Origin: an uncultured Eubacteriales bacterium | GTDB taxonomy: Bacteria; Bacillota; Clostridia; Oscillospirales; Ruminococcaceae | Direction of reading: 5' to 3' | DNA length: 64,000 nucleotides | Assembly: GCA_900314975.1 (NCBI GenBank) | Contig: OMXI01000004.1 | Span: 5,125 to 69,124 of the forward strand | In this document: piece after piece, positions 1 through 64,000 of the stretch | Layout of the letters: each line of letters opens with the position of its first letter | Numbering within the stretch: the first letter of the stretch is position 1 | Position numbers and translations under genes: made by a program | The notes under the pieces: generated by a model | What the model was told of the DNA's origin: nothing | Databases searched by the model: none | Seen by the model: the letters and a program-made list of their open reading frames with translations, nothing else

Positions 1-213
1 GGACCGCCCGCTTTTTACAGTTGTGTCCTGAACTTTCAGCATACCCTCCATTGCGCCCGCAACAGCAATAAACATTACGCTTATACCACAGACTCTGCAC
101 AGGGATTGCTGCTGCGGCGGCTTGAACAGCTTGCCTGCAAACAGTCCGACAATACCGCCTGCGACTATCGCTGCGCCGTTTATTATCGTACCGAGTCCAA
201 TCGTAACTATCAC
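1..213 (-). CDS. DUF554-like integral membrane protein, N-terminal fragment (gene continues past the left edge)
   Basis: Absent from the ORF track because it is open-ended. Reverse-strand translation from ~213 reads (V)IVTIGLGTIINGAAIVAGGIVGLFAGKLFKPPQQQSLCRVCGISVMFIAVAGAMEGMLKVQD with no stop down to position 1. AAGGAG lies at 213-218. The GLGTIIN..A...GG..G opening recalls DUF554/YdfK-type proteins. Start is ambiguous (GTG 213 overlaps the RBS; ATT 201 is in frame). Confidence 0.45.
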   Translation of the reverse strand, partial: MIVTIGLGTIINGAAIVAGGIVGLFAGKLFKPPQQQSLCRVCGISVMFIAVAGAMEGMLKVQDTTVKSGRS

Positions 214-223
214 TCCTTAAGCA

Positions 224-547
224 TCACTTCAATAGCATCATACCAAGGTTTACCGCAAGCGCCGCACCGCTTGCACTTATCGCAACAGTCAGCAGGCTCT
301 TTTCAAAGAACGCCAGCACGCAGGCAACTATAAATCCCGCAACCGACGATGCATAATTACCCGTTGCATAGAAAATATCAGGGAACGTCATCGCGCCCAG
401 TACCGCCATAGGTACGTAGTAAAGAAAATCCCTTATGTACTTGCTTTTTATCTTGCCCTTGCACAGTACGAACGGCACGGCGCGGATAAGATATGTAACG
501 CCAGCCATTACCGCAAGGTAGATAAAGAAAACGCCTGTATCTTTCAT
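224..547 (-). CDS. azlD: Branched-chain amino acid transport protein AzlD family
   Basis: 107-aa hydrophobic protein (VTYLIRAVPFVL motif). Its start overlaps the stop of the upstream AzlC-like gene by 4 nt, the classic azlCD arrangement. Confidence 0.75.
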   Translation of the reverse strand: MKDTGVFFIYLAVMAGVTYLIRAVPFVLCKGKIKSKYIRDFLYYVPMAVLGAMTFPDIFYATGNYASSVAGFIVACVLAFFEKSLLTVAISASGAALAVNLGMMLLK

Positions 548-1257
548 TCAGCCGCCTCCTTTGACTCCGTTTCGGGAACGGGGAACAAAAGCGCACCGAG
601 TGCTGCGGCAACAACTGTTGAAATGATTATCGCAAATCCGCCCGATATCCTGTTTATAACGGGAACGTACTTAAAGCAGCAGCTTAAAGCCACAGCGATA
701 AGAATGACCTTCAAAACGGCGCTGCTCTTTTTTGCAGGCGGAATGATTATCGCAAGGAACATTCCGTAGATAGCTATGCACAGCGCGCTGCGTACAGCAT
801 CGGGCAGCACTGACCCTGCGACTGCACCAAGAAACGTTCCGCCCGACCAGCCGATAACAGGCAGCAGTATCAGCCCGTACATATATCTGTTTGAGACTTC
901 ACCGCGGTTTCCCATAGCAACCGCGAAAACCTCGTCTGTTATTCCAAAGCTCACGCCCCAGCGGTGAACGCCCCTTACAGACTTGTCTGCCTTTTGCGAA
1001 AGCGAAAGCCCCATCAGTGCATACCGCATATTTATCACAAGCTGCGTGCAAGCCATCTCAAACAGACCCGATTGAGATACGATTATCCCTATGCCTGCGA
1101 ACTGACCCGCCGAGGTCACGTTCGTAAGCGATATCAAAAAAGCCTGCCACCAGTTAAGCCCGACCGCTATGCACTGTATGCCGAATGTAAACGATACCGA
1201 CAGATAACCCAGCGCGATAGGTATGCCGTCGCCGAGCCCTTTTCTGAAACTGCTCAT
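544..1257 (-). CDS. azlC: AzlC family branched-chain amino acid permease component
   Basis: Multi-TM protein with GIPIALGYLSVSFTFG and TNVTSAGQFAG motifs typical of AzlC. The track ORF starts at 1308, but the conserved N-terminus begins at the internal Met (MSSFRKGL) at 1257. Confidence 0.75.
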   Translation of the reverse strand: MSSFRKGLGDGIPIALGYLSVSFTFGIQCIAVGLNWWQAFLISLTNVTSAGQFAGIGIIVSQSGLFEMACTQLVINMRYALMGLSLSQKADKSVRGVHRWGVSFGITDEVFAVAMGNRGEVSNRYMYGLILLPVIGWSGGTFLGAVAGSVLPDAVRSALCIAIYGMFLAIIIPPAKKSSAVLKVILIAVALSCCFKYVPVINRISGGFAIIISTVVAAALGALLFPVPETESKEAAE

Positions 1258-1393
1258 ATATATTACCGCGCAAAAAGCGCTGCTCCTTTCATTAAAACAC
1301 TTGAACACTCTGAACTTTCATTATACTCTTTTCCAAACGAAAAGTCAACATAAAAGCCGCACAGAAAAAGCGAGCAAAAATAGCGTAAAATTG

Positions 1394-1422
1394 TTGCAAA
1401 GAGTGAGAAATTGTGCTATACT
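1394..1422 (+). promoter_or_regulatory. Sigma-A type promoter upstream of the giant helicase gene
   Basis: TTGCAA (1394-1399), a 17-nt spacer, then TGc-TATACT (1417-1422, extended -10). It sits 39 nt upstream of ATG 1461. The track's GTG at 1413 lies inside this promoter. Confidence 0.4.
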
Positions 1423-1460
1423 GTTTTTGTGAATTTATTATTAAAACGGGAGGGAACTCA

Positions 1461-4400
1461 ATGGGAAACAGCATTTCCATAACAGCCAATCTTACGCAGA
1501 AAATAAACTTTGCATTCGTGCAGAACTATGTCCCCGTGGTAAGAAATGTGCTGCTGAAAAACAATACAAGCGAAACTATCAGCGACATCACCCTCAAAAT
1601 AGCGTTTGAACCGCAGTTTGCCAAGCCGTTTGAACAGCGCATAGCGGCTCTTGACCCCGAGCGCACCGCGGAGATATCGCCCGTAGAGCTTTCGGTCAGC
1701 GCGGAGTATCTGTACTCAATCACCGAAAAGGTGGTCGCCGACGTTACGTTCAGTATAGAAAAAGACGGCGAAACGATAGAAAGCGTCAGCGGCAATGCTG
1801 AGCTTTTGCCCGCTAATCATTGGATGGGCGTGGGCTGCGTTCCCGAAATGATAAGCGCTTATGTAATGCCCAATCTTCCCGAGGTGAGCGCAGTCGTCAG
1901 CAAGGCGGCAGCTTTTCTTCAAAAATGGACTGGCAGCCCGAACTTTGACGGTTATCAGAGCAAGAACCCCAATGTTGTTAAAAATCAGGCTGCGGCTATC
2001 TATGCAGCGCTGCAAGCCGAAAATATCGCCTATGTTATGCCGCCTGCCAGCTTTGAAAAGCAGGGACAGCGTGTGCGCCTGCCGCACGATGTGCTCACAT
2101 CAAAAAGCGGCACCTGTATTGACCTTGCGGTGCTGTATGCCTCCTGCCTTGAGGCAGCGGGCTTGAACGCACTTATTCTTTTCACCGAGAGCCACGCCTT
2201 TGCGGGCGTGTGGCTTGAAGACCAGAACTTTGCCAACTGCACCGAAGACGATGCAAGTCTTATTTCAAAGCGTATGGCAAAGGGTATCGACCAGATATGC
2301 CTTGTCGAGTGTACAGCGTTCGTTGCAGGCAAGTCGGTCAATTTCGACGATGCAAAAGCTGCCGCCGAGGCAAGAATACATAAGCCCGAGGAGTTCGAGC
2401 TTGCGGTGGATATCTCGCGCTGCCGCGGTAACCTTCTTCGCCCTATGCCCGTGCAGACGCAGGGTCAGACCTTTGCTGCCGATTTCGGCAAGCGCAGCTC
2501 AAAGGATCTGACAGCCGCGCCCGAGCAGATAAACGCAAGCCTTTCGGGCAGGGTCACCGACCAGACCGAGCAGGTGACGCGCCAGACCCTGTGGGAGAGA
2601 AAGCTGCTTGATTTGAGCCTGCGCAATTCGCTGCTCAATTTCAGAGCAACAGGCTCTACCGTTCAGTTTATCGCGCCCGATCTTGCAAAGCTTGAAGATG
2701 CGGTCAGCGAAGGCAGCGATATGAAGATACTGCCTGTCCCCGACGATATGTCCATTACCGCGGCAGACAGTAAGATGTTTGAAAACCACAATGCCAATGC
2801 CGACCAGCTTACCGCTATCGCACAGAGCGAGTTTGAAAAGAACCGTCTGCGCTCGTTCTTAAAGGATACCGAGCTTGAAAAGGTGATGAAAAAGCTGCAC
2901 CGTCAGGCGAAGGTGAGCCTTGAGGAAAACGGCGCAAATACGCTTTATCTCGCGCTGGGCTTCTTGAAATGGTACGAAACGGACAAGAGTGAGCAGGAAC
3001 GCTATGCACCGCTTGTGCTCGTGCCTGTGGATATAGTTAAAAAGATACAGGAAAGGTGCTATGTTCTGCGTGTGCGTGACGAGGAAACGCAGATGAATAT
3101 CACCCTGCTTGAAATGCTGCGTCAGGATTTCGGCATAACCATAAACGGTCTTGACCCGCTGCCCGAGGACGAAAGCGGCGTAGACCTTCCGCTTGTTTTC
3201 AATACCGTGCGCCAAGGCGTAATGGCTCAAAAGCGCTGGGACGTTGTGGAGAACGCCTTCCTCGGTCAGTTCTCGTTCAGCAGATTTATAATGTGGAACG
3301 ACATCCGTAATAGAAGCGACGAACTGCGGCAAAACAAGGTAGTTGCAAGCCTTATCAGCGGCAAGCTCGAATGGGAAAGCGACTTTGCCGACATCACTCC
3401 ACAGCAGCTTGACGAGCAGATAAAGCCCGCGGATATGGCTGTCCCGATGAGCGCGGATTCCTCGCAGCTTGCAGCGATCTATCTTGCCTCAAAGGGCGAG
3501 AGCTTCGTGCTGCACGGTCCTCCGGGAACGGGCAAATCGCAGACCATAACCAACCTTATCGCAAACGCGCTTTACAACGGCAAGTCGGTGCTTTTTGTCG
3601 CTGAAAAAATGGCTGCGCTGTCTGTCGTACAAAAGCGCCTTGCAAAGATAGGGCTTGACCCGTTCTGCCTTGAACTGCACTCAAACAAAGCGCAAAAAAG
3701 GGAAGTGCTGTCGCAGCTTGAAAAGACCTTTGAGGTAGGTCATATCAAAGCACCCGCAGAGTACGAGGCACAGGCAAAAAGAGTACACGAGCTGCGCCGC
3801 CGCCTCAACGATATAATCACCGAGCTGCATAAGCCGCGAAACTGCGGTATGAGTATGTATCAGAGCGTTGTCAGCTACGAAAAATACAAGCAGTACAAGG
3901 GCGCTGTTAATGTCGATACCGACTTTGCAAACACCTGTGATGCTGCAAAGCTTGAACAGGTGCGCGATGCGCTCGGCTCTGTGTCGGTGTGCGGCAAGGA
4001 AATAGGCGGACTTTCGGATTCAAAGCTAAAATACTACAAAAATGCCGAGTATTCCGTTGAGATAAGAAATGCCTTTGAGACCGCCGTAAAGTACGCATCT
4101 TCGCGCGCTGGCGAGGCAAAGCCCGCGTTTGAACAGCTCTGCTCGCTTATCGGCGTGCAGCCTGTGGGAACAAGAAAAAACATCACTGCAGTCGGCGAGT
4201 TCGCTCAGACGTTAAGCGCTGCGGGCGAGTTCCTGCCTGCAGTCCTTAATGACCGCGCAGGTCAGTTCGATGCCGAGTGTGCAGCGTTTATCGACGCAAT
4301 AAACGGCTATAAAAACACCAAAGCGCAGATAAGCGTATCCTTTGAGGACAGCGTTTTCGGCTTTGACAGCGAAAGTGCAATGCTCGAATGGAAACGTTCC

Positions 4401-7268
4401 GAGCAAAAGTGGGTGCTTGGCAAATCAATGGGGCAGAGCAAGCTTGTCAAGGACCTGAAAATATACGCCAAGAACCCCGATACAGTTACAAAGGACAACT
4501 ATCTGCAAATATGTCAGGCGCTTTCAAACGCTAAAAAGCTCGCGGCGCAGATAGATACTTATGTCAACGCAAAATCGGTGTTTGCAGCAGTCTACGCAGG
4601 CGAAAATTCCGATACCGCGAGAATGGCGCAGATGCTTGATACCTCTGTCAAGCTGCGCGAACAAATAAATACTGTCAGCCGTGATGACGCAGCAGTACAC
4701 AGCGCGTTCCTCGGCTTTGCAGGCAGATATGCAGCCGACAGGTCTCCGCAGCAGCAGCTTGCGCAGTGCGCGGCGGCTATCGCAAAAATGAAACAGTGCA
4801 CCGCCTCGATGAGTGGCGATTTTGGCGTTGATTTCACGCCGCTTGATTCAAGCAGCGACTACATCACCGACCTTACGCAGATGCTTTCGGGCTTTGCCGA
4901 AAATATCGGTGAGCTGCGCGACAGAACAATGCTCACGCAGGCGAGAAACACTCTCGTTTCGCTCGGACTTGATGACGTCGATAACGCCTACGAAAACGGT
5001 GATGTTGACGAGGAAACTATCCTGCCCGCATTCGAGTGTGCCTTTGCGCAGGGAATCATCATCAGCGTGATGAACACAGCACCCGCGCTTGCATCATTCC
5101 AGGGCGCACAGTTTGAGGAGACAGTCAGAAAGTACGCCGAGGCGGACGAAAAATTCAAGGCTTTGACCATAACCGAGCTTGTGGCAAAGCTGTCTGCAAA
5201 CATACCCGACGCATCAAGCGCATCAAAAGGCACGGGCGAGCTTTCAATGCTGCTCAAAGCCATTAAGAGCGGCGGGCGCAATATGCCTATCAGAAAGCTG
5301 TTTGACAGTATGCCCACGCTTTTGCGCAGAATATGTCCGTGTATGCTGATGTCGCCTATCTCGGTCGCACAGTATATCGACCCCAAGTTCCCAAAGTTTG
5401 ACCTTGTCGTGTTTGACGAAGCGTCGCAGATGCCTACCAGCGAGGCTGTCGGTGCGATAGCAAGAGGTGACAATGTCGTTGTAGTGGGCGACCCCAAGCA
5501 GCTGCCGCCGACCACATTCTTTGATACCAACCAGTTTGACGAGGAAAACGAGGATATGGAAGACCTCGAAAGCGTGCTTGACGACTGCCTTGCGCTGTCT
5601 ATGCCGTCAAAGCATCTGCTGTGGCACTACCGTTCAAGACACGAAAGCCTTATCGCGTACAGCAACGCGAAATATTACGAGAACAAGCTGCTCACATTCC
5701 CCTCACCCGACGACCGCGTTTCAAGGGTAAGCTGGGTGCAGGTCGAGGGCTTTTACGATAAAGGCTCGTCCAAGCAGAACAAGGCAGAGGCAGAGGCTAT
5801 TGTTTCAGAGATAGTGCGCCGCCTGTCTGATGAAAAGCTGCGCAGCGAGAGCATAGGCGTTGTAACGTTCAGCATAGTCCAGCAGGTGCTTATCGACGAT
5901 ATGCTGTCCGCAAAGTTCTTTGAAGACCCAAAGCTCGAAGAGTACGCAAACTCTATGTACGAGCCGATACTTATAAAGAACCTTGAAAACGTTCAGGGCG
6001 ACGAGCGCGACGTGATACTGTTCTCCGTAGGCTACGGTCCCGACAAGGACGGCAAGGTGTCTATGAACTTCGGTCCCGTCAACCGCGACGGCGGCTGGCG
6101 CAGACTCAATGTTGCAATATCGCGCGCAAGGAAAGAAATGATAGTCTACTCCGTCATCAGACCCGACCAGATAGACCTCTCAAGGACACGTTCAGAGGGC
6201 GTAGAGGGACTCAAAGGCTTTATCGAGTTCGCCGCAAGAGGACAGTCCGCACTGCCTGTCAGAGTGAGCGACCATAAGGCGAGCGACAACGGCTTTGTGC
6301 GCCTTGTCGCAGACGAGATAGAAAAGCTCGGCTATAAAGTCAAAACCAACATCGGCTGTTCAGAGTATAAAATCGACATCGGTATTGTGTGTCCTGACAA
6401 CGAGGACGAGTACCTTATGGGCATAAGCTGTATGGGCGACGCGACACTTGAAAAGACCACCGCGCGCGACAGAAATGTTTTGCAGCCGTCAGTGCTCAAA
6501 GGTCTTGGCTGGAGAATGTACAACGTCAATATCCTTGATTGGTACGACAACAGCGCAAAGGTGCTTGAAAAGCTGGCTGCCGAGATAAGCACCGCACTTG
6601 ACGAGTACAGAAATCCACCGCAGCAGCCCGAGCCCGAGCAGCCAAAGCCGCAAAAGCTCGAATTTGAAAAGGAGGATAGCGTGACCGCTGCCGATAAGTG
6701 CGAACAGTTCGAGGAGATATCTCTTGCAAAGGACGGCAAGCCGTCAGAGTTCACAAAGCCCGAATCAGCGGAGAAAATATCCTCGCAGATACGCCAGGTC
6801 ATAAACGCAATGGCACCCGTCAGCAAGGGGCAGACTATGAAGATAGTGCTTGCAGCGTGGGGCATAGCAAACCCCAAGCCCGAGGTTGAAAAGACCTTCT
6901 TTGCTGTTGCCAACAAGTGCAAGCTGAAGGTCACCAGCCGAAAGAATGACGACGGCAGCTTTGACGTCTACTATTGGCGCGACGACCAGCTGCCCGACGA
7001 GTATGACAAGTGCAGGATAGCAAAGGGCGGCAAGGGCAAGCGCGGCTTTGCAGATGTCTGTCCGCAGGAGCTTACCAACGCAATGCTGATAATACTTGAA
7101 CAGCAGATAAGCATGACCTTTGACGACCTTGTCCACGAGGTATCCAAGCTGTTTGGCTTTACCCGAACGGGAGAGGTTATGGATGTGCAGATGAAAAAGG
7201 CGCTTGAATACGCCGTAGAAAAGGGCAAAGCCCACACCGACGAAAACGGCAGAGTTTTCGCAAACTGA
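1461..7268 (+). CDS. Giant multidomain SF1 (Upf1/DNA2-like) helicase: N-terminal transglutaminase-like Cys-His core, DUF4011-like region, AAA_11/AAA_12 helicase, REase(DUF559/MTES_1575)-like domain, DUF3320-like tail
   Basis: GGGAGG RBS precedes ATG 1461 (MGNSISI). Papain/transglutaminase-like GTCIDLAVLY (Cys codon 2115-2117) and SHAFAGVW (His 2193-2195). ERKLLDLSLRNSLLNF and ENGANTLYLALGFLKWYE (DUF4011 hallmarks as I recall them). Helicase motifs: Walker A GPPGTGKS 3516-3539, VVFDEASQM (DEAS 5415-5426), VVGDPKQLPPT, QGDERDVILFSVGY, LNVAISRARKEMIVYS. The REase-like block is GYKVKTNIGCSEYKIDIGIV...GISCMGD...ARDRNVLQ..GWRMYNV at ~6290-6560. Confidence 0.9.
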   Translation: MGNSISITANLTQKINFAFVQNYVPVVRNVLLKNNTSETISDITLKIAFEPQFAKPFEQRIAALDPERTAEISPVELSVSAEYLYSITEKVVADVTFSIEKDGETIESVSGNAELLPANHWMGVGCVPEMISAYVMPNLPEVSAVVSKAAAFLQKWTGSPNFDGYQSKNPNVVKNQAAAIYAALQAENIAYVMPPASFEKQGQRVRLPHDVLTSKSGTCIDLAVLYASCLEAAGLNALILFTESHAFAGVWLEDQNFANCTEDDASLISKRMAKGIDQICLVECTAFVAGKSVNFDDAKAAAEARIHKPEEFELAVDISRCRGNLLRPMPVQTQGQTFAADFGKRSSKDLTAAPEQINASLSGRVTDQTEQVTRQTLWERKLLDLSLRNSLLNFRATGSTVQFIAPDLAKLEDAVSEGSDMKILPVPDDMSITAADSKMFENHNANADQLTAIAQSEFEKNRLRSFLKDTELEKVMKKLHRQAKVSLEENGANTLYLALGFLKWYETDKSEQERYAPLVLVPVDIVKKIQERCYVLRVRDEETQMNITLLEMLRQDFGITINGLDPLPEDESGVDLPLVFNTVRQGVMAQKRWDVVENAFLGQFSFSRFIMWNDIRNRSDELRQNKVVASLISGKLEWESDFADITPQQLDEQIKPADMAVPMSADSSQLAAIYLASKGESFVLHGPPGTGKSQTITNLIANALYNGKSVLFVAEKMAALSVVQKRLAKIGLDPFCLELHSNKAQKREVLSQLEKTFEVGHIKAPAEYEAQAKRVHELRRRLNDIITELHKPRNCGMSMYQSVVSYEKYKQYKGAVNVDTDFANTCDAAKLEQVRDALGSVSVCGKEIGGLSDSKLKYYKNAEYSVEIRNAFETAVKYASSRAGEAKPAFEQLCSLIGVQPVGTRKNITAVGEFAQTLSAAGEFLPAVLNDRAGQFDAECAAFIDAINGYKNTKAQISVSFEDSVFGFDSESAMLEWKRSEQKWVLGKSMGQSKLVKDLKIYAKNPDTVTKDNYLQICQALSNAKKLAAQIDTYVNAKSVFAAVYAGENSDTARMAQMLDTSVKLREQINTVSRDDAAVHSAFLGFAGRYAADRSPQQQLAQCAAAIAKMKQCTASMSGDFGVDFTPLDSSSDYITDLTQMLSGFAENIGELRDRTMLTQARNTLVSLGLDDVDNAYENGDVDEETILPAFECAFAQGIIISVMNTAPALASFQGAQFEETVRKYAEADEKFKALTITELVAKLSANIPDASSASKGTGELSMLLKAIKSGGRNMPIRKLFDSMPTLLRRICPCMLMSPISVAQYIDPKFPKFDLVVFDEASQMPTSEAVGAIARGDNVVVVGDPKQLPPTTFFDTNQFDEENEDMEDLESVLDDCLALSMPSKHLLWHYRSRHESLIAYSNAKYYENKLLTFPSPDDRVSRVSWVQVEGFYDKGSSKQNKAEAEAIVSEIVRRLSDEKLRSESIGVVTFSIVQQVLIDDMLSAKFFEDPKLEEYANSMYEPILIKNLENVQGDERDVILFSVGYGPDKDGKVSMNFGPVNRDGGWRRLNVAISRARKEMIVYSVIRPDQIDLSRTRSEGVEGLKGFIEFAARGQSALPVRVSDHKASDNGFVRLVADEIEKLGYKVKTNIGCSEYKIDIGIVCPDNEDEYLMGISCMGDATLEKTTARDRNVLQPSVLKGLGWRMYNVNILDWYDNSAKVLEKLAAEISTALDEYRNPPQQPEPEQPKPQKLEFEKEDSVTAADKCEQFEEISLAKDGKPSEFTKPESAEKISSQIRQVINAMAPVSKGQTMKIVLAAWGIANPKPEVEKTFFAVANKCKLKVTSRKNDDGSFDVYYWRDDQLPDEYDKCRIAKGGKGKRGFADVCPQELTNAMLIILEQQISMTFDDLVHEVSKLFGFTRTGEVMDVQMKKALEYAVEKGKAHTDENGRVFAN

Positions 7269-7276
7269 TAAAGCAA

Positions 7277-7317
7277 AACGACCTTGTTTGAATCGTTCAA
7301 ACAGGGTCGTTCTTTTC
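7277..7317. terminator. Bidirectional rho-independent terminator between convergent genes
   Basis: AACGACCTTGTTTGAA-tcg-TTCAAACAGGGTCGTT forms a 16-bp stem with one G-U pair. It is followed by CTTTTCG on the plus strand and TTTTGCTTT on the minus strand. Confidence 0.65.
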
Positions 7318-7322
7318 GCTTA

Positions 7323-8321
7323 TTACACTATCTCAACGCCGTGCGCTTTGAGCTTCTTTATCGCCGCCTCTGAAATGCAGCTGACCACGATAGCTTTTTT
7401 TATGTTCTTGAACTGCGCAAGCTCGCTGTCACTTATTCTTGTAACGTCAAAATATTCGTCCTCACCGTCCCAGAACGGATATATCTGATGATAAACGTGA
7501 AGTCCGCCGTCAAACAAAAGCTCGGTCACCTCGTCAGCCATTGAAGCAGGTATCTCCAGATCCTTGAACCACTTTTTCACCGCATTTATCGGCTCGTAGC
7601 CGTCCTCCTCAACGTCTATCTTCCTGCCCTTGCGCACCTCGGCAAATTCGTAAATATCAAACCTCGGTTTAAGCAGCTGCTTTTTGTACATCAGCTGCTC
7701 AATGACTGTCAGCTTGAAGTTGAAATTGTTAAACACAAGCACAGGCTCGTCAAGCTTTTCAAGAATGTATTTCGCAGCTTTGCGCTCGGTTTCTTTTGCC
7801 TCCGCCTGCGACTGCGATTTTGTCTTCGGCGGCTCATAGCTTATCAGCACCGAGCGCGAGCTTATCAGCAAAGTGTCCATATATTTTTCTTTGTCGTCCT
7901 CGTCAATGGTATCAAGCTCATCGATAAGAAACGTGAATACATAGAAAGGTCCTCTTTTAAGCTCATGCGTGAGGCAGTCGTATTTCATCTTGCACTGCGT
8001 GTATTCCTTTTTGCCGACCATTACCTTGCCCGCAAATGTGCCTGTCGCAAAGTGCGGAAAACGCTTGCCGTCAGCTACATAAACCCTGAAAGATGTGTAG
8101 GTCGTATGGTCGTCATTATCTGTATCAGCACGTATACCCAGATCGTCCCAAAGACAAGTTATGTAGTGTTCCGTCTCGCCCTTGAAATTCTCACATTCCC
8201 ATTCGTCCACCCTCGGCTCACCGAGAATAGCATCAATTTTCTGTCTGTCAAACGGTGGCTCTACCTTTGTATCGCCGAACCACAGGCAATCCTTTTCTAC
8301 AACTATCTTGTCAAATCCCAT
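7323..8321 (-). CDS. Hypothetical cytoplasmic protein (332 aa), last gene of the pth-mfd transcription unit
   Basis: Clean ORF starting 16 nt after the upstream gene. No signal peptide, TM segment or catalytic motif that I recognise. Acidic and apparently two-domain, with a KTKSQSQAEAKETERK linker. I cannot name a family. Confidence 0.6.
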   Translation of the reverse strand: MGFDKIVVEKDCLWFGDTKVEPPFDRQKIDAILGEPRVDEWECENFKGETEHYITCLWDDLGIRADTDNDDHTTYTSFRVYVADGKRFPHFATGTFAGKVMVGKKEYTQCKMKYDCLTHELKRGPFYVFTFLIDELDTIDEDDKEKYMDTLLISSRSVLISYEPPKTKSQSQAEAKETERKAAKYILEKLDEPVLVFNNFNFKLTVIEQLMYKKQLLKPRFDIYEFAEVRKGRKIDVEEDGYEPINAVKKWFKDLEIPASMADEVTELLFDGGLHVYHQIYPFWDGEDEYFDVTRISDSELAQFKNIKKAIVVSCISEAAIKKLKAHGVEIV

Positions 8322-8336
8322 ATTCTTTGTTTCCTT

Positions 8337-8858
8337 TCAGAATTCTATGCCCTTGCGCGCGAGAACACCCTTTTCAAACGGGTGCTTTTCGTTTTCCACA
8401 CGGGTGATGTAGTCAGCAGCATCAAGATATTTCTGCTCGACATTGTGACCCGTCAGAATAAGCTCTACCTCATACGGCTTTTCAAATACCAGCTTATCCG
8501 CAAGCGCCCTGTCAAAAAGCTCATATTCATATGCGCAGAAAAACTCGTCAAGCACGAGCATATCCGCTTTGCCGCTTTGTGCGATCTCCAGCGCCTGCGT
8601 CAGCAGGTCATTGTGGAAATCCGTAAGCTCCTGCTTTTCCTGCTGCGTCATCTCGAATGTAAAACCGTAATACTTATCGCAGTGCAGCAGTGTGATGCCG
8701 GCTCTTTTCATCAGCTCGTTCTCGCTGCTCGAGCCGTCTTTCATAAAGCTTATGAACACTACCTTCATTCCGCTGCCCTTTGCACGCAGCGCGCACTCTA
8801 CAGCGCTTGTCGTTTTGCCCTTTCCGTCTCCGCAGATAATGTGAGTAAGTCCTTTCAT
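8337..8858 (-). CDS. cobO: Cob(I)yrinic acid a,c-diamide / corrinoid adenosyltransferase family protein (CobA/CobO/BtuR type)
   Basis: The P-loop ICGDGKGKTTSA, a size of 173 aa, DEF..A and the C-terminal HPFEKGV..RKGIEF match the CobO/BtuR family. AAGGAGG RBS. The start lies 1 nt after the mfd stop. Confidence 0.7.
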   Translation of the reverse strand: MKGLTHIICGDGKGKTTSAVECALRAKGSGMKVVFISFMKDGSSSENELMKRAGITLLHCDKYYGFTFEMTQQEKQELTDFHNDLLTQALEIAQSGKADMLVLDEFFCAYEYELFDRALADKLVFEKPYEVELILTGHNVEQKYLDAADYITRVENEKHPFEKGVLARKGIEF

Positions 8859-8859
8859 T

Positions 8860-11800
8860 TCAGTCCTCCTTTTCGTTTTTGCCGCTTTGCGACATTATGT
8901 CGATCACCTGTACCATAAGCTCGTGCGGCTGCTGCTTTTTATCAAGCGCGACCGCAAAATGTGCCTTGTCCGAGTCCACAAACCTTATGCGGTTTTTGTA
9001 AGCGCTCGAAAGCGCCTTGATTTGCGCTATCTCCGGCTGCGCGATGTAGAAAAACACCTTTTCGCCGCGCTGAACTATCTCCGTTATCCTCAGATGCAAA
9101 GCGCGGTTTCGTGTCAGCGCGACATTTATCAGTCCCATAACAGCCTTTGGCGGCTCGCCGTATCGGTCTATCATCTCGTCTATAACATCGCGCGAATCCT
9201 GTACGTTGGCAATCGAGGCTATCTTTCGGTATGCATCTATTCTCTGCGACGGGTTTTCAATGTAGCTTTCGGGTATGAACGCATCAATAGAAATATCAAC
9301 AAGGCAGTCCTCGGGTGACGGCGGCGGCGCCTCTCCCTTTTGCTCCGCGATAGCCTCGTTGAGCAAGCGGATGTACATATCGTATCCGACAGCCTCCATA
9401 TGCCCGTGCTGTTTTCCGCTGAGTACCGAGCCTGCGCCTCTTATCTCAAGGTCGCGCATAGCTATGTGGAAACCCGAGCCGAACTGCGTAAATTCCCTTA
9501 TCGCATCAAGTCTCTTTTGAGCGATTTCCGAAAGCACCTTGCCGCGTCTGAACGTAAAGTATGCAAACGCACGTCTGTTTGAGCGTCCTACACGTCCGCG
9601 CAGCTGATAGAGCTGCGACAATCCCATTCTGTCAGCGTCCTCAATTATCAGCGTGTTAACGTTGGGTACATCAACGCCCGTCTCGATAAGCGTCGTGCAG
9701 ACAAGCACATCTATTTCCCTGTCCACCAGCTGCCGCCATATTTCAGACAGCTCGTCTTCGTCGATCTTTCCGTGTGCGATACCAAAACGCACATCGGGCA
9801 AAAGCTCCTGCAGCCTGCTCACTGTCAGATCGATCGACTGTATGCGGTTGTGAATGTAGTATACCTGTCCGCCGCGGCGCAGCTCCTTGCTTATCGCCTG
9901 CGCAATGACACCCACGTTGTACTCGATAACGTACGTCTGTACAGGGTGTCTGTCAAGCGGTGCCTCGTTTATCACCGACATATCGCGTATGCCGGAAAGT
10001 GCCATGTTAAGCGTCCTCGGTATCGGTGTAGCCGACAGCGTAAGCATATCGACACCTTTGAAAAGCTCCTTGAACTTTTCCTTTGTCGCCACGCCGAAAC
10101 GCTGCTCCTCGTCAATTATCGCAAGTCCGAGGCTTTTGAACGCCACGTCCTTCTGAACCAGTCTGTGCGTGCCGATTATAAGGTCGACCGTTCCGCGCCC
10201 AAGCTCCCTGATGATAGCCTTCTGCTCCTTGGGCTTTCTGAAGCGCGACAGCAGCTCAACTTTGATAGGGAAGTGCTCAAAGCGTTTTACTGCCGTCTGA
10301 TAGTGCTGCCACGCAAGCACCGTCGTCGGCACAAGTATCGCCACCTGCTTGCCGTCAAGCATAGCCTTGAACGCCGCACGCAGCGCGACCTCTGTTTTTC
10401 CGAAACCGACATCTCCGCAAAGCAGTCTGTCCATCGGGGAGGGCTTTTGCATATCCGCCTTTATCTCCTCGATGCTGCGCAGCTGATCCTCTGTTTCATC
10501 GTAGTCGAACCTCTCCTCAAACTCCGCCTGCCACTCGTTGTCTGGTGAAAACGCAAACCCCTTTGCAAGCTGCCTTTGCGCGTACAGCTTGGTAAGCTGC
10601 TCCGCCATATCCTTGACAGCTGCTTTAACGCGGTTTCTCGTCTTTGTCCACTCCGCCGAGTTGAGCTTGTTGAGCTTTACATTTTCATCGTCCTTTGGAC
10701 CTATATATCTTGATACCAGATCAAGCTGCGTAACGGGAACGTACAAAACATCCGTGCCCGCGTATTTTATAGTAATGTAGTCCTTTGTTATCCCGTTTGT
10801 TTCAAGGCTGCGTATGCCCTCAAACCGCCCCAGACCGTACATCGAGTGTACAACAATGTCGCCCTTTTGCACGTCCGAAAGGCTCTTTATTTCTTCGCCT
10901 GCTTTTTTCTGTTTTTTCTTTCGCTTCGCGACCATCGTTTTCATCTGCGTGATGACCGCGCATTTTATCTCGGGGTAGTCAAAACCTCCCGAAATGCTGC
11001 CCGTGCGCACATATACCTTGCCCTCAAGCACAGCACTGTCGTCCTTCAGTGCCTCCGCGGGAATCCCCGCATCAACAAGGTCTTTGACGATTATCGGAAC
11101 AGTCCTCTCCGAGCCTGCAAGCAAAACCGTGCAGTAACCGCTGTCGCACAGCGCACCAAGCTCCTCCTCAAGATGAACGATGTTTCCGCCCCATGCCGCA
11201 GTCTGCCTGCAATCCGCAGCAATAAGCTTTTTAAACTTTATGCCGTTGTTTGAACGCATAAAAGTGTCCAAGAAAACGGACTTGTTTTTAAGAATTTTCA
11301 GTTCTGCGTCTGCAAGGTCAATGTTAAAGCCCTCAAGCCGCTTGAACAGTATCCCGTCCTCGTACAAAAGCTTGATGTCCTGCGAAAGCTGTGTCAGCGC
11401 CGCCCTGCCTTTTTCAATGCAGTTAGTGTATTCGCATACGACCGTCACGCCGCCGTCAAAGTAGTCAAACACCGTCGCCGTAGTCTCGTAAGCAAGGCTG
11501 TAGTATTTGTCAAGATTGGTCAGCGTAATGCCCGCCTGTACAGTCTCAAGGTCACGGCTGATGTTTTTTCTTATCGCATCGAGCTTTTTGCCGCGCGCGT
11601 TTTTGGAAAGCTGTTCAAGCCGTTCGCATAAAACCTCGCTGCTCTCAAAGATTATTTCAAGCGCAGGGAATACCGTCACCGAGTCGATAGTTTCGGTACG
11701 TCTCTGCGTCACAGTATCAAAATATGAAACAGAATCTATCTCGTCACCCCACAACTCCATTCTTATCGGGTGAGTCTCCTGAACGGGAAAAATATCCACT

Positions 11801-12342
11801 ATCGACCCGCGCACCGAGAACTGCGCGTGACCTTCTATCTGGTCAGTGCGCGTGTAGCCGCTTGCCGTGAGCTTTCGCATCAGCTCGTCAAGCTGTACCT
11901 CGCCGCCTACCTTCAGCTCAAAAGAATTATCCTTCAGAACGCTTCTGGGTATCGTGCCCTGCAAACACGCTTCCATGCTTGCACAAAGCACCTTGCACTT
12001 GCCCTGCAGCATCAGCGAGAGCGCCTCCAGACGCTTGTGCTCATACTCGCGCGAGATACCCTCCATGTACGCAAAGTTCATGTCCTTCGCGGGATAAACG
12101 CACGCGATACGCTCACGCGCCATAGAGTTTATGTCCTCCGCCATTCTTGTGCAGGCAGCCTCGTCATCGCAAATAACAAGGCAAGGGGAGAGCGTGCTTA
12201 CCGTCATGGCAAGCTGCGCCTTGTGAATATTTGAAACTCCCGTCACACAGCAGGGAGTGTATCCGCCCAGCAGACATTTCTTTATATCCTTGTATGCCTG
12301 CAAGCGACTGCCAATGTCATAAAATATGTTCAATAAATCCAA
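8860..12342 (-). CDS. mfd: Transcription-repair coupling factor Mfd
   Basis: 1,160 aa. UvrB-homology N-terminus, CarD/RNAP-interaction region (VVHSMYGLGRFEGI), SF2 helicase motifs (LLCGDVGFGKTEVA, DEEQRFGV, TLSATPIPRT, QLRGRVGRS) and a TRG motif region. It sits immediately downstream of pth, as in many Firmicutes. The track start at 12342 is TTG; TTG at 12333 has better RBS spacing. Confidence 0.95.
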   Translation of the reverse strand: MDLLNIFYDIGSRLQAYKDIKKCLLGGYTPCCVTGVSNIHKAQLAMTVSTLSPCLVICDDEAACTRMAEDINSMARERIACVYPAKDMNFAYMEGISREYEHKRLEALSLMLQGKCKVLCASMEACLQGTIPRSVLKDNSFELKVGGEVQLDELMRKLTASGYTRTDQIEGHAQFSVRGSIVDIFPVQETHPIRMELWGDEIDSVSYFDTVTQRRTETIDSVTVFPALEIIFESSEVLCERLEQLSKNARGKKLDAIRKNISRDLETVQAGITLTNLDKYYSLAYETTATVFDYFDGGVTVVCEYTNCIEKGRAALTQLSQDIKLLYEDGILFKRLEGFNIDLADAELKILKNKSVFLDTFMRSNNGIKFKKLIAADCRQTAAWGGNIVHLEEELGALCDSGYCTVLLAGSERTVPIIVKDLVDAGIPAEALKDDSAVLEGKVYVRTGSISGGFDYPEIKCAVITQMKTMVAKRKKKQKKAGEEIKSLSDVQKGDIVVHSMYGLGRFEGIRSLETNGITKDYITIKYAGTDVLYVPVTQLDLVSRYIGPKDDENVKLNKLNSAEWTKTRNRVKAAVKDMAEQLTKLYAQRQLAKGFAFSPDNEWQAEFEERFDYDETEDQLRSIEEIKADMQKPSPMDRLLCGDVGFGKTEVALRAAFKAMLDGKQVAILVPTTVLAWQHYQTAVKRFEHFPIKVELLSRFRKPKEQKAIIRELGRGTVDLIIGTHRLVQKDVAFKSLGLAIIDEEQRFGVATKEKFKELFKGVDMLTLSATPIPRTLNMALSGIRDMSVINEAPLDRHPVQTYVIEYNVGVIAQAISKELRRGGQVYYIHNRIQSIDLTVSRLQELLPDVRFGIAHGKIDEDELSEIWRQLVDREIDVLVCTTLIETGVDVPNVNTLIIEDADRMGLSQLYQLRGRVGRSNRRAFAYFTFRRGKVLSEIAQKRLDAIREFTQFGSGFHIAMRDLEIRGAGSVLSGKQHGHMEAVGYDMYIRLLNEAIAEQKGEAPPPSPEDCLVDISIDAFIPESYIENPSQRIDAYRKIASIANVQDSRDVIDEMIDRYGEPPKAVMGLINVALTRNRALHLRITEIVQRGEKVFFYIAQPEIAQIKALSSAYKNRIRFVDSDKAHFAVALDKKQQPHELMVQVIDIMSQSGKNEKED

Positions 12343-12349
12343 ACCTTCT

Positions 12350-12967
12350 TTAGTTAAAGCTGTTCATAGCCTCGTTCATTTTCCCCTGCAAAATCAATTC
12401 AACCGCGCGGTTTGAGTGGTCAAACACCTCGCCCAGCACTTTCAGCTCATCGTCTGTGTACTTTGACAGCACCCACTTTGCAAGGTCATAATCGGGGTGC
12501 GGCTTCATACCCACACCGATTTTTATGCGCGGGAAATCCTCGCTGCCGCAGTTGTGTATAATGCTCTTTATCCCGTTGTGACCGCCCGACGAGCCTTTTC
12601 TGCGCAGCCTCATCTTTCCCACGTCAAGAGATATGTCGTCAAAGATAACAATGATATTCTGCGTGGGGATATCGTAATAATCCATAGCATCAGCAATAGC
12701 CTCACCGCTTTTGTTCATATACGTCAGCGGCTTCATGACCAGACAGCGCTTGTCAGCTATCACCGCATCACCTATAAGCGAATTGAACTTGTGCGTGTTT
12801 ATGCCAAAACCAAACCTCTGCGCCAGCGCATCAAGCGCCATATAGCCGGTGTTGTGGCGCGTCTTTTCGTACTCTACGCCCGGGTTGCCCAGCCCCGCGA
12901 TAATGTATTCGGGCTTGCCCTGCGGCTTTTTAGCCGAGAGCGCCTTGAGCTTTTCAAAAATGTCCAT
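12350..12967 (-). CDS. pth: Peptidyl-tRNA hydrolase
   Basis: GLGNPG..Y..TRHNTG, GGHNG and the overall length match Pth. AGGAGA RBS precedes ATG 12967 (MDIFEKL); the track's 12997 start is an extension. Confidence 0.9.
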   Translation of the reverse strand: MDIFEKLKALSAKKPQGKPEYIIAGLGNPGVEYEKTRHNTGYMALDALAQRFGFGINTHKFNSLIGDAVIADKRCLVMKPLTYMNKSGEAIADAMDYYDIPTQNIIVIFDDISLDVGKMRLRRKGSSGGHNGIKSIIHNCGSEDFPRIKIGVGMKPHPDYDLAKWVLSKYTDDELKVLGEVFDHSNRAVELILQGKMNEAMNSFN

Positions 12968-13074
12968 AAAAATCTCTCCTGATAATATTAACGCCAATAA
13001 CCCCGTTTTTATGTCAAAACGGGGTACGCTTTTTTATTGAACTAAATATACCACAAATTGCACCGTTTGTCAAA

Positions 13075-13105
13075 TAAAAAAGCAGCCTGCTTGTGTGCAG
13101 ACTGC
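13075..13105 (-). terminator. Rho-independent terminator after paralog 1
   Basis: On the minus strand, GCAGTCTGC-acacaa-GCAGGCTGC is followed by TTTTTTAT. It lies 10 nt downstream of the stop at 13115. Confidence 0.6.
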
Positions 13106-13114
13106 CTTTGTTCT

Positions 13115-14104
13115 CTAATTGCCGCTGTGGTACTCGCCAAACGTCACTTTTGAGTCTTTGGATTTTGTCGCATTGGGACACTGCCCGATAACAGCGCCCT
13201 CCTTTTTCTCCGACCATTGTATAAATATGTTCGTACCGTTTGTGTAGTCCGTAGATACCGGGTCGTATTTTATGTAAACATACCCAAGGTTCCCGCCGTT
13301 TATGTGCTGCGCTATGGCGTAGTAAGCTGTCTGTGCAAGTATATTGGGCATATCTTTGAGATCCTCAACCGCAACTGCTCCGTCAGTGGAAAAACTCGGA
13401 TTGATGCTCATACCGTTTCGCACCATCTCAAAGCAGGTGCTTTCAATCGACAGGTAGATAAGCTCTGCATTCTTGTTGGCATTGTTCAGCCTGATGTCAT
13501 CAAGCATATCTTTTATTTCATCATCTTTTACCCTTGTGAATGATGCTGGCTCTGCCGCCTTGTCATCGCCGTTTTCTCGCAGTGTCATAGATTTCTGTGA
13601 AAGCACGACTATATCGTATTTTACGTCATCACCGCTTAAATTAACAGTAAGCTCGCCGCCGTTCACGCTGTATTCGCAGTAAGTCCCCGACCCGATATCA
13701 AGCTCCGCCGTGCCGTCTGAATTGAACCGCGAATAATGTCCTTCGGTTTTCCACGTCCCCACGATAAGCTCCTTGTTGGTCAGGCGCGTTTTTTTGTTAT
13801 TCATTCTCGTAAAAACGAGGATAAACAGCACAAGTACCGCCACCGCCGCCACGCAGATCATTATCACTGTCCTGCTGCTGCGTTCGCCGCTGTGCTTTGA
13901 TACAGCCGCCTGCGCTTGCTGCTGCACGTTCGTATCATCATCAGCACTGTCTGTCTGCTGTGTCTGTTCCTGCGTCTGAACAGGCTTTTTTACGACATAG
14001 CGTTTTATAGGCGCGTCGGGGATTATCCCCAGCATCTCGCCGCATTCTTTGCAGGTCAGTGCGTCGTCACCGCTGACCGCCCCGCAGTGTCTGCAAGTTT
14101 TCAT
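13115..14104 (-). CDS. Zinc-ribbon / single-TM / lipocalin-like (GTW motif) membrane protein, paralog 1
   Basis: N-terminal MKTCRHCGA..C.ECG zinc ribbon with a GIIPDA motif, a Q/T-rich linker and a TM segment (VIMICVAAVAVLVLFILVF). The extracellular part has LIVGTWKTEG (DUF5640-like as I recall) and a conserved C-terminal domain GYVYIKYDP...IQWSE..GAVIGQCPN. Confidence 0.75.
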   Translation of the reverse strand: MKTCRHCGAVSGDDALTCKECGEMLGIIPDAPIKRYVVKKPVQTQEQTQQTDSADDDTNVQQQAQAAVSKHSGERSSRTVIMICVAAVAVLVLFILVFTRMNNKKTRLTNKELIVGTWKTEGHYSRFNSDGTAELDIGSGTYCEYSVNGGELTVNLSGDDVKYDIVVLSQKSMTLRENGDDKAAEPASFTRVKDDEIKDMLDDIRLNNANKNAELIYLSIESTCFEMVRNGMSINPSFSTDGAVAVEDLKDMPNILAQTAYYAIAQHINGGNLGYVYIKYDPVSTDYTNGTNIFIQWSEKKEGAVIGQCPNATKSKDSKVTFGEYHSGN

Positions 14105-14141
14105 TTTGTGTTATCTTCCTTTTCTTTGCCTTTTTTTATTT

Positions 14142-15149
14142 TTATTGGTCTGAGTGCATTTTTCCGAACTTCACATCATCGTCTGTCGACTTTACAGGAT
14201 TGGGATACTGCCCGATAACCGCTCCGTCAGCGCTTTCCGACCACTGCACAAAGAACTGGTATTCGCCATCATAGTAATCATAATTCGGGTCAAAATCTAT
14301 ATATACATACCCAAGCTCTTCGCCGCTATCAGTCAGAGTTTTGTAAACCGCCTTTAAGAGAGGGTCGCTGGAATCCTCAAAGTCAGAGACCGCAACAACT
14401 CCGCCCGTGTACACAGCCTCTACGCGTTCTCCGTCAGCAATGCGGTCAGCAGCCTCGTTGTTGAGCGTGGTGAAAACCAGCTTTGCATTTGTATTGGCTG
14501 TTTTCAGTTTAGACTTTTCCGTATATGACTTAACAGCAGCATCCTCATTGACCTTTGTGAAAGAAACGCTTTTGGTTTGAAGTCCTGCCGAAGCAGACAA
14601 TGTCATCTTATCCTCTGTAAGCTCCTCGATCTTGTAATTCAGACTAATGCTGTCTCTTTTGATGATAAGCGAGTCCCCGTCGATCTCGTAAACTGCCTTT
14701 GTTTGATTGTTGCCCAGCTCAAGCTCAACCGTTCCGTCCTTGTTGAAGCGCGTGTACGAGCCACTTTCTCCGTCCGCTGCCCACGTTCCTATAATAAGGT
14801 CTTTTTTTGATTTGAACACAAACAGAAAGAGTATCAGCACCGTTACTGCGACAGCCGCGCATACCGCACAGATGATAATAATGACCTTTTTGCTGATGCC
14901 CTTTTTCTGCACAGCACCTGCTGCCGTGCCTGCCTGCGCGTACTGGGGCTGCTGAAACTGTTGTGGCTGCTGCGGCTGCTGAAAAGGCTGCTGTAGCTGT
15001 TGAAACTGCTGTTGTGGCTGGGGTTGCTGTATCTGCGGCTGAACAGGCTGCACCGCAGCATCGGGAATTATCCCCAGTATCCCGCCGCACTTTTCGCAGG
15101 TAAAAGCGTCATCGCCGTGAATCGCCCCGCAGTATTTGCAAGTTTTCAT
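14142..15149 (-). CDS. Zinc-ribbon / Q,P-rich / single-TM / lipocalin-like membrane protein, paralog 2
   Basis: Same architecture as 13115-14104: MKTCKYCGA..C.KCG, GIIPDA, a long QQPQ linker, a TM segment, LIIGTWAADG, and GYVYIDFDP...VQWSE..GAVIGQYPN. Confidence 0.75.
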   Translation of the reverse strand: MKTCKYCGAIHGDDAFTCEKCGGILGIIPDAAVQPVQPQIQQPQPQQQFQQLQQPFQQPQQPQQFQQPQYAQAGTAAGAVQKKGISKKVIIIICAVCAAVAVTVLILFLFVFKSKKDLIIGTWAADGESGSYTRFNKDGTVELELGNNQTKAVYEIDGDSLIIKRDSISLNYKIEELTEDKMTLSASAGLQTKSVSFTKVNEDAAVKSYTEKSKLKTANTNAKLVFTTLNNEAADRIADGERVEAVYTGGVVAVSDFEDSSDPLLKAVYKTLTDSGEELGYVYIDFDPNYDYYDGEYQFFVQWSESADGAVIGQYPNPVKSTDDDVKFGKMHSDQ

Positions 15150-15273
15150 ATTTGTCTCCCCCTTATATTTTTTATGAAACCATTATAAACCGGTAAAAGC
15201 TTTTAGTCAACAAACACCTCTGCAAAGCCTGTCAGTTTTGTAGCTTTTTACAAATCCTGTATTTGCTTTTTGG

Positions 15274-15312
15274 GCAAAACATAAAGCAGCTTCCTTTTCG
15301 GGAAACTGCTTT
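15274..15312 (-). terminator. Rho-independent terminator after paralog 3
   Basis: On the minus strand, AAAGCAGTTTCC-cgaaaa-GGAAGCTGCTTT (12-bp stem, one mismatch) is followed by ATGTTTTG. Confidence 0.45.
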
Positions 15313-15323
15313 ATATCAAACCG

Positions 15324-15956
15324 CTATTTCTTTTTTAGCTTATACATCGTGTTACTGTCGCTGCCCGTGCCTTTCAGCGTCATTTCGCTTCCGCTTATCT
15401 TGTCGATCTTGAACTCCTCTTTATTGGATACGCCCATAACACTATATTTCATCGTGAGTGTGCTTCCGCTGATCTCATATGTGCCCGATACCTTAAAGCC
15501 CATAAGGTTCATTGTCATCTTTCCGCCCTCTTCAAAGGTCATAGAGCTGGTGCTGTCAGTCTCATCTACCCACGTACCTATTATGTCCTTCTTGTAGTCA
15601 CTTTTGAAAACGAACAGGAACAGTATAAGTCCCACAACGAGTGCAGCTACAGCAATGCCGATAATAACAAATACTGTCTTGTTGCTGCCCTGCTTTACTG
15701 CTGCACCGCCCTGGAAACCGGGCTGATTGAACTGCGGCTGACCGAATGGCTGCTGCGGCTGGTTAAACTGCGGCTGATTGAACTGCGGCTGGTTAAACTG
15801 CGGCTGCTGCGGCTGATTGAACTGCGGCTGGTTAAACTGCGGCTGCTGCGGCTGCTGGAATCCTGCACCGCTGCTGCTGCCGAACGAAGCACCGCACTGG
15901 TTGCAGAATACTGCATTGTCATCAAGCATAGCTCCGCATGTTGTACAAGTTTTCAT
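15324..15956 (-). CDS. Zinc-ribbon / (QPQFN)n / single-TM / lipocalin-like membrane protein, short paralog 3
   Basis: AAAGGA RBS and ATG at 15956 give MKTCTTCGA..C.QCG, matching the other two paralogs; the track start at 16007 is an extension. Q/N/P-rich repeat, TM segment, and IIGTWVDET. It lacks the C-terminal domain of paralogs 1 and 2. Confidence 0.75.
   Translation of the reverse strand: MKTCTTCGAMLDDNAVFCNQCGASFGSSSGAGFQQPQQPQFNQPQFNQPQQPQFNQPQFNQPQFNQPQQPFGQPQFNQPGFQGGAAVKQGSNKTVFVIIGIAVAALVVGLILFLFVFKSDYKKDIIGTWVDETDSTSSMTFEEGGKMTMNLMGFKVSGTYEISGSTLTMKYSVMGVSNKEEFKIDKISGSEMTLKGTGSDSNTMYKLKKK
15716..15860 (-). repeat. 15-nt periodic coding tandem repeat encoding (QPQFN)n / QQP
   Basis: The plus strand shows alternating GATTGAACTGCGGCT and GGTTAAACTGCGGCT units, interspersed with GCTGCGGCT. 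It translates to QPQFNQPQFNQPQQPQFNQPQFNQPQFNQPQQP. Confidence 0.8.
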
Positions 15957-16098
15957 TACTCTCATCCTTTCTTGCGAGCCGCGTGTCCACAGCTCTTTCC
16001 AAATCATTATAATATATGTGTCGAATTAAGTCAATAAGCAGATTTTTACGAAAACGTTTTTTGTTATAATAAACAAAACTCCAATCGTGTTTTTGGGC

Positions 16099-16136
16099 AA
16101 AAAAACAAAGCAGCCGCACCGCGTGTGACTGCTTTG
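16099..16136 (-). terminator. Rho-independent terminator after the GlmU-like gene
   Basis: On the minus strand, CAAAGCAG-15 nt loop-CTGCTTTG is followed by TTTTTTTG. Confidence 0.6.
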
Positions 16137-16142
16137 ATGAAC

Positions 16143-17156
16143 TTATTTTCTGAACTCAAACGGACCTACCGACGAGCTCGGTGCGATGTCCGTGCCGTAA
16201 ATGTGCGATGCAAGCACTATCGAGCCGTCACCTATACTTGCGCTGTCGATAACGCTGCCCTGCCCGATGTAGCAGTCCCTGCCGATGACCGTGTCACCAC
16301 TTAAAGTCACATTCTGACAAATTGTGCTGCCTATGCCGATAACAACGTTTCTGCCTACGCTCACACCGTCCGTGCAGGTGAACTCTATCCCCGCATCGAG
16401 CCATTTGCCGATAACATCTTTTCTTGCAATGTCGTTCAGCTCCAGCAGACCCTTGCGGTCATTAGCACCCAGCGAAACGTTCGGGTTAGCCGAAATAAAC
16501 GCATCTGCGCGCTTTCCCTTTGCTATGATAAGCTCAACGCAGTCGGTCAGATAATACTCGCCCTGTGCATTGTTGGGCTTTATCTCGCACAGTACGTCAA
16601 GCAAAGCCTGTGTTTCAAACCAGTAGCACCCCGAGTTTATCTCGTTTATCTCGCGCTGCTGCGGCGTGCAGTCCTTGTGCTCAACTATCCCCGATATGCC
16701 GCTGTCCGTGCGGATGACCCTGCCGTAGCCCGTCGGGTCACCGATCTTTGACGTTACCACCGTAACACCGCAGTTTCCTGCCTTGTGCAGTTCAAGAGCG
16801 CCCGCGATCGTGTCCCTGTCGATGAACGGTGCGTCACCGCACAGGACCAGCGTGTTCCCGCCGTTTCTTGCGCGCAGATAGTCTGCCGCCTGCATAACTG
16901 CGTGACCCGTGCCGAGCCTCTCTTTCTGCTCAACAGTCACAATGCTCGCCGCACCCTGCCTCGCGGAAAGATACTCGTCAATGTATTCGCCCATAAAGCC
17001 CTTTACTACGCATATGTCGCTGATGCCTGCCTGCTCGCACGCGCTTATCACCCATTCGAGCATAGGCTCGCCCAGTACCTTGCATAAAGCCTTCGGCTTG
17101 TCGCTCTTCATTCGCTTGCCCTGCCCGCCGGCAAGGATTATCACATTATCTGCCAT
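16143..17156 (-). CDS. GlmU-like sugar-1-phosphate nucleotidyltransferase with a short left-handed beta-helix tail
   Basis: GGAGGA RBS and ATG at 17156 (MADNVIILAGGQGKRMKS.KPK, the nucleotidyltransferase signature). Hexapeptide repeats sit at the C-terminus. At 337 aa it is roughly 110 aa shorter than canonical bifunctional GlmU. Confidence 0.7.
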   Translation of the reverse strand: MADNVIILAGGQGKRMKSDKPKALCKVLGEPMLEWVISACEQAGISDICVVKGFMGEYIDEYLSARQGAASIVTVEQKERLGTGHAVMQAADYLRARNGGNTLVLCGDAPFIDRDTIAGALELHKAGNCGVTVVTSKIGDPTGYGRVIRTDSGISGIVEHKDCTPQQREINEINSGCYWFETQALLDVLCEIKPNNAQGEYYLTDCVELIIAKGKRADAFISANPNVSLGANDRKGLLELNDIARKDVIGKWLDAGIEFTCTDGVSVGRNVVIGIGSTICQNVTLSGDTVIGRDCYIGQGSVIDSASIGDGSIVLASHIYGTDIAPSSSVGPFEFRK

Positions 17157-17323
17157 TAAAAGTTCCTCCAAAATGTAATTTGATTTTATTATATAGCTAA
17201 AACCGCCGCAAGTCAATAAACATTTTGCGCAAATCGCACATCGCTTCGAGTTCTGTGTAAATTGTACATAAATCTGCAATAAATATTGTGAAAAAATTTA
17301 TATTTAAAAATCTGTGAAAACTA

Positions 17324-17352
17324 TGGTAATTTCAAAACATATCTGTTATAAT
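17324..17352 (+). promoter_or_regulatory. Candidate ppdK promoter (extended -10)
   Basis: TGt-TATAAT at 17344-17352, with a weak -35 (TGGTAA, 17-nt spacer). This would give a ~85-nt leader. Confidence 0.3.
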
Positions 17353-17442
17353 ATAAGAGCAACCGTATGCAGTGCTATGTACACTCGGGCGGAAGCTATT
17401 GCCGCCAATACGGGAATTCATAATAAAACGGAGGTATAACCA

Positions 17443-20076
17443 ATGGCTAAAAAGTATTGTTACCTTTTCTCAGAGGGTAATGCCAGCATGAGAGAGCTCC
17501 TCGGAGGAAAGGGCGCTAACCTTGCTGAAATGACCAACATCGGTCTGCCGGTACCACAGGGCTTCACTATCACAACAGAGGCTTGTACTCAGTATTATGA
17601 GGACGGCGGTATCAGCGAGGAGATCCAGGCAGAGATCAGAGAGTACATCGGAAAGATGGAAGAGATCACAGGAAAGAAGTTCGGTGATAAGGAGAATCCG
17701 CTTCTCGTTTCCGTACGTTCGGGCGCAAGAGCTTCTATGCCTGGTATGATGGATACGATCCTTAACCTTGGTCTTAATGAGGACGTTGTAGAGACTATCG
17801 CAACAAAGTCCAATAATCCAAGATGGGCTTGGGACTGCTACAGAAGATTCATCCAGATGTATTCTGACGTAGTTATGGAAGTTGGTAAGAAGTATTTTGA
17901 GCAGCTTATCGACAAGATGAAGGAAGAAAGAGGCGTTAAGCAGGACGTTGAGCTTACCGCTGACGATCTCAAGGAGCTTGCAGGTCAGTTCAAGGCTGAG
18001 TACAAGGCTAAGATCGGCACAGACTTCCCAAGCGATCCTAAGGAGCAGCTCATGGGCGCTATCAAGGCTGTATTCAGAAGCTGGGATAACCCAAGAGCAA
18101 ACGTATACAGAAGAGACAACGATATCCCGTTCAGCTGGGGTACTGCTGTTAACGTACAGTCAATGGCATTCGGCAACATGGGCGACAACTGCGGTACAGG
18201 TGTTGCATTTACCCGTGACCCTGCTACAGGTGAGAACAAGCTGATGGGCGAGTTCCTTACCAACGCACAGGGCGAGGACGTTGTTGCAGGTGTTCGTACA
18301 CCAATGCCTATCGAAGAGATGGCTCAGAAGTTCCCACAGGCTTACAAGGACTTCGTAAAGGTTTGTGAGACTCTTGAAAACAGATATCACGATATGCAGG
18401 ATATGGAGTTCACCGTTGAGGACGGCAAGCTCTATATGCTTCAGTGCAGAAACGGTAAGAGAACTGCACAGGCTGCCCTGAAGATCGCTTGCGACCTCGT
18501 TGACGAGGGACACAAGACCGAGCAGGAAGCTGTTGCAATGATCGACCCAAGAAACCTCGATACTCTGCTTCACCCACAGTTCGATGCAAAGGCTATCAAG
18601 GCTGCTACACCTCTTGGCAAGGGTCTTGGTGCTTCACCGGGAGCTGCTTGCGGTAAGGTAGTATTCACAGCTGACGACGCTGTTGCATGGGCTGAAAAGG
18701 GCGAGAAGGTCATCCTTGTAAGACTTGAAACATCACCTGAGGACATCACAGGTATGAAGGCTGCACAGGGTATCCTCACAGTCCGCGGCGGTATGACATC
18801 ACACGCTGCCGTTGTTGCAAGAGGAATGGGCGAGTGCTGCGTTTCAGGCTGCGGCGACATCAAGATGGACGAAGTAAACAAGAAGTTCGAGCTCGGCGGA
18901 AAGACATTCACTGAGGGCGACTACATTTCTATAGACGGTACAACAGGTAACATCTATGAGGGCGTTATCCCAACTGTTGACGCTACTATCGCAGGCGAGT
19001 TCGGCAAGATCATGGCTTGGGCTGACAAGTACAGAAAGCTCAAGGTAAGAACAAACGCTGATACTCCTGCTGATGCTAAGAAGGCAAGAGAGCTCGGCGC
19101 TGAGGGTATCGGTCTTTGCCGTACAGAGCATATGTTCTTCGAGGCTGACAGGATCGCAGCATTCAGAGAGATGATCTGCGCAGATACAGTTGAGGAGAGA
19201 GAGGCTGCTCTTGCTAAGATCGAGCCAATGCAGCAGGCTGACTTCGAGGCTCTTTACGAGGCACTTGAAGGAAATCCTGTTACTATCAGATTCCTCGATC
19301 CTCCGCTTCACGAGTTCGTTCCTACTGAGGAAGAGGACATCAAGGCTCTTGCAGCAGCACAGGGCAAGTCCGTTGAGGACATCAAGGCTATCATCGCTTC
19401 ACTGCACGAGTTCAACCCAATGATGGGTCACCGCGGATGCCGTCTTGCTGTAACATATCCTGAGATCGCTGCTATGCAGACAAAGGCTGTTATCAAGGCT
19501 GCTATCAACGTTAAGAAGGCTCACGCTGACTGGAACGTTGTTCCTGAGATCATGATCCCGCTGGTTGGCGACGTTAAGGAGCTCAAGTTCGTTAAGAAGG
19601 TCGTTGTTGAGACTGCTGACGCAATTATCGCAGAGGCTGGTTCTGACCTCAAGTACGAGGTTGGTACAATGATCGAGATCCCAAGAGCTGCTCTTACAGC
19701 TGACCAGATCGCTGCAAATGCTGACTTCTTCTGCTTCGGTACAAATGACCTTACACAGATGACATTCGGCTTCTCAAGAGACGACGCAGGCAAGTTCCTC
19801 GGCGCTTACTACGATAAGAAGATCTTCGAGAGCGATCCATTCGCTAAGCTCGATCAGGAAGGCGTAGGCAAGCTCATGAAGATGGCTCTTGACCTCGGTA
19901 AGCCGGTTAATCCAAAGCTCCACTGCGGAATCTGCGGCGAGCACGGCGGAGATCCTTCCTCTGTTGAGTTCTGCCACAAGATCGGTCTGGACTATGTTTC
20001 CTGCTCACCGTTCCGTGTGCCTATCGCAAGACTTGCTGCTGCACAGGCTGCAATAGCAGAGGCTGCTGCAAAGTAA
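17443..20076 (+). CDS. ppdK: Pyruvate, phosphate dikinase
   Basis: 877 aa. N-terminal ATP-grasp (GGKGANLAEM), phospho-His swivel domain (GGMTSHAAVVARGMG) and a PEP/pyruvate TIM barrel (GLCRTEHMF, FFCFGTNDLTQ, CGEHGGDP). GGAGG RBS. Codon usage looks typical of a highly expressed gene. Confidence 0.95.
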   Translation: MAKKYCYLFSEGNASMRELLGGKGANLAEMTNIGLPVPQGFTITTEACTQYYEDGGISEEIQAEIREYIGKMEEITGKKFGDKENPLLVSVRSGARASMPGMMDTILNLGLNEDVVETIATKSNNPRWAWDCYRRFIQMYSDVVMEVGKKYFEQLIDKMKEERGVKQDVELTADDLKELAGQFKAEYKAKIGTDFPSDPKEQLMGAIKAVFRSWDNPRANVYRRDNDIPFSWGTAVNVQSMAFGNMGDNCGTGVAFTRDPATGENKLMGEFLTNAQGEDVVAGVRTPMPIEEMAQKFPQAYKDFVKVCETLENRYHDMQDMEFTVEDGKLYMLQCRNGKRTAQAALKIACDLVDEGHKTEQEAVAMIDPRNLDTLLHPQFDAKAIKAATPLGKGLGASPGAACGKVVFTADDAVAWAEKGEKVILVRLETSPEDITGMKAAQGILTVRGGMTSHAAVVARGMGECCVSGCGDIKMDEVNKKFELGGKTFTEGDYISIDGTTGNIYEGVIPTVDATIAGEFGKIMAWADKYRKLKVRTNADTPADAKKARELGAEGIGLCRTEHMFFEADRIAAFREMICADTVEEREAALAKIEPMQQADFEALYEALEGNPVTIRFLDPPLHEFVPTEEEDIKALAAAQGKSVEDIKAIIASLHEFNPMMGHRGCRLAVTYPEIAAMQTKAVIKAAINVKKAHADWNVVPEIMIPLVGDVKELKFVKKVVVETADAIIAEAGSDLKYEVGTMIEIPRAALTADQIAANADFFCFGTNDLTQMTFGFSRDDAGKFLGAYYDKKIFESDPFAKLDQEGVGKLMKMALDLGKPVNPKLHCGICGEHGGDPSSVEFCHKIGLDYVSCSPFRVPIARLAAAQAAIAEAAAK

Positions 20077-20124
20077 TATTTGCTTTAAAAGTAATATTTG
20101 CTTTAGTATTGTATAATAACGATT

Positions 20125-20160
20125 CATCCCTCACAGTTTCGGCTGTGGGGGATGTTTTTG
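20125..20160 (+). terminator. Rho-independent terminator of ppdK
   Basis: CATCCCTCACAG-tttcgg-CTGTGGGGGATG is followed by TTTTTG. Confidence 0.7.
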
Positions 20161-20221
20161 TATTGACTTGCGGCTTTGTCTGTGGTATCATTGTTTCAAA
20201 ACAGGAAAAGGGGAGTTTGTT

Positions 20222-20689
20222 ATGGGTTACATTTTAGATCTGCGCAAGGTGGTCGGCAAAAGACCGATAATTATGGCGGGCGCAGGTGTGATACTTATAA
20301 ACGATAAGAATGAGGTGCTTTTGCAAAAGCGCAGAGACAATGGCTTTTGGGATATCCCCGCAGGCTCTATGGAACTTGGTGAAAGCTTTGAGGAAACCGC
20401 GCGCAGAGAGGTACTTGAGGAGACAGGGCTTGTCTGCGGCGAGCTTGAGCTTTTTATGACGAGGTCGGGTAAGGAGACTTACTACGAGTATCCCAACGGC
20501 GACCAAGCCTATGTCGCGGGGCTGCTGTTCATCTGCCGCGAGTTTTCGGGCGAGATGAAAGTGCAGGAGGAAGAGGTCATCGAGCAGGCGTTTTTCTCCT
20601 TTGACTCGCTTCCCGACGGGCTTGCGCCTGGAAAACTCAAAATATTAGCCAGCGCAAAAGAGCGGCTGGAAAAGGGTCAGCAGGCATAG
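20222..20689 (+). CDS. NUDIX hydrolase
   Basis: Nudix box GSMELGESFEETARREVLEETGL. GGGGAG RBS precedes ATG 20222; the track start at 20168 is an extension. Confidence 0.8.
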   Translation: MGYILDLRKVVGKRPIIMAGAGVILINDKNEVLLQKRRDNGFWDIPAGSMELGESFEETARREVLEETGLVCGELELFMTRSGKETYYEYPNGDQAYVAGLLFICREFSGEMKVQEEEVIEQAFFSFDSLPDGLAPGKLKILASAKERLEKGQQA

Positions 20690-20720
20690 ATAAGCCCGCA
20701 GATTTTTCAGCGAAAAACTA

Positions 20721-20749
20721 TTGACAGTACGGCCGTTTTGTTGTAAAAT
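20721..20749 (+). promoter_or_regulatory. Sigma-A type promoter
   Basis: TTGACA (20721-20726), a 17-nt spacer, then TAAAAT (20744-20749). It lies upstream of the lipoprotein gene. Confidence 0.45.
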
Positions 20750-20793
20750 GAACTAAACATTTAAAGCTTTCATCAATATGGGGAGGAATCAAA

Positions 20794-21708
20794 ATGAAAA
20801 AACTTATCGCAGCGCTGCTTGCAATGGTAATGGTTCTGTCAATGGCAGCCTGCAGCGAAAGCACAAGCAGCGGCGGAGATGTGTCGTCGGTAAATGACAG
20901 CTCGTCATCGCTCGCAGACAGCTCAAGCCAAAGCGAAACAACAACCACCACAACCACTACGACCACAACCACTACAACGACTACCACGACAACCGAGGAA
21001 ACCTATTCAGCATCACCTGAGCTGCCGGGCGGTAATACAACGACCACAGCAAATACGACCCCGCCGCCCGCAAGCGTGGGCATTGACCTCAAAGCTGTTT
21101 CAAAGCAGGCTTTTGCCGCACAGGAGGTGACATATTCGGGCGACCCGCAGAAAGCCTTTGCACAGCTTGCCGCAAATGACGCGGGCTCATTTATCCTGTT
21201 TGCAGATGTAAAGACAAGCCAGCTGTTCGACCCGTTTGACGACCTGCTTGAAGACGAAAAGCAAATAGCAGCAGTCAAAGCCGATTCGCAGGTGTTCATA
21301 GAGTTCCAGTCCTTTGAGTATGATTATGACGGCGAAAGAGATACCACCATAGACGGCTATATCGACGCGGTATGCTTCAACTGCAAGGACGAGGCAGAGG
21401 CTAAAAAGGTGTTTGCGCTCGTGTTCACGCAGGATATGAAAAATGAGATAACCACCGATAAGGACGTAACAAAGTACGATTTCGGGACCGACCACGCTAT
21501 TGCACATTATGTCGCCGAAGAGGGCAATATGACTATGGCTTATTATAGGATAGGCAACAACGTTATTGCCGCTGAACAGTGTACATTTGACCTCGTAAGT
21601 GAGGGCATAACACCTTTAAACTACACCAAAAAGTTCAATTACGGGGCAGACCTTGATAAGCTCTGCAAAGCCTTTGGCGCAGCAAAGCTGCCGTCAACGG
21701 TCAGATAA
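20794..21708 (+). CDS. Lipoprotein of unknown function with a poly-threonine linker
   Basis: Signal peptide with lipobox (MVLSMAAC|SES), followed by an S-rich segment and 19 consecutive Thr codons (20938-20994). Confidence 0.75.
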   Translation: MKKLIAALLAMVMVLSMAACSESTSSGGDVSSVNDSSSSLADSSSQSETTTTTTTTTTTTTTTTTTTEETYSASPELPGGNTTTTANTTPPPASVGIDLKAVSKQAFAAQEVTYSGDPQKAFAQLAANDAGSFILFADVKTSQLFDPFDDLLEDEKQIAAVKADSQVFIEFQSFEYDYDGERDTTIDGYIDAVCFNCKDEAEAKKVFALVFTQDMKNEITTDKDVTKYDFGTDHAIAHYVAEEGNMTMAYYRIGNNVIAAEQCTFDLVSEGITPLNYTKKFNYGADLDKLCKAFGAAKLPSTVR

Positions 21709-21726
21709 CAATTGATAGGTTTTACT

Positions 21727-21766
21727 AAACCGACATTCGTTTTACAGCGGATGTCGGTTTATTTTG
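21727..21766 (+). terminator. Rho-independent terminator
   Basis: AAACCGACAT-14 nt loop-ATGTCGGTTT is a perfect 10-bp stem followed by ATTTTG. Confidence 0.65.
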
Positions 21767-21770
21767 AATA

Positions 21771-21799
21771 TTGACAGATTGTTATATATATGGTATAAT
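21771..21799 (+). promoter_or_regulatory. Sigma-A type promoter
   Basis: Consensus TTGACA (21771-21776), a 17-nt spacer, then consensus TATAAT (21794-21799). Confidence 0.55.
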
Positions 21800-21868
21800 A
21801 CTTGGTGCTTTTAGGTGAGAAAAAGCGGAAAATACAGAACAAACAGAAAAATAGGGGCGAGATGAAAA

Positions 21869-22537
21869 ATGGACAACAAACCAATTCTCGTGGTGATGCT
21901 TACCTGCGATGACGAAACGGTCAGCAATGCCTACGAGGTATTTGACAAGTGTAAGGATTCAAAGGCTGAATACTGGGGATTTAAAGAGAAACCTCTGCCT
22001 TTGAACGAGATGAAAAAGCTGTACGCGTATATGAAAAGCTGCGGCAAAAAGACAGTGCTTGAGGTGGTGGCCTATACAGAAAAAGAGTGCCTTGAGGGTA
22101 CAAAAATGGCTATCGAATGCGGCGTGGATATGCTTATGGGTACTGTTTTCTTTGACTCGGTCAACGAGCTTTGCAAAAAGCATGGGCTGAAATACTGTCC
22201 GTTCGTCGGAGAGCTTAAAGAAAGACCGACAGTTATGGGCGGCAGCGTCGAAAAGATGATACAGGACGCAAGAGAGTACCTTGCAAAAGGCGCCTACGGT
22301 ATCGACCTGCTTGGCTACAGATATACAGGCAACGCGTATAAGCTGATAGATAAGTTCGTTGCAAGCGTCAATGCACCCGTTTGCGTAGCGGGCAGCATAA
22401 ACAGCTTTGACAGACTTGACGAGATTAAGAAGATAAACCCCGCATCGTTTACCATAGGCAGCGCGTTTTTCAACAACTGCTTCGGCGGCGATTTCAGCAG
22501 ACAGATAGATAAGGTCTGCGAGTATATGGAGCAGTAA
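21869..22537 (+). CDS. Uncharacterized protein, possibly a TIM-barrel fold
   Basis: 222-aa soluble protein with an alternating beta/alpha-like pattern (ILVVML, VLEVVAY, GVDMLMG, GIDLLGY, VCVAGSI). I cannot assign a family with confidence. Confidence 0.55.
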   Translation: MDNKPILVVMLTCDDETVSNAYEVFDKCKDSKAEYWGFKEKPLPLNEMKKLYAYMKSCGKKTVLEVVAYTEKECLEGTKMAIECGVDMLMGTVFFDSVNELCKKHGLKYCPFVGELKERPTVMGGSVEKMIQDAREYLAKGAYGIDLLGYRYTGNAYKLIDKFVASVNAPVCVAGSINSFDRLDEIKKINPASFTIGSAFFNNCFGGDFSRQIDKVCEYMEQ

Positions 22538-22538
22538 T

Positions 22539-23072
22539 ATGCTGAAAGAATATTACCCTTACGAATATGTAAAAAGCGTGTTCGCGATTGATTATAAGCG
22601 CCTTTGGCAAATGGGTTTTCGCGGGCTGATATTTGATGTGGACAATACGCTCGTTCATCACGGCGACGACTCTAACGAAAAAGTAGACCGCTTCTTTGCA
22701 AAGCTGCATAAAATGGGCTTTAAGACCTGTCTGCTTTCGGATAACGAGAAAAGCAGAGTAGAGCGCTTTAACAAAAACATACAAACACTGTACATATGCG
22801 ACGCAGGCAAGCCCGACCCCGCAGGCTATGAAAAAGCCATAGAGTTTATGGGCGTTGAAAAGAGCAGGGCAGTTGTTATCGGCGACCAGATTATTACCGA
22901 TATACACGGCGCAAACAACGCAGGTCTGCCCAGCATACTCGTGCATTTTATACGCCTGCCTTACGAAAAGCGCATAGGCATCAGACGATATGTTGAGTTT
23001 TTCGTTATGTGGACTTGGAAACACAGAAAGAAATACCGTTACAGGCTCGGCGACATCAGGAGGAGAAAATGA
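22539..23072 (+). CDS. YqeG-family HAD-IIIA phosphatase
   Basis: DVDNTL (HAD motif I), LLSDN, GKPDP and VIGDQIITDIHGAN are typical of YqeG-like phosphatases. Confidence 0.75.
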   Translation: MLKEYYPYEYVKSVFAIDYKRLWQMGFRGLIFDVDNTLVHHGDDSNEKVDRFFAKLHKMGFKTCLLSDNEKSRVERFNKNIQTLYICDAGKPDPAGYEKAIEFMGVEKSRAVVIGDQIITDIHGANNAGLPSILVHFIRLPYEKRIGIRRYVEFFVMWTWKHRKKYRYRLGDIRRRK

Positions 23073-23905
23073 AAATCGGAAACAAGGAGATACTGTTTTG
23101 CGATATCTGTCCCGCTACATATGCTATCTCCGAAGCAAAGGAAAAGCTGAAAAGGAATTATAAAGACCTTACAGGCACAGAAAAGTTCGCAAGAGGACAG
23201 ACAACAAGGCGGCTGAAAAACGTTGTTTCAACGCACAGCAACCACCTTATCAAAACAGGCAAGGGCATCGACCCCGTGCTCCAGCAGAACAAGGCTGTCA
23301 ATATCGACCTTGCCTGCAAAAAGATAAACGGCATCATCATCAGACCCGGCGAAACATTCTCGTTCTGGCGCACAGTGGGCAAGATAACCAAGAAAAAGGG
23401 CTATAAGGACGGCAGGATAATCAGCGCAAACAAGCTCCGGCCGGGCTTGGGCGGCGGTCTTTGCAATCTTGGCAATACCATACATCTGCTTGTTATCCAC
23501 AGCCCGCTGCTCGTTACGGAGTTTCATACACATTCAGATGCGCTCGCGCCCGACGGCGATGTGCGTATCCCGATGAGTTCGGGAACATCGGTGTGCTATA
23601 ACTATGTTGATTTCCGCTTCAAGAATACCACCAACCAGCCCGTTCAGCTTTGCGTCTGGTGTGAGGACGGCGAGCTTAAGGGCGAGCTGCGCAGCGCAAG
23701 ACCTTTCCCTTATACGTACGAGATAGCCGAGGAAGACCACCACTTTGTCAAGGAGGGTGACAAGTACTTCCGCGTGTCAAAAATATACAAGCTCACAAGG
23801 GATAATAAAACAGGCGACCTTATCTACAAAAAGCTTATCCGCGACAATCACTCCGAGGTAATGTTCGATTATAACGACATCCCCAAGGAGCTTATCAGAA
23901 ACTAA
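23069..23905 (+). CDS. VanW family protein
   Basis: GETFSFW...GY..G and GGGLCNLGNTIH are VanW signatures. AGGAGA RBS; ATG 23069 overlaps the upstream stop (ATGA). Confidence 0.75.
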   Translation: MKIGNKEILFCDICPATYAISEAKEKLKRNYKDLTGTEKFARGQTTRRLKNVVSTHSNHLIKTGKGIDPVLQQNKAVNIDLACKKINGIIIRPGETFSFWRTVGKITKKKGYKDGRIISANKLRPGLGGGLCNLGNTIHLLVIHSPLLVTEFHTHSDALAPDGDVRIPMSSGTSVCYNYVDFRFKNTTNQPVQLCVWCEDGELKGELRSARPFPYTYEIAEEDHHFVKEGDKYFRVSKIYKLTRDNKTGDLIYKKLIRDNHSEVMFDYNDIPKELIRN

Positions 23906-23912
23906 AAATCAA

Positions 23913-23946
23913 GCGTCCGTCAGAGTTTTCAGACGGACGTTTTTTG
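23913..23946 (+). terminator. Rho-independent terminator
   Basis: CGTCCGTC-loop-GACGGACG is followed by TTTTTTG. Confidence 0.65.
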
Positions 23947-23963
23947 ACATTATAGACTCTGAT

Positions 23964-23992
23964 TTGACAAACCTTCGTGAATGTGTTATAAT
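23964..23992 (+). promoter_or_regulatory. Sigma-A type promoter (extended -10)
   Basis: TTGACA (23964-23969), a 17-nt spacer, then TGt-TATAAT (23987-23992). Confidence 0.55.
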
Positions 23993-24030
23993 ATCAAACG
24001 AATATTGTAAATTTATAAAGGAGCTGTTTT

Positions 24031-26070
24031 ATGAACAAGTTCGTAAAACGTACAGCGGCGCTGCTTGCAACAGCACTTGTCTTTGCCTGCGGCGGCTATG
24101 TATGTAAATGCACGGCAGCAGGGGATATCTCCGCAGGCGCGTATTCACAGCAGGGCGGAGGTCCTGTCGGGATAAGTGCGCAGGCTGCGTCGAAAACAGC
24201 GGTGCTGAACTGGAGTAAGCAAAGCGACGTAAAAACGTACAGCGTCTATTCAAAGGATAAAGACGGAAAGCTCGAGCTTTTGCTCAATACGGGCGATAAT
24301 GCCGTCTGCCTGACAGACCTCACCGCCAGAACGCAGTACAGCTTTGTCGTTACAGGTCAGACAGACGATGACGAGGTAATGCTCGGCGAAATTGCCGTAA
24401 CTACCCTTGATGAAGCAGCCGACGCACAGCTTGATAAAAACGCCGCAGCAAAGATCGTCAGCGGCTTGACCGCAAACGCGGGTGTTGACTCCGTAACGCT
24501 TGATTGGGAGCGTATGCAGGGCGTTTTGTCCTACGAGGTGTACATCACCGATGCAAGCGGTAAGGCTTCGCTTGTTAAGACCACATACACCAACAGCGCT
24601 GTCATTACAGGTCTTGAAACGGATAAGCAGTATACGTTCGAGGTAAAGGGCAGGGCAGCTGCTGGCTATACCAAGCCTGCAAGGGTCACCGCTTCAACGC
24701 AAAAACTCGTGCCTGCAAGCGCTGCAAATGACATCAGCAGCATAAGCATCGAGGATATAACCGCCGAGGCTGGCTACGACAGCGCCGTGTTCACATGGGC
24801 AAAGGTGCAGGGAGCAGATACCTATAATATCTATATCGGCGATGAACAAAACGGCTATAGGTTCGTTACCTCGACAACTTCCGACAGTGCGCGTGTAACA
24901 GGTCTTGCCCCCGAAACAGAGTATACCTTTGTTATAAGAGGGCAGAAAGGCGGCAAATTTACCCAGTACAGCTATGCACCCGTTACAACGCTCTCGTTTG
25001 AGCAAGCACAGGTAAGCGGCTTGAAAGCTGCTGCGGACTATGACAGCGTTACTCTTTCGTGGGATAAGCTCAAAGATGCTGACAGCTATACAGTCTACCG
25101 CAAGGATAAAAACGGCAAGCTCACGCTTGTAAAAACCGTCGCAGCAAACAGCGCGGAGATTACGGGCATCGCATCGCAAACCGAGTATACATACGCCGTC
25201 AAGGCGCACTTTGGCAAGCGCGAATCGCTTTTGAGCGATATCATATTTAAAACCCTTACCTTCGAGCAAAGCAAGGTCAAAGGACTGAAAGTAAGCTCAA
25301 CTGAAAATTCACTTGTTTTAAGCTGGACACTCCACAAGGATGCCGAGGCTTATAACATCTACCTCGTCAGCGGCGGAAAGTACGTCTATCAGACATACTC
25401 ACGCACCGCAAGCGTAACACTCACAGGGCTTCAGCCTGGTACAGCCTATACATATGTTGTCAGAGCGCAGTGGGGCAGCCGCTATACCGACTACGAAACT
25501 ATAACCGCATCTACCTTAAGGGGAGATGTCACGATTGAATTTGAAAAGCTCAACCAGCTCGGCGGCACAGGAAACAGCGGAAAAGTAAAAGCTACCTATG
25601 GCTGCGGCGGTACAAGCGTAACAATGCTGCTCAACGAGAAGGGCATGAACCTCAATAAAGATGACGTGCTCAAAAAGCAGTATACAAACGGCTGGTGTGC
25701 AGCTTTCTGCCCGATACCGTTCCCGTACGGCGCATACAGCTGGGGCTCGGTAATGTCAAACCTTGCCGACCTTGTCCGTTCCTACGGCTTTACACCGCAT
25801 ATCAATACCGCACCCGAGATGATAGACATCAAGCGTCTGCTCAATGACAATAAGCTGCTGCTGGTCGGTCTGCGTACCGCAAGCGGTGCACATCATTTCC
25901 AGATAATCTACGGCTACTATCTCAAAAACGGAAAGGTGTATTACAGAGTCCACGACCCGTACGGAAACTACTGCGTCGAGTGGGAGGAAAGCTACCTGCG
26001 CAGCCGTATCTATGCGGTAAATTCCGCAGATGCATTGTGTAAACAAGTCCGAGGAATAATGTGGCTGTAG
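24031..26070 (+). CDS. Secreted protein with five fibronectin type III-like repeats and a C-terminal papain-like (C39-like) cysteine peptidase domain
   Basis: Signal peptide (AALLATALVFACGG). Five ~95-aa repeats share the pattern S..L.W.K...A..Y.VY......L.....A..TGL...T.Y.F.V. The C-terminus has YGCGGTSVTML (Cys) and GAHHFQIIYGY (His). Confidence 0.7.
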   Translation: MNKFVKRTAALLATALVFACGGYVCKCTAAGDISAGAYSQQGGGPVGISAQAASKTAVLNWSKQSDVKTYSVYSKDKDGKLELLLNTGDNAVCLTDLTARTQYSFVVTGQTDDDEVMLGEIAVTTLDEAADAQLDKNAAAKIVSGLTANAGVDSVTLDWERMQGVLSYEVYITDASGKASLVKTTYTNSAVITGLETDKQYTFEVKGRAAAGYTKPARVTASTQKLVPASAANDISSISIEDITAEAGYDSAVFTWAKVQGADTYNIYIGDEQNGYRFVTSTTSDSARVTGLAPETEYTFVIRGQKGGKFTQYSYAPVTTLSFEQAQVSGLKAAADYDSVTLSWDKLKDADSYTVYRKDKNGKLTLVKTVAANSAEITGIASQTEYTYAVKAHFGKRESLLSDIIFKTLTFEQSKVKGLKVSSTENSLVLSWTLHKDAEAYNIYLVSGGKYVYQTYSRTASVTLTGLQPGTAYTYVVRAQWGSRYTDYETITASTLRGDVTIEFEKLNQLGGTGNSGKVKATYGCGGTSVTMLLNEKGMNLNKDDVLKKQYTNGWCAAFCPIPFPYGAYSWGSVMSNLADLVRSYGFTPHINTAPEMIDIKRLLNDNKLLLVGLRTASGAHHFQIIYGYYLKNGKVYYRVHDPYGNYCVEWEESYLRSRIYAVNSADALCKQVRGIMWL

Positions 26071-26089
26071 CTATGCTAATACAAAAAAC

Positions 26090-26118
26090 AGAGTCTGTTG
26101 CTTTTTGCAGCAGACTCT
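26090..26118. terminator. Bidirectional terminator between convergent genes
   Basis: AGAGTCTGTTGC-ttttt-GCAGCAGACTCT forms a 12-bp stem with one G-U pair. It sits between the stops at 26070 (+) and 26124 (-). Confidence 0.55.
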
Positions 26119-26123
26119 TATTG

Positions 26124-26840
26124 TTACTCGTTCAGATATTTTATTATGACCTTCCTGGCATCACTCATTTTCACTGGCAAGCCGTGACCGCACGCAAGCC
26201 ATTTCGGGTTTATCTCAAGTATCTTTTTCAGCGACTTTTTCATACCATCTATGTCTATCGCGTACGGCGGGATCTCTGGCTCGTAGAAAAGCGCAGTAAA
26301 AGAATCGCCGCAGTAGAGCGTGTCACCGCATAAAAGTGCGGTCATGCCATCGGTGTGTCCGGGCAGAAAAACAAACTCGCCCTCAAAGCCCAGCCGTTTA
26401 AGCAGTGCGCTTCCCTCGCTTTTGATAGGTATATCCACCTTGTAGCGCGGGCTTGGGAAAAGCTTGCCGTTTATGTTAAGCTGAAAGCACTTGAATCGGT
26501 ACTTTGGGCGTGTCGCTTTCATCGTCTTAAAATTACTGCGCAGCCCAAAGTCCTTTTTGTTCAGCAGCAGCCTCGCACCGAACGCTTTTTTGAAACGTCC
26601 TGCGTTCCAGTCGTGGTCAGCGTGAGCGTGCGTGATAAAAATGTACTTAACATTAAACCTCTTTGCCCATTTGCGCACAGCCCTGCGAACGTGAAACAGT
26701 CCCGTGTCAACCATCATATCGCCGTTTTTTCCGTGAATGATATAAATTGTCGTGCCCCTGAACGAATGGTAGGTGATGTCGCCGCATTTGCGGTCTTTGT
26801 TTGTCACAGGCGTGTAGCGCTGCTTTCTTTCAAGTTTCAT
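26124..26840 (-). CDS. MBL-fold metallo-hydrolase
   Basis: HAHADHDWN (HxHxDH) and a downstream GH motif. GAGGGAG RBS and ATG at 26840 (MKLERK); the track start at 26900 is a GTG extension. Confidence 0.75.
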   Translation of the reverse strand: MKLERKQRYTPVTNKDRKCGDITYHSFRGTTIYIIHGKNGDMMVDTGLFHVRRAVRKWAKRFNVKYIFITHAHADHDWNAGRFKKAFGARLLLNKKDFGLRSNFKTMKATRPKYRFKCFQLNINGKLFPSPRYKVDIPIKSEGSALLKRLGFEGEFVFLPGHTDGMTALLCGDTLYCGDSFTALFYEPEIPPYAIDIDGMKKSLKKILEINPKWLACGHGLPVKMSDARKVIIKYLNE

Positions 26841-26989
26841 TTTTATCTCCCTCTTGGTCATAGGACTTTTATCTTGCAGCCTTATTGTATCACAGCCCAC
26901 ATTAAGAAATCTTTAAGATTACCGTGCAAAGATGATTTCTTCACAAACAAAAAGTCTCCCGCGGGTTCACAGGAGACTTTTGAATCGGA

Positions 26990-27445
26990 TTATTCTTTCT
27001 TGTCCTCAAGTTTTGCAGCAGCTTCCTCTGTCTTGCCGTTAGCAAGCAGGTCTCTGATCTCTGTGAGCAGAACGATCTGCGGATCCGGTGCCTCAGGCTC
27101 TTCTTCCTTCTTCTTGCGGAACTTGTTGATAGCCTTTATCATAAGGAATACACAGAAAGCTGTGAGCAGGAATGTAACAACAGCCTCAAGGAACAGACCA
27201 TAGTAGATTTGCGGCTTGCTGCCCCAAGGAATAGTAATGCTCAGGCTCTTGAAGTTTACACCTGCGAGTATCATTCCCAGAATTGGTGTGAAGATATCCT
27301 CAACCAGCGATTTTACAATAGCTGTAAAAGCGCCGCCGATGATGATACCAACAGCCATATCCAGCACGCTGCCGCGGGAAATGAACTCTTTAAATTCCTT
27401 TATAAAGCCCTTCTTTTCCTTCTTTTCCTTATTTTCATCTGCCAT
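26990..27445 (-). CDS. mscL: Large-conductance mechanosensitive channel
   Basis: FKEFISRGSVLDMAVGIIIGGAFTAIVKSLVEDI is the conserved MscL N-terminus/TM1. Two TM segments and a charged C-terminus. Confidence 0.9.
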   Translation of the reverse strand: MADENKEKKEKKGFIKEFKEFISRGSVLDMAVGIIIGGAFTAIVKSLVEDIFTPILGMILAGVNFKSLSITIPWGSKPQIYYGLFLEAVVTFLLTAFCVFLMIKAINKFRKKKEEEPEAPDPQIVLLTEIRDLLANGKTEEAAAKLEDKKE

Positions 27446-27626
27446 ATTTTCCGACCCCCAAAATAATAAAATTTGTACTTATATTATACATTTTCCGACA
27501 GCCGTTGTAAATAGAGTTCACACAAATTTTACATTTTGAAAACCGCGCTGTTGCATAGAAAACTGTCCCCTAACGATCAATTCGGAGACAGTTTATTAAA
27601 GGGGTGTTAAAAATTGAAAGCTGATT

Positions 27627-29255
27627 TTATCCCTTGCACAGCTTAAGTGTTTCCTGCTGTCCGTCAAGCTCGTATGTAACGAACACACTCCCGCCGTCCA
27701 CATAAGCCTGTACGACCTTTGCACCGCGCAGCGCAAGAGCCTGCTCGAAAACCCGCTTTGCCTCCTCGCTGTAATCCGCGCAGTTGTCAGATGTAAACAA
27801 AAGTCCGCCGCAAAGCGCATTTACAAAAGCGAGGTTTTTCTTTTCGTTTGCGGTAAGCTGCGTGTTGCTGTCGCGCAGAAGGAAAACATCCGGGTCGTTA
27901 AGGAAAGCCCTGCCCGAAAGCTGCCGCCTGAAAACAGAGTCTGTCATCGTGTTTTTGGTAGAGGGGCGCTCGCTGTGGGTAAGGCGCATATGCGGCTTGT
28001 CGTCAAAATCAAGCGTCATATCGCAGCCTATGCGGCAAAAGTCCACCTTGCCGAAAGCCGACGCAAGCGGCACACCGCAGCCAAGTATCATACAGTCGCG
28101 CAGCTGCGTACGCAGGAAAGCCATAGCATCATCCATTATCTCGCCGCGTGTCTTGTCACGCCGCGGAAGCATGCACGCCGCGTACAGAAAATCCAGCTTG
28201 AACAGCTTAAAGCCGAGCTGCTTGTAATGTGCAAGCACCTGCCTGATGTATTCGCGCACCTGCCCGTTGTATATGTCAAGCGCGTAGCCGCCGCTCCAGT
28301 TGCAGCCCGTAAAAACAGGTCTGCCGCGCCTGTCAGTGAGCAGCCAGTCGGGGTGCTGCCTGTACAGCTTTGAATCGCGCTCGCACAAAAACGGCGCAAG
28401 CCATATTCCTGCGGTCAAGCCCTTTTGCTCAATGTCCTTAACAATGTGTTCAAGTCCGCTTGGGAACTTTTCCTCGTCAACATCCAGCCAGTCGCCCACA
28501 AATGTTTCAAATCCGTCATCTATCTGGAAAACATCAGGCTTTGCGGGCATACTGTCAAGCCCTGCAAGGTCAGATATGATTTTCAGCTCGTCAATATTCT
28601 GGTAGTGGTTGTACCAGCTGGTGTAGCCAAGCATTTTCGGCACGCTCGGTGCGGGTATCTTCATATCCTCAAACCAGCGGTCAAAAACCTCGTCCTCACC
28701 GCCCGTGTACAGCGCCACGTCAAGCGCATTGTAGCTGCCGCTGACAAGCCTGCCCGAGCAGTCCTTTGCAAATGTCACAGTATTTCTGCGTGTGTTGAAC
28801 TCTATCACCGTAAAGCCCGTGTTTTCCGCAAGGCTGCCGAAAAGTGTGTAGCCACTGCCGCTTCTGACATACGCGTAGGAGTACCCGTGGTGAACGCTCC
28901 TGCTTTGCTTGCCCCGGTAGAAAAATCCGTCGCCGTAGCGGTCAAGACCGTACTTGTCCGTGACCTTTGACGGCAGATATTTAAGCGCCCTGTCTGCCTG
29001 CCTTATCGAACGCTCGGGGCTGTAAGTCCAGCTCTGATACCCGTTGAGGAATATCTGCTGCGACGGGTCAAATGCAAAATCCATAGTGTATTCAACGCTT
29101 AAAAGCCTGAACTTTTGCTTTGGAATAAGCGTGAGACTTACCCTGCTTTCGCTGTTTTCGACCTGCGCCGTGAAAAGCGCACATTGCGTGTCCGCCGAAA
29201 GCTTGTAAGCGTGAACGCCGTCTTTTGCACGAAGTCTTATCTTAAAACTGTTCAT
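27627..29255 (-). CDS. Alpha-galactosidase, GH36-type (short, ~540-aa class)
   Basis: FQIDDGFE, GIWLAPF, FKLDFLY (KxD nucleophile region) and CRIGCDM fit melibiase/GH36 catalytic-barrel motifs. The start overlaps the upstream GPH transporter stop by 4 nt. Confidence 0.7.
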   Translation of the reverse strand: MNSFKIRLRAKDGVHAYKLSADTQCALFTAQVENSESRVSLTLIPKQKFRLLSVEYTMDFAFDPSQQIFLNGYQSWTYSPERSIRQADRALKYLPSKVTDKYGLDRYGDGFFYRGKQSRSVHHGYSYAYVRSGSGYTLFGSLAENTGFTVIEFNTRRNTVTFAKDCSGRLVSGSYNALDVALYTGGEDEVFDRWFEDMKIPAPSVPKMLGYTSWYNHYQNIDELKIISDLAGLDSMPAKPDVFQIDDGFETFVGDWLDVDEEKFPSGLEHIVKDIEQKGLTAGIWLAPFLCERDSKLYRQHPDWLLTDRRGRPVFTGCNWSGGYALDIYNGQVREYIRQVLAHYKQLGFKLFKLDFLYAACMLPRRDKTRGEIMDDAMAFLRTQLRDCMILGCGVPLASAFGKVDFCRIGCDMTLDFDDKPHMRLTHSERPSTKNTMTDSVFRRQLSGRAFLNDPDVFLLRDSNTQLTANEKKNLAFVNALCGGLLFTSDNCADYSEEAKRVFEQALALRGAKVVQAYVDGGSVFVTYELDGQQETLKLCKG

Positions 29256-30586
29256 TCATCTTCTCCCTTCGCGTGCTTTTCAATAATAGCCATAACGTTC
29301 TTTTCTTTGTAAAGGAACAGCAGGACCGCGCCGATAGTGCAGCATACAGCCGCAATAACAGCGGTCAGCCTGTAGGAGCTTTCCGTCGCCGCAGTAGTTA
29401 CCGATGTGAACACCAGCAGTGAAATAGCCTGACCCATCTTGAAAGCGAACGTTCTCGCCGCAAAGAACATACCCTCGCGCTTTTCGCCCGTCTGAATAGC
29501 GTCAGCCTCGGAGATATCCGCAACGATAGCCTGCGGCAGAATACCCAGTATCGCCATCGGTATGCCAGCCAGCGCCGCAATGATGTATCCCCAGATAATG
29601 CCCTCGCCGCACATAGCGGTCAGCACAAATACGCCCGTGTAGAAGAAAAATCCGAAGATAACAAGCTTCTTTTTGCCCATTTTCTGCGCCAGTTTGTTTA
29701 CAGGCAGATACAGTATAAGGCTTGATACCGTCATTATCACCGACAGCATAAACGTGTTTGAATCCGAGACCTTCATCAGCTTTGTAACGTAGAACGCAAG
29801 ACCCGTCTGGAAAAGCGTTACCGCAAAGAAATAGATAACGTCGGAATATACAAAGCGTCTGAACTGCGCGTTTTTGAACGTCTTGAACAGTGACTGAAGC
29901 GAGTCTGTCTCGCTTGGCTTAACGTCGATGTAATCGCTTTCTTTAATGACAAATGCAGGTATCAGCATGCATATTGCCGCCACAAGCGACATCACGCCGA
30001 TAGCCGCCCTTATCGAGCCTGCCTTGCCCGCGAATGAGAATATCCCCGCAACGTTTGGCACAAGATACGATACCGAAAGACCCACGATATAAGTCAGCGA
30101 AATAAACGTAGAAACGTTTACTCTGTTTTTCTGCGTGTTGCCAAGCTCCGGCAGAAGCGCGTTGTACGGCGTGCAGTATGTCGTCATAAACAGATAGAAC
30201 AGCACCAGCCCCACAAACAGTATCACGTCGTTTATCACTACCGACGAGAACGACGGCAGAATAAAAATCAGCGACGTAACAAGTGCGAACGGTATAGCCG
30301 CTATCCGCATAAACGGTATGCGTCTGCCGTTTGGGTTCTTTGAACGGTCTGACATACCTGCGATAAGCGGGTCTGTCACCGCGTCAAATACACGTCCGAA
30401 AGCAGTAATAAGACCGATTATCGTCAGCCCGAGAAAGACCGTGCCCTGCGTGATGTGTCCCGCAAGGATACCATCACCCGTGTAGTAAAACACCAGCCAG
30501 TTGCTTATAAGACCGGCAAGCAAACTCCAGCCGAACTGACCTACCGCGAATATCCACAGTATCTTGTTTGTGATAGGCTTTTTCAT
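29252..30586 (-). CDS. Glycoside-pentoside-hexuronide (GPH):cation symporter family MFS transporter
   Basis: 12-TM profile. The GRVFDAVTDPLIAGMSDR motif (D..DP..G..SD) is typical of MelB/GPH transporters. AAGGAGG RBS. Confidence 0.75.
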   Translation of the reverse strand: MKKPITNKILWIFAVGQFGWSLLAGLISNWLVFYYTGDGILAGHITQGTVFLGLTIIGLITAFGRVFDAVTDPLIAGMSDRSKNPNGRRIPFMRIAAIPFALVTSLIFILPSFSSVVINDVILFVGLVLFYLFMTTYCTPYNALLPELGNTQKNRVNVSTFISLTYIVGLSVSYLVPNVAGIFSFAGKAGSIRAAIGVMSLVAAICMLIPAFVIKESDYIDVKPSETDSLQSLFKTFKNAQFRRFVYSDVIYFFAVTLFQTGLAFYVTKLMKVSDSNTFMLSVIMTVSSLILYLPVNKLAQKMGKKKLVIFGFFFYTGVFVLTAMCGEGIIWGYIIAALAGIPMAILGILPQAIVADISEADAIQTGEKREGMFFAARTFAFKMGQAISLLVFTSVTTAATESSYRLTAVIAAVCCTIGAVLLFLYKEKNVMAIIEKHAKGEDE

Positions 30587-30601
30587 AGTAAAAATACCTC
30601 C

Positions 30602-31243
30602 TTACGCTTTTATGTAGCTTAAAAAGATGTCGGTCATAATGTCGACCTCGCTTGAGTCTGCAAAGTTGTCCTGCGACAGTATCTCTCCCGAAACGAGCTT
30701 TTGCACCACCGCCATAAGCGCGTGGTTGCAGGTGAGATAATACTGCTTTTTGTCAATGCCCTGCTTTATGCTCCCGTCATCAACTCCGCAGTCGAACGCG
30801 TCGCTGAAAAATCTGTAAAGTGTGGTGATTATCTGCTCGTAGTCAGCAAGCTTGCTCGGCTCTACCTTATTATTAAGACAGTACGAGTCAAACACCGCCA
30901 CAAACTTTACAAACTCCTTATACTCGTCGCACAGTATCTTGTAAACGCGGAAAATTCGCGATACACGCTCAAAGCCGTTCAGCGAGAGAAACTCCTCGCT
31001 CTTGTAATCGGGAAGTATCTTTCCGATGACCTCCTCCCACATCTTCACAGCGCACGCGATAACGAGCTTTTCCTTCGTATCAAAGTACCTGTAAAGTGAT
31101 GCTATGCCGATCTTCGCCCTGCGCGCTATCTCGGTCATCTTCACGCTGTCAATGCCTCTTTCGCGAAAAAGCTCACAGCCCGCATCAACAGCCGACGAAA
31201 TGTTGTTTTGTTTAATTTGTGTGAGATATTTTTGATAATCCAC
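30602..31243 (-). CDS. TetR/AcrR family transcriptional regulator
   Basis: N-terminal HTH (VKMTEIARRAKIGIASLYRYFDTKEKL). GTG start at 31243. It is the first gene of the TetR-GPH-alpha-galactosidase unit. Confidence 0.8.
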   Translation of the reverse strand: MDYQKYLTQIKQNNISSAVDAGCELFRERGIDSVKMTEIARRAKIGIASLYRYFDTKEKLVIACAVKMWEEVIGKILPDYKSEEFLSLNGFERVSRIFRVYKILCDEYKEFVKFVAVFDSYCLNNKVEPSKLADYEQIITTLYRFFSDAFDCGVDDGSIKQGIDKKQYYLTCNHALMAVVQKLVSGEILSQDNFADSSEVDIMTDIFLSYIKA

Positions 31244-31317
31244 TTGACAATCACCTTTTTTCGTGTTATTATATAAGTGGTGATAGTTAAACTATCATAT
31301 GATACTACAAGTATCAT
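31244..31317 (+). promoter_or_regulatory. Divergent promoter plus two palindromic operator candidates (TetR sites)
   Basis: TTGACA (31244-31249), a 17-nt spacer, then TATTAT (31267-31272). Two palindromes follow: TGATAGTT-a-AACTATCA (31281-31297) and ATGATACT-aca-AGTATCAT (31299-31317). They share the half-site TGATA(G/C)T. Confidence 0.5.
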
Positions 31318-31400
31318 AACACATATACATACATTTGTCAATTGTAAAAATCACACAAAAAACGCCCTTCCTGTTTGACTAAAACAACGTAAGGGAAGCT

Positions 31401-32873
31401 ATGGAAAGGATGGCTGCGGTTATGGACAGAACAAGCGTTATCTTTGGAAACAAAATGCCCGAAAGTGTTATCAGAAAGGCTGAAAAGAGCAAGCGCGACT
31501 TTATCAAAAAGTTTGGCGACGACAGCGGTGTGGATTATCATTTCACCGCAAAGGAAAACTCTGTCATCGGTAAAAGCCTTGGCGTGCAGGAGCTTTGTCT
31601 CTCGGACAAGGATGAACTGTCCCTGCCCGAAAATGCTGTGATAATCGGCAATATCCGTATGGGCTTCGGTCATTACCGCATCTCTATGGCTATGGCATCT
31701 GCGGCGAAAAAGCTGGGCTATGTGCCGTACTGGCTCGACCTTTGCTCGCTCAAAGGCACGACCTGTGCAAAGATTATCGAGCATCAGAACGAGCTTTACT
31801 CGCTGGGTTCAAGAATATCGCAGAAAAGCCGCGTGTTCAATAAGGTAGTGTGGGAGCCTGTAAACTACGATATGTTCAAGCAGCTTTCCTATAACGCCGC
31901 CGACCAGAAAAATGCCGAGCTTATGGCGAACGCAATAAAGAGCCTTCCCAAAGACGTACCATTTATCGCAACGCACGTGTGGCCCGCACAGGCGGCTGTC
32001 CACGCAGGCTTCACCAACGTTGTGAACGCTATCCCTGACAACTGGCCGATGGCACTTCATTACGCCGAGGGCAGCATACATACCGTGCAGACCCCGTCAG
32101 CGTATCTTGGCTATAAGGCTCTGCGCGAAATGGCAAAGCGCAGGCTAAAGCCTATGCCCGACGGCACGCTCTTTGACGTGGGACACTATGTCGACGATGA
32201 GCTTACCGCAAATATCGAAAGCGACAATGCCGCGCGCATAAAGCGCATAAAAGACGGCAAGCCGAGAAGATACCTGCTCACAGTCGGCGGTGCAGGCGCG
32301 CAGGTGGATATCTTTGCACATATCATTTCAAGACTGCTGCCAAAGATAAAGAAGAATAAAGCCGCGCTGTTCATCAATGTCGGCGACCACAAAAACGTCT
32401 GGGAGCAGCTGAAGCAAAAGCTGCCAAAGCTCGCTGACAGTACAGAGCATTTCAACGACTTTGACGAAACCGAAAGCTTCTGTGCCGATGCGATCGAGGG
32501 AGAGGTAACGGGCGTTCATGCATTCTGTAACGATGATATCTTTGCAGCCGTATACTCCACAAATCTGCTTATGCGCGCCACCGATGTGCTTATCACCAAG
32601 CCCAGCGAGCTTTCGTTCTATCCCGTTCCAAAGCTGATGATAAAGCGCGTGGGCGGTCACGAGCGCTGGGGCGCGATACGTGCCGCCGAGGTAGGCGACG
32701 GTACCTACGAGTGCGACACCCTGCCGCAGATATATACCATGCTCGATTTACTGCAAAGCTGCGACGAGGCGCTTTTGAATATGATAGAAAACATCTCAAA
32801 GAACAACAAGGCAGGTCTGTACAACGGCGCGTATAAGGTCGTTGAGCTTGCCACAGGCAAGTTCACTAAATAA
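31401..32873 (+). CDS. Putative GT-B fold glycosyltransferase-like protein (MGDG-synthase/MurG-like), function unknown
   Basis: IGNIRMGFGHYRI (N-domain G-rich loop), LLTVGGAGAQ (C-domain start) and VLITKPSELSFYPVPKL...GGHE parallel the GT28/MGDG-synthase layout. This is recognition by eye only. The start codon is uncertain among three nearby ATGs. Confidence 0.5.
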   Translation: MERMAAVMDRTSVIFGNKMPESVIRKAEKSKRDFIKKFGDDSGVDYHFTAKENSVIGKSLGVQELCLSDKDELSLPENAVIIGNIRMGFGHYRISMAMASAAKKLGYVPYWLDLCSLKGTTCAKIIEHQNELYSLGSRISQKSRVFNKVVWEPVNYDMFKQLSYNAADQKNAELMANAIKSLPKDVPFIATHVWPAQAAVHAGFTNVVNAIPDNWPMALHYAEGSIHTVQTPSAYLGYKALREMAKRRLKPMPDGTLFDVGHYVDDELTANIESDNAARIKRIKDGKPRRYLLTVGGAGAQVDIFAHIISRLLPKIKKNKAALFINVGDHKNVWEQLKQKLPKLADSTEHFNDFDETESFCADAIEGEVTGVHAFCNDDIFAAVYSTNLLMRATDVLITKPSELSFYPVPKLMIKRVGGHERWGAIRAAEVGDGTYECDTLPQIYTMLDLLQSCDEALLNMIENISKNNKAGLYNGAYKVVELATGKFTK

Positions 32874-32905
32874 GCAAACACTACATCTCTCCATATATGT
32901 AAAAG

Positions 32906-32933
32906 CAGGGCAGGTCACTGTCCTGTTTTTTTT
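32906..32933 (+). terminator. Rho-independent terminator
   Basis: CAGGGCA-ggtcac-TGTCCTG is followed by a T8 run. Confidence 0.55.
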
Positions 32934-32975
32934 GTAATTTTCAGCCGCACCCGCGCATATATATTACCAAAACTC

Positions 32976-33683
32976 TTGAAATGTGGTGATACTGTGCTTT
33001 TTCATCTGCTCGATTTTTTGTGTTCAAACTTTCTGTTTTTCGCACTTCACTTTGACAGCACCTCGACCTTCCCTAAGCCGCTTTCGGCAAAGGAAGAACG
33101 CCGCTGCTTCGAGGCTATGGCAGCGGGCGACAAAAGCGCGCGCGACAAGCTGATAGAGCATAACCTTCGCCTCGTGGCTCACATAATAAAAAAGTATTAC
33201 TCCGCCTCAAGCGAGCAGGAGGACCTTATCTCCATAGGTACCATAGGTCTTATAAAAGCAGTGTCTACCTTTGATTACACCAAGGGTACGCGCTTTGCCA
33301 CTTACGGCAGCAGATGCGTCGAAAACGAGATACTTATGCACTTTCGCTCGCTTAAAAAGACCGCGCTCGACCGCTATTTTGACGACCCCGTGGACTCTGA
33401 TAAGGACGGCAACAGCCTTTGCCTTATCGACCTTATCGCCAGCGGGGAGGATATCGGCGACAGAATAGAGCTTATCATCCGCTGCGAGCAGCTTTACAAG
33501 CACATAGAGAGCGAGCTTGACGAGCGCGAAAAGCAGATAATCCGTATGCGCTACGGACTGAACAGCGGCAGAGCGCTTACACAGCGCGAGGTAGCACAAA
33601 AGCTCGGTATATCGCGTTCTTATGTTTCAAGAATAGAAAAGAAAGCGCTTGAGGCTCTGCGAGCAAAGTTTGAGGGAAAATAA
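32976..33683 (+). CDS. sigK: Sporulation sigma factor SigK (pro-sigma-K), uninterrupted
   Basis: Hydrophobic pro-sequence followed by FPKPLS..EE. LIEHNLRLVAHIIKKY, DLISIGTIGLIKAV, TYGSRCVENEILMHFRSLKK and the region 4 HTH (TQREVAQKLGISRSYVSRIEKKAL) match SigK rather than SigE or SigG. The start is non-ATG: TTG 32976 or GTG 32994. Confidence 0.8.
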   Translation: MKCGDTVLFHLLDFLCSNFLFFALHFDSTSTFPKPLSAKEERRCFEAMAAGDKSARDKLIEHNLRLVAHIIKKYYSASSEQEDLISIGTIGLIKAVSTFDYTKGTRFATYGSRCVENEILMHFRSLKKTALDRYFDDPVDSDKDGNSLCLIDLIASGEDIGDRIELIIRCEQLYKHIESELDEREKQIIRMRYGLNSGRALTQREVAQKLGISRSYVSRIEKKALEALRAKFEGK

Positions 33684-33836
33684 CCAAAAACAGCCGCAGC
33701 GATTTGTACAAACAGTACATTATTTGGCTTTTTGCCTCGATTTGTGCAAATAATACGAAATTTTACTTGAAAATGTTTCGATAATATGTTATAATGACTA
33801 TGTAATTTTGAACAACAGTCAAAAGGAGGGTAAGCC

Positions 33837-36800
33837 ATGGAAAACGCAAAAACGGTTCTTATCGTTGACGATGCCTTTATCAACCGTGCCTTACTGAAAA
33901 AGCTGCTTTCCGACCAGTATAATCTCATCGAGGCGGAAAACGGCAAAATAGCTATGGATATCCTCAATGGCAGCACGACAGTTTCGTGCGTGCTGCTTGA
34001 CCTTGAAATGCCTGTTATGGACGGATTTGAGGTGCTTGCAAGGATGCGGGTAAACCCCAAGTTCAATAAGATACCTATCGTAGTGACAACAGGCGGAGAG
34101 GATGCGGATAACGAGATAAAGGCACTCTCTTACGGCGCGTGGGATTTCATAAAGAAACCGTTTGTGCCGCAGGTGCTGCGTTTCCGCATAAAGAACGCTA
34201 TCGAAAGAAGCCAGTTCGCCGCTTTCGAGCAGCTCAAATACGTTGCGGAATTCGATACCCTCACCGACATCTTCAACAGGGACAAGTTCTATTCCGAGAC
34301 CCAAAGGCTTATAAGCGAACACCCTGATAAGCGATTTGCGATAATAAGACTTGATATAAACCATTTCAGCCTTATCAACTCGTTCTTTGGAATGGACGAG
34401 GGCAACTCGCTGCTCAAATATATTGCAAAGCATCTGCGCGTTAATACCGCAGACTTCATGGGCAGTGCCTTCGGACGTATGGAGGCTGATATTTTCGGCA
34501 TCTGCGTGCCTTTTTCGGACAAGCAGACTATAGAGCATTTTGTTATGCGAAGCATGAATGCGCTTCAGAATTTCTCCAGCGCTTACTATATCGTGCCCTG
34601 CTTTGGCATCTATATCACGGGCGAGGAGGATATTCCTGTCTCGATTATGTTTGACCGAGCAACGCTTGCGGCAAAGCACTGCAAGGGCAACTATGTCAAC
34701 TACTTTGAGTATTATAACGACGATATGCGCCTGCGTATCGAAAAAGAGCAGGAGATAGTCAACGATATGAACTATGCCCTGCAGGATAATCAGTTCACTA
34801 TCTACGTCCAGCCCAAGTACAACGTTATGACCAATACCCCCGCAGGCGGCGAGGTGCTGGTAAGGTGGATACACCCAAAGAAAGGCATGATACCTCCGGG
34901 ACTGTTCATACCGCTGTTTGAGAAAAACGGCTTCGTTGTTAAGCTCGACGCGTATGTGTGGGAGGAAGCCTGCAAGGTGCTCAAGGGCTGGCTCAACGAG
35001 GGCAAAAAGCCAAATCCGCTTTCGGTCAACGTATCGCGCGTTAATATCTATAACCCGCACTTTGTCGATAACATCATAAAGCTTGTCGACAGGTATCAGG
35101 TGCCGCATAACCTGTTTAATATCGAGCTTACCGAGAGTGCGTATACCGATAACCCTGATATCCTTGTAAAGACGATATACAGGCTGCAAAAGGAAGGCTT
35201 CTCAATAATGATGGACGACTTCGGCAGCGGCTATTCGTCACTTTCCATGCTCAAAAATATCCCCGTAGATATATTGAAAATCGATATGAACTTTTTTGTT
35301 GATGCCAACAAAAAGAGCAGGTGCGAAAGCATAGTCGCATCTATCGTGCGTATGAGCAAGTGGCTCAACATACCCGTTATCGCAGAGGGCGTTGAAACCG
35401 CCGAACTTGTAGGTTTTCTGCGCGAGATAGGCTGCGACTATATACAGGGCTACTACTATGCTAAACCGATGTGTATAAAGGACTACGAGCGCTATGCCTT
35501 CACACCAGACAGCAGCATAAACAGTATGCTCGGCAGCGAGGGCGACGAGGTAATGACCCATATCGACGAGGTGCTCGGCTTTGCGGATAATACCCAGCCC
35601 GTTGCAATAATCGAATGTGATGCGCATATGCCCGAGGACGTGGAGATAATCCGCGTGAACGATGCGTTCTTTGAGCTGCTCAATTCACCCACGCGCGTGC
35701 TTTATAAGTACAATCCGCTTGATATCGTCTACGAGCGCGACAGGTGGAAGATAGTTGAATCACTGCGTGAAACTATCGAAACAAAAGCATCGGCAGAGTG
35801 TGAGTACAGCCGCTATATCGCCTTCAGCAACAGCTATAAGAGTATCCACGCAAAGTTTGAGTATATCGATATGATAGGCAATAAGTGTATCCTGCTCGCA
35901 CGGCTTGAGGATATAACCGTCGAGCGCGAGTTTGAAAAGAAGCTCAAAAAGCTGCGCCAGTCTATGCACAATCAGGCAGGCGTTACCAGCCGTATGCTGA
36001 TAATTGACGATCTGGAGATAAACCGCGAAACGCTGTCCTCTTTCTTTGAGAACAGATTTCGTATCTTCACCGCCGAAAACGGCAAGAAGGCGCTTGAACT
36101 TTTGCAGGAAAACAGCAATATGGATATCATCCTGCTTGACCTCAATATGCCCGAAATGAACGGCGAGGAGTTCCTTAAAGCGAAAAACGCAGACCCCGTG
36201 CTGCGCAATATTCCCGTTGTCATAACCACAGCCGAGGATTCACCGCGGCAGCAGCAGGCAATGATAAACCTCAATGTCAATGACTATATCGTAAGCCCGT
36301 TCGTGCGCGAAACTATGGTTCGCAGGGTCGATAACGTGCTTGAATCCGACAGGTATTTCCGCGATGTGATAAATAAGCACGCAGCAAACACGGGCATAAT
36401 CCACGACTATACCACAGGTATCTATAACAGAGCAACAGGCGAAAAGCTCATCAACAGTATGATGCAGCTCAAAGCGGGCTTGTATGCATTCCTTATTATC
36501 GATATCGACCATTTCAGAAAGATAAACAAGGAAAGCGGAACACAAACCGCAGACCGAATGCTCTTTGAGCTTGCGCAGATGCTTACAGCTATGTTCAGAA
36601 CCAACGACGTCGTTGCAAGAATAGGCGATGACGAGATATGCGTGCTTATGAGCAATATAGCAAACGAAGAGTCTGTTGACGAAAAGTGCCACCAGATAAC
36701 AGAAAAAGTTTCAGCGCTTGACCTTAAGCTGACCGAAAGCAGCTGCCTGTCGTGTACTATCGGCGCAGTGGTTACAGATAAGAACGAAAGCTTTGACAGT

Positions 36801-36881
36801 ATGCTCACGCAGGCAAATGACGAACTTGAAAAAGCACGCAGCGAGGGAGCAAGCTGGTCTGTAAAAGTTATCGGGGACTGA
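33837..36881 (+). CDS. Dual-receiver c-di-GMP signalling protein: REC - degenerate GGDEF - EAL - linker/PAS-like - REC - degenerate GGDEF
   Basis: REC1 (VLIVDD...LLDLEMPVMDG...KP) and REC2 (MLIIDD...LLDLNMPEMNG). EAL motifs look intact: EVLVRW, ELTES, DDFGSGYSSL, KIDMNF, AEGVET, QGYYYAKP. The GGDEF signatures are altered: GRMEADIFGI (~34473-34499) and RIGDDEICVL (~36618-36641). Confidence 0.85.
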   Translation: MENAKTVLIVDDAFINRALLKKLLSDQYNLIEAENGKIAMDILNGSTTVSCVLLDLEMPVMDGFEVLARMRVNPKFNKIPIVVTTGGEDADNEIKALSYGAWDFIKKPFVPQVLRFRIKNAIERSQFAAFEQLKYVAEFDTLTDIFNRDKFYSETQRLISEHPDKRFAIIRLDINHFSLINSFFGMDEGNSLLKYIAKHLRVNTADFMGSAFGRMEADIFGICVPFSDKQTIEHFVMRSMNALQNFSSAYYIVPCFGIYITGEEDIPVSIMFDRATLAAKHCKGNYVNYFEYYNDDMRLRIEKEQEIVNDMNYALQDNQFTIYVQPKYNVMTNTPAGGEVLVRWIHPKKGMIPPGLFIPLFEKNGFVVKLDAYVWEEACKVLKGWLNEGKKPNPLSVNVSRVNIYNPHFVDNIIKLVDRYQVPHNLFNIELTESAYTDNPDILVKTIYRLQKEGFSIMMDDFGSGYSSLSMLKNIPVDILKIDMNFFVDANKKSRCESIVASIVRMSKWLNIPVIAEGVETAELVGFLREIGCDYIQGYYYAKPMCIKDYERYAFTPDSSINSMLGSEGDEVMTHIDEVLGFADNTQPVAIIECDAHMPEDVEIIRVNDAFFELLNSPTRVLYKYNPLDIVYERDRWKIVESLRETIETKASAECEYSRYIAFSNSYKSIHAKFEYIDMIGNKCILLARLEDITVEREFEKKLKKLRQSMHNQAGVTSRMLIIDDLEINRETLSSFFENRFRIFTAENGKKALELLQENSNMDIILLDLNMPEMNGEEFLKAKNADPVLRNIPVVITTAEDSPRQQQAMINLNVNDYIVSPFVRETMVRRVDNVLESDRYFRDVINKHAANTGIIHDYTTGIYNRATGEKLINSMMQLKAGLYAFLIIDIDHFRKINKESGTQTADRMLFELAQMLTAMFRTNDVVARIGDDEICVLMSNIANEESVDEKCHQITEKVSALDLKLTESSCLSCTIGAVVTDKNESFDSMLTQANDELEKARSEGASWSVKVIGD

Positions 36882-36898
36882 ACCGAAAAGGAGCAGCT

Positions 36899-37246
36899 AT
36901 GGATATAGACCAACGACTTGATAAGCTTAAAGCGCTCGGCTGCGACGTCGACGGCGCACTTGAAAGGTTTCTGGGCGACAAGCAGCTGTACCTTACCTGC
37001 TTTGACGACCTGCTTGCCGACGAGTGCTTTGATAAGCTCGGCGCAGCACTTGAGCAGCGCGACAGCAAAAGCGCGTTTCAGTGGGCGCATAAGCTCAAAG
37101 GCGTGTGTGCAAATATGGGTATGACACCCGTCCTCAATGACTGCGTAAAGCTTGTCGAGCCGCTGCGCACAGGAGAGGTCTCACCCGATATGCCGCCTAT
37201 TTATAAGAGTATGCAGGGCTTTATGAACCAGATAAAGCAAATCTGA
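36899..37246 (+). CDS. Hpt (histidine phosphotransfer) domain protein
   Basis: 115 aa, with the HKLKGVCANMGM phospho-His motif. AAGGAG RBS, 17 nt downstream of the c-di-GMP gene. Confidence 0.75.
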   Translation: MDIDQRLDKLKALGCDVDGALERFLGDKQLYLTCFDDLLADECFDKLGAALEQRDSKSAFQWAHKLKGVCANMGMTPVLNDCVKLVEPLRTGEVSPDMPPIYKSMQGFMNQIKQI

Positions 37247-37257
37247 ACACGATCCGC

Positions 37258-37290
37258 AGACCGCCGTTTTGACCACGGCGGTCTTTTTGT
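37258..37290 (+). terminator. Rho-independent terminator
   Basis: AGACCGCCGT-tttgacc-ACGGCGGTCT is a perfect 10-bp stem followed by TTTTTG. Confidence 0.75.
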
Positions 37291-37355
37291 GCGTCCAACC
37301 TGCTCGGCACATCAAAAATAATTACAAATTGTTTAATTTTTTTGAGGGAAAACTA

Positions 37356-37384
37356 TTGTACTTTAAAAAAATATATGCTATAAT
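37356..37384 (+). promoter_or_regulatory. Sigma-A type promoter of cdaA-cdaR
   Basis: TTGTAC (37356-37361), a 17-nt spacer, then TGc-TATAAT (37379-37384). This gives a ~125-nt leader. Confidence 0.5.
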
Positions 37385-37513
37385 ATAGTGTGTCTATAAA
37401 TTTAAGTCGAAAACGCAGAAAAAATTGTGAAAATTTTCGTTACCATTTTGTAACTTTTCACGCCGTAGTTTTCTGGCGCATCAAATGACTGCAAAGTGAG
37501 GTGAACAGATAAG

Positions 37514-38392
37514 ATGGAGACCATAAAAAGCGTGCTTTATTCAATATGGGGCGTGTTCAAAACTATCGGTCTTAACGATATAGTCGATATCATGATACTG
37601 TCCTATCTGTTCTTCCATATAATGAAGCTTATCCGCGAAACCAGAGCCTTGCAGCTTGCCAAGGGCATATTGCTGCTCGTCGGCAGCTATCTCTTTGCAG
37701 TCGTGTTCAATCTGCAAACACTCAAATTCCTGCTGAAGATATGCTTCCAATGGGGATTTGTCGCACTGATAATCCTGTTCCAGCCTGAACTTCGGCGAAT
37801 GCTCGAACGAGTCGGACGCTCCAAGATAGCCGATATCGCGCTGTTCAAGCCAAGTGATGACGAGCAGGACGCAGAGCATATCAGAAGCGCAATACGCGCC
37901 GTGTGTGATGCCTCAATGAAGCTTTCAAGCACCAGAACAGGCGCACTTATCATCTTTGAAAGAAAGACCAAGCTCGGCGAGCAGATAGCAACGGGTACGC
38001 TGCTTGACTGCGTTCCGTCAGCCGCAATGCTTGGCAACATCTTTGTTCCCAATACCCCTTTGCACGACGGCGCAGTAATAATCCGTGACGGCAAAATACT
38101 TGCAGCAGGGTGCTTCCTGCCAAAGCCTGCAAAGGAGGAGCTTATAAACAAACAGCTTGGTTCGCGCCACCGCGCAGCTATCGGTATGAGTGAGAACTCC
38201 GATGCCATAGTTATCGTAGTGTCGGAGGAAACAGGTACCATTTCCGTAGCGGAAAACGGCGAGCTTACAAGAGGCTATGTCGAGGATACCCTCAAAAAGC
38301 TCTTGTATAACCGCCTGCTTCCCGACAGGACCGCTGATTCCACAAAGGAAAATTCTCTTGCGGGGAGGGTGATGTCAAAATGGAAGAAATAA
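37514..38392 (+). CDS. cdaA: Diadenylate cyclase CdaA (DisA_N/DAC domain, three N-terminal TM segments)
   Basis: GALIIFE, TPLHDGAVIIRDGKILAAGCFLP, LGSRHRAAIGMSE.SDA..IVVSEETG.IS. Confidence 0.9.
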   Translation: METIKSVLYSIWGVFKTIGLNDIVDIMILSYLFFHIMKLIRETRALQLAKGILLLVGSYLFAVVFNLQTLKFLLKICFQWGFVALIILFQPELRRMLERVGRSKIADIALFKPSDDEQDAEHIRSAIRAVCDASMKLSSTRTGALIIFERKTKLGEQIATGTLLDCVPSAAMLGNIFVPNTPLHDGAVIIRDGKILAAGCFLPKPAKEELINKQLGSRHRAAIGMSENSDAIVIVVSEETGTISVAENGELTRGYVEDTLKKLLYNRLLPDRTADSTKENSLAGRVMSKWKK

Positions 38393-39711
38393 ACAATGAT
38401 TATACCCCCAAGCCAAGACAGCCCCGTAAAAAGCCTGTGAAGAAACAGCACGGCGCTGACTTTGCGCTGCGCATAATCGCAGTGATAGCCGCAATAATCG
38501 TGTGGTTTATACTTTCCATAACGCAGTACCCGACCATAAACAGAACCATAAACAAAGTGCCCGTCAACCTCTCGCTTGAAAATACGATAGCAAAGGAAAA
38601 AGGTCTTTCCGCACTCAATTTCAAGAACCCCACCGTAGATGTCGAGATAAAGGGCATGAACTACGAAATAGGCAACTATAAGGCGAGCGACCTCACCGCA
38701 ACGATAGATGTCAGCAAGGTCACAAAAGAAGGACAGTATGTGCTTGATATAGATGTCAAGTCCAACCACCCGTCCGATAGCTGTACTATCGTCTCGGTAA
38801 GCCCAAGCACAATAGCTGTCGAGTTTGACAGAATAACCCAGAAGAGCTTTCCGCTTGAGGTGGAATCGCCTTCGATAAGCGCTGCAGACGGCTTTTCATT
38901 GAGCGATGCCACGGTAAATCCCGATAAGATAACGCTCAACGGACCCGTAAACAGCCTTGCGAAAATAAACAGAGCCGTTGCAAAGGTGAACTCTACCGCA
39001 AAGCTGTCGGAGGACAAAAGCATCAAGGCTGACGAAATAATCCTGTATGACTCGGATAATAACGTCATCACCGATTCATCTATAACTTGGGACGAAAACC
39101 AGACGTTTACCGCCAGCTTTATAGTCTATAAGAAAAAGACACTCAAACTCAAGCTCGACGTTACCGGCGCACCCGAAAACTTTGACGTATCGAGTCTGCC
39201 GATAACATATTCCCAGCAGGAGATAACCATAAACACTCCGAATTTGAGCGATAAGGATTCCGAGACAATAATCATCGGCACAGTACCGCTTTCGCAGCTG
39301 CGTCTTGGCTGGGAGCAGACGTTTGATATACCGCTCTCCGCAGGCGAGGTAAACCTCAGCGGCGAGAGCAAGGTAACGGTGGCTATCGATTCGCAGAACT
39401 ATGTGACCAATATCTATAGGGTAAGCCAGATAATCACCAAGAATAAGCCCGAGGGCAAGCAGGTGGAGATAGAGACCAAATCGCTGCCCGCCGTGACCAT
39501 AATCGGTCCTGAATCGGATATGGACAGTCTCAAGGAAAACGACCTCGTCGCATCGGTAGACCTTTCCGATATCTCCAAGGACGGCACATATTCAAAGACC
39601 GCGACCATAAGTATTTCTGGTCACAGCAAAATATGGTGCTTCGGTACAAACGAGGTGCAGGTAGCCGTTTCGGAAAAAACCGCCGTGACAACGACCTCAA
39701 GGTCAGATTAA
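38380..39711 (+). CDS. cdaR: CdaR (YbbR-domain) regulator of CdaA
   Basis: N-terminal TM segment followed by repeated YbbR-like beta-rich modules. The start overlaps the cdaA 3' end by 13 nt, the canonical cdaA-cdaR pairing. Confidence 0.8.
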   Translation: MEEINNDYTPKPRQPRKKPVKKQHGADFALRIIAVIAAIIVWFILSITQYPTINRTINKVPVNLSLENTIAKEKGLSALNFKNPTVDVEIKGMNYEIGNYKASDLTATIDVSKVTKEGQYVLDIDVKSNHPSDSCTIVSVSPSTIAVEFDRITQKSFPLEVESPSISAADGFSLSDATVNPDKITLNGPVNSLAKINRAVAKVNSTAKLSEDKSIKADEIILYDSDNNVITDSSITWDENQTFTASFIVYKKKTLKLKLDVTGAPENFDVSSLPITYSQQEITINTPNLSDKDSETIIIGTVPLSQLRLGWEQTFDIPLSAGEVNLSGESKVTVAIDSQNYVTNIYRVSQIITKNKPEGKQVEIETKSLPAVTIIGPESDMDSLKENDLVASVDLSDISKDGTYSKTATISISGHSKIWCFGTNEVQVAVSEKTAVTTTSRSD

Positions 39712-39796
39712 ATCAACCCGATAAAATGCAAAACAGCCATACAGAGAGCAGCTTTCTGTATGGCTGTTGCTTAAATCACCCTTTTTGGAGGTAACA

Positions 39797-41377
39797 ATGC
39801 CTTTAATAGTAAACCGGATAAATGCCGCACTTTTGCAGTCCCACGAAAGCATAGTGCAAAAGGCAGTAAAATCACTGCGCATAAGCCCAAGCCTCGTGCA
39901 GACCGCGCAGATACACAAAATATCTCTCGATGCACGCAAGCAGGATAATATCCACTACGTCTGCTCGGTGTTCGTCAGACTTACCGATGCAGCGCTTGAA
40001 AAAAAGCTGTGCGAGAAAAACAAAAGCCTCACTTATGCCGCACCTGCGCACTTTGCACCAGTCATCTCGGGCGAAAAAGCAGACGGCAGAGTTATCGTCA
40101 CGGGCTTTGGACCTGCGGGAATGTTCTGCGCACTCGCACTCGCAGAGCAGGGCTATAAGCCGATAGTTCTTGAACGCGGCGAGGACGTGGAAAAGCGCAC
40201 GCAGACCGTCCAAAGCTTCTGGAAAGGCGGCAGCCTCAACGAAAACTCCAACGTCCAGTTCGGAGAGGGCGGCGCAGGTACGTTCTCCGACGGCAAGCTC
40301 ACTACGCGCATCAACGACCCGCTTTGCAGCTATGTCCTTGAAAGATTCGTTGAATTCGGCGCACCGCAGGAGATATGCACAAAAGCAAAGCCGCACATAG
40401 GCACCGATAATCTGCGCCGAATCGTTAAAGCGATAAGGCAGCGTATTATCAGCCTCGGCGGCGAGGTCAGATTTGAAACACAGCTTGACGGACTTGAAAT
40501 ATCGGGCGGCAGCGTGAAAAGTGTGCATACCACCCGCGGAGAAGAAAAAGCCGCAGCGCTCGTCCTTGCGCTCGGTCACTCCGCAAGGGATACCTTTGAA
40601 ATGCTCGCGCGTGGCGGCGTTTTTATGCAGCCCAAAGCGTTCTCTGTCGGCGCGCGTATCGAGCATCTCCAGTCAGATGTTGAAAAAAGCCTTTACGGCA
40701 GCCACGCAGGCGACCCTGCTTTGCCAAAAGGCGAGTATAATTTAAGCTATCGCGAAAACGGACGCGGAGTGTATACCTTCTGTATGTGTCCCGGCGGAAC
40801 TGTCGTGCCAGCGGCTTCCGAGCAGGGCGGCACAGTCACCAACGGCATGAGCGAGTTCGCAAGAGACGGCAAAAACGCCAACGCAGCGCTTGTCGTCGGC
40901 GTTACCCCCGAGGATTTCGGCTCGGGCGTGCTTGCAGGTGTGGACTTTGCACGCACTATAGAGCGCAATGCATACGCCCTCACAGGCTCGTTTAAAGCAC
41001 CGGGTACTACCGTGCGCGGCTTTTTGAACGGCAAGCCAGACCTTGATACAAAGCTTGTACCCACATACAGCCTCGGTCTTATGCCGTGCGATTTTACAAA
41101 GATTTTCCCCCGCAAAGTCACCGATATGATGACCGCAGGGCTTGCGGATTTCACGCGTAAAATGGCTTGCTTCGGCAGCGAGGACGCGCTCCTTACCGCC
41201 CCCGAAACGCGTACAAGCTCACCCGTGCGTATCACCCGCAGCGAAAACCTTACCGCACTTGGCATATCAAATCTCTATCCCTGCGGCGAGGGCGCAGGCT
41301 ATGCAGGCGGCATAATGTCAGCCGCCGTAGACGGACTCAAAACCGCCCTGCAAATAATGTCAGTCATCGCCCCGTAG
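39797..41377 (+). CDS. NAD(P)/FAD-dependent oxidoreductase (COG2509-like)
   Basis: GGAGG RBS and ATG 39797 (MPLIVNR). Dinucleotide-binding VIVTGFGPAGMFCAL..A..G and the C-terminal LYPCGEGAGYAGGI motif. Confidence 0.75.
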   Translation: MPLIVNRINAALLQSHESIVQKAVKSLRISPSLVQTAQIHKISLDARKQDNIHYVCSVFVRLTDAALEKKLCEKNKSLTYAAPAHFAPVISGEKADGRVIVTGFGPAGMFCALALAEQGYKPIVLERGEDVEKRTQTVQSFWKGGSLNENSNVQFGEGGAGTFSDGKLTTRINDPLCSYVLERFVEFGAPQEICTKAKPHIGTDNLRRIVKAIRQRIISLGGEVRFETQLDGLEISGGSVKSVHTTRGEEKAAALVLALGHSARDTFEMLARGGVFMQPKAFSVGARIEHLQSDVEKSLYGSHAGDPALPKGEYNLSYRENGRGVYTFCMCPGGTVVPAASEQGGTVTNGMSEFARDGKNANAALVVGVTPEDFGSGVLAGVDFARTIERNAYALTGSFKAPGTTVRGFLNGKPDLDTKLVPTYSLGLMPCDFTKIFPRKVTDMMTAGLADFTRKMACFGSEDALLTAPETRTSSPVRITRSENLTALGISNLYPCGEGAGYAGGIMSAAVDGLKTALQIMSVIAP

Positions 41378-41381
41378 AGCG

Positions 41382-41999
41382 TCATCCGTTTGGGAACAAA
41401 TACCCCGCAATAAACCGCCTGTCATCAATAAGCTCGCGCATATCGCGGTAAACGCGCGCCCTTGTGTCACCGTTGTATCGGTTGTAAACACTCACCTCGC
41501 CGCTTTGCCTGTCAAGTGTGTATGCCACCGTGTGCAGTCCCGATGAAAACTTGTTGAACGGATGCTTTGAGTAGGTGTTTATCCAAAAGCCCACAATACC
41601 GAAAGCCGAGCGCGACGCGTTATCGTAAAAGTGCTGCCTGTCGGTGTAGTATTCGTACCCCACACCGTGCGCATCAAAGTATCTGCGCAGCTTTTTCGGG
41701 TCAGAGCCGAACAGCGCAGAGTCCAGCAGAAATGCCAGCTTGTTCACCTCAAATTCGCAAATCAGCTGCGCAAGGTCCTGCGGCATATGCAAAAGCTGCA
41801 TAACGTTGTACACCGCGATTATCTCGCAACCGCAGTGGTGCATATCGTATTTGCCGTAGCGCATCGAGCATACAGGCTCGTGCTCCTGCCCCTGCAAAAG
41901 TCCGCCGCCCAGCTTTGTACATAGCGTTTTGTTGTGTTCAAAGTTCTGCGCCGCGCGTGATGAAGCGCCCTGCGAGAAAACCTTCCACCTGCAAAGCAT
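41382..41999 (-). CDS. Hypothetical protein, possible papain-like (Cys/His) fold
   Basis: GGGAGG RBS. Candidate catalytic pair HHCGCEIIAVYN (Cys) and SGLHTVAY (His). The assignment is speculative. Confidence 0.5.
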   Translation of the reverse strand: MLCRWKVFSQGASSRAAQNFEHNKTLCTKLGGGLLQGQEHEPVCSMRYGKYDMHHCGCEIIAVYNVMQLLHMPQDLAQLICEFEVNKLAFLLDSALFGSDPKKLRRYFDAHGVGYEYYTDRQHFYDNASRSAFGIVGFWINTYSKHPFNKFSSGLHTVAYTLDRQSGEVSVYNRYNGDTRARVYRDMRELIDDRRFIAGYLFPNG

Positions 42000-42094
42000 A
42001 AGCTGTCACCTCCCGTTTTTTGTCAAAAAGAGTATACCACAAACAAGACAGATTGTAAAGTAGCCGCCTTGTGAAAAAAGATGAATAAAAACTA

Positions 42095-42123
42095 TTGCAT
42101 TGTTACAAAAAATATGATACAAT
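42095..42123 (+). promoter_or_regulatory. Sigma-A type promoter (extended -10)
   Basis: TTGCAT (42095-42100), a 17-nt spacer, then TGa-TACAAT (42118-42123). It lies inside the track's 5'-extended ORF. Confidence 0.45.
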
Positions 42124-42173
42124 GTGTACAAGGTTTTATTATCACAAAAAATAAAAAAGGAGTGGAAAACCAA

Positions 42174-42743
42174 ATGAGTATTTTTGACAACCTTAAAAAC
42201 GCAGCAGGCGGTATTGCAGGCGCAGTATCCAATATCGGAAAGGAAACAGGTCCGAAGACTATCACCTTTGAAAGACTTCCCGAGAGCGTTGAGGAAATGA
42301 AGGCTCTGCCGCAGGGACAGCTCAAGTCTGTTTACGACACCGCAGCTCTTGTAGTGTGCGCACTTTGTGCATACGCAGCAGCACCGCAGATAGGCATTGA
42401 TATGCTCAACTTCCTCAAAGGGCCGCAGCCGCTTTCACCTCACGAGATCCAGTTCCTGCGCGACCGTATGGAAGGCAAGCCATATAAGCCATTCTCGTTC
42501 TTCCACGGCGCAACCCCCGATAACGACTACACACCGACTCAGCCGTATACCATTACTATCGAGACCAACCCTTACACCTATCAGAACGAGGGCTATGCAA
42601 CAATGCATATCCGTTCGGGCGGAGCAGACAGCCTCCGTCAGGTACAGCTCAGGCAGCAGGGTTCGACAGGTCAGTGGTTCCTCTGGGAGAATTTCCTGCT
42701 TTCAGATATCCGTGAGCCGAAATCCCAGAACCCCTGGGCATAA
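42174..42743 (+). CDS. Hypothetical protein (189 aa)
   Basis: AAGGAG RBS and ATG 42174 (MSIFDNLKNAAGG). No family that I can name. Confidence 0.6.
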   Translation: MSIFDNLKNAAGGIAGAVSNIGKETGPKTITFERLPESVEEMKALPQGQLKSVYDTAALVVCALCAYAAAPQIGIDMLNFLKGPQPLSPHEIQFLRDRMEGKPYKPFSFFHGATPDNDYTPTQPYTITIETNPYTYQNEGYATMHIRSGGADSLRQVQLRQQGSTGQWFLWENFLLSDIREPKSQNPWA

Positions 42744-42756
42744 TTTCACAAATGAC

Positions 42757-42792
42757 AAAGCTCGCAGGCATTTTGGCTTGCGAGCTTTTTTA
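42757..42792 (+). terminator. Rho-independent terminator
   Basis: AAAGCTCGCAGGC-attttg-GCTTGCGAGCTTT is followed by a T run. Confidence 0.7.
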
Positions 42793-42807
42793 CACTTTAT
42801 TTTAAAT

Positions 42808-43223
42808 ATAAATCAGAATTTACAGGTCTGCTCAATCTTTTTAAACCTGCCAAGGACAAAACAGGTTTTTTCGCCCAGCCTTTTTCTCGTAAAAAAAGGC
42901 TGGCGGGTCGAGGGCAGAGCCCTCGCCGCCGTCCGCAGACGGTGGAACGCCCCTGACGCTTCGCGCGCTCCGCAAGGGGTGAATTTCAAAGCAGTCCAGC
43001 GGACTGTTTTGAAAGAGGGGACGCCCTGCAAGAGAGGGCGTGCCCCTACGGAGAATACACTCACCATTTTTCCTCAATCCGCCTGCAAAAAGGCGGATTG
43101 AATAGCAAAGTCGTTTCTTTGTTTTGGGGGCTTTCCGCTCGCCCCCAGAGCGTTCGCTTGCGAACGGTTTGCCACATTCGGGTGCATATCTTATAATGTG
43201 GAATAATCTAAATTCTGATTTAT
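42808..43223. repeat. 416-bp non-coding multi-palindrome element bounded by perfect 15-bp terminal inverted repeats (MITE/REP-BIME-like)
   Basis: ATAAATCAGAATTTA (42808-42822) pairs with its exact reverse complement TAAATTCTGATTTAT (43209-43223). The interior is G+C-rich with at least 8 independent short hairpins, for example CAATCCGCCT-gcaaaa-AGGCGGATTG, TTCAAAGCAGTCC-agc-GGACTGTTTTGAA, CCAGCCTTTTT-ctcgt-AAAAAGGCTGG, CGAGGGC-aga-GCCCTCG and CCGTC-cgca-GACGG. Confidence 0.6.
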
Positions 43224-45640
43224 TCTACAACAAGTTCTCTTGTTTCTACTTTCTTTATCTTGCGTGAAGCGATAAGTGCAAACACGAAGAATCCTACTAT
43301 CAATACTGCCATTGGAATTATGATGTCAAGCGGCTTTGTTTCGAGGTCAAGGTAGCAAATACCTATCGCACGCAACAAAAGCGACATCATCTTCTGCGTA
43401 AACAGCGCCGAAAGAGCAAATCCAATCAGCGAGCCAAGCAGTGCCACAAACGAGAACCGAAGTGCGAACGACAGCCGCAGCCGCGCCGATGTAAAGCCTA
43501 TCGCCTTGTATATGCCAATGTCACGCCTTTCAAGCACGAACGCCTTTGTGCAAAGCAGTACCACCGCAATCAGCATAAACACGCCCGAAAAGCTGTAAAT
43601 TATCCCTTTGAGCAGATTTATCTCGCTCTCGTACATCTCGTCGCCCTCGCTGTCGATGTCCCAATATGTGCACGAGCCTTTCTGTTCGCCTTTGCCGTTA
43701 ACCAGCGCCTTGTCTATCTCGTCTGCTATCTGCTGCGCCTTGGACTCGTCCTTGATAACGAAGCCTTCATAGCGTATCTTGAAATCAGGGCTGAGAGTTT
43801 CAAATGCATCAAACGGGATAGCAAATACCATTCCTGCGTCGTTCATCGACTGATAGATGCCCGATACGATACATTCAAGCTCGCCCTTTCTGCCAGCAAC
43901 TGTGACCTTGTCGCCTATCTTCCAGCCGAACTCGTCACTGACAAGCTGGGTAATAAGTATCTCGTTTTTCTGCCTTGGTTTTCTGCCCTTGATAACACCA
44001 CCGATGTATTCGGGGTACTTGTATGCACGGCAGAATATCTTGTAGCCGTTGATAGAGCAGTAGCTGCCTCTGACTGCATATCTCTTTTCTATCGTGGTGT
44101 ATTTGTTGATTATATCTTCTGCAATCTTTTCAGCCTCGTCTAAGCTTAAAAGGTCTTCGCCTGCATTGTTGAGGCTCATATCAAGCTGCGTAACCTCCAT
44201 GCCCATCATTTCAAGCGCGTTGCGCGAGGTCACAAGGCTTGCGATAAGGTTTATCGAAACCATAAAGAACATAAGCAGCGAGGAGATTATCAGCATACTG
44301 ATGTAGCGGCGCTTTGCCGAGGTGAACTGCCTTACTGCGAGCGTGAGCGAAAGCGCTCTCTTGCTCAAGCCCACTTTCAGCCTGCTGTCAAAGTATACCT
44401 CGTCCTTTTGCCCCGTGATAGCCTTTACAGGCGATATCTTTGTGACCTTGTGAGTCTTGACCGTCATTACCAGCAGCGAAACGCCGATAAGTGCGATTAT
44501 CACAAGCACAGCCTTTAAAATGCTGACCTTGATCTCAACGGGTGTTCCCACGCTCTCAACGAACACATCTGCGATAACTCCCGAAAGGAAGAACGCACCC
44601 ACAAGACCGAGGATAACGCCAATTATCATAGCGATTATATACTGTATCTCCATTACGAGCTTTATCTTGCGCGTGGTAAAGCCCTGCGATTTGAGTATGC
44701 CGAGTTTTTTGCGGTCTATCTCAATCTCGCTTGAAATGCTGTGTCCCATAATGACCAGCGCCACCACGAACAGCACCACGATAAACGCCAGCACTATCTT
44801 TAAAAGCACATCAGGCAGCAGGGCAGAGTAGTTGACCGACTGCGCCTTTGTAAGAGTGCCGCCCGACAGGTCACCCAGCTTTGTTGCAAGGTTCACATCT
44901 CTCTGAAACTGCGCATCGCTGCCCTTGTAGCTGTCTGCCTTGAATACGTGGAAGATCTTGTACTCGCAGCCATTGTGCACAGCCTCGTCATTTTTGTATT
45001 TCGGATCGGTTTTCGTTTCGGCGGAGAACCTTGCCAGCTCGTCAAAATCCTCGTCAGAAATGAATGCCTGCTTCCAGCCCATCTGCGAAGAGCCGTTCTG
45101 CGGCTCCTGGACAAAGCCTTTTATCTTGAACTCGTACTTTGTGTAGTAAAAGCAGGTCTCAAGCGTGTCGCCGATTTTGCAGTGCAGCTTTTCCCTGCAC
45201 CCCAGCGGCAGATATACCTCGCCCTTTTCAAGCGCAGGTATTTCATCCTCCAAGCCCGAAATATCGGAGTTTATCAGCCTGATGCCGTCGTGCAGCTTCA
45301 TATAAAAATAGCTGTTGCCGTCGTTTGAATTTCCGACTCTGTTTGATATGTCATTGTTGTACCAGTTGTCAAATGCGTCGTACACATCGAGCTTTTTGAC
45401 TATGTCAAGGCTGCGCACCTTTTCTTCAAGCTCGGGCGTGTAGTAGTTGTTGAAAACAAAGCACATCTCGGTCGGATCGCCTATGTTCTTGAAAGAGTTC
45501 TCAAGCGCCTTATCCTTGCTGTCAAGAAAGTTGAAGATAGACAGCGACGATGAAACGATTATCGCCGTAAGCAGTATAACTGCGATGAATGCGCCCTTGC
45601 GCCTTTTGATGTTCGCCTTTACAAGTGTGAATATCTCCAT
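43220..45640 (-). CDS. FtsX-family ABC transporter permease (BceB/MacB-like, 10-TM type, 806 aa)
   Basis: Two FtsX-type TM bundles separated by a large extracellular domain. It follows the cognate ATPase gene after a 9-nt gap. Confidence 0.8.
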   Translation of the reverse strand: MEIFTLVKANIKRRKGAFIAVILLTAIIVSSSLSIFNFLDSKDKALENSFKNIGDPTEMCFVFNNYYTPELEEKVRSLDIVKKLDVYDAFDNWYNNDISNRVGNSNDGNSYFYMKLHDGIRLINSDISGLEDEIPALEKGEVYLPLGCREKLHCKIGDTLETCFYYTKYEFKIKGFVQEPQNGSSQMGWKQAFISDEDFDELARFSAETKTDPKYKNDEAVHNGCEYKIFHVFKADSYKGSDAQFQRDVNLATKLGDLSGGTLTKAQSVNYSALLPDVLLKIVLAFIVVLFVVALVIMGHSISSEIEIDRKKLGILKSQGFTTRKIKLVMEIQYIIAMIIGVILGLVGAFFLSGVIADVFVESVGTPVEIKVSILKAVLVIIALIGVSLLVMTVKTHKVTKISPVKAITGQKDEVYFDSRLKVGLSKRALSLTLAVRQFTSAKRRYISMLIISSLLMFFMVSINLIASLVTSRNALEMMGMEVTQLDMSLNNAGEDLLSLDEAEKIAEDIINKYTTIEKRYAVRGSYCSINGYKIFCRAYKYPEYIGGVIKGRKPRQKNEILITQLVSDEFGWKIGDKVTVAGRKGELECIVSGIYQSMNDAGMVFAIPFDAFETLSPDFKIRYEGFVIKDESKAQQIADEIDKALVNGKGEQKGSCTYWDIDSEGDEMYESEINLLKGIIYSFSGVFMLIAVVLLCTKAFVLERRDIGIYKAIGFTSARLRLSFALRFSFVALLGSLIGFALSALFTQKMMSLLLRAIGICYLDLETKPLDIIIPMAVLIVGFFVFALIASRKIKKVETRELVVE

Positions 45641-45649
45641 ACTCTCACC

Positions 45650-46411
45650 TCACCATTCAAGTGATGTGAGCCAAGCATTTATCTGTGCCTCGCGGCTCTT
45701 GATGTCCTGCTCCTTGTACGGCGCAAGCGTTATATCGCCAAGTATCTTGCCGTCTGAAAGGTACAGTATCCTGTTTGCCCTTGCAGCCGCACGCACGTCG
45801 TGCGTTACCATAAGAATACTCTGACCGTCACGGTTCAGCTCTGTCAGCAGGTCAAGCACATCTGCCGTGTTCTTTCTGTTCAGCGCACCTGTCGGCTCGT
45901 CTGCGAATATCAGCTTTGGCTTGTTGACCACAGCCCTTGCGATAGCGCAGCGCTGCTGTTCACCGCCCGATACCTGTGAGGGCAGGTGAGTCTTGATGTG
46001 CGAAATGCTCATCTTTTCAAGCAGTTCATCTACGCGCTTGTCGGTTTCCTTTGCAGATACCGACTTGTTCAGATACCCCGTAACAGCAACGTTTTCAAAT
46101 ATAGTCAGATTGCTCACAAGGTGCATCTGCTGAAACACAAAGCCAAAATCCGTGTGGCGCAGCTGCGCAAGCTTTTTCTCTTTGAGTGCGGCAATGTCCA
46201 TACCCTCGTACATAACGCTGCCGCTTGTCGCCCTGTCCATTCCGCTGAGTGCGTACAGCAGCGTTGATTTGCCGCTGCCCGATGCACCCATGATAACCGT
46301 GAAATCGCCCTCAAAAAGCTCCATATCCACGTTTGAGATTATGTGCAGCTGTCCGCCGTTGTGTGCAAAGCTCTTGCACAAGCCCTTTGCAGTAAGTATC
46401 GCCTTGTTCAT
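45650..46411 (-). CDS. ABC transporter ATP-binding protein (BceA/MacB-type)
   Basis: Walker [11 protein letters not shown]-loop, signature VSGGEQQR, Walker [14 protein letters not shown]-loop VTHD. Confidence 0.9.
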
Positions 46412-46444
46412 AATGTATCCTCCCCGAATCCCTTTCGTTTGTTC

Positions 46445-46471
46445 TTTACTGTATCATCATCATACAGTAAA
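46445..46471 (-). promoter_or_regulatory. Perfect 10-bp inverted repeat upstream of the ABC genes (candidate response-regulator box or HK terminator)
   Basis: TTTACTGTAT-7 nt-ATACAGTAAA lies in the 76-nt gap between the histidine kinase stop and the ABC ATPase start. There is no T-run after it on the minus strand. Confidence 0.4.
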
Positions 46472-46487
46472 AGTTATTAAGAAATCC

Positions 46488-47636
46488 TTAAGATACATCT
46501 GTCGGTGAAATCTCTTTCAAAGTCACCGTTACCTCAAGCCCGTGTCCCGTGTTGCGCAGCAAAAGCTGTGCGTCCATTTTGCCGCAAAGGTAGTTGACAA
46601 TATACAGCCCCAGACCGCTGCCCTGTGCTCCCTCGCAGTTGTGTCCGCGGTAGAATTTTTCCGTTACAAAAGCCATATCCTCGTTGGGAATGCCTTTTCC
46701 GTGGTCGGTGAACTTAACAGCAAGCGTGCTGCCCTGTCTTTCCAGCGCAACATCAATGTCCGTTTTGGCATACTTGCGCGCGTTGGTGACGATGTTTTCA
46801 ACTATCTGTTTGAGCCTGTCAGGGTCAGCGCTCGTCACAAATTCATAGCTTGGCTTTTCAAAATGTATCTCGCTGCCCTGCGGGTCAAGCTCGTCAATAG
46901 CCTGTTCAAGCAGACCGCATACCTCCGTGCGTGTTTGCTTTATATCCAGCTTGTCAAGGTCAGACAGCGAGTGTATGAACAAATCGTTTGTCAGCTTTGA
47001 TACCTCGTCACACTTGCGCATGATAACGTCAAGGTAGCGCTGCCTCTTTTCAGGCGAGCCCAGATACGCCTCCAGCCCCTCGGCATAGGCGCGTATCGAC
47101 GCAACAGGTGTCTTTATGTCGTGCGAAAGGGTAGCGATGACCGTCTTGTTGTTCTCCACAGCCTGCTTTTCGCCCGCACGCGCAGCAATTATCTCCCGCC
47201 TCATGCTGTCAAATGCCCAGGTGAACTTTCCGAAGTAGTTCTTGCGCTCGTAGTCAAGCGGTATGTCAAAGTTTCCTGCCGCAAGCTGCCCCGCGTACTT
47301 TTCCAGCTTTGCAAACGGGCGCAGCACCGCAAAATAAGTGTAAGCCGCATTTGCAAAAATAAAGATCGCAGCAATAAGGCATATCCACGCCACGCTGTAA
47401 TTAGTGCTTTTCTTTACGTCAAGCTTTCGCAGCTGCCCGTCAAGCTCGTCAAGCCGCTGCAGCGCCTGCTGCGTGTCACCGCCGTTTAAAAGCGTCTTTA
47501 CCTCGTTGACCGAAACCAGCTGCTCACTGCGAATATCGTCGAGATTATCGCTTGAATTTGCAGTATAAAACAGCACGCCCGCTATCGCAATCAGTATCGA
47601 AAACACAAGCGCCTGCGTAAACAGTTTACTTTTCAT
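46488..47636 (-). CDS. Sensor histidine kinase (two TM segments, HAMP, HisKA, HATPase_c)
   Basis: H-box LSHDIKTPV, N-box NARKY, G-boxes DHGKGI and GSGLGL. GGAGGA RBS precedes ATG 47636, which overlaps the RR stop (TGATG). Confidence 0.85.
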   Translation of the reverse strand: MKSKLFTQALVFSILIAIAGVLFYTANSSDNLDDIRSEQLVSVNEVKTLLNGGDTQQALQRLDELDGQLRKLDVKKSTNYSVAWICLIAAIFIFANAAYTYFAVLRPFAKLEKYAGQLAAGNFDIPLDYERKNYFGKFTWAFDSMRREIIAARAGEKQAVENNKTVIATLSHDIKTPVASIRAYAEGLEAYLGSPEKRQRYLDVIMRKCDEVSKLTNDLFIHSLSDLDKLDIKQTRTEVCGLLEQAIDELDPQGSEIHFEKPSYEFVTSADPDRLKQIVENIVTNARKYAKTDIDVALERQGSTLAVKFTDHGKGIPNEDMAFVTEKFYRGHNCEGAQGSGLGLYIVNYLCGKMDAQLLLRNTGHGLEVTVTLKEISPTDVS

Positions 47637-48322
47637 CACTTATCCTCCAGAATGTAGCCTACGCCCCAGACGGTCTTTATGTAGGCGGGCTTTGCAGGGT
47701 CGCTTTCAAGCTTTTCGCGCAGCCAGCGTATATGCACCGTCAGTGTCGACGGCTCGACCATCGAAAACGCGCCCCAGACCTCGCTAATCAGCTTGTCCTT
47801 TGCCACAGCCTCGTTCTTGTGCTCGCACAGGTACGCCAGCAGGTCAAATTCGCGCAATGACAGATTGACCGTCTTGCCGCCGCGCGTCACCGTCCTCGCC
47901 GTGATGTTCACGCAAATGTCGCCGAAGCTCACGCTCTTTTCCTTTTCGCTGCTTCCGTATGTTCGCCGCAAAAGCGCGTTTATGCGCGAAAGCAGCTCCT
48001 TCATCGAGTACGGCTTTGGCAGATAGTCGTCACCGCCTATGTCAAAGCCCGTAATCCTGTCTGTCTCGCTTGTGCGTGCGCTTGCAAATATCACAGGCAC
48101 GTTTGATACCTCGCGCAGCTGCCTGCAAACGTCAAATCCGTCGCTGTCGGGCAGATTGATGTCAAGCAGTATAAGGTCAAAGCTGCCCTGCGACAGCACG
48201 TCAAAGCCTTCCGAACTACTCTGCGCGCTTTTCACCTCAAAGCCCTTGCTTTCGAGCATATCGGTTATTATCATCGAAAGGTCAGCGTCATCATCTATAA
48301 TAAGTATACGTCTTGCCTGCAT
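47636..48322 (-). CDS. OmpR-family response regulator
   Basis: REC (ILIIDDD...LLDINLPD.DG...KP) plus a winged-helix domain (TVHIRWLREKLE...IKTVWGVGY). ATG 48322 (MQARR) is preferred over the track's GTG 48331. Confidence 0.85.
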   Translation of the reverse strand: MQARRILIIDDDADLSMIITDMLESKGFEVKSAQSSSEGFDVLSQGSFDLILLDINLPDSDGFDVCRQLREVSNVPVIFASARTSETDRITGFDIGGDDYLPKPYSMKELLSRINALLRRTYGSSEKEKSVSFGDICVNITARTVTRGGKTVNLSLREFDLLAYLCEHKNEAVAKDKLISEVWGAFSMVEPSTLTVHIRWLREKLESDPAKPAYIKTVWGVGYILEDK

Positions 48323-48387
48323 AGCCTTCACCCCGTAATAAAATCTGACTTTATTTTAGCACATATCCCGCCCAAAATCAACCGCGA

Positions 48388-48424
48388 AACAGCAAAAGAC
48401 CCGCACCTCTTTCGGTACAGGTCT
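48388..48424 (-). terminator. Rho-independent terminator after the lipoprotein gene
   Basis: On the minus strand, AGACCTGTACC-gaaaga-GGTGCGGGTCT (two G-U pairs) is followed by TTTTGCTGTTT. Confidence 0.5.
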
Positions 48425-48443
48425 TTCACAAATGGAAGGTATA

Positions 48444-49985
48444 TTATCTTGCGTTCGCTGTTTTTTCTTGCGCCTTAATTTCTTCAAGCGCCTTTTCAAA
48501 GCACGATATAGACTTCAGCGCGTTGGAATCATCGGTCACCTCGTCATTGTCGCCCTTTGAGTACAGCTTTACAGGCTTTGAGTCAACGAGCGCATAAAGC
48601 GTGTCCTGACCGTAGTCACACATCTTGTGTTCGCAGGTGAACTTTGCCTCGGGGTTCATTTTTGACGCAAATTCTACGCCCTGCTGCAAAAGCGCCGTGT
48701 CGCATTTAACGCCCGATGCTTCGATTTCAGCGATCCCGTTTTTAAGGTTGTCTATAACATTCTCGATAGTATTGCCGCTGCCTGCTATTGATTTTGAAAA
48801 ATCAAAGCTGTACACCTGCCCCTGCGCATCTATGCACATACCGCTTATATGCTGTCCCCACGCCCAGTTTGTACGCAGCTCTATGTACGAAAGCGGGAAC
48901 TGCGGCTTTACATTGCTCTTCTTTATTTCAGGTCTTGGCAGCTCTATCGTCTTTACAAGGTTTTTCTCTGACTGTGTAACACCGCATCGCACGAACTCAT
49001 CAAACCGTTCGCTGCTTGCACCGTAATACAGCGTGCCGTTTTTCAGCTTCAACACATAAACCTTTGCGCCGCCGTCTAACTGCGGGTGCTCAACGAGTAT
49101 GCCCTCGCCGATGCCGATTTCCTCGCCGTCCTTGGTCTTGAGAGTAAGAATGTTCCTTGCGCCGCCCTGAACGTGCTGTTCGCCTTTAAGCTCGGTGTTT
49201 CCATTTTTCAGTATATCGCAAAGCTCCGTAAATATCTTCTGCTTCCATACATTATCGACTATCTCGCCCTCGTAAACCTTTTGGACGTAGTTTTCCTTGT
49301 CGGTGACCGTCTGCTGTCCGCCAATGTATGTAAAGTCGGAGTACTTGCCGTCTGTGATATTCTTGACCTTGTCCTTTAAAATGCTGCGGTTGTCGTCCGT
49401 CTTTACAAGGTTTTCATCGCTTATAACACCCTCGCGTATATCTGTATCGAAAATGCGCTGATCTTCGCTGTCGGCTGTAAAATACATTGTTCCGTACTGC
49501 GAGATGAAAGCATAAGCGCTCGGTCCGCCTGCCTCCTCGTCATTGTTGGTGATAATACACTTGTAAACAACGTAATGCTCGCCGCCGCTGCCCTCGATAG
49601 TAAGCTCGGGTTCGCTCTGTCCCGCCTTCTGTCCGTATTTGAGCGTCATCTCGCCGCTGCTGATTATCCTGCAAAGCGTGTCAAATATCTCCTGCCTGAA
49701 CTCCTCGGCAACTATCTCACCTTTATAGTAGTATTGCGTGCGCATATCCTTGTCGTAATCACTCGCGCTCGAATAGTATCTGTAATAGTCAAAGCTTTGT
49801 TTTGCAAAGTCCTGCGCAATTGTCGTCGGGGGAGTGAGTTTATCCATTCTGCTGCTGTCGGGGTCGGGTACCTTCTGCGATACCGTGGAAATGTCCGTTC
49901 CCGCCGTACCCTCTGCGGAGTCCGTGCAAGCCGCCATAGAAAGTACCATAGCCGCTGCAACTATCATAGCTGCTAATTTTTTCAT
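48444..49985 (-). CDS. Lipoprotein of unknown function with an internal domain duplication
   Basis: Lipobox MVLSMAAC|TDS. There are two similar modules: YYKGEIVAEEFRQEIFDTLCRIISSGEMTLKYGQ and VYEGEIVDNVWKQKIFTELCDILKNGNTELKGEQ. Confidence 0.7.
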   Translation of the reverse strand: MKKLAAMIVAAAMVLSMAACTDSAEGTAGTDISTVSQKVPDPDSSRMDKLTPPTTIAQDFAKQSFDYYRYYSSASDYDKDMRTQYYYKGEIVAEEFRQEIFDTLCRIISSGEMTLKYGQKAGQSEPELTIEGSGGEHYVVYKCIITNNDEEAGGPSAYAFISQYGTMYFTADSEDQRIFDTDIREGVISDENLVKTDDNRSILKDKVKNITDGKYSDFTYIGGQQTVTDKENYVQKVYEGEIVDNVWKQKIFTELCDILKNGNTELKGEQHVQGGARNILTLKTKDGEEIGIGEGILVEHPQLDGGAKVYVLKLKNGTLYYGASSERFDEFVRCGVTQSEKNLVKTIELPRPEIKKSNVKPQFPLSYIELRTNWAWGQHISGMCIDAQGQVYSFDFSKSIAGSGNTIENVIDNLKNGIAEIEASGVKCDTALLQQGVEFASKMNPEAKFTCEHKMCDYGQDTLYALVDSKPVKLYSKGDNDEVTDDSNALKSISCFEKALEEIKAQEKTANAR

Positions 49986-50109
49986 AGTAATGATCTCCTT
50001 TCGTGTCGGTGTTGATATATATACGAATGGAAAGGGAATAATTTATGGCAGCAAAACTCACAAATCGCTGCGCCTGTATTTGTTTATATTGACATATCTC
50101 AGTCAGCGA

Positions 50110-50152
50110 GGTTAGTTACTTGTGCAGTGCAAAAGCAGTCAAGTAATTAACC
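50110..50152. promoter_or_regulatory. Inverted repeat sharing half-sites with the GntR-operon operator
   Basis: GGTTAGTTACTTG (50110-50122) pairs with CAAGTAATTAACC (50140-50152), complementary at 12 of 13 positions. Confidence 0.35.
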
Positions 50153-50286
50153 TGACAAACCGTAATCAACCGTTTTTTTATGTCAAACTGAATACTTGAC
50201 AATATTTTTAGTGCCCGCAACCCAGCGCAAATACGCGCTTTTTGTAAATGCCTGAAATTTTTTTTGAAAAAATATCAAAAAAGGGC

Positions 50287-50335
50287 TTGACAAAAAGGGT
50301 AGTTAGTGATATAGTTAGTTACAGAGGTAATTAAC
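50287..50335 (+). promoter_or_regulatory. Promoter with overlapping inverted-repeat operator (candidate YtrA/GntR autoregulation site)
   Basis: TTGACA (50287-50292), a 17-nt spacer, then TATAGT (50310-50315). GTTAGTTAC-agag-GTAATTAAC (50314-50335) overlaps the -10/+1 region. More TAGTTAGT-like copies lie at ~50300 and, inverted, at ~50344-50355. Confidence 0.45.
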
Positions 50336-50378
50336 CCACAAACAAACTAACCTACAAAAGCACAAAGGAGATGAGTAT

Positions 50379-50459
50379 ATGTGGATAGGTGCAGCACCGC
50401 TCATTGCAATGTTATTAAAAAGGATATATGATGACAGGCGCGCAAAGAAAAACAGCTGA
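50379..50459 (+). CDS. Candidate 26-aa small membrane peptide in the GntR-operon leader
   Basis: AAAGGAG lies 8 nt upstream of ATG 50379. The product is MWIGAAPLIAMLLKRIYDDRRAKKNS, a hydrophobic helix with a basic tail. It is too short for the ORF track. Confidence 0.25.
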   Translation: MWIGAAPLIAMLLKRIYDDRRAKKNS

Positions 50460-50518
50460 ACAAAACATAAAACAAATAAAGAACAAAAGAACGAAGACAA
50501 CGCAAAGGAGGACAGATA

Positions 50519-50878
50519 ATGCAGATAAACTTTGAAAGCGAAAAGCCGATCTTCGTACAGCTGGCGGATTGGCTGAGCGACAGTATCATTTCGGGAGCCA
50601 TAAAAGAAGGGGAGCAGATACCGTCAACCACAGAAATGTCGGTGAACCTGAAGATCAATCCCGCGACCGCGCTGAAGGGCGTGAATATGCTGGTAGACAA
50701 GGGCATCATCTATAAGAAAAGGGGACTGGGAATGTTTGTATCACAAGGAGCAGTTGAAACACTGAAAAAGGAAAGGCAGTCAGAGTTCTTCGGCGAGTAT
50801 ATCAGAAAAATGCTTGATGAAGCAGCCAAGCTCGGACTTACCAAAAACGACATAATCGAACTTATCGAAAGGGGATAA
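50519..50878 (+). CDS. GntR family transcriptional regulator, YtrA subfamily (short effector domain)
   Basis: Winged HTH (IPSTTEMSVNLKINPATALKGVNMLVDKGIIYKKRGLGMFV). At 119 aa it fits the YtrA-type size. It precedes an ABC ATPase and membrane proteins. Confidence 0.8.
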   Translation: MQINFESEKPIFVQLADWLSDSIISGAIKEGEQIPSTTEMSVNLKINPATALKGVNMLVDKGIIYKKRGLGMFVSQGAVETLKKERQSEFFGEYIRKMLDEAAKLGLTKNDIIELIERG

Positions 50879-50883
50879 TAAAA

Positions 50884-51729
50884 ATGAGAGGGATAGAACT
50901 TAAAAATCTTACAAAACACTATAAGGACACCAAAGCACTTGAGGATATCTCGCTGACCATAGAGTACGGCAAGATCTACGGACTGCTCGGCAGGAACGGT
51001 GCAGGCAAATCCACAATGGTAAACCTCATCTCAAACCGCATCTTCCCGACCTCGGGCGAGATCTTCGTAGACGGCGAGATGTCCATCGAGAACGACGAGG
51101 CGCTGCGCAAGATCTTCACCATGAGCGAGCATAACCTGCTCCCCGTTGACAGAAAGTTCAAGGACGCAGTCAAGCTGGTAAAGGAGTTTTACCCCGCACT
51201 TGACGAGGATTACGCCTTCGCCCTTGCAGAAAAATTCGAGCTTGACGTCAAGAAAAAGCTGATGTCGCTCTCAACAGGCTATTCAAGCATCTCAAAGCTC
51301 ATAATCGCGCTTGCATCGGGTGCTGACTACATATTCTTTGACGAGCCTGTTTTGGGTCTTGACCCTAATCACAGAGAGCTTTTCTATAAGGAGCTCATCG
51401 ACCGCTACGCCAATACCGGCAGTACCTTCGTGATCTCCACCCACCTCATCGACGAGTGTGCAAGCCTTATCGAAAAAGCAATAATCATCGACAAGGGCAG
51501 ACTTGCCACCGCAGAGGACACCGAAAAGATAATGCAGGATTCCTACACCGTCACAGGACCTGCCGAGCTGGTCGATAAGTACACCGCAGGCAAGACCGTG
51601 ATCGGCAGCGATAACGTCGGCGGCATCAAGTCCGCATACGTCAAGGGCAAGGCTGAAAATGTTCCGCAGGGACTTGAGATCTCAAAGGCAAGCCTGCAAA
51701 GCCTGTTTATCAGAATGACAAACGATTGA
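50884..51729 (+). CDS. ABC transporter ATP-binding protein
   Basis: Walker A GRNGAGKST, signature LSTGYSS, Walker B IFFDEPVLGLD. Confidence 0.85.
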   Translation: MRGIELKNLTKHYKDTKALEDISLTIEYGKIYGLLGRNGAGKSTMVNLISNRIFPTSGEIFVDGEMSIENDEALRKIFTMSEHNLLPVDRKFKDAVKLVKEFYPALDEDYAFALAEKFELDVKKKLMSLSTGYSSISKLIIALASGADYIFFDEPVLGLDPNHRELFYKELIDRYANTGSTFVISTHLIDECASLIEKAIIIDKGRLATAEDTEKIMQDSYTVTGPAELVDKYTAGKTVIGSDNVGGIKSAYVKGKAENVPQGLEISKASLQSLFIRMTND

Positions 51730-51751
51730 GAACAAATGGGGGATAGATAAA

Positions 51752-52525
51752 ATGTATACAAAGAAATTACTTCGCACTACCTGGAATATAAAAGAAGTAT
51801 TATCGCTGGTAGCGGTTTTCGCGGTGATAGTTGCAATATTCTCGTTCATCGAGTTCCAGGACGCAAGAGGAGATCTTGATGACCTGTATAAAAAGAGCAG
51901 CACAGTAACTCAGGAGCAGATAGATAAAATAAGTGTCGTTTCGCCCGTCGGTATCATGGCAATGGTAGCCGCACTCGGCTTCGGACTTGCGTTCACCGCG
52001 CAGATGTTCAGCCTCTCGCTTCAGGTAAACGTCACCAGAAAGCACCTGCACCGCGCAACGCTCTTGTCCGAGCTGATATGCGCAGGTCTTATAACCGCAA
52101 CAGTATTTCCCGCAAGAATGGGTGTAAATCTTATCTTCTCAAAGCTTTGCACAGGCAGGTATTCCGTGCTTTCTGATAAGTTCAGAGATGTCGCCTTCAA
52201 TACAGCACCATTTTCAAAGAATATGGTCGCATCACAGGGCATTATCAGCGGCATACTTCTTATGCTCTTCGGCTCGCTGCTGTTCGCACTTATCGGCTCG
52301 CTGCTGCTGAATTTCCTGTCAAGGTTCAAAGGCGCAGGTGTGGTAGCGGCAAGCATACTTTGCTTCTTCGCAGCAGCAGGTATAGTCATCACACTTATCG
52401 TGCTTTCATCAAAGTGGATCTCTATCGCAGTTCTCGGCTCGCTTCTCGTGATAATGCTCGTGGCACAGTGGAAGCTGATAAAAACACAGACGCTTGACAG
52501 CAAAAGCGCTGTAAAAGCAGCATAA
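51752..52525 (+). CDS. Multi-TM membrane protein (putative ABC-2-like permease component)
   Basis: Roughly 6 hydrophobic segments. It follows the ATPase with its own RBS (GGGGGA). Confidence 0.6.
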   Translation: MYTKKLLRTTWNIKEVLSLVAVFAVIVAIFSFIEFQDARGDLDDLYKKSSTVTQEQIDKISVVSPVGIMAMVAALGFGLAFTAQMFSLSLQVNVTRKHLHRATLLSELICAGLITATVFPARMGVNLIFSKLCTGRYSVLSDKFRDVAFNTAPFSKNMVASQGIISGILLMLFGSLLFALIGSLLLNFLSRFKGAGVVAASILCFFAAAGIVITLIVLSSKWISIAVLGSLLVIMLVAQWKLIKTQTLDSKSAVKAA

Positions 52526-52538
52526 GGGGGAAAAGAAA

Positions 52539-53297
52539 ATGAAAAATGATCTGATGCGCTATGTACTCAAAAAATCGACCATTGTACAGAGTTTTATCGC
52601 CGTTTGTATCGCCGCAGTAATAAGCCTTGGCGTTATCATATTCTCGGCAGTATTCCTCGATCCGCCCGCTAAAGAAAAGGCTTTGAACAACATAACTACC
52701 GTGGTCCTCGCATTCTGGATGTTCATAAGCGCGGTAACTGTTTCGAGTGAATGCGCAAATATGAGCATCTGCCTCAACCGTTCAAGAAGATCGGCGCTCA
52801 AAACCGTGTTTGCATCACTGCTGATAAGCACAGTCGTGTTCGCCGCTGTAAACTTCGCAGCAGAGGCACTGCTTTCGGGCGTTTGCCCCGGCCTGGGACT
52901 TAATTATTCTTTCAGCCCGCTTATCAAAATCTTTGGCATAGTAAAGACAGGCACCGATATCGCAGGTCTGGCACTCGCATTCGCATTCCAGCTTCTCGTC
53001 TACTACTGCATCGGCATCGCAGGCGCACTCTTTATGACCGTGTGCTTAAAGTGCGGCAAATGGGCTTGGGTAATATTCTGGTTAGCGTATATGTCGCTGT
53101 TCATGTTCGGAAGGACCATCGTAAGCGGCTTGAAAAGCGCAGCAAGCAGTATGTTCTCAAGCACGGGCGCATTCGTACTGTGCCTGCTGGCAGTAACATC
53201 AGTCGTTTGTACGATCGTCCAGATCATCCTCGCAAGGAAGCTGGAGCTGAACAAAAACGCTTTGATGTTCGGCTATAAAAGAACTACCCAGCAATAA
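52539..53297 (+). CDS. Multi-TM membrane protein (second putative permease component)
   Basis: Roughly 6 hydrophobic segments. AAGGGGGA RBS. Last gene before the strong terminator. Confidence 0.6.
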   Translation: MKNDLMRYVLKKSTIVQSFIAVCIAAVISLGVIIFSAVFLDPPAKEKALNNITTVVLAFWMFISAVTVSSECANMSICLNRSRRSALKTVFASLLISTVVFAAVNFAAEALLSGVCPGLGLNYSFSPLIKIFGIVKTGTDIAGLALAFAFQLLVYYCIGIAGALFMTVCLKCGKWAWVIFWLAYMSLFMFGRTIVSGLKSAASSMFSSTGAFVLCLLAVTSVVCTIVQIILARKLELNKNALMFGYKRTTQQ

Positions 53298-53332
53298 AGA
53301 GCGTTATACTATCCCGCGCTCTTTAAATAATG

Positions 53333-53369
53333 ATCGGCATCTGCCCTTTGGCGGATGTCGATTTTTTTA
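53333..53369 (+). terminator. Rho-independent terminator marking the core/island boundary
   Basis: ATCGGCATC-12 nt loop-GATGTCGAT is followed by a T7 run. A second hairpin, AAAGAGCG...CGCTCTTT, sits just upstream at ~53297-53324. Confidence 0.7.
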
Positions 53370-53529
53370 TCGCTGCGCAGCATTTTCAGCAGGTTATCAT
53401 CAGCTTGTCATACTAATATAGTATAATATAAATCAACAATCAGACACAGCAGCTTCAAATCTGTTAAAAGTGTGAAAGAAATTCATAAATCGCACAATCA
53501 TCTTTGTGCATTTTTGTCAAATATGCTTA

Positions 53530-53558
53530 TTGCCAAATAAGGACTTTTATTGTATAAT
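53530..53558 (+). promoter_or_regulatory. Sigma-A type promoter of the AT-rich island operon
   Basis: TTGCCA (53530-53535), a 17-nt spacer, then TATAAT (53553-53558) preceded by TG. It lies about 94 nt upstream of ATG 53652. Confidence 0.5.
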
Positions 53559-53651
53559 ATAAGAGAGTAAATATGCCTACAAGGGGCAAGTGTACCCTCT
53601 TGACGAAAATGTCTAAATTATTAACATAAAAATGAAAGCGAGGTGAGAGTA

Positions 53652-54734
53652 ATGAGTGAAAGGTCTGTAAATGAAAACAATAAGCTGTGGGAAGCAGCCG
53701 AAAGAGTAGCCGAAAAGGTGGTGGCTGCAAAAAAGGCAGAAAGCGAAGAAGAACGCCGCAAGCAGAAAAAGCGTATCGTCAAGCTGGTACTTCTGATGAC
53801 GCTCATTGCCCTCATTATAGTTTTCGCATCTATTGCTTGGTTTGCCCAAAACAAAGCAGTGTCGGCTAACACAATGGCTGTATCAGCTGCACCATCACCA
53901 TTTGAACTTGAGACAGTCGGTTATGCAAATAATGACTATATTGATTTATTCAATATGGCTGATCCGGAGTATGAAGAAGGCGAACAGCAGGGTTCTACAA
54001 GTGCTTATCGTACAGGAACTGCCCAGCAAATAAGATGGCGCCTTGACAGCGATGACGATGATTCATACACCGAAGGATTCAGACCGGGAGCTTCGGGTTC
54101 GCTGACATTCAAGGTCGTCCCCAAGGGCGTGGACTCTGTCACTGTAAATTGCAAGTTCAATATAAGGGCTTTTGTTGGTAATTATAACGATACTACTGGT
54201 GATTTGGAAAGCATAGATGAAGTTACATCAGCAACGACGGATAACGATCAGAAAGATGCTTGTAATTATATAAACGGACACATTCTTTTCTTTCAGAATA
54301 AAACAACGGTAAGCGGGAATGACATTTATTCCGGATACATTGGTACTAATGGGTTGAATGTAACGGCTACAGGCGGAAACACTCAAACGGTTACAGTTTA
54401 CTGGAAATGGGTAAATACTTTTGACCAGATGATCTTAAAGTCAACAGACAGCTATAATGATTACCCTCTTATTGCAGATTCAGGCGGAACTGCACAGCAG
54501 GATAGAGATGCACTGATCGCATATATCAAAGCAAATTATTCAAAGATCTTTTCTGGATTGAGCAGTGAAGATCAAACTTCAATTTCAAGTATAACATATG
54601 ATAATTTAAAGAATTCTGCACTGCTTGGTGCACTATGTGACGCATATAATGCTGCCGATCAGATAATCGGTGTAAATCTGGATTATTTCATGCTGGAACT
54701 TACGGCTGATGTCGGAACATCTTCTAATAATTAA
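53652..54734 (+). CDS. Island protein A: charged cytoplasmic N-tail, one TM segment, SipW/TasA-signal-like AWFAQN motif, beta-rich ectodomain
   Basis: AGGTGA RBS and ATG 53652. The N-terminus ends ...KKRIVKLVLLMTLIALIIVFASIAWFAQNKAVSANTMAVSA. The ectodomain has GFRPGASGSLTFKVVPKG and TVTVYWKWVNTF, reminiscent of TasA/camelysin-type proteins (PGD...F.V.N.G and W.W motifs). This is similarity by eye only. Confidence 0.6.
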   Translation: MSERSVNENNKLWEAAERVAEKVVAAKKAESEEERRKQKKRIVKLVLLMTLIALIIVFASIAWFAQNKAVSANTMAVSAAPSPFELETVGYANNDYIDLFNMADPEYEEGEQQGSTSAYRTGTAQQIRWRLDSDDDDSYTEGFRPGASGSLTFKVVPKGVDSVTVNCKFNIRAFVGNYNDTTGDLESIDEVTSATTDNDQKDACNYINGHILFFQNKTTVSGNDIYSGYIGTNGLNVTATGGNTQTVTVYWKWVNTFDQMILKSTDSYNDYPLIADSGGTAQQDRDALIAYIKANYSKIFSGLSSEDQTSISSITYDNLKNSALLGALCDAYNAADQIIGVNLDYFMLELTADVGTSSNN

Positions 54735-54767
54735 ATCGAGATAATGATGCGAAAGGAGGGCTGCAGC

Positions 54768-55628
54768 GTGAAAAAGCTTTTTGAAAGAATCAAAAAAATG
54801 TCAAAGCGGAAAAAAGTACAAACTGTTATCGCGCTTGCCCTTACAGTAGCATTGTGTTTTGCTATACCTGCCTTTTCTTGGTTTAACAATCAGAAAAAGA
54901 TAGCAGAAATTGCAAAAATAAAAGCACCTGATGAGTTGTATATCAATGCAGCTCATAAAGAAGATGTTATCAATCTTGATATGTCATCAATAAACGTTTC
55001 CCAGAAAATACCGAATACTAACACACCTATCACATCACAAAGCTTTGTGTTCAGCGTATCAGGCGAATGGGTAAACAGCTTCACACTTCAGATAGAACAC
55101 ACTACAAACAATCCCTACACTTATACGTTTTATGAAGGAGTAATCTACGAATCTGAAAGCGCTATGCGTGCAGCTCACTCCGATTGTGATACAAGAAATG
55201 CCGATGGTTCACTGAAATATGTTGAGTATGTTGCCACGAATGTATATGATAGTGAAGAGATGAGTAAAATAACCACATGGCCAGATGACGGTTTAACAAT
55301 AACGACTGGACAAAGGATTTTCATTTGGATTGGTGATGAAATCAAAAATATGAAAAATCAAACTGGAGGATATCTTAATAAGGCAACAGGACAAAGATAT
55401 TCAGATGGTTCCACCTTGACGCCAAAGTCTTATGAAAGCGGAACAGTAAAGGATAAATATGCCGATCCTGTATACTGGCAGCTTAAGAACATAAAAGGCG
55501 GAGATACAAAAGGACAGCCTTTTTATAAAACATATGTAATTAAAGCAAGTTGGACTGGTATTTCTGATGTAGCAGAGGATTATAACAAAGAAACTGATAT
55601 TTTCTACATTTCAGCTTTTGTAGAGTGA
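54768..55628 (+). CDS. Island protein B: basic N-tail, one TM segment, FSWFNNQ motif, beta-rich ectodomain
   Basis: AAGGAGGG RBS lies 7 nt before GTG 54768; the track's ATG 54744 lacks an RBS. The N-terminus is (M)KKLFERIKKMSKRKKVQTVIALALTVALCFAIPAFSWFNNQKKIAEIAKIKAP. Confidence 0.6.
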   Translation: MKKLFERIKKMSKRKKVQTVIALALTVALCFAIPAFSWFNNQKKIAEIAKIKAPDELYINAAHKEDVINLDMSSINVSQKIPNTNTPITSQSFVFSVSGEWVNSFTLQIEHTTNNPYTYTFYEGVIYESESAMRAAHSDCDTRNADGSLKYVEYVATNVYDSEEMSKITTWPDDGLTITTGQRIFIWIGDEIKNMKNQTGGYLNKATGQRYSDGSTLTPKSYESGTVKDKYADPVYWQLKNIKGGDTKGQPFYKTYVIKASWTGISDVAEDYNKETDIFYISAFVE

Positions 55629-55653
55629 ATACGCAATGACGGGAGTGAGACAG

Positions 55654-56640
55654 ATGCCGAAGAATATAAAAAGTTTTCTCAAAAAGCATATTATTGCAAT
55701 ATGGATAACAGCAGCTGCTCTCACGCTTGTGACACTCGGCGTTATGGCTTCTTACACCAATCAGAGCAATAAGGCAAAAAAAGTAGTTGCTACAGTTGCT
55801 AAAACAGAAATGCAGTTCTCATCGAACTATCTGGATACTACTAATCCGTTCAGAACCATAGTAATAAATGACGGTGATGCTATAAGTGTCGATGTAAGGA
55901 ATTACAGCGGTAATTCAACTACGTGGTATAAATCGGATATCAATTATACTTTTACAGCAGAACTGACAAAAACAGACGGAAGCAGCCTATCAGAAAGTGA
56001 GGCTGCGGAGCTGTTGGGCGACGGAGGCTCGGTTATAATAAAAACTGCAGATGATGAAGGAACTGAGAGTCCTACTCCATTATGCACGCTTACAGCAACA
56101 AACAGGAGTTCTGGCGACATATCACGTTGCTTGACATTTAATTCTTCAGCAACTACATCTGATCATTTCAAGGTTTATTTTTCAAGTCCATCAAGCAAGG
56201 TGTGTGTAAAGATTACAGCAACGCCAAACGTTTCGTATAAAGATTTGGAACTGATCAGCGCCATACTTGCTGTATCAGATAAAAGCAGTGTTCAAAACAA
56301 TGGTTGGACCGGGGAATTCACAGATCCTATGACTAATAAGACTCCATCAGACTATGATGCATATAATTATGCTATTACAGGAAACGGCAATTCAGATTCC
56401 GCTACACTGAGATGGGATTCAAGTAAAATCAGTATTAATAGTCAATATATCAGAGATACATTACATGTAACGACGATAAGTGATATTCCGGGGCGAACAG
56501 GCTGGAAGGAAATAACGTTCTCTCTTGATTCAACCACAAGCAGTGGACGTTATTCGTTCCAAGTGTTTAAGGTTAACGGACAGATTCCTGCAACTTGGAA
56601 TGCACTTAAAGGTTATATAGAATTTGACGATGGTATTTAA
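55654..56640 (+). CDS. Island protein C: basic N-tail, one TM segment, ASYTNQ motif, beta-rich ectodomain
   Basis: GGGAGTG RBS and ATG 55654 (ATG 55636 is also possible). The N-terminus is MPKNIKSFLKKHIIAIWITAAALTLVTLGVMASYTNQSNKAKKVVATV. Confidence 0.6.
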   Translation: MPKNIKSFLKKHIIAIWITAAALTLVTLGVMASYTNQSNKAKKVVATVAKTEMQFSSNYLDTTNPFRTIVINDGDAISVDVRNYSGNSTTWYKSDINYTFTAELTKTDGSSLSESEAAELLGDGGSVIIKTADDEGTESPTPLCTLTATNRSSGDISRCLTFNSSATTSDHFKVYFSSPSSKVCVKITATPNVSYKDLELISAILAVSDKSSVQNNGWTGEFTDPMTNKTPSDYDAYNYAITGNGNSDSATLRWDSSKISINSQYIRDTLHVTTISDIPGRTGWKEITFSLDSTTSSGRYSFQVFKVNGQIPATWNALKGYIEFDDGI

Positions 56641-56675
56641 TTCTCAGTATCATCATTAATTCAGAGGTGAGCAAA

Positions 56676-59600
56676 ATGACAAAAGCAAGAAAGAAAAAAA
56701 ATAGCAGTATTATTTTTAAGCGCGTGATCAGTACTGTCACAGCGTTTACTCTCCTTGCCTGTAGCTTACCTATGTCTGAAATCTCAAGCAAACTTATGTC
56801 TTTGCCGGGAACTATAGTTGCCCAAGCAGATGAATATGGACATAATCCGACCTTGTTTACACCAAACGATGTAATAGAATACTCAAAGGACTATAATGCT
56901 CGTCCCGATTTTCATTATAATGATATAGTAACAATCTCATATAGTGGTTCTGATTCCAGCGTTGCATTTACAGGATTTCAGAGTATTGGCAAAACAAGAG
57001 CTTTTGAAGGAAAATTAATAATAGACACTGTTTCAGATCATTGGCTCAATATTGATGTTCCTATGTTTGAACAAATTGCTGATAATGCAGAGATAGAAAC
57101 AGCATCAGGAAGACAGCTTATTATCAAGCCAACGGCAGACAGCGATGAACCGGTTTTTGCAAAAAAAGTCGTTCACAAGGATGGCAATAATCAAACTGCA
57201 AATTGGAAAGTCGAAATAGGAAATTATAATTCTGAGAATCACAAGCACGGCAGCGTTATAGGTACATTAGATGAAGATGCAAAGGTCTCTTTGTCTGTTG
57301 TTAATGATTACAGTGCTGCAGTTGAAGGCAAGACGAATGCTGGTGTGATATGCGAGACTATGAATGCTGACTCAGCACTTACTGTTACAAGTATAAGCGG
57401 TTCGGATATGACAAGCGTTACTGCTAAAAATGGCAACGCAGGTGGTCTTGTCGGTGAAATGGAAGCAGGCTCTACACTGAATGTAAATGGTGCAAGCAGT
57501 GCCTTTGCTTCTCCTACATCAACAATAACTGCAAAAGGATCAGATCACTATGCAGGCGGCTTGGTTGGTAAGAACTTTCAAGCGACAGTTACAACCAATA
57601 ATGGTTATACTGCAATAAAAAACACCATTTCAGGAACCGCAGGTGCTGGTGGCTTATTTGGATATTATAAACCTATCCTGACGTCGAATACTTTTAGTCT
57701 TGACCTGGATTCTTACACTATTGGAGATTCATCCAAGAAATGCAGTGTTTCGAGCATCGGCGGAGCAGGCGGCTTCTTTGGTGTGCTTGATAATCCACAA
57801 GGCGGAACAATAACTCTCAGCGGTAGTAGTACTAAACCTATCTATGCTAAAGGTGCAGGAAATACCACTGTATTTGGCGGTATAATAGGAACTTACAGGG
57901 CTAACTCTATCGATAATTCACTGTTCATCAATGGAACAAGTTCAAGCAATAAGCTTACAATAAACACTGATAAGTCAAACGATCTTGCATATTATGGCGG
58001 CGTTATCGGAAAGATAGACGGTTCTGTTTTTGCAAGCGTAGAAAGCGTTTCTGTAAATGCTTCAAATGCAGGCGATGAGTTCTTTGGCGGCGCAGTAGCT
58101 TGCGCTGATGACGGATATGTTTATGTCAAGGATTTTGCTCTTACAGCATCCGGCACTCACGGCGGCGGCGTAGTTGGACATTGTGCAAATGGAGTTGTTC
58201 ATCTTGCAGGAGCTACAGATCTTTCAGGTGCAACTTCCGCCACAGAAAGCGCAAAATATGGTCAAATTGTAGGATACAGGGATAGTGCGCTCGTTTTTGC
58301 GGACAGCAGTTGGAATCTGACCAGAAGCAGTTCGTCAAGCAACACCGCCGATGATATTGGAGCATGGGGTGAGGTAGTACGGTTTAAAGATTCTGGTTTT
58401 GTTATCAGTGACGTGCTTGATGCTTACTATATTCCTACAGCCGCATCGCCTAATCACTATGCGACTGTTAAAGCCGCAGCATTTTCAGGCACAAAAATAG
58501 CGCTTTCGGATAAAGCAACATTTGCTAGGGCTGCTCTTAATATGCAGCTTAATAATGGATCTTCAGATAGCACAAAGACCCTCAGATTTGCAGATACAAC
58601 AAATAGCACATACACTGTTCTTAAATCAAAAAGTGTAGCTATGTCAGCTGATATTGATCTTAGCCATACAGGTATGACAGGATTGACAAGAGACAACAAA
58701 TTATCTGAATGGACTGCTGATATAGGACCTGAATACTCCGGTTCAGAATTTGACGGCGGCACTTATACCTTGACACTTGCTATCGGAGAGGGTTATAATG
58801 GCGCAGATACCACTAATATCTCTGATTCAAGCAGCAAAGGTAAAATCTATTGCCATAGATTTAATGGCCTGTTTGGTGAAACTAGTTCTGCTTTTACTGT
58901 AAAGAATGTTACAATAACAGGAAAAGTACATACCTATGATCGAGCTGGTAAGGATGCGATATTTTATGTCGGTACCATAGCAGGTAATGCAGCTGCTGCG
59001 TTTAATGCAACAGGTGTGACTGTTAACAACAGCACAAGCGTAGTTTATGGTACAAACAGCGCAGATGACGAATTATATGTCGGCGGTCTTGTGGGCAAAA
59101 TGTCTGCACCGGGTACTTCAACTATTGGTTCACAAGCTTATGTCGGAACTACAAACAGCACATTCAGTGCTTCGATAACCGGAAATGCTGCAAACGGTAC
59201 GCCCTATATCGGTGGAGTTTCAGGATATGTTGACGGGAACGACGGTGTAGTAAATGTCTATGATGTTAAGATTAGTGGTTCTGTAACTAACAGTGGAACC
59301 AGAAAAGATCAGTATATAGGTGGTCTCTTTGCAAATGCATGGAACTGTACTCTTAATCTTGATGGCGTAGAATTGAATGGATTAACTGTCAAGGGTAAAA
59401 TGAACAGTGATGGTGGAGCCACGATGGGTGGACTGCTTGGATATAACTACCTCAATACTACATCGACATTTGACAATATTAAAGTTTTAAATTGCATTCT
59501 TGATAATGATTCTTCAACAGGAAAAATGGCTGGACTTGTTAATATGGGTTCAGGTTACTGGAAATTCCTAAAAGTTGAAATAGGAGGAGATTCTCCTTCT

Positions 59601-62600
59601 GTTAATGGAATTACACTTGCGGGCAGTTCTGCCGAGTCTTTTGGTATGCTTGTTAACAGAGCATCTTCCGGCGAAAGTGCTATGTATTTGGAGCTCCCAT
59701 CAGGATTCACTTATAAGATTTATAATGTTTCAGGTACTGCTCCTGCGATTTATGATGAGATAGCAGCTAACACAAAACTTGCTGGTTCCATTGAAGAGAA
59801 CGGAAACCCGATTGTGTCAATCAATACGAACGGTACAACAAGATATGGTCCACAGACTGACACAACAGTCCATATGACATCCGGTACCTGCAATACATAT
59901 CAAAATCAGGTCACCGCTACGGGATTCAATAAGTATAATCCCAATTCAAGGTATTATTATAACGTTGATAACTATATTGGGCAATCTAATTCTGGAGCAG
60001 CAGCGCTCTATCTGTGGAGCGTTTATCAGTATGCCCACAGCACTATACAATTAAAGATTGCTGCATCTGCACCATCAGCATCGTTTTCAGGATCACTTGA
60101 CCTTGACGGATACAGCTATTATCCTGTTGATGTTTCTGGTTCTGGAACGGTTAATATTCAAGGCAATGTCAAACTTTATAATGAAAAAATAGAAAATATT
60201 GAAGCTGCTTCTTCGGGCGGCTCTGATAGTTATGCCAGAACAACATTAAAAGATACTACAAATAATACGACAACACAGCATTATCTTATGCACGCAGGTT
60301 TGTTCCGTAATGTTAGCGGTACTGTAAATATAAACGGAGCATTGAGTCTTAACGGAACTGTTCCTCTTATAAATTCTTATTGCGGAGCACTTGTTTGTGG
60401 AACAATAGGTGGAAGTACATCGTCAAATGCAACTGTAACATCTAACAATACAGGTGCAAGTATTTCCCTTGCGGGTATAAAAATACATAATAAGAACAGT
60501 TCATATTCTCCGTTGCTGATAAACAAGGCAAGCACTAATGTTGTCCTTGATATTTATAATGTATCCGCAAGCGGTTATTCATCTAATGATACTATCGCAA
60601 CCAGTCTTCTTGGAAAAGTTGGTTCAGACACTGCGGTGGAAGTAAAAGTTACATTCAATAGTATTGAGCTTGATGCTCGCTCTTCCAATACGCCATCTAC
60701 TCTTGATACTGTATACGGAACAACAAAATCTCTTTTTACAAGAGCAACTCTTCTTGAAAGCCTTGAATATGCTTCTGGTTCGGGTTCATATGGTGTGTAT
60801 AATTATGAGTATAGCGAGGACTGGAATGCTTCACATAGTCATATAGGTGATGTGACATACGGCAAAGAACTTACAAATAACGACAGCAAGAATTATGGAA
60901 AAGAATTCTGGTATTATAATGAAAATCATGCGAGTGTTGATGCGCATTATGTTGATCCATTGAATTATAATACAACAGGAAATGGTATATCAAGTGTCGA
61001 TTTCACAGGTTATATTCCTTATGTTGCAGTTTGGGGCAGTGATATAGGAACATCTACAACAAAACATCAGCTTAACGTCAATCATGCGGCAGCAACGTTT
61101 GGTGGCTGTGGAACATACAACGATCCATACAAGATTACAGACGGCAGTCAGCTTGAGTCGATTGCAAAGATACTGAGCGGCGATGATGACAACGGTACGT
61201 TTTGGCTTTATTATCCGGATGATACTGATCAATGGTGTGACAACAAAGATCAACACAAAGCATATAGATATTATTCAGCTCAATTTACAACAAAGGAAGG
61301 TACATCAGTTACTCCAACTGAAGGCACTTATTATCAGGTCATACCTTTTACCGAAAGCGGTATCACAAATTATTATGTAACAAATGCAAGCAAAGACAAT
61401 ACCCTTTCTCCGAGCGCAGTTCGTAAACATCTTGCAGGAGCATATTATTATCTTGACAAAAATATTATCATTAGTGCAAGTTCCGGTTATGCTGGTCTTG
61501 GAAGTAATTCAGACAGTACATATGCTTTTCATGGAGTAATTGCCGGAAATGATAAAACCATAACCAACCAGTCGGGTTCTCCGTTGATATATGCAAGCAA
61601 CGGTTGCGTTGTCAGAAATCTCAAGGTTGTTGCTGAGAATAACAGTATTGCACTTACTGGTACTGCAAGCAACGGTTTTCAAACATCCGGAGGCTGCGGC
61701 GCATATGGTGCTGTTATCGGCAGAGTATTTGGTGGCGATAACATTCTTGACAAAGTTAAGGTCGATGTCAGCAGTGCAGTGGTAACTCCAACAACGGTGA
61801 CACCTGTAGGCGGATACATTGGTGTTATTGTTGAAGGTGGCGTATTCTTCCGCAATATGGATGATACTAATGTGCCTGTTGCAGATAAAACCGGGTTTGC
61901 TACAACAACAGTAAATAATGGGACAACAGTCGCAACAATCTATAACGAGGACAGCAAGCAGTATTTGTATTGCAATCCGCTAATCGGCAGAGTCATCAAC
62001 GGATTTGCAGTTACAGAGGCAAGCGCTTATGCTCCTTATGAGGATGGATATAGATATTTCGGCAGCGGAACGACTCCCGTATCTGGGAACGCTGTAACGC
62101 TAAAAAATGGCAACAAGAACTATTCGATCACAGATATTGCACCAAATGATAAGCTCACAGTTTCAGCAAAATCATTCACCGTATCATCTTCACAGCAATT
62201 CTTTGTGATGTCGCTCATCATTAACAGCGGTATAGGGACAAATGGTACGAATGTTGTTGGTTATTATGGTTCTAATCAGATGACGCGCCGTGCTGATTAT
62301 TCTGATGTCGGAACAGACGTTAAGAAAACTGACGATGGATATGCAAGCACTAATGCATGGAAGGATTATCAGAAAGCAAAGGATGATGACACTGCCAATC
62401 CATATCTGTTAGACAAGTACGCAACAGGTACTTACGCAAAACAACTTGGAAGCGAGTCGGGATTCACTATTAATTTGAATGCTGATATTATTTTACCTGA
62501 TGGGTATAAAGGTATTGGAAATATTTATGGAACGGAAGCAATTATAAATAATAATAAAGCAAGAATTCTAAATGATAACCTTCAATTAGCATTATCAAAT

Positions 62601-64000
62601 TTCAATGGTAATGACCATACTATATCTCAAAACACCACCTATTATAGCTATACTAAAGGGAATGATAATTATTTACCATATACACATTATTCCTATGTCG
62701 ATAAAGGGGTTACAAAGTATAATAATAATGTTCACGGCTTGGGGTTATTCAATTATGTTAAAAATGCAACATATAAAGAATGTATCCTGACAGGAAATGT
62801 AAAAACTCGTCAGTATAACACCGATGGTACGGCTCCTAATTACATTCGATCTGATGATTTTACTGCTTTAGCTGCTGGAATGTTTATCGGTACACTTAAT
62901 ATGGGCAACAACGCAACAATCACCGATGTGTACCTCCAAAACACCTATACCGAAGGCTCACGTGAAGCGGCTGGCTTAATAGGATTTTTGATTAATGGAG
63001 GTAAGAAAATATCTATTTCCAATACAATTAGTAAATCAACACAATCGAATAAAATTCGTGTAAGTGCTGGAACGAGTGCTGCTGGATTGATTGCAAGACA
63101 AGGTCTTATAGATTCTGGACCAAGTGGTGGTGTTGGAGAAATTGAAATTAAACTTAATGGGCACCAATTTGATTACGTAAGTATTATTTCGAGATATGAT
63201 GGAACATTCGAAAAAGATAAATGGAATTCCGATTGGTCTTTAGGAGTTGGTGGAATTGTTGGTATAGCCAGAGCAGGTACAAACGATATCTCAGCTACAA
63301 ATAACCATATTACAATTGAAGGTGTCAATATTGGCAAGGCTGTTGGTGATAATGCAAGAGTAGTGGCATGTGAGTATATCGACTCAAGTGGCCAGACAGT
63401 GAGAGGTAATGTATATACTGGTGGATTGGTAGGAGTAGCAAATAAAGCACCAATAGATGCAACCGACTGTAATATTTATAATGTTACGGTTAGTTCTGCA
63501 AATTATTCTGGAGGTGTTCTTGGCTGGGGAGGTACTTGGTCAAATATTAATTTGGACAATTTCACAATAAAGAATACTCTTAATGGCGATAATGCTGCTA
63601 AGATCATCTCGAACTCAACGGGTAATGCTGGCTGTGTTGTTGGTTTCTGCAAAGGCGGAGACGATAAACAAAGCATGGGTAGTCTAAAGATTAATGATAG
63701 TATAATTGAAGGGTATACTGTTGAGGCAGGATATGCTGGCTCTGCATTAGGGGACTGGAATTCAAGTAAACCATTTTCAATCAATAATTCTATTGTTAAT
63801 AACTGTACTATCAATTATTATGCCGCTGGAGGAGGTCTTGCAGGACAGCTTAAGCAAAGCTTAAATGGATATAATGTCAGAGTAAGTGAAATAACTTTTA
63901 CGAAGAAAGGAGATGCTGAGACTACCTATAGAGGATATATTGCTGGTAAGCGTGATGGCGGAACTATTAAAATTGTTGGCTTCCAAAGAACAGGAACAAT
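56676..64000 (+). CDS. Giant secreted GLUG-motif beta-helix surface protein, 5' part (>2,441 codons, open at the window end)
   Basis: Not in the ORF track because no stop is reached. GAGGTGA RBS and ATG 56676. I translated the frame by hand to 63998 without meeting a stop; the four listed plus-strand ORFs in this span all share one other frame. Signal peptide MTKARKKKNSSIIFKRVISTVTAFTLLACS...IVAQA|DE. More than 20 GLUG-like units (NAGGLVGE, YAGGLVGK, GAGGLFGY, GAGGFFGV, YYGGVIGK, YVGGLVGK, YIGGVSGY, TMGGLLGY, YTGGLVGV, YSGGVLGW, AAGGGLAGQ). FGGCGTYNDPYKITDGSQLESI is a module start typical of GLUG proteins. Confidence 0.85.
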   Translation, partial: MTKARKKKNSSIIFKRVISTVTAFTLLACSLPMSEISSKLMSLPGTIVAQADEYGHNPTLFTPNDVIEYSKDYNARPDFHYNDIVTISYSGSDSSVAFTGFQSIGKTRAFEGKLIIDTVSDHWLNIDVPMFEQIADNAEIETASGRQLIIKPTADSDEPVFAKKVVHKDGNNQTANWKVEIGNYNSENHKHGSVIGTLDEDAKVSLSVVNDYSAAVEGKTNAGVICETMNADSALTVTSISGSDMTSVTAKNGNAGGLVGEMEAGSTLNVNGASSAFASPTSTITAKGSDHYAGGLVGKNFQATVTTNNGYTAIKNTISGTAGAGGLFGYYKPILTSNTFSLDLDSYTIGDSSKKCSVSSIGGAGGFFGVLDNPQGGTITLSGSSTKPIYAKGAGNTTVFGGIIGTYRANSIDNSLFINGTSSSNKLTINTDKSNDLAYYGGVIGKIDGSVFASVESVSVNASNAGDEFFGGAVACADDGYVYVKDFALTASGTHGGGVVGHCANGVVHLAGATDLSGATSATESAKYGQIVGYRDSALVFADSSWNLTRSSSSSNTADDIGAWGEVVRFKDSGFVISDVLDAYYIPTAASPNHYATVKAAAFSGTKIALSDKATFARAALNMQLNNGSSDSTKTLRFADTTNSTYTVLKSKSVAMSADIDLSHTGMTGLTRDNKLSEWTADIGPEYSGSEFDGGTYTLTLAIGEGYNGADTTNISDSSSKGKIYCHRFNGLFGETSSAFTVKNVTITGKVHTYDRAGKDAIFYVGTIAGNAAAAFNATGVTVNNSTSVVYGTNSADDELYVGGLVGKMSAPGTSTIGSQAYVGTTNSTFSASITGNAANGTPYIGGVSGYVDGNDGVVNVYDVKISGSVTNSGTRKDQYIGGLFANAWNCTLNLDGVELNGLTVKGKMNSDGGATMGGLLGYNYLNTTSTFDNIKVLNCILDNDSSTGKMAGLVNMGSGYWKFLKVEIGGDSPSVNGITLAGSSAESFGMLVNRASSGESAMYLELPSGFTYKIYNVSGTAPAIYDEIAANTKLAGSIEENGNPIVSINTNGTTRYGPQTDTTVHMTSGTCNTYQNQVTATGFNKYNPNSRYYYNVDNYIGQSNSGAAALYLWSVYQYAHSTIQLKIAASAPSASFSGSLDLDGYSYYPVDVSGSGTVNIQGNVKLYNEKIENIEAASSGGSDSYARTTLKDTTNNTTTQHYLMHAGLFRNVSGTVNINGALSLNGTVPLINSYCGALVCGTIGGSTSSNATVTSNNTGASISLAGIKIHNKNSSYSPLLINKASTNVVLDIYNVSASGYSSNDTIATSLLGKVGSDTAVEVKVTFNSIELDARSSNTPSTLDTVYGTTKSLFTRATLLESLEYASGSGSYGVYNYEYSEDWNASHSHIGDVTYGKELTNNDSKNYGKEFWYYNENHASVDAHYVDPLNYNTTGNGISSVDFTGYIPYVAVWGSDIGTSTTKHQLNVNHAAATFGGCGTYNDPYKITDGSQLESIAKILSGDDDNGTFWLYYPDDTDQWCDNKDQHKAYRYYSAQFTTKEGTSVTPTEGTYYQVIPFTESGITNYYVTNASKDNTLSPSAVRKHLAGAYYYLDKNIIISASSGYAGLGSNSDSTYAFHGVIAGNDKTITNQSGSPLIYASNGCVVRNLKVVAENNSIALTGTASNGFQTSGGCGAYGAVIGRVFGGDNILDKVKVDVSSAVVTPTTVTPVGGYIGVIVEGGVFFRNMDDTNVPVADKTGFATTTVNNGTTVATIYNEDSKQYLYCNPLIGRVINGFAVTEASAYAPYEDGYRYFGSGTTPVSGNAVTLKNGNKNYSITDIAPNDKLTVSAKSFTVSSSQQFFVMSLIINSGIGTNGTNVVGYYGSNQMTRRADYSDVGTDVKKTDDGYASTNAWKDYQKAKDDDTANPYLLDKYATGTYAKQLGSESGFTINLNADIILPDGYKGIGNIYGTEAIINNNKARILNDNLQLALSNFNGNDHTISQNTTYYSYTKGNDNYLPYTHYSYVDKGVTKYNNNVHGLGLFNYVKNATYKECILTGNVKTRQYNTDGTAPNYIRSDDFTALAAGMFIGTLNMGNNATITDVYLQNTYTEGSREAAGLIGFLINGGKKISISNTISKSTQSNKIRVSAGTSAAGLIARQGLIDSGPSGGVGEIEIKLNGHQFDYVSIISRYDGTFEKDKWNSDWSLGVGGIVGIARAGTNDISATNNHITIEGVNIGKAVGDNARVVACEYIDSSGQTVRGNVYTGGLVGVANKAPIDATDCNIYNVTVSSANYSGGVLGWGGTWSNINLDNFTIKNTLNGDNAAKIISNSTGNAGCVVGFCKGGDDKQSMGSLKINDSIIEGYTVEAGYAGSALGDWNSSKPFSINNSIVNNCTINYYAAGGGLAGQLKQSLNGYNVRVSEITFTKKGDAETTYRGYIAGKRDGGTIKIVGFQRTGT

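Follow-up and report, generated by a model that had tools for sequence, protein, structure and literature searches.

Near the end of a 64,000-nucleotide stretch of clostridial DNA (hereafter the window), GC content drops and four genes follow that encode three small membrane-targeted proteins (A, B and C) and one giant protein. The question is what these genes do. A reading made from the sequence alone had taken them as a horizontally acquired surface-fibre or adhesin module that matches no nameable system. In family searches, A, B, C and the giant protein have no relative in Pfam, NCBIfam, PADLOC, PHROG or PDB. All components stand in the databases as 'hypothetical protein' with no Pfam family. 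We propose, with a probability of roughly 55%, that Clostridia of the rumen and gut have a SipW-dependent system for a surface fibre or adhesin and that these genes encode its cargo.

The genes lie on the same strand in the order A, B, C, giant (Table 1). With the starts used in public assemblies, they are spaced by 33, 25 and 35 nt, in agreement with the sequence-only reading. The giant gene, correctly described there as still open at the window edge, was followed further and ends ~2.6 kb beyond it; a database entry of 100% identity gives the full protein, 3,309 aa.

Table 1. Features of the four-gene locus, in window positions (↓, putative cleavage site).
Feature	Position	Strand	Details
Intrinsic-terminator-like hairpin and T-run	53332-53369	+	14-bp stem, 7 GC pairs, then TTTTTAT
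Sigma-70-type promoter-like site	53530-53558	+	TTGCCA, 17 nt spacer, TATAAT; 11/12
Gene A	53652-54734	+	360 aa; alternative GTG at 53643 gives 363 aa
Putative signal-peptidase site of A	53829-53843	+	S63-I64-A65↓W66-F67 (363-aa numbering)
Gene B	54768-55628	+	286 aa; alternative ATG at 54744 gives 294 aa
Putative signal-peptidase site of B	54870-54884	+	A43-F44-S45↓W46-F47 (294-aa numbering)
Gene C	55654-56640	+	328 aa; alternative ATG at 55636 gives 334 aa
Putative signal-peptidase site of C	55741-55755	+	V36-M37-A38↓S39-Y40
Giant gene	56676-64000 (window edge)	+	first 2,441 of 3,309 codons in window
Predicted export signal of giant protein	56676-56831	+	residues 1-52, ...TIVAQA↓DEYG
First GLUG-like block	57441-58178	+	8 GGhhG-type motifs, 26-40 aa apart, residues 256-501
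Second GLUG-like block	59082-59441	+	residues 803-922
GCGTYNDPY motif	61104-61130	+	residues 1477-1485
Third GLUG-like block	63249-63845	+	residues 2192-2390

The AT-rich shift claimed earlier was checked, and both the GC drop and the GC3 drop hold. Up to 53 kb, 1-kb windows have a GC of 0.44-0.56; those from 54 kb on have 0.375-0.433. Across the terminator, GC goes from ~0.49 to ~0.39. GC3 is 0.36, 0.31 and 0.33 in A, B and C and 0.28 in the giant gene, whereas the 34 remaining ORFs of 200 aa or more in the window all lie at 0.48-0.68. On the source contig, a GC of 0.47 is regained 3′ of the giant gene. The composition shift is sharp and real, and it matches the operon exactly. At the left boundary stands the strong terminator that had been pointed out before, a hairpin (53332-53363) followed by a T-run that extends it to 53369; it closes a GntR/ABC operon upstream. 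The promoter-like site, as near to the consensus as had been stated, lies ~95 nt 5′ of gene A and is the best in a 4-kb scan (53000-57000). Because promoter-like counts overall are not above those of shuffled sequences, it is to be read as a consensus match only.

Low GC is not confined to this locus, since GC is below that of the flanks in 54 of 70 loci of the family. The proposal of horizontal acquisition stood in one part and lost ground in the other. Mobility of the family is real, as the module of R. albus 7 is on a conjugative megaplasmid, flanked by recombinases, a relaxase and IS66 elements. On the other hand, a recent acquisition is weakened by the family-wide low GC and by a relative with a 56%-identical giant protein, which has the module at the same chromosomal site and in which A and B are 85-90% conserved, equal to the flanking core genes. 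No integrase, sortase, signal peptidase or tRNA was found in the visible part, as the sequence-only reading had noted.

Giant homologues were searched for among species-representative genomes with the pattern GCGTYNDPY, which is among the most conserved stretches of the giant family and has invariant columns. A homologue is present in 168 such genomes, and the family comprises >3,600 protein clusters. The module is conserved in at least 168 species of rumen and gut Clostridia, where it is unannotated. Of 70 giant ORFs preceded by 3.6 kb or more of sequence, 67 have A, B and C immediately 5′ on the same strand, so the four genes do co-occur across genomes. Their order is kept even where the giants are only ~30% identical, and it spans Oscillospiraceae and Lachnospiraceae at ~25-35% identity. 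On this comparative evidence, the four genes are one conserved functional unit. A human-gut lineage has A and the giant gene only, which means that some versions can do without B and C.

A, B and C each form an orthologous family of their own with invariant residues. A has a charged N-terminus, one transmembrane segment, S-I-A↓W-F, and then a beta-sandwich with a helical subdomain; its family counts 1,269 representatives at 50% identity, and A has no Pfam match. In B, a signal-anchor leads to A-F-S↓W-F and then to a beta-sandwich of jelly-roll-like shape, and its 108 homologues are every one unannotated. C likewise has a signal-anchor, here with V-M-A↓S-Y, and its ectodomain has no assigned fold. 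AF2 models A and B with confidence (pLDDT 86.6 and 90.8, respectively), each with a helix at the N-terminus and a beta-sandwich behind it. A, B and C are single-pass proteins, and the sole feature common to the three is a signal-anchor ending in small-x-small, followed by W-F in A and B or by x-Y/F in C. Their similarity by BLASTP and hhalign is limited to the N-terminal 28-50 residues, bearing out a shared N-terminal design with divergent ectodomains. A, B and p261, a recurrent neighbour in related loci, are also homologous only at the N-terminus (hhalign probabilities 84-97%).

The putative cleavage sites are strongly conserved. In 72 homologues of A, the residue is T/S at -3 in 94%, A/G/S at -1 in 100%, W at +1 in 100% and F at +2 in 97%. 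In 72 homologues of B, A/S/G at -1 (100%) is followed by W (100%) and F (96%), and in 74 homologues of C, A/G/S at -1 and Y/F at +2 both reach 100%. SipW-dependent signals, that of TasA included, end in small-x-small with an aromatic residue behind it. A, B and C show this feature at the motif level only, and no curated SipW-signal model matches them. With the small -3/-1 residues, the invariant aromatics and SipW genes within 10 kb in about half of the related loci, the description of these N-termini as SipW/TasA-signal-like has found strong indirect support.

Membership of a TasA-like fibre subunit family was not supported by the searches. A, B and C have no match in Pfam or NCBIfam at E ≤ 1, TasA/camelysin (Peptidase_M73) included, their profiles (43-45 homologues) retrieve no TasA chain from PDB at E ≤ 10, and hhalign against TasA is not significant (probability <2%). 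The AF2 models of A and B have no Foldseek match at E ≤ 0.001. With the A model, the TasA fibre 8aur_A ranks 23 (E 0.077, TM 0.17/0.25), and with the B model it is not among the top 50; neither model has significant structural likeness to any solved fibre subunit. TasA family membership is thus unsupported for A-C, and a TasA-type fold of A and B finds no significant match. TasA-like polymerisation is a plausible hypothesis. As for other surface routes, A, B, C and the giant protein have no C-terminal LPXTG-like motif and no C-terminal transmembrane segment, and there is no sortase among the recurrent flanking ORFs of related loci. The class III signal of type IV pilins, G↓F/M-x-x-x-E, is absent by regex search, and pilin and PilB/C/D families have no match in the proteins or flanks.

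The giant protein has an N-terminal hydrophobic signal region (hydrophobic segment at residues 12-37) and otherwise no transmembrane segment, no LPXTG and no known domain. The putative cleavage site of its export signal was placed by eye, and the aromatic SipW-type motif is absent there. It contains 16 GG[LIV][VIF]G-type motifs, 26-40 residues apart inside three blocks, and these repeats look like beta-helix rungs. Several glycines of the first block (residues 256-501) are invariant among 17 homologues. Such regular motifs and richness in G/S/T/N are shared with GLUG proteins, and we take the repeats, together with G-x-G-T-x-x-D-P-Y, to be similar to those of the GLUG family (PF07581). Unlike that family, the giant protein has no match to the Pfam model even at E ≤ 10, and none of its best 120 homologues has a precomputed Pfam domain. 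The GLUG label is thus not supported by the family model, the GGhhG-type motifs being recognised by eye only.

In about half of the related loci, a partner block lies within 10 kb of A-B-C-giant. It encodes SipW-type peptidases, a transmembrane McrB-like GTPase (p528), a DUF2357 coiled-coil protein and a degenerate EAL protein, as well as further proteins with the A/B/C-type N-terminal motif. By unbiased clustering of all flanking ORFs, the recurrent neighbours were p261 (33 loci), p528 and SipW (29 each), DUF2357 (27), small EAL and p237 (23 each) and p144 (15), and no others recurred. One or two SipW-type peptidase genes are found within 10 kb in ~32 of ~70 related loci. The placing of module and block varies, with at least three layouts: the block may stand upstream or downstream, or the two may be divergent. 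In a reciprocal scan from p528, about half of the lineages whose flanks are adequate also have the giant module. Because about half of the related loci have no block within 10 kb, the linkage is frequent and not obligatory. Genes for a signal peptidase, the GTPase and DUF2357 are all missing from the 64-kb window, and the block was therefore out of reach of the sequence-only reading.

The block peptidases are of the SipW/archaeal type, matching TIGR02228 at 83 and 93 bits (cut-off 51.85), and the B. subtilis SipW model ranks first or second among their matches. p528 has a transmembrane segment, Walker A GISGTGKT and Walker B LLDEMN. Its profile matches a single PDB entry, the McrB GTPase 6hz4, in an alignment that takes in Walker A, Walker B and the N..D region. 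The adjacent protein matches DUF2357 (PF09823) at 36 bits (cut-off 23.3) and has a long E/R/K-rich coiled region; 8 loci have a fusion of DUF2357 with a complete SipW domain (E ~1e-75). Between hosts with giants of ~30% identity, p528 keeps 71-86% identity, and such conserved machinery with divergent cargo fits an intracellular machine with an exposed, diversifying cargo.

A McrBC branch named CoCoPALM, with an independently predicted role in pilus assembly, is presented in one paragraph by Bell et al. 2024 (PMC11090510) as comprising a McrB-like GTPase with an N-terminal transmembrane/coiled-coil part, a McrC-N (DUF2357) coiled-coil protein and signal-peptidase-family proteins. The block beside the module fits this description. 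The CoCoPALM paragraph mentions neither the A, B, C and giant genes nor the shared N-terminal motif, and it has no EAL component and no DUF2357-SipW fusion (PMC11090510). Bell et al. deferred the analysis of CoCoPALM to a further publication (PMC11090510), and no characterisation later than its naming in 2024 was found. Since the window lacks the CoCoPALM-defining genes, the module is a frequent CoCoPALM neighbour, not a CoCoPALM locus.

The presence of the block beside the module in about half of the loci suggests an undescribed cell-surface fibre or adhesin system. A, B and C would enter the membrane by the Sec route and be cleaved at the conserved site by a dedicated SipW-type peptidase, which in this genome would be encoded outside the 64-kb window. 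With the aromatic N-terminus exposed and a beta-strand-like segment behind it, the subunits would join by donor-strand-type complementation, as TasA and TapA do, into a short heteromeric fibre or stalk. This fibre or stalk would carry or anchor the giant protein, which would be exported on its own and, with its many beta-helix-like repeats, form the adhesive part at the distal end. A GTPase pair derived from McrBC may supply nucleotide-dependent control or force for processing and assembly, and the EAL protein may link the system to c-di-GMP.

Alternatively, A-C could remain uncleaved as bitopic proteins, with W-F serving as an interfacial aromatic belt, and make up a platform in the membrane on which the exported giant protein is received, folded or anchored at the cell surface; this would be a dedicated anchor or chaperone complex and no fibre. 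The AF2 helix is indeed continuous through the motif (residues 12-71 in A and 21-60 in B), and the segment behind the putative cleavage site is modelled as an extended transmembrane helix, not a strand. The giant protein, lacking a transmembrane segment and LPXTG, would need a partner to stay on the cell; the SipW gene is missing from the window, and the folds of A and B are unmatched among known fibre subunits. However, small residues at -3/-1, with A/G/S at -1 in 100% of three families, are a hallmark of peptidase sites that an aromatic belt does not need. SipW paralogues, two per block and some fused to DUF2357, co-localise with the module, and homology of only the N-terminus across unrelated ectodomains is the TasA/TapA pattern. 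We consider such a platform rather unlikely.

It is improbable that the McrBC-derived block serves defence or antagonism, with the giant protein and A-C as a phage-blocking shield, a decoy or a contact-dependent weapon, although p528 is a McrB-family GTPase that matches the PADLOC candidate-defence model PDC-M26A at 1.7e-37 and its closest described relatives (CoCoNuT) are predicted restriction systems (PMC11090510). The module is also mobile, mosaic and fast-evolving, and 54 of 70 loci have a GC under that of the host, a frequent trait of defence islands. Yet the DUF2357 proteins examined show no other Pfam domain, so no nuclease was detected, and in 8 loci their C-terminal part is a SipW domain. 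Neither PADLOC nor PHROG has a family that matches A-C or the giant protein. Conservation of the giant protein extends over its whole length, without a variable toxin-like C-terminus, and there is no recurrent immunity-like gene on the downstream side. The regulator that does recur is an EAL-type c-di-GMP protein, typical of adhesion and biofilm control. There is hardly any chance, in our estimate, that an acquired, fast-evolving adhesin gene carries three unrelated hitch-hiking small ORFs with no functional unit between them. Foreign codon usage and the lack of annotated domains in all four genes would suit this, but it is already contradicted by the A-B-C-giant order in 67 of 70 loci, and the orthologous family with invariant residues for each of A, B and C and the confident AF2 folds also speak against it.

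The SipW-dependent fibre or adhesin system favoured here resembles tapA-sipW-tasA of Bacillus subtilis in its dedicated SipW-type (ER/archaeal-type) signal peptidase and in substrates with unrelated bodies that share only the N-terminal signal and the post-cleavage segment. TasA and TapA share only the donor strand starting at the SipW cleavage site (PMC9674648). T-W-A↓A-F of TasA is in register with the putative sites of A-C, [TSVA]-x-[AGS]↓W-F or ↓x-Y, and the bodies, as modelled here for A and B, are beta-sandwiches in both. Unlike tapA-sipW-tasA, A-C have no detectable sequence homology or significant structural homology to TasA, there are 3-5 substrate families of 220-500 aa with a 3,300-aa partner, and the peptidase gene is missing from this window. 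The McrB-like GTPase, the DUF2357 protein and the EAL protein belong to this system only, not to TasA systems.

In Clostridium perfringens, sipW-bsaA-bsaB-bsaC encodes fibre-forming SipW substrates and BsaC, a far larger secreted accessory protein (70 kDa), whose export requires an NTPase-driven pilus-type machine (bioRxiv 10.1101/2024.11.04.621531). SipW substrates, a large cargo and a motor are likewise combined here, as proposed from the genes. BsaA and BsaB are remote TasA homologues, whereas A-C are not; the C. perfringens machine is a type IV pilus system, whereas a McrBC-derived GTPase pair is proposed here; and the giant cargo, ~5 times larger than BsaC, lacks vWA and any other known domain. 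A further parallel is with type IV pili and type II secretion pseudopili, in which small proteins share only a hydrophobic N-terminal helix and a processing site while their globular beta-rich heads differ, and which have a dedicated membrane peptidase, a nucleotide-driven membrane-associated motor and c-di-GMP control. The resemblance is architectural only; there is no class III signal, prepilin peptidase or PilB/PilC homologue.

More tentatively, and with odds well short of even, the module may be the structural half of an undescribed class of Gram-positive appendage, widespread in fibre-degrading Ruminococcus and Lachnospiraceae of the rumen and gut. A, B, C, p261 and p237 would be its pilin-like subunits, matured by dedicated SipW-type peptidases, assembled or gated by the membrane-anchored, McrBC-derived GTPase pair and controlled by c-di-GMP, and the giant protein with its beta-helix-type repeats would be the working end.

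If true, a restriction-enzyme motor (McrBC) would have been re-used for building a cell-surface structure, and a new Gram-positive filament-assembly route would stand beside sortase pili, type IV pili and TasA fibres. Defining these components would provide annotation for thousands of database entries. Because R. albus 7 is cultivable and its copy is plasmid-borne, the question is directly testable. The system is common in the main cellulolytic Ruminococcus (R. albus and R. flavefaciens) and in gut relatives. Cellulosomes and type IV pili explain only part of how these bacteria attach to plant fibre and to one another. For this attachment, an exposed protein of 3,300 residues, controlled by c-di-GMP, would, if true, be an obvious candidate.

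The four-gene unit that the sequence-only reading had seen past the terminator is confirmed as real, and it is unannotated. It encodes three small signal-anchor proteins (A, B and C) and a giant secreted protein, together called the module here. The reported shift in composition was upheld. In 1-kb windows, a GC of 0.44-0.56 until 53 kb gives way to 0.375-0.433 between 54 kb and the window end, and GC3 is 0.36, 0.31, 0.33 and 0.28 in A, B, C and the giant gene, respectively, versus 0.48-0.68 in each of the other window ORFs of at least 200 aa (n = 34). The codon-usage break at the operon is real, and its boundary is sharp. The claimed intergenic gaps of 33, 25 and 35 nt match when the starts of public gene calls are used, and no tRNA, which had been reported missing from the visible part of the island, was found anywhere in the window. 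No Rfam family, including the c-di-GMP riboswitch, was found in the operon leader, in the whole window (gathering score) or in four related loci.

Features of the module, its surroundings and related loci (positions without a locus name are those of the window)
Feature	Position	Strand	Remark
1,951-aa protein	1413-7268	+	transglutaminase-like N-terminus, DUF4011, superfamily-1 helicase (AAA_11/AAA_12), REase_MTES_1575 nuclease domain
1,014-aa protein	33837-36881	+	response-regulator, EAL and GGDEF domains; 17 kb upstream of the operon
Intergenic region	53298-53651		354 bp, with the promoter
Terminator-like hairpin and T-run	53332-53369		closes the upstream GntR/ABC operon
Sigma-70-like site	53530-53558		TTGCCA, 17 nt spacer, TATAAT; 11/12, the region's best such site
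Gene A	53652-54734	same as B, C, giant	
Gene B	54768-55628	same as A, C, giant	
Gene C	55654-56640	same as A, B, giant	
Giant gene	56676 onward	same as A-C	open at 64000
Broken HTH-WYL regulator	L001:20004-20860		199-aa ORF and fragments, 2.6-3.5 kb past the window end; L001 is the source-contig copy
Intact HTH-WYL homologue	L018:18067-19041		324 aa; one example
EAL-PAS protein	L007:5040-6650		536 aa; between the ABC operon and gene A
Plasmid module	L167, NC_014825.1:142625-156981		R. albus 7, pRUMAL02
Small EAL protein	L004:21641-22411		about 250 aa; 20 homologues
DUF2357-SipW fusion	L011:24475-27453		one example
Human-gut locus	L093:15095-21564		one example

On contigs encoding a 100%-identical protein (P0001, 3,309 aa), the giant gene stops 2.6 kb beyond the window. 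It is followed by the broken HTH-WYL regulator and then a BspA-type LRR protein, where all assemblies end. Because GC is back to 0.47 downstream of the giant gene, the AT-rich stretch is exactly the four-gene operon, about 13 kb long. Intact homologues of the regulator adjoin the giant module in five other loci. The remaining window is ordinary chromosome, including mfd/TRCF, a response-regulator-EAL-GGDEF protein and a DUF4011 helicase-nuclease. The last is probably a defence or repair enzyme unrelated to the operon, and the EAL-GGDEF protein is possibly one c-di-GMP input in the source genome.

In the protein collection, the giant family makes up over 3,600 clusters, almost all of them unnamed and 3,200-3,900 aa long. 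When one genome per species was scanned, relatives were present in 168 genomes, with Ruminococcus albus, R. flavefaciens, Eubacterium xylanophilum, E. ruminantium, Huintestinicola and Acetatifactor as named hosts and many rumen or gut Oscillospiraceae and Lachnospiraceae MAGs as further ones. HMMs for A, B and C were run against the ORFs called in 86 loci. The upstream DNA reaches 3.6 kb or more for 70 giant ORFs, and 67 of these have homologues of A, B and C in order, directly upstream and on the same strand; of the other three, one is a split gene, one is a second copy accompanied by A alone, and one has a divergent arrangement. A, B and C are each a separate orthologous family with invariant residues, family A alone having 1,269 representatives at 50% identity. 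The three genes and the giant gene are one functional unit.

Two variant forms were observed. In 33 metagenome loci of a human-gut lineage (L091-L121, L127, L138, L150, L151, L154), a full block of SipW-type peptidases and McrB-like GTPase is followed by A and then directly by the giant gene, with no homologue of B or C; the GTPase family of the block, p528, is about 79% identical to the reference there. Some genomes (L042, L047, L082, L060, L072) have two modules, in tandem or divergent, for example a giant-gene tail followed by A-B-C-giant or an extra A with a shorter giant-like ORF (~1,600 aa), which indicates that one genome can carry several cargo modules.

Horizontal acquisition had been proposed from the composition. 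The codon-usage break and the mobility of the family stand, and a recent gain is unsupported, since the closest relative, L007, has the module in the matching position, following the same GntR/ABC operon. Identity between the window and L007 is 91% for GntR, 85% for the ABC ATPase and 92% for the response regulator, and it is 85% for A, 90% for B and 56% for both C and the giant protein. A and B thus diverge like the flanking core genes, and C and the giant protein far more. Since these lineages parted, the module has been vertically inherited, and C and the giant protein have diverged quickly. In another pair, L060 and L064, A is 85% identical versus 27-30% for B, C and the giant protein, and such uneven mosaics between locus pairs suggest cassette exchange by recombination. 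L007 has an EAL-PAS gene where the window has only the intergenic region upstream of gene A, and several R. flavefaciens loci have an EAL gene of ~558 codons divergent from p261, a family that in other loci is often found immediately upstream of A.

In 54 of 70 loci the module is poorer in GC than its flanks, with a mean deficit of 3.4 points. In R. albus 7, a cultivable strain, the module resides on the conjugative megaplasmid pRUMAL02, with GC of 0.364 versus 0.445 in the flanks. This copy consists of an A-like gene, A, B, C and a 3,425-aa giant (RUMAL_RS19420-19440), all annotated hypothetical, and is flanked by tyrosine and serine recombinases, a relaxase with MobC and IS66 elements. The module family is mobile, and the window copy is an old resident.

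A common N-terminal design with divergent ectodomains, as claimed for A-C, was borne out in that the likeness of A, B and p261 is confined to the first 28-50 aligned positions by BLASTP and profile-profile comparison (hhalign probabilities of 84-97%). A, B and C are laid out as a basic N-terminus, one transmembrane segment and then a conserved site. In family A the site has T/S at -3 (94%), A/G/S at -1 (100%), W at +1 (100%) and F at +2 (97%). In family B, A/S/G at -1 (100%) is followed by W (100%) and F (96%), and family C has A/G/S at -1 (100%) and Y/F at +2 (100%). Judged by residues, the site obeys the (-3, -1) rule of type I signal peptidases and has an invariant aromatic behind it, and this putative site is in register with T-W-A↓A-F of TasA. 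The TasA fibre is built by a donor strand made of the residues that come after the SipW cut, and this strand is all that TapA and TasA have in common (PMC9674648).

Membership of A-C in the TasA family was not borne out. Pfam, NCBIfam, PADLOC and PHROGs gave nothing meaningful for A, B, C or the giant protein, PDB sequence searches with single sequences and profiles of A, B and C found no match, missing TasA too, and hhalign of five family profiles against TasA was not significant. AlphaFold2 models of A and B were built with 71-72 homologues. The B model (mean pLDDT 90.8) has a helix at 21-60 and then a jelly-roll-like sandwich; the A model (mean pLDDT 86.6) has a helix at 12-71, a disordered stretch at 71-82 and then a beta-sandwich with a helical subdomain. 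Foldseek against the PDB returned nothing at E ≤ 0.001 for either model. The top matches were generic beta-sandwiches (GH123 N-terminal domain, CBM3, viral jelly rolls), with the GH123 enzyme N-terminal sandwich best for A (E 3.5e-3), the TasA fibre ranked 23rd for A (E 0.077) and a best E of 0.08 for B. Because neither Foldseek, for A and B, nor the sequence profiles give a significant match, A-C are placed outside the TasA family on these searches. They may nevertheless work in a TasA-like manner.

The giant protein has a hydrophobic N-terminal signal region but lacks LPXTG and any further transmembrane segment. A motif search of A, B, C and the giant protein gave no lipoprotein, LPXTG or prepilin motif, and a Cys in the signal region of the giant is not conserved among homologues. 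There are 16 GG[LIV][VIF]G-type motifs in three blocks, spaced by 26-40 residues within blocks. Since no Pfam domain is annotated in the giant protein or its 120 best homologues and the family profile has no PDB match, the 'GLUG beta-helix' of the sequence-only reading is reasonable as a description by eye rather than as a family assignment. A prophage tail-fibre was also considered and rejected, there being no relative in the phage collection.

In about 32 of ~70 related loci, a conserved block lies within 10 kb of the module. It encodes a small EAL protein, p237 with an N-terminal motif of the same kind as A-C, a first signal peptidase, p528, a DUF2357 protein whose 660-990 residues include a long coiled coil, another signal peptidase, the membrane protein p144 and the coiled-coil protein p86. 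Both peptidases pass TIGR02228 (archaeal/SipW-type) with 83 and 93 bits at a cut-off of 51.85, and for both of them the B. subtilis SipW model ranks first or second among the matches. p528 combines a transmembrane segment with the Walker A and Walker B motifs GISGTGKT and LLDEMN. Its profile matches only the E. coli McrB GTPase in the PDB, and a candidate family in PADLOC at 1.7e-37; its neighbour carries DUF2357, the McrC N-terminal domain. A search of plasmids for p528, aimed at a plasmid-borne machine in R. albus 7, gave only distant McrB-like relatives in unrelated bacteria.

Eight related loci (L011, L016, L018, L024, L050, L052, L061, L067) have the DUF2357 protein fused to a SipW domain in a single ORF of about 930-996 aa, whose C-terminal ~210 residues cover the SipW model almost completely (E about 1e-66 to 1e-79), and the separate second SipW gene is missing there. 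The fusion ties the GTPase pair physically to signal-peptide processing. Across hosts (L004-L085), p528 is 71-86% identical whereas the giant protein and A-C are only 25-35% identical, an unusually large gap in conservation between machine and cargo. In the small EAL protein of the block, DDFGTG is changed to LTNFGG and EGVE to ADGV, and by these residues it may serve as a receptor for c-di-GMP and not as a phosphodiesterase.

When the flanking ORFs were all clustered without bias, no neighbour recurred beyond the block families and p261, and no sortase, glycosyltransferase or S-layer gene did so. The block lies upstream or downstream of the module or divergent from it, and linkage kept through such rearrangement is good evidence for a common function. 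In a reciprocal metagenome scan seeded with p528, the giant module adjoins in about half of the lineages with adequate flanks. The unlinked half of the loci shows that the cargo operon can sit apart from the block, as it does in the window, where tblastn found nothing of the SipW/McrB/DUF2357 block and no signal peptidase is present.

McrBC systems were surveyed by Bell et al. (eLife 2024), who named the branch to which the block corresponds CoCoPALM, predicted a role in pilus assembly for it and left its analysis to a later paper (PMC11090510). We found neither a follow-up in the literature since then nor a paper that mentions A, B, C or the giant gene, nor any characterisation of module genes in the literature on SipW/Ruminococcus, CoCoPALM, pRUMAL02, McrB-signal peptidase-pilus or Ruminococcus giant proteins. 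The nearest experimental analogue is the bsa operon of C. perfringens (sipW, bsaA, bsaB, bsaC), in which SipW substrates polymerise by donor-strand exchange and export of a large accessory protein depends on a pilus-type machine (bioRxiv 10.1101/2024.11.04.621531).

The best-supported reading, with a probability of roughly 0.55, takes the module for the cargo operon of a surface system that depends on SipW and is linked to CoCoPALM. In the main rival, which we consider unlikely, A-C escape cleavage and serve the giant protein as a membrane platform. That the module belongs to a conflict system has some slim chance and is the more improbable of the two.

For the cargo-operon reading, we infer cleavage of A-C, their polymerisation and their contact with the giant protein. 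A cut at the conserved putative site would give A-C new N-termini, via which they would assemble into a short fibre or stalk, and this would carry or anchor the giant exported protein. Control would be supplied by the EAL protein and the McrB-like GTPase pair, whose genes would lie elsewhere in the source genome.

Follow-up and report, generated by a model that had tools for sequence, protein, structure and literature searches.

A giant gene at the end of a four-gene operon

The distal part of the window (the whole 64,000-nucleotide stretch of DNA analyzed here) carries three genes, designated A, B, and C, followed on the same strand by a giant gene, the last and largest of the four (Table 1). 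With intergenic gaps of 7 to 35 nt, promoter-like and terminator-like sites of its own, and the composition of a low-GC island (∼40% for the cassette versus 49%), A-B-C-giant is a self-contained, compositionally foreign four-gene operon. The original prediction for this region concerned the giant gene; it mentioned neither the compositional island nor the conserved partner genes A, B, and C.

Table 1. Features of the A-B-C-giant locus (window numbering; aa, amino acid positions in the encoded protein)
Feature	Position	Strand	Remarks
Terminator-like hairpin, 14 pairs plus T-run	53332..53363	+	Ends the GntR/ABC operon on the upstream side; left boundary of the low-GC island
Promoter-like site, TTGCCA-17-TATAAT	53530..53558	+	Upstream of A; an 11/12 consensus match only
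Partner gene A, 363 aa	53643..54734	+	Charged N-terminal tail, one hydrophobic helix, AWFAQNK motif, then domain
Partner gene B, 294 aa	54744..55628	+	Best conserved in the cassette; leader/anchor module with SWFNNQKK
Partner gene C, 334 aa	55636..56640	+	Hydrophobic helix at the N terminus
Ribosome-binding site GAGGTGA	56664..56670	+	5 nt upstream of ATG 56676
Giant gene, codons 1 to 2441 of 3309	56676..64000	+	End would be at ∼66605 in window numbering, outside the window
N-terminal signal or anchor region, aa 1-52	56676..56831	+	Basic n-region, hydrophobic core, conserved P-[ML]-x-[ED]-I segment, AQA|DE
Predicted β-helix repeat region R1, aa 220-545	57333..58310	+	Eight G-G-φ-φ-G-type units, 26 to 40 aa apart
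Predicted β-helix repeat region R2, aa 700-1000	58773..59675	+	Homologous to R1 and R4
Nonrepetitive core, aa 1080-1470	59913..61085	+	Best conserved; specific to the giant-protein family
Region R3, aa 1475-1800	61098..62075	+	Opens with invariant G-C-G-T-Y-N-x-P-Y motif; β-rich in the model
Predicted β-helix repeat region R4, aa 1990-2450	62643..64000	+	Cut by the window end; confident model of stacked short strands

According to the original prediction, a giant frame missing from the supplied open reading frame (ORF) track opens at ATG 56676 behind a GAGGTGA ribosome-binding site and stays open to the end of the window. Each of these points was confirmed. Translation of 56676 to 64000 gave 2,441 codons with zero stops, and each of the other five frames contains 83 to 265 stops over the same stretch; at the given composition, the chance of such an open frame is ∼4e−76. 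The ribosome-binding site is present at the expected place, the closest in-frame stop on the upstream side lies at 56625, and public gene calls also choose ATG 56676 as the start. The frame is absent from the track only because the listing omits ORFs that run off either end.

In public rumen-metagenome contigs, the complete giant gene spans 9,930 nt and encodes a product of 3,309 aa; the window carries the 5′ 74% of this gene. Misassembly, collapsed repeats, an overlooked stop, and a frameshifted pseudogene had all been raised as ways in which the frame might mislead. Three public assemblies show 0 differences across the 7,323 nt compared, and all run on to the stop. No tandem or dispersed DNA repeats were found, which removes the concern about collapsed repeats. 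With no in-frame stop or frameshift found and the gene intact to 3,309 aa in public assemblies, the giant frame is a real, intact gene.

Among rumen and gut Firmicutes, 79 species-level genomes share the A-B-C-giant arrangement, with the same order and strand. Cultured carriers include Ruminococcus sp. NK3A76, R. flavefaciens strains, Eubacterium ruminantium FB3002, Eubacterium uniforme ATCC 35992, and Huintestinicola butyrica. Of the 79 genomes, A is present in 75, C in 76, and the giant gene in 66, with the missing genes mostly attributable to short or cut contigs. The four genes co-diverge over 1,145 locus pairs. Relative to one close relative of the window (locus L006), C and the giant gene have diverged together (∼56 to 60% identity for C), and a single block made up of C and most of the giant gene has been exchanged. 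The idea that C and the giant protein are generally hypervariable was rejected, given the co-divergence in the 1,145 pairs and the restriction of the mosaic to the window-L006 pair. The GntR/ABC genes were likewise excluded as members of the system because they lie beside the cassette in only two loci (the window and L006) and because a terminator and a promoter lie between them and A. In one related locus, phage genes are found near the cassette. The neighbors of the cassette in the window are chromosomal housekeeping genes. A phage origin was rejected, as none of A, B, C, and the giant protein has a PHROG match. A literature search on SipW in Ruminococcus, DUF2357, and GLUG returned no description of an A-B-C-giant system.

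Architecture and predicted fold of the giant protein

Gly, Ser, Thr, and Asn make up 40.5% of the residues of the giant protein, which also contains 22 Cys, in agreement with the composition originally described. A Sec-type N terminus had been read from the sequence as well, and a basic n-region and hydrophobic core are indeed conserved across the family. Together with an [AVS]-x-A site (median position, 49) that is followed by acidic residues, these regions are kept in 212 of the 217 relatives. The putative cleavage site sits ∼19 residues beyond the hydrophobic core, which is unusually distant. The giant protein is thus predicted to be exported via an N-terminal Sec-type signal or anchor, and an uncleaved signal anchor is possible. 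A lipoprotein reading, suggested by the lipobox-like pattern FTLLAC at Cys29, was rejected because this Cys is not conserved among relatives. The N terminus lacks the AWF module of A and B described below. At the opposite end, the LPXTG anchor that had been expected was not found: the full 3,309 aa contain no LPXTG-like motif, the recovered C terminus is without a membrane tail, and none of the 217 full-length relatives carries LPXTG in its last 60 aa (peak C-terminal hydropathy there, 1.4).

More than 20 G-G-[LVIF]-[VFIL]-G units had been reported in the frame. The recurrence of such units is real, although the exact count is lower: 12 matches (13 with Ala allowed) versus 0.33 expected by shuffling. 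A number above 20 is reached only with degenerate matching, which yields ∼29 G-G-φ-φ-G units when family-conserved degenerate ones are included. Regions R1, R2, and R4 are mutually homologous (hhalign probability, 96 to 99%), whereas hhalign detected no relationship between R3 and these regions. The sequence flagged as the opening of a GLUG module, GGCGTYNDPYKITDGSQLESI (61101-61163), is present, with a G-C-G-T-Y-N-x-P core that does not vary across the giant family; however, it opens R3, not one of the regions with G-G-φ-φ-G units, to which R3 is not detectably related.

The nonrepetitive core was found only in proteins of ∼3,200 to 3,900 aa, which form 268 clusters (clustering at 50% identity) among 1.84 billion representatives. 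The family comprises thousands of full-length collinear homologs, including proteins from cultured isolates, and its architecture is fixed over the full length. Invariant residues include R1092, H1202, D1333, R1335, D1382, and E1398 in the core and D1688 (in G-G-D-N-I), R1772, and K1814 in R3 and nearby. The invariant Asp, Glu, His, and Arg of the core are candidates for a catalytic or ligand site. Among the 364 conserved positions of the family, Gly (n = 118) and Tyr (n = 54) dominate, which points to a structural pattern.

An AF2 model of aa 1000 to 2199 reached a pLDDT of 70.8, with 269 of 1,200 residues below 50; the depth of this model is limited by the full-length homolog alignment, which had been trimmed to 23 rows. 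In a fold search of the PDB, all ranked matches beyond trivial alignment length were right-handed β-helix proteins, although individually these matches were nonsignificant (best E = 8e−3; TM, 0.1 to 0.3). Against BFVD, the two leading matches had E values of 5.9e−7 and 1.9e−4; next came "right handed beta helix" and pectate-lyase-type proteins. The best-ranked PDB matches were GH28 polygalacturonases, PL6 lyases, GH110 enzymes, and a fucoidan lyase, with adhesins, autotransporters, and tailspikes equally represented. Also among the matches were IgA1-protease β-helices of streptococci and Gemella (7jgj_A; probability, 0.57), a "putative IgA1 protease" of Bacteroides (3n6z; TMt, 0.32), and another of a phage (E = 0.011). 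Taken together, the repeat enrichment, the homology of R1, R2, and R4, and the model matches support a giant protein made largely of right-handed β-helix segments, as a predicted fold class only.

Known domain families were not recovered by the sequence searches. Pfam GLUG (PF07581) gave nothing at E ≤ 1 on the whole protein, and four tiles spanning the repeat regions yielded a single stretch of 10.3 bits (E = 1; gathering cutoff, 20.5). More broadly, no Pfam or NCBIfam domain, whether enzyme, dockerin, wall-binding, or other, was found in the whole protein or in tiles. This includes the carbohydrate-active β-helix families (GH28 and pectate or alginate lyases; no Pfam match at E ≤ 1, whole or tiles), as well as dockerin, cohesin, and carbohydrate-binding modules, none of which matched anywhere in the 3,309 aa. 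The HExxH zinc motif is absent from the giant protein and occurs anywhere in only 2 of 218 relatives. Searches of PDB sequences with the giant protein (phmmer) and with the family profile returned no match, IgA1 proteases included. Of the GLUG/IgA1-protease-like or adhesin β-helix originally proposed, the fold class is therefore supported, while GLUG membership and the relationship to IgA1 proteases are not.

Partner proteins and accessory genes

The A, B, and C profiles had no match among solved-structure sequences, and as judged by Pfam, NCBIfam, and solved structures, none of A, B, C, and the giant protein appears to belong to a described family. Partner A is probably a signal-anchored membrane protein; in the predicted structure, its AWFAQNK motif precedes a β-sandwich plus helical domain that matches no known fold. 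An N-terminal leader module (basic region, helix, and AWF..N/Q) is common to A, B, and an A-like paralog (hhalign, 89 to 98%), and its presence in both A and B points to shared handling machinery. The residues preceding WF in this module satisfy the −3/−1 rule for signal peptidase cleavage. In the E. ruminantium ortholog of A, an acidic extension of ∼130 aa precedes the helix, and a cleaved signal peptide does not fit an extension of this length. A TasA-like fold for A had been suggested by its AWF..N N terminus and by neighboring SipW genes but was rejected on the basis of hhalign and Foldseek. A validated TasA sequence aligned to 84 A homologs with an hhalign probability of 0.06%, and 8aur_A ranked only 33rd in the Foldseek search (E = 0.048; TMt, 0.31). 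Partner A also has no Pfam match, Peptidase_M73 included, and no convincing pilin resemblance.

In ∼20 of the 79 loci (extended loci), the cassette is accompanied by an accessory block encoding two SipW-type signal peptidases, an EAL protein, a membrane AAA+ protein, and DUF2357. The peptidases score 83 to 93 bits against TIGR02228 (cutoff, 51.85), and the EAL protein shows a very weak match to LapD (E = 0.061). In Huintestinicola, the block precedes the cassette on its upstream side; in Ruminococcus NK3A76, it follows the giant gene. A SipW-type gene is located ≤10 kb upstream of the cassette in 20 of the 79 loci and is thus missing there from ∼75%. The window locus is without every accessory gene, and the 64-kb window contains no SipW-like sequence at a tblastn E of ≤1 (the sole match, at E = 1.2, is noise). 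Thus, any involvement of SipW and EAL proteins may not apply to the window organism.

A candidate surface fiber system and its alternatives

On balance, we lean toward an undescribed surface fiber or adhesin system in which a rod-like giant β-helix, together with partners A, B, and C, is displayed noncovalently. The giant protein would form a rod-like fiber or adhesin on the cell surface without a covalent wall anchor, and A, B, and C would hold or assemble it there, with the leader/anchor module common to A and B engaging the same machinery. In the extended loci only, the SipW-type peptidases and the EAL (c-di-GMP) protein would probably process and regulate the system. We infer the adhesin or fiber function from the fold class, the export signal, and the gene context; no annotated homolog speaks for a role in adhesion. 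A broader proposal, which we advance only tentatively, joins A-B-C-giant and the accessory block, here including the A-like paralog, into an undescribed Gram-positive surface-fiber display system, in which a 350-kDa β-helix rod would be mounted or released by partners with a private leader, matured by archaeal-type peptidases, and controlled by c-di-GMP.

A sharper form of the favored explanation, and a somewhat doubtful one, is a dedicated fiber or pilus-like assembly under c-di-GMP control, with A, B, and C (joined by the A-like paralog in loci that have it) as SipW-matured stalk subunits or anchor and the giant protein as tip or cargo. The analogies are sipW-tasA-tapA of Bacillus and sipW-bsaA-bsaB-bsaC of Clostridium perfringens. 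The leader module shared by A, B, and the paralog, the fit of the residues ahead of WF to the −3/−1 rule, and the two SipW-type genes, EAL gene, and further genes adjoining the cassette in ∼20 of 79 loci are consistent with such an assembly, and in known SipW operons a larger partner accompanies subunits with divergent Ig folds (PMC11580942). In B. subtilis tapA-sipW-tasA and C. perfringens sipW-bsaA-bsaB-bsaC, as in the extended loci, a SipW-like peptidase gene sits beside several genes for exported proteins with a common distinctive leader and one for a much larger exported protein (PMC11580942, PMC7395162). However, the large protein in those operons is a 70-kDa vWA protein rather than a 3,309-aa β-helix, and the extended loci add EAL, membrane AAA+, and DUF2357. 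Partner A resembles TasA neither in profile nor in fold, as detailed above; the long cytoplasmic extensions of A speak for an uncleaved anchor; the giant N terminus lacks the AWF module; and a SipW gene is missing from the window and from the 10 kb upstream of the cassette in most loci.

The conserved core residues and the ranking of the fold matches also bear on whether the giant protein is a secreted polysaccharide-active β-helix enzyme (depolymerase, lyase, or epimerase) that acts on plant cell-wall or capsule glycans, with its partners serving export or substrate capture. GH28, PL6, GH110, and fucoidan lyase structures lead the PDB matches, the core and R3 contain invariant acidic, basic, and His residues, and the carriers are fiber-degrading rumen bacteria. 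Yet these fold matches are nonsignificant and shared equally with adhesins, autotransporters, and tailspikes, no carbohydrate-active β-helix family, carbohydrate-binding module, or dockerin is matched by Pfam at E ≤ 1, and the conserved positions are mostly Gly and Tyr; we consider an enzyme unlikely. Still less probable, to the point of being very improbable, is the original reading of a GLUG-domain, IgA1-protease-like or adhesin β-helix with a covalent C-terminal LPXTG anchor. The GLUG regions of streptococcal and Gemella IgA1 proteases (ZmpA family; 7jgj and 7uvk) and 3n6z do share with the giant protein G-G-hydrophobic-hydrophobic-G turns ∼25 to 40 residues apart and the right-handed β-helix fold class, and they recur among the fold matches; the strong enrichment of GG[LVIF][VFIL]G units and the one subthreshold GLUG stretch agree with this resemblance. 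Against it, the giant protein falls below the GLUG threshold, its family profile matches no IgA1 protease sequence in the PDB, it has no G5 or other known module, and its architecture and gene partners are wholly different. The metalloprotease and LPXTG parts of that reading are refuted by the lack of HExxH and by the lack of LPXTG or a hydrophobic C-terminal tail in all 217 relatives. Finally, the foreign composition of the cassette, the tailspikes among the fold matches, and the phage genes near one related locus might suggest an artifact (chance frame, pseudogene, or misassembly) or a prophage tail-fiber or tailspike gene. The negligible chance of the open frame, the three identical assemblies free of DNA repeats, and the thousands of full-length collinear homologs, cultured isolates among them, leave an artifact barely credible, and the housekeeping neighbors and the lack of PHROG matches do the same for a prophage gene.

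The favored noncovalent surface display can also be set beside other giant or elongated surface proteins. The binding region of Lactobacillus reuteri SRRP, pneumococcal PfbA, and the autotransporter passengers Ag43 and Hbp, all in the same fold-match list, are secreted, elongated β-helices rich in Gly, Ser, Thr, and Asn, like the giant protein. However, they are anchored by LPXTG/sortase, an aSec-dependent serine-rich stalk, or an outer-membrane β-barrel, all of which the giant protein lacks, and they have variable-copy repeats where the giant protein has a fixed, nonrepetitive architecture and three partner genes. In Pseudomonas, LapA/LapD/LapG provide c-di-GMP-controlled retention of a giant adhesin; there, LapA carries RTX repeats and leaves the Gram-negative cell by type I secretion, and LapG belongs to the Cys proteases. 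The extended loci alone resemble this system in placing genes for a protease and an EAL protein near that of a giant surface adhesin, but only by analogy, as no sequence relationship was found and the EAL protein matches LapD very weakly.

Ruminococcus, Lachnospiraceae, and Oscillospiraceae are key fiber degraders of the rumen and human gut. To our knowledge, how these bacteria attach to particles, mucus, and each other is poorly known beyond cellulosomes and type IV pili. The locus described here defines a family of exported proteins of ∼3,300 residues, which counts thousands of sequences and 268 clusters at 50% identity and is without every classical Gram-positive anchoring signal. It also adds four candidate new protein families, all unannotated, three of which are obligate partners of the giant protein. 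The A-B-C-giant operon is testable and occurs in cultured strains. If the proposed display mechanism is correct, Gram-positive bacteria would have one more, new means of mounting giant proteins on their surface, and SipW-type peptidases and c-di-GMP might serve a new purpose in Clostridia.

An intact giant gene at the window's end

Translation of the frame from ATG 56676 bore out the original prediction: it stays open to the window's last base (2,441 codons, 0 stops) and is preceded, at a distance of 5 nt, by the proposed GAGGTGA ribosome-binding site. The nearest upstream in-frame stop lies at 56625, the remaining five frames over this stretch carry 83 to 265 stops each, and the chance of an equally long open frame at the same base composition is ∼4e-76. 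The frame was indeed missing from the ORF track; the entire reason is that the ORF lister leaves out ORFs running off either end. A public protein (P0001; 3,309 aa) is 100% identical across the part within the window, and three assemblies contain the complete gene on cattle-rumen metagenome contigs, with the same start codon and 0 differences over the 7,323 nt compared. Taken together, these identical assemblies, the absence of tandem or dispersed DNA repeats within the ORF, and the full-length collinear homologs carried by cultured isolates exclude a misassembly, a collapsed repeat, or a pseudogene. The giant gene is real and intact.

Gene context of the giant gene

The main new result of this analysis is the gene context. 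Directly upstream of the giant gene are three genes, here A, B, and C, each encoding a basic N-terminus and one hydrophobic helix. With intergenic gaps of 7 to 35 nt, a terminator-like hairpin and a TTGCCA-17-TATAAT site ahead of A, and a hairpin 3' of the giant gene's stop, the four genes make up a separate unit. This cassette has a GC content of 37 to 41% (GC3, 0.28 to 0.36), versus 48 to 52% (0.54 to 0.66) elsewhere in the window, and the edges of the compositional island match those of the operon. The remaining window is ordinary chromosome, with genes for Mfd, PPDK, transporters, and a REC-EAL-GGDEF protein. It also encodes a protein that looks like a defense-type helicase-nuclease and a predicted lipoprotein.

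Features of the window
Feature	Position	Strand	Remarks
Helicase-nuclease-like protein	1413-7268	+	1,951 aa; transglutaminase-like core, DUF4011, SF1 helicase (AAA_11/AAA_12), MTES_1575 restriction-endonuclease-like domain, DUF3320
REC-EAL-GGDEF protein	33837-36881	+	1,014 aa
Predicted lipoprotein	48444-49985	-	513 aa; signal ending LSMAAC; internal duplication; no family match
GntR/ABC ATPase/two-permease operon	50519-53297	+	
Terminator-like hairpin	53332-53363		14-bp stem; ends upstream GntR/ABC operon
TTGCCA-17-TATAAT site	53530-53558		5' of gene A
Gene A	53643-54734		no family match
Gene B	54744-55628		no family match
Gene C	55636-56640		no family match
GAGGTGA	56664-56670		ribosome-binding site of giant gene
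Motif opening region R3	61101-61163		GGCGTYNDPY...

At every locus examined, orthologs of A, B, and C lie in synteny with the giant gene. Among 79 species-level genomes found via B, A occurs in 75, C in 76, and the giant gene in 66. The gene order is always A-B-C-giant, with all genes on a single strand; absences mostly coincide with short or cut contigs. The hosts, most of rumen or gut origin, include Ruminococcus (including R. flavefaciens), Lachnospiraceae, Oscillospiraceae, Eubacterium ruminantium, E. uniforme, Huintestinicola, and a few Bacilli and Acholeplasmatales MAGs. The operon is conserved and horizontally mobile, with four genes of unannotated families. At two loci (L014, 133-11098; L040, 202-11621), B and C are preceded on their own strand by a giant-family gene, with no A detected in between; these may be tandem cassettes or reflect a different gene arrangement.

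In a comparison of 1,145 locus pairs, A, B, C, and the giant gene diverge at similar rates, B slightly the slowest. The exception is the pair formed by the window and L006, a close relative: identity is 91% for GntR, 85% for the ABC ATPase, 86% for A, 90% for B, and 90% for the downstream WYL gene, versus ∼56 to 60% for C and ∼56 to 62% for the giant protein, whose last ∼200 residues return to 94 to 100%. C and most of the giant gene appear to have been exchanged as one block, which points to a functional link between them. The two permeases of the adjoining operon (L006, 98-2864) are only 35 to 37% identical and form a second mosaic block beside the cassette. Just past the window end, 3' of the giant gene (L001, 20004-22146), are genes for a BspA-type leucine-rich-repeat surface protein and a 199-aa HTH/WYL-domain protein; the latter is split into ORFs of 77 and 128 aa in L006 and is thus probably decaying.

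Fold and termini of the giant protein

No Pfam or NCBIfam model matched the giant protein at E ≤ 1, nor did PHROG, and PDB sequences matched neither the protein alone nor its 3,302-position family profile. The >20 G-G-[LVIF]-[VFIL]-G units originally counted are reached only with degenerate forms: 12 are exact (13 with Ala allowed; 0.33 expected), and inclusion of family-conserved variants gives ∼29 G-G-φ-φ-G-type units. These cluster in regions R1 (aa 220 to 545), R2 (700 to 1000), and R4 (1990 to 2450), which are mutually homologous (hhalign probability, 96 to 99%). The supposed GLUG module start is family-invariant and opens R3, which has no detectable kinship to the other three.

An AlphaFold2 model of aa 1000 to 2199 (23-row alignment; mean pLDDT, 70.8) consists mainly of stacked short strands. 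Its PDB fold matches are all right-handed β-helices, each nonsignificant (best E = 8e-3), and include GH28 enzymes, IgA1 proteases (7jgj and 7uvk), 3n6z, SRRP, PfbA, autotransporter passengers, and tailspikes. Predicted viral structures gave two matches at E ≤ 1e-3, followed by a phage "putative IgA1 protease" and pectate-lyase-type proteins. The homologous repeat regions and uniform matches support the β-helix class originally proposed, as modeled, but neither GLUG membership (tiles of the repeat regions yielded one stretch, at 10.3 bits versus a gathering score of 20.5) nor kinship to IgA1 proteases (no HExxH motif).

The protein ends in ...YTDLIKQAS, as recovered from public contigs. The expected LPXTG anchor is absent: no such motif occurs in all 3,309 aa, and the last 60 residues of 217 full-length relatives include neither LPXTG nor a hydrophobic tail (0 of each). 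At the other end, these relatives have a median of 6 Lys/Arg and no acidic residues in the n-region, and 212/217 have an [AVS]-x-A site (median position, 49), usually followed by acidic residues. The predicted AQA|DE cleavage site fits this pattern, although the spacer of ∼19 residues after the hydrophobic core is atypically long; the N-terminus may thus be an uncleaved signal anchor or the substrate of a specialized peptidase. A lipobox-like Cys29 was rejected because the Cys is not conserved. The data indicate an exported protein of 3,309 aa, largely β-helical as modeled. Of the original GLUG/LPXTG/IgA1-protease reading, only the fold class holds.

Conservation is even over the full length, with conserved positions chiefly Gly (118/364) and Tyr (54/364); a few invariant polar residues are concentrated in a nonrepetitive core. 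A screen of 1.84 billion representatives yielded 268 clusters containing this core (aa 1080 to 1500); nearly all are proteins of 3,200 to 3,900 aa in which the position of the core is about constant. Judged from these sequences, the family is closed and fixed in architecture, unlike variable-repeat adhesins.

Partner proteins, accessory genes, and proposed display

A was modeled confidently (pLDDT, 86) as a long N-terminal helix followed by a β-sandwich and helical bundle, with no significant structural neighbor. An N-terminal module spanning the basic region, helix, and AWF..N/Q is common to A, B, and an A-like paralog (31 to 59 aligned columns; hhalign, 89 to 98%), and C matches it weakly. 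In E. ruminantium, an acidic extension of ∼130 aa precedes the helix of A, which speaks against a cleaved precursor and in favor of a signal-anchored membrane protein.

In ∼20/79 loci, a conserved accessory block lies within 10 kb upstream (downstream of the giant gene in Ruminococcus sp. NK3A76). It encodes two archaeal/ER-type signal peptidases (TIGR02228, 83 to 93 bits versus a cutoff of 51.85; SipW model, 91 to 112 bits) and an EAL protein (114 bits). Also encoded there are the A-like paralog, a membrane protein of 261 aa, an AAA+ protein with a membrane anchor, a DUF2357 protein, and two small proteins. None of these genes occurs in the window, which holds a minimal cassette. The AAA+ protein is McrB-like (528 aa; 75% identity between NK3A76 and Huintestinicola), and the DUF2357 protein has a long Glu/Arg/Lys-rich coiled region; both genes always adjoin the SipW-like genes (L029, 3924-7546; L004, 21865-26347; L007, 1-3504). 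In L029, the A-like paralog (398-1411) and the 261-aa protein (2402-3187) have homologous C-terminal domains (hhalign, 96%) with a W-L-E-G-x-[SD]-x-x-C motif. L006 has a 536-aa EAL-domain gene (3040-4650) between the ABC operon and gene A, where the window has a 346-bp intergenic gap alone (53297-53643).

Known SipW operons, tapA-sipW-tasA and sipW-bsaABC, combine a peptidase with exported fiber subunits and a larger partner (PMC11580942). They are the nearest analogy to the extended loci, by gene neighborhood alone. As a sharper form of the surface-fiber reading given below, a SipW-processed, c-di-GMP-regulated fiber system would agree with the peptidase and EAL genes adjoining the cassette there, but we regard it as rather unlikely: these genes are absent from the window, and A is unlike TasA. 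Despite a TasA-like N-terminus (...AWFAQNKAVSANTM...), TasA membership was rejected, with a validated TasA sequence scoring an hhalign probability of 0.06% against the 84-member A profile and the TasA fiber ranking 33rd by Foldseek against the A model (TMt, 0.31). The REC-EAL-GGDEF protein indicates that c-di-GMP signaling is present in the organism, though the accessory EAL gene is not in the window. A giant glycan-active enzyme is an improbable alternative.

A literature search found no description of the A-B-C-giant system. We slightly favor a reading in which the giant protein would be a surface fiber or adhesin, displayed noncovalently and mounted via A, B, and C.
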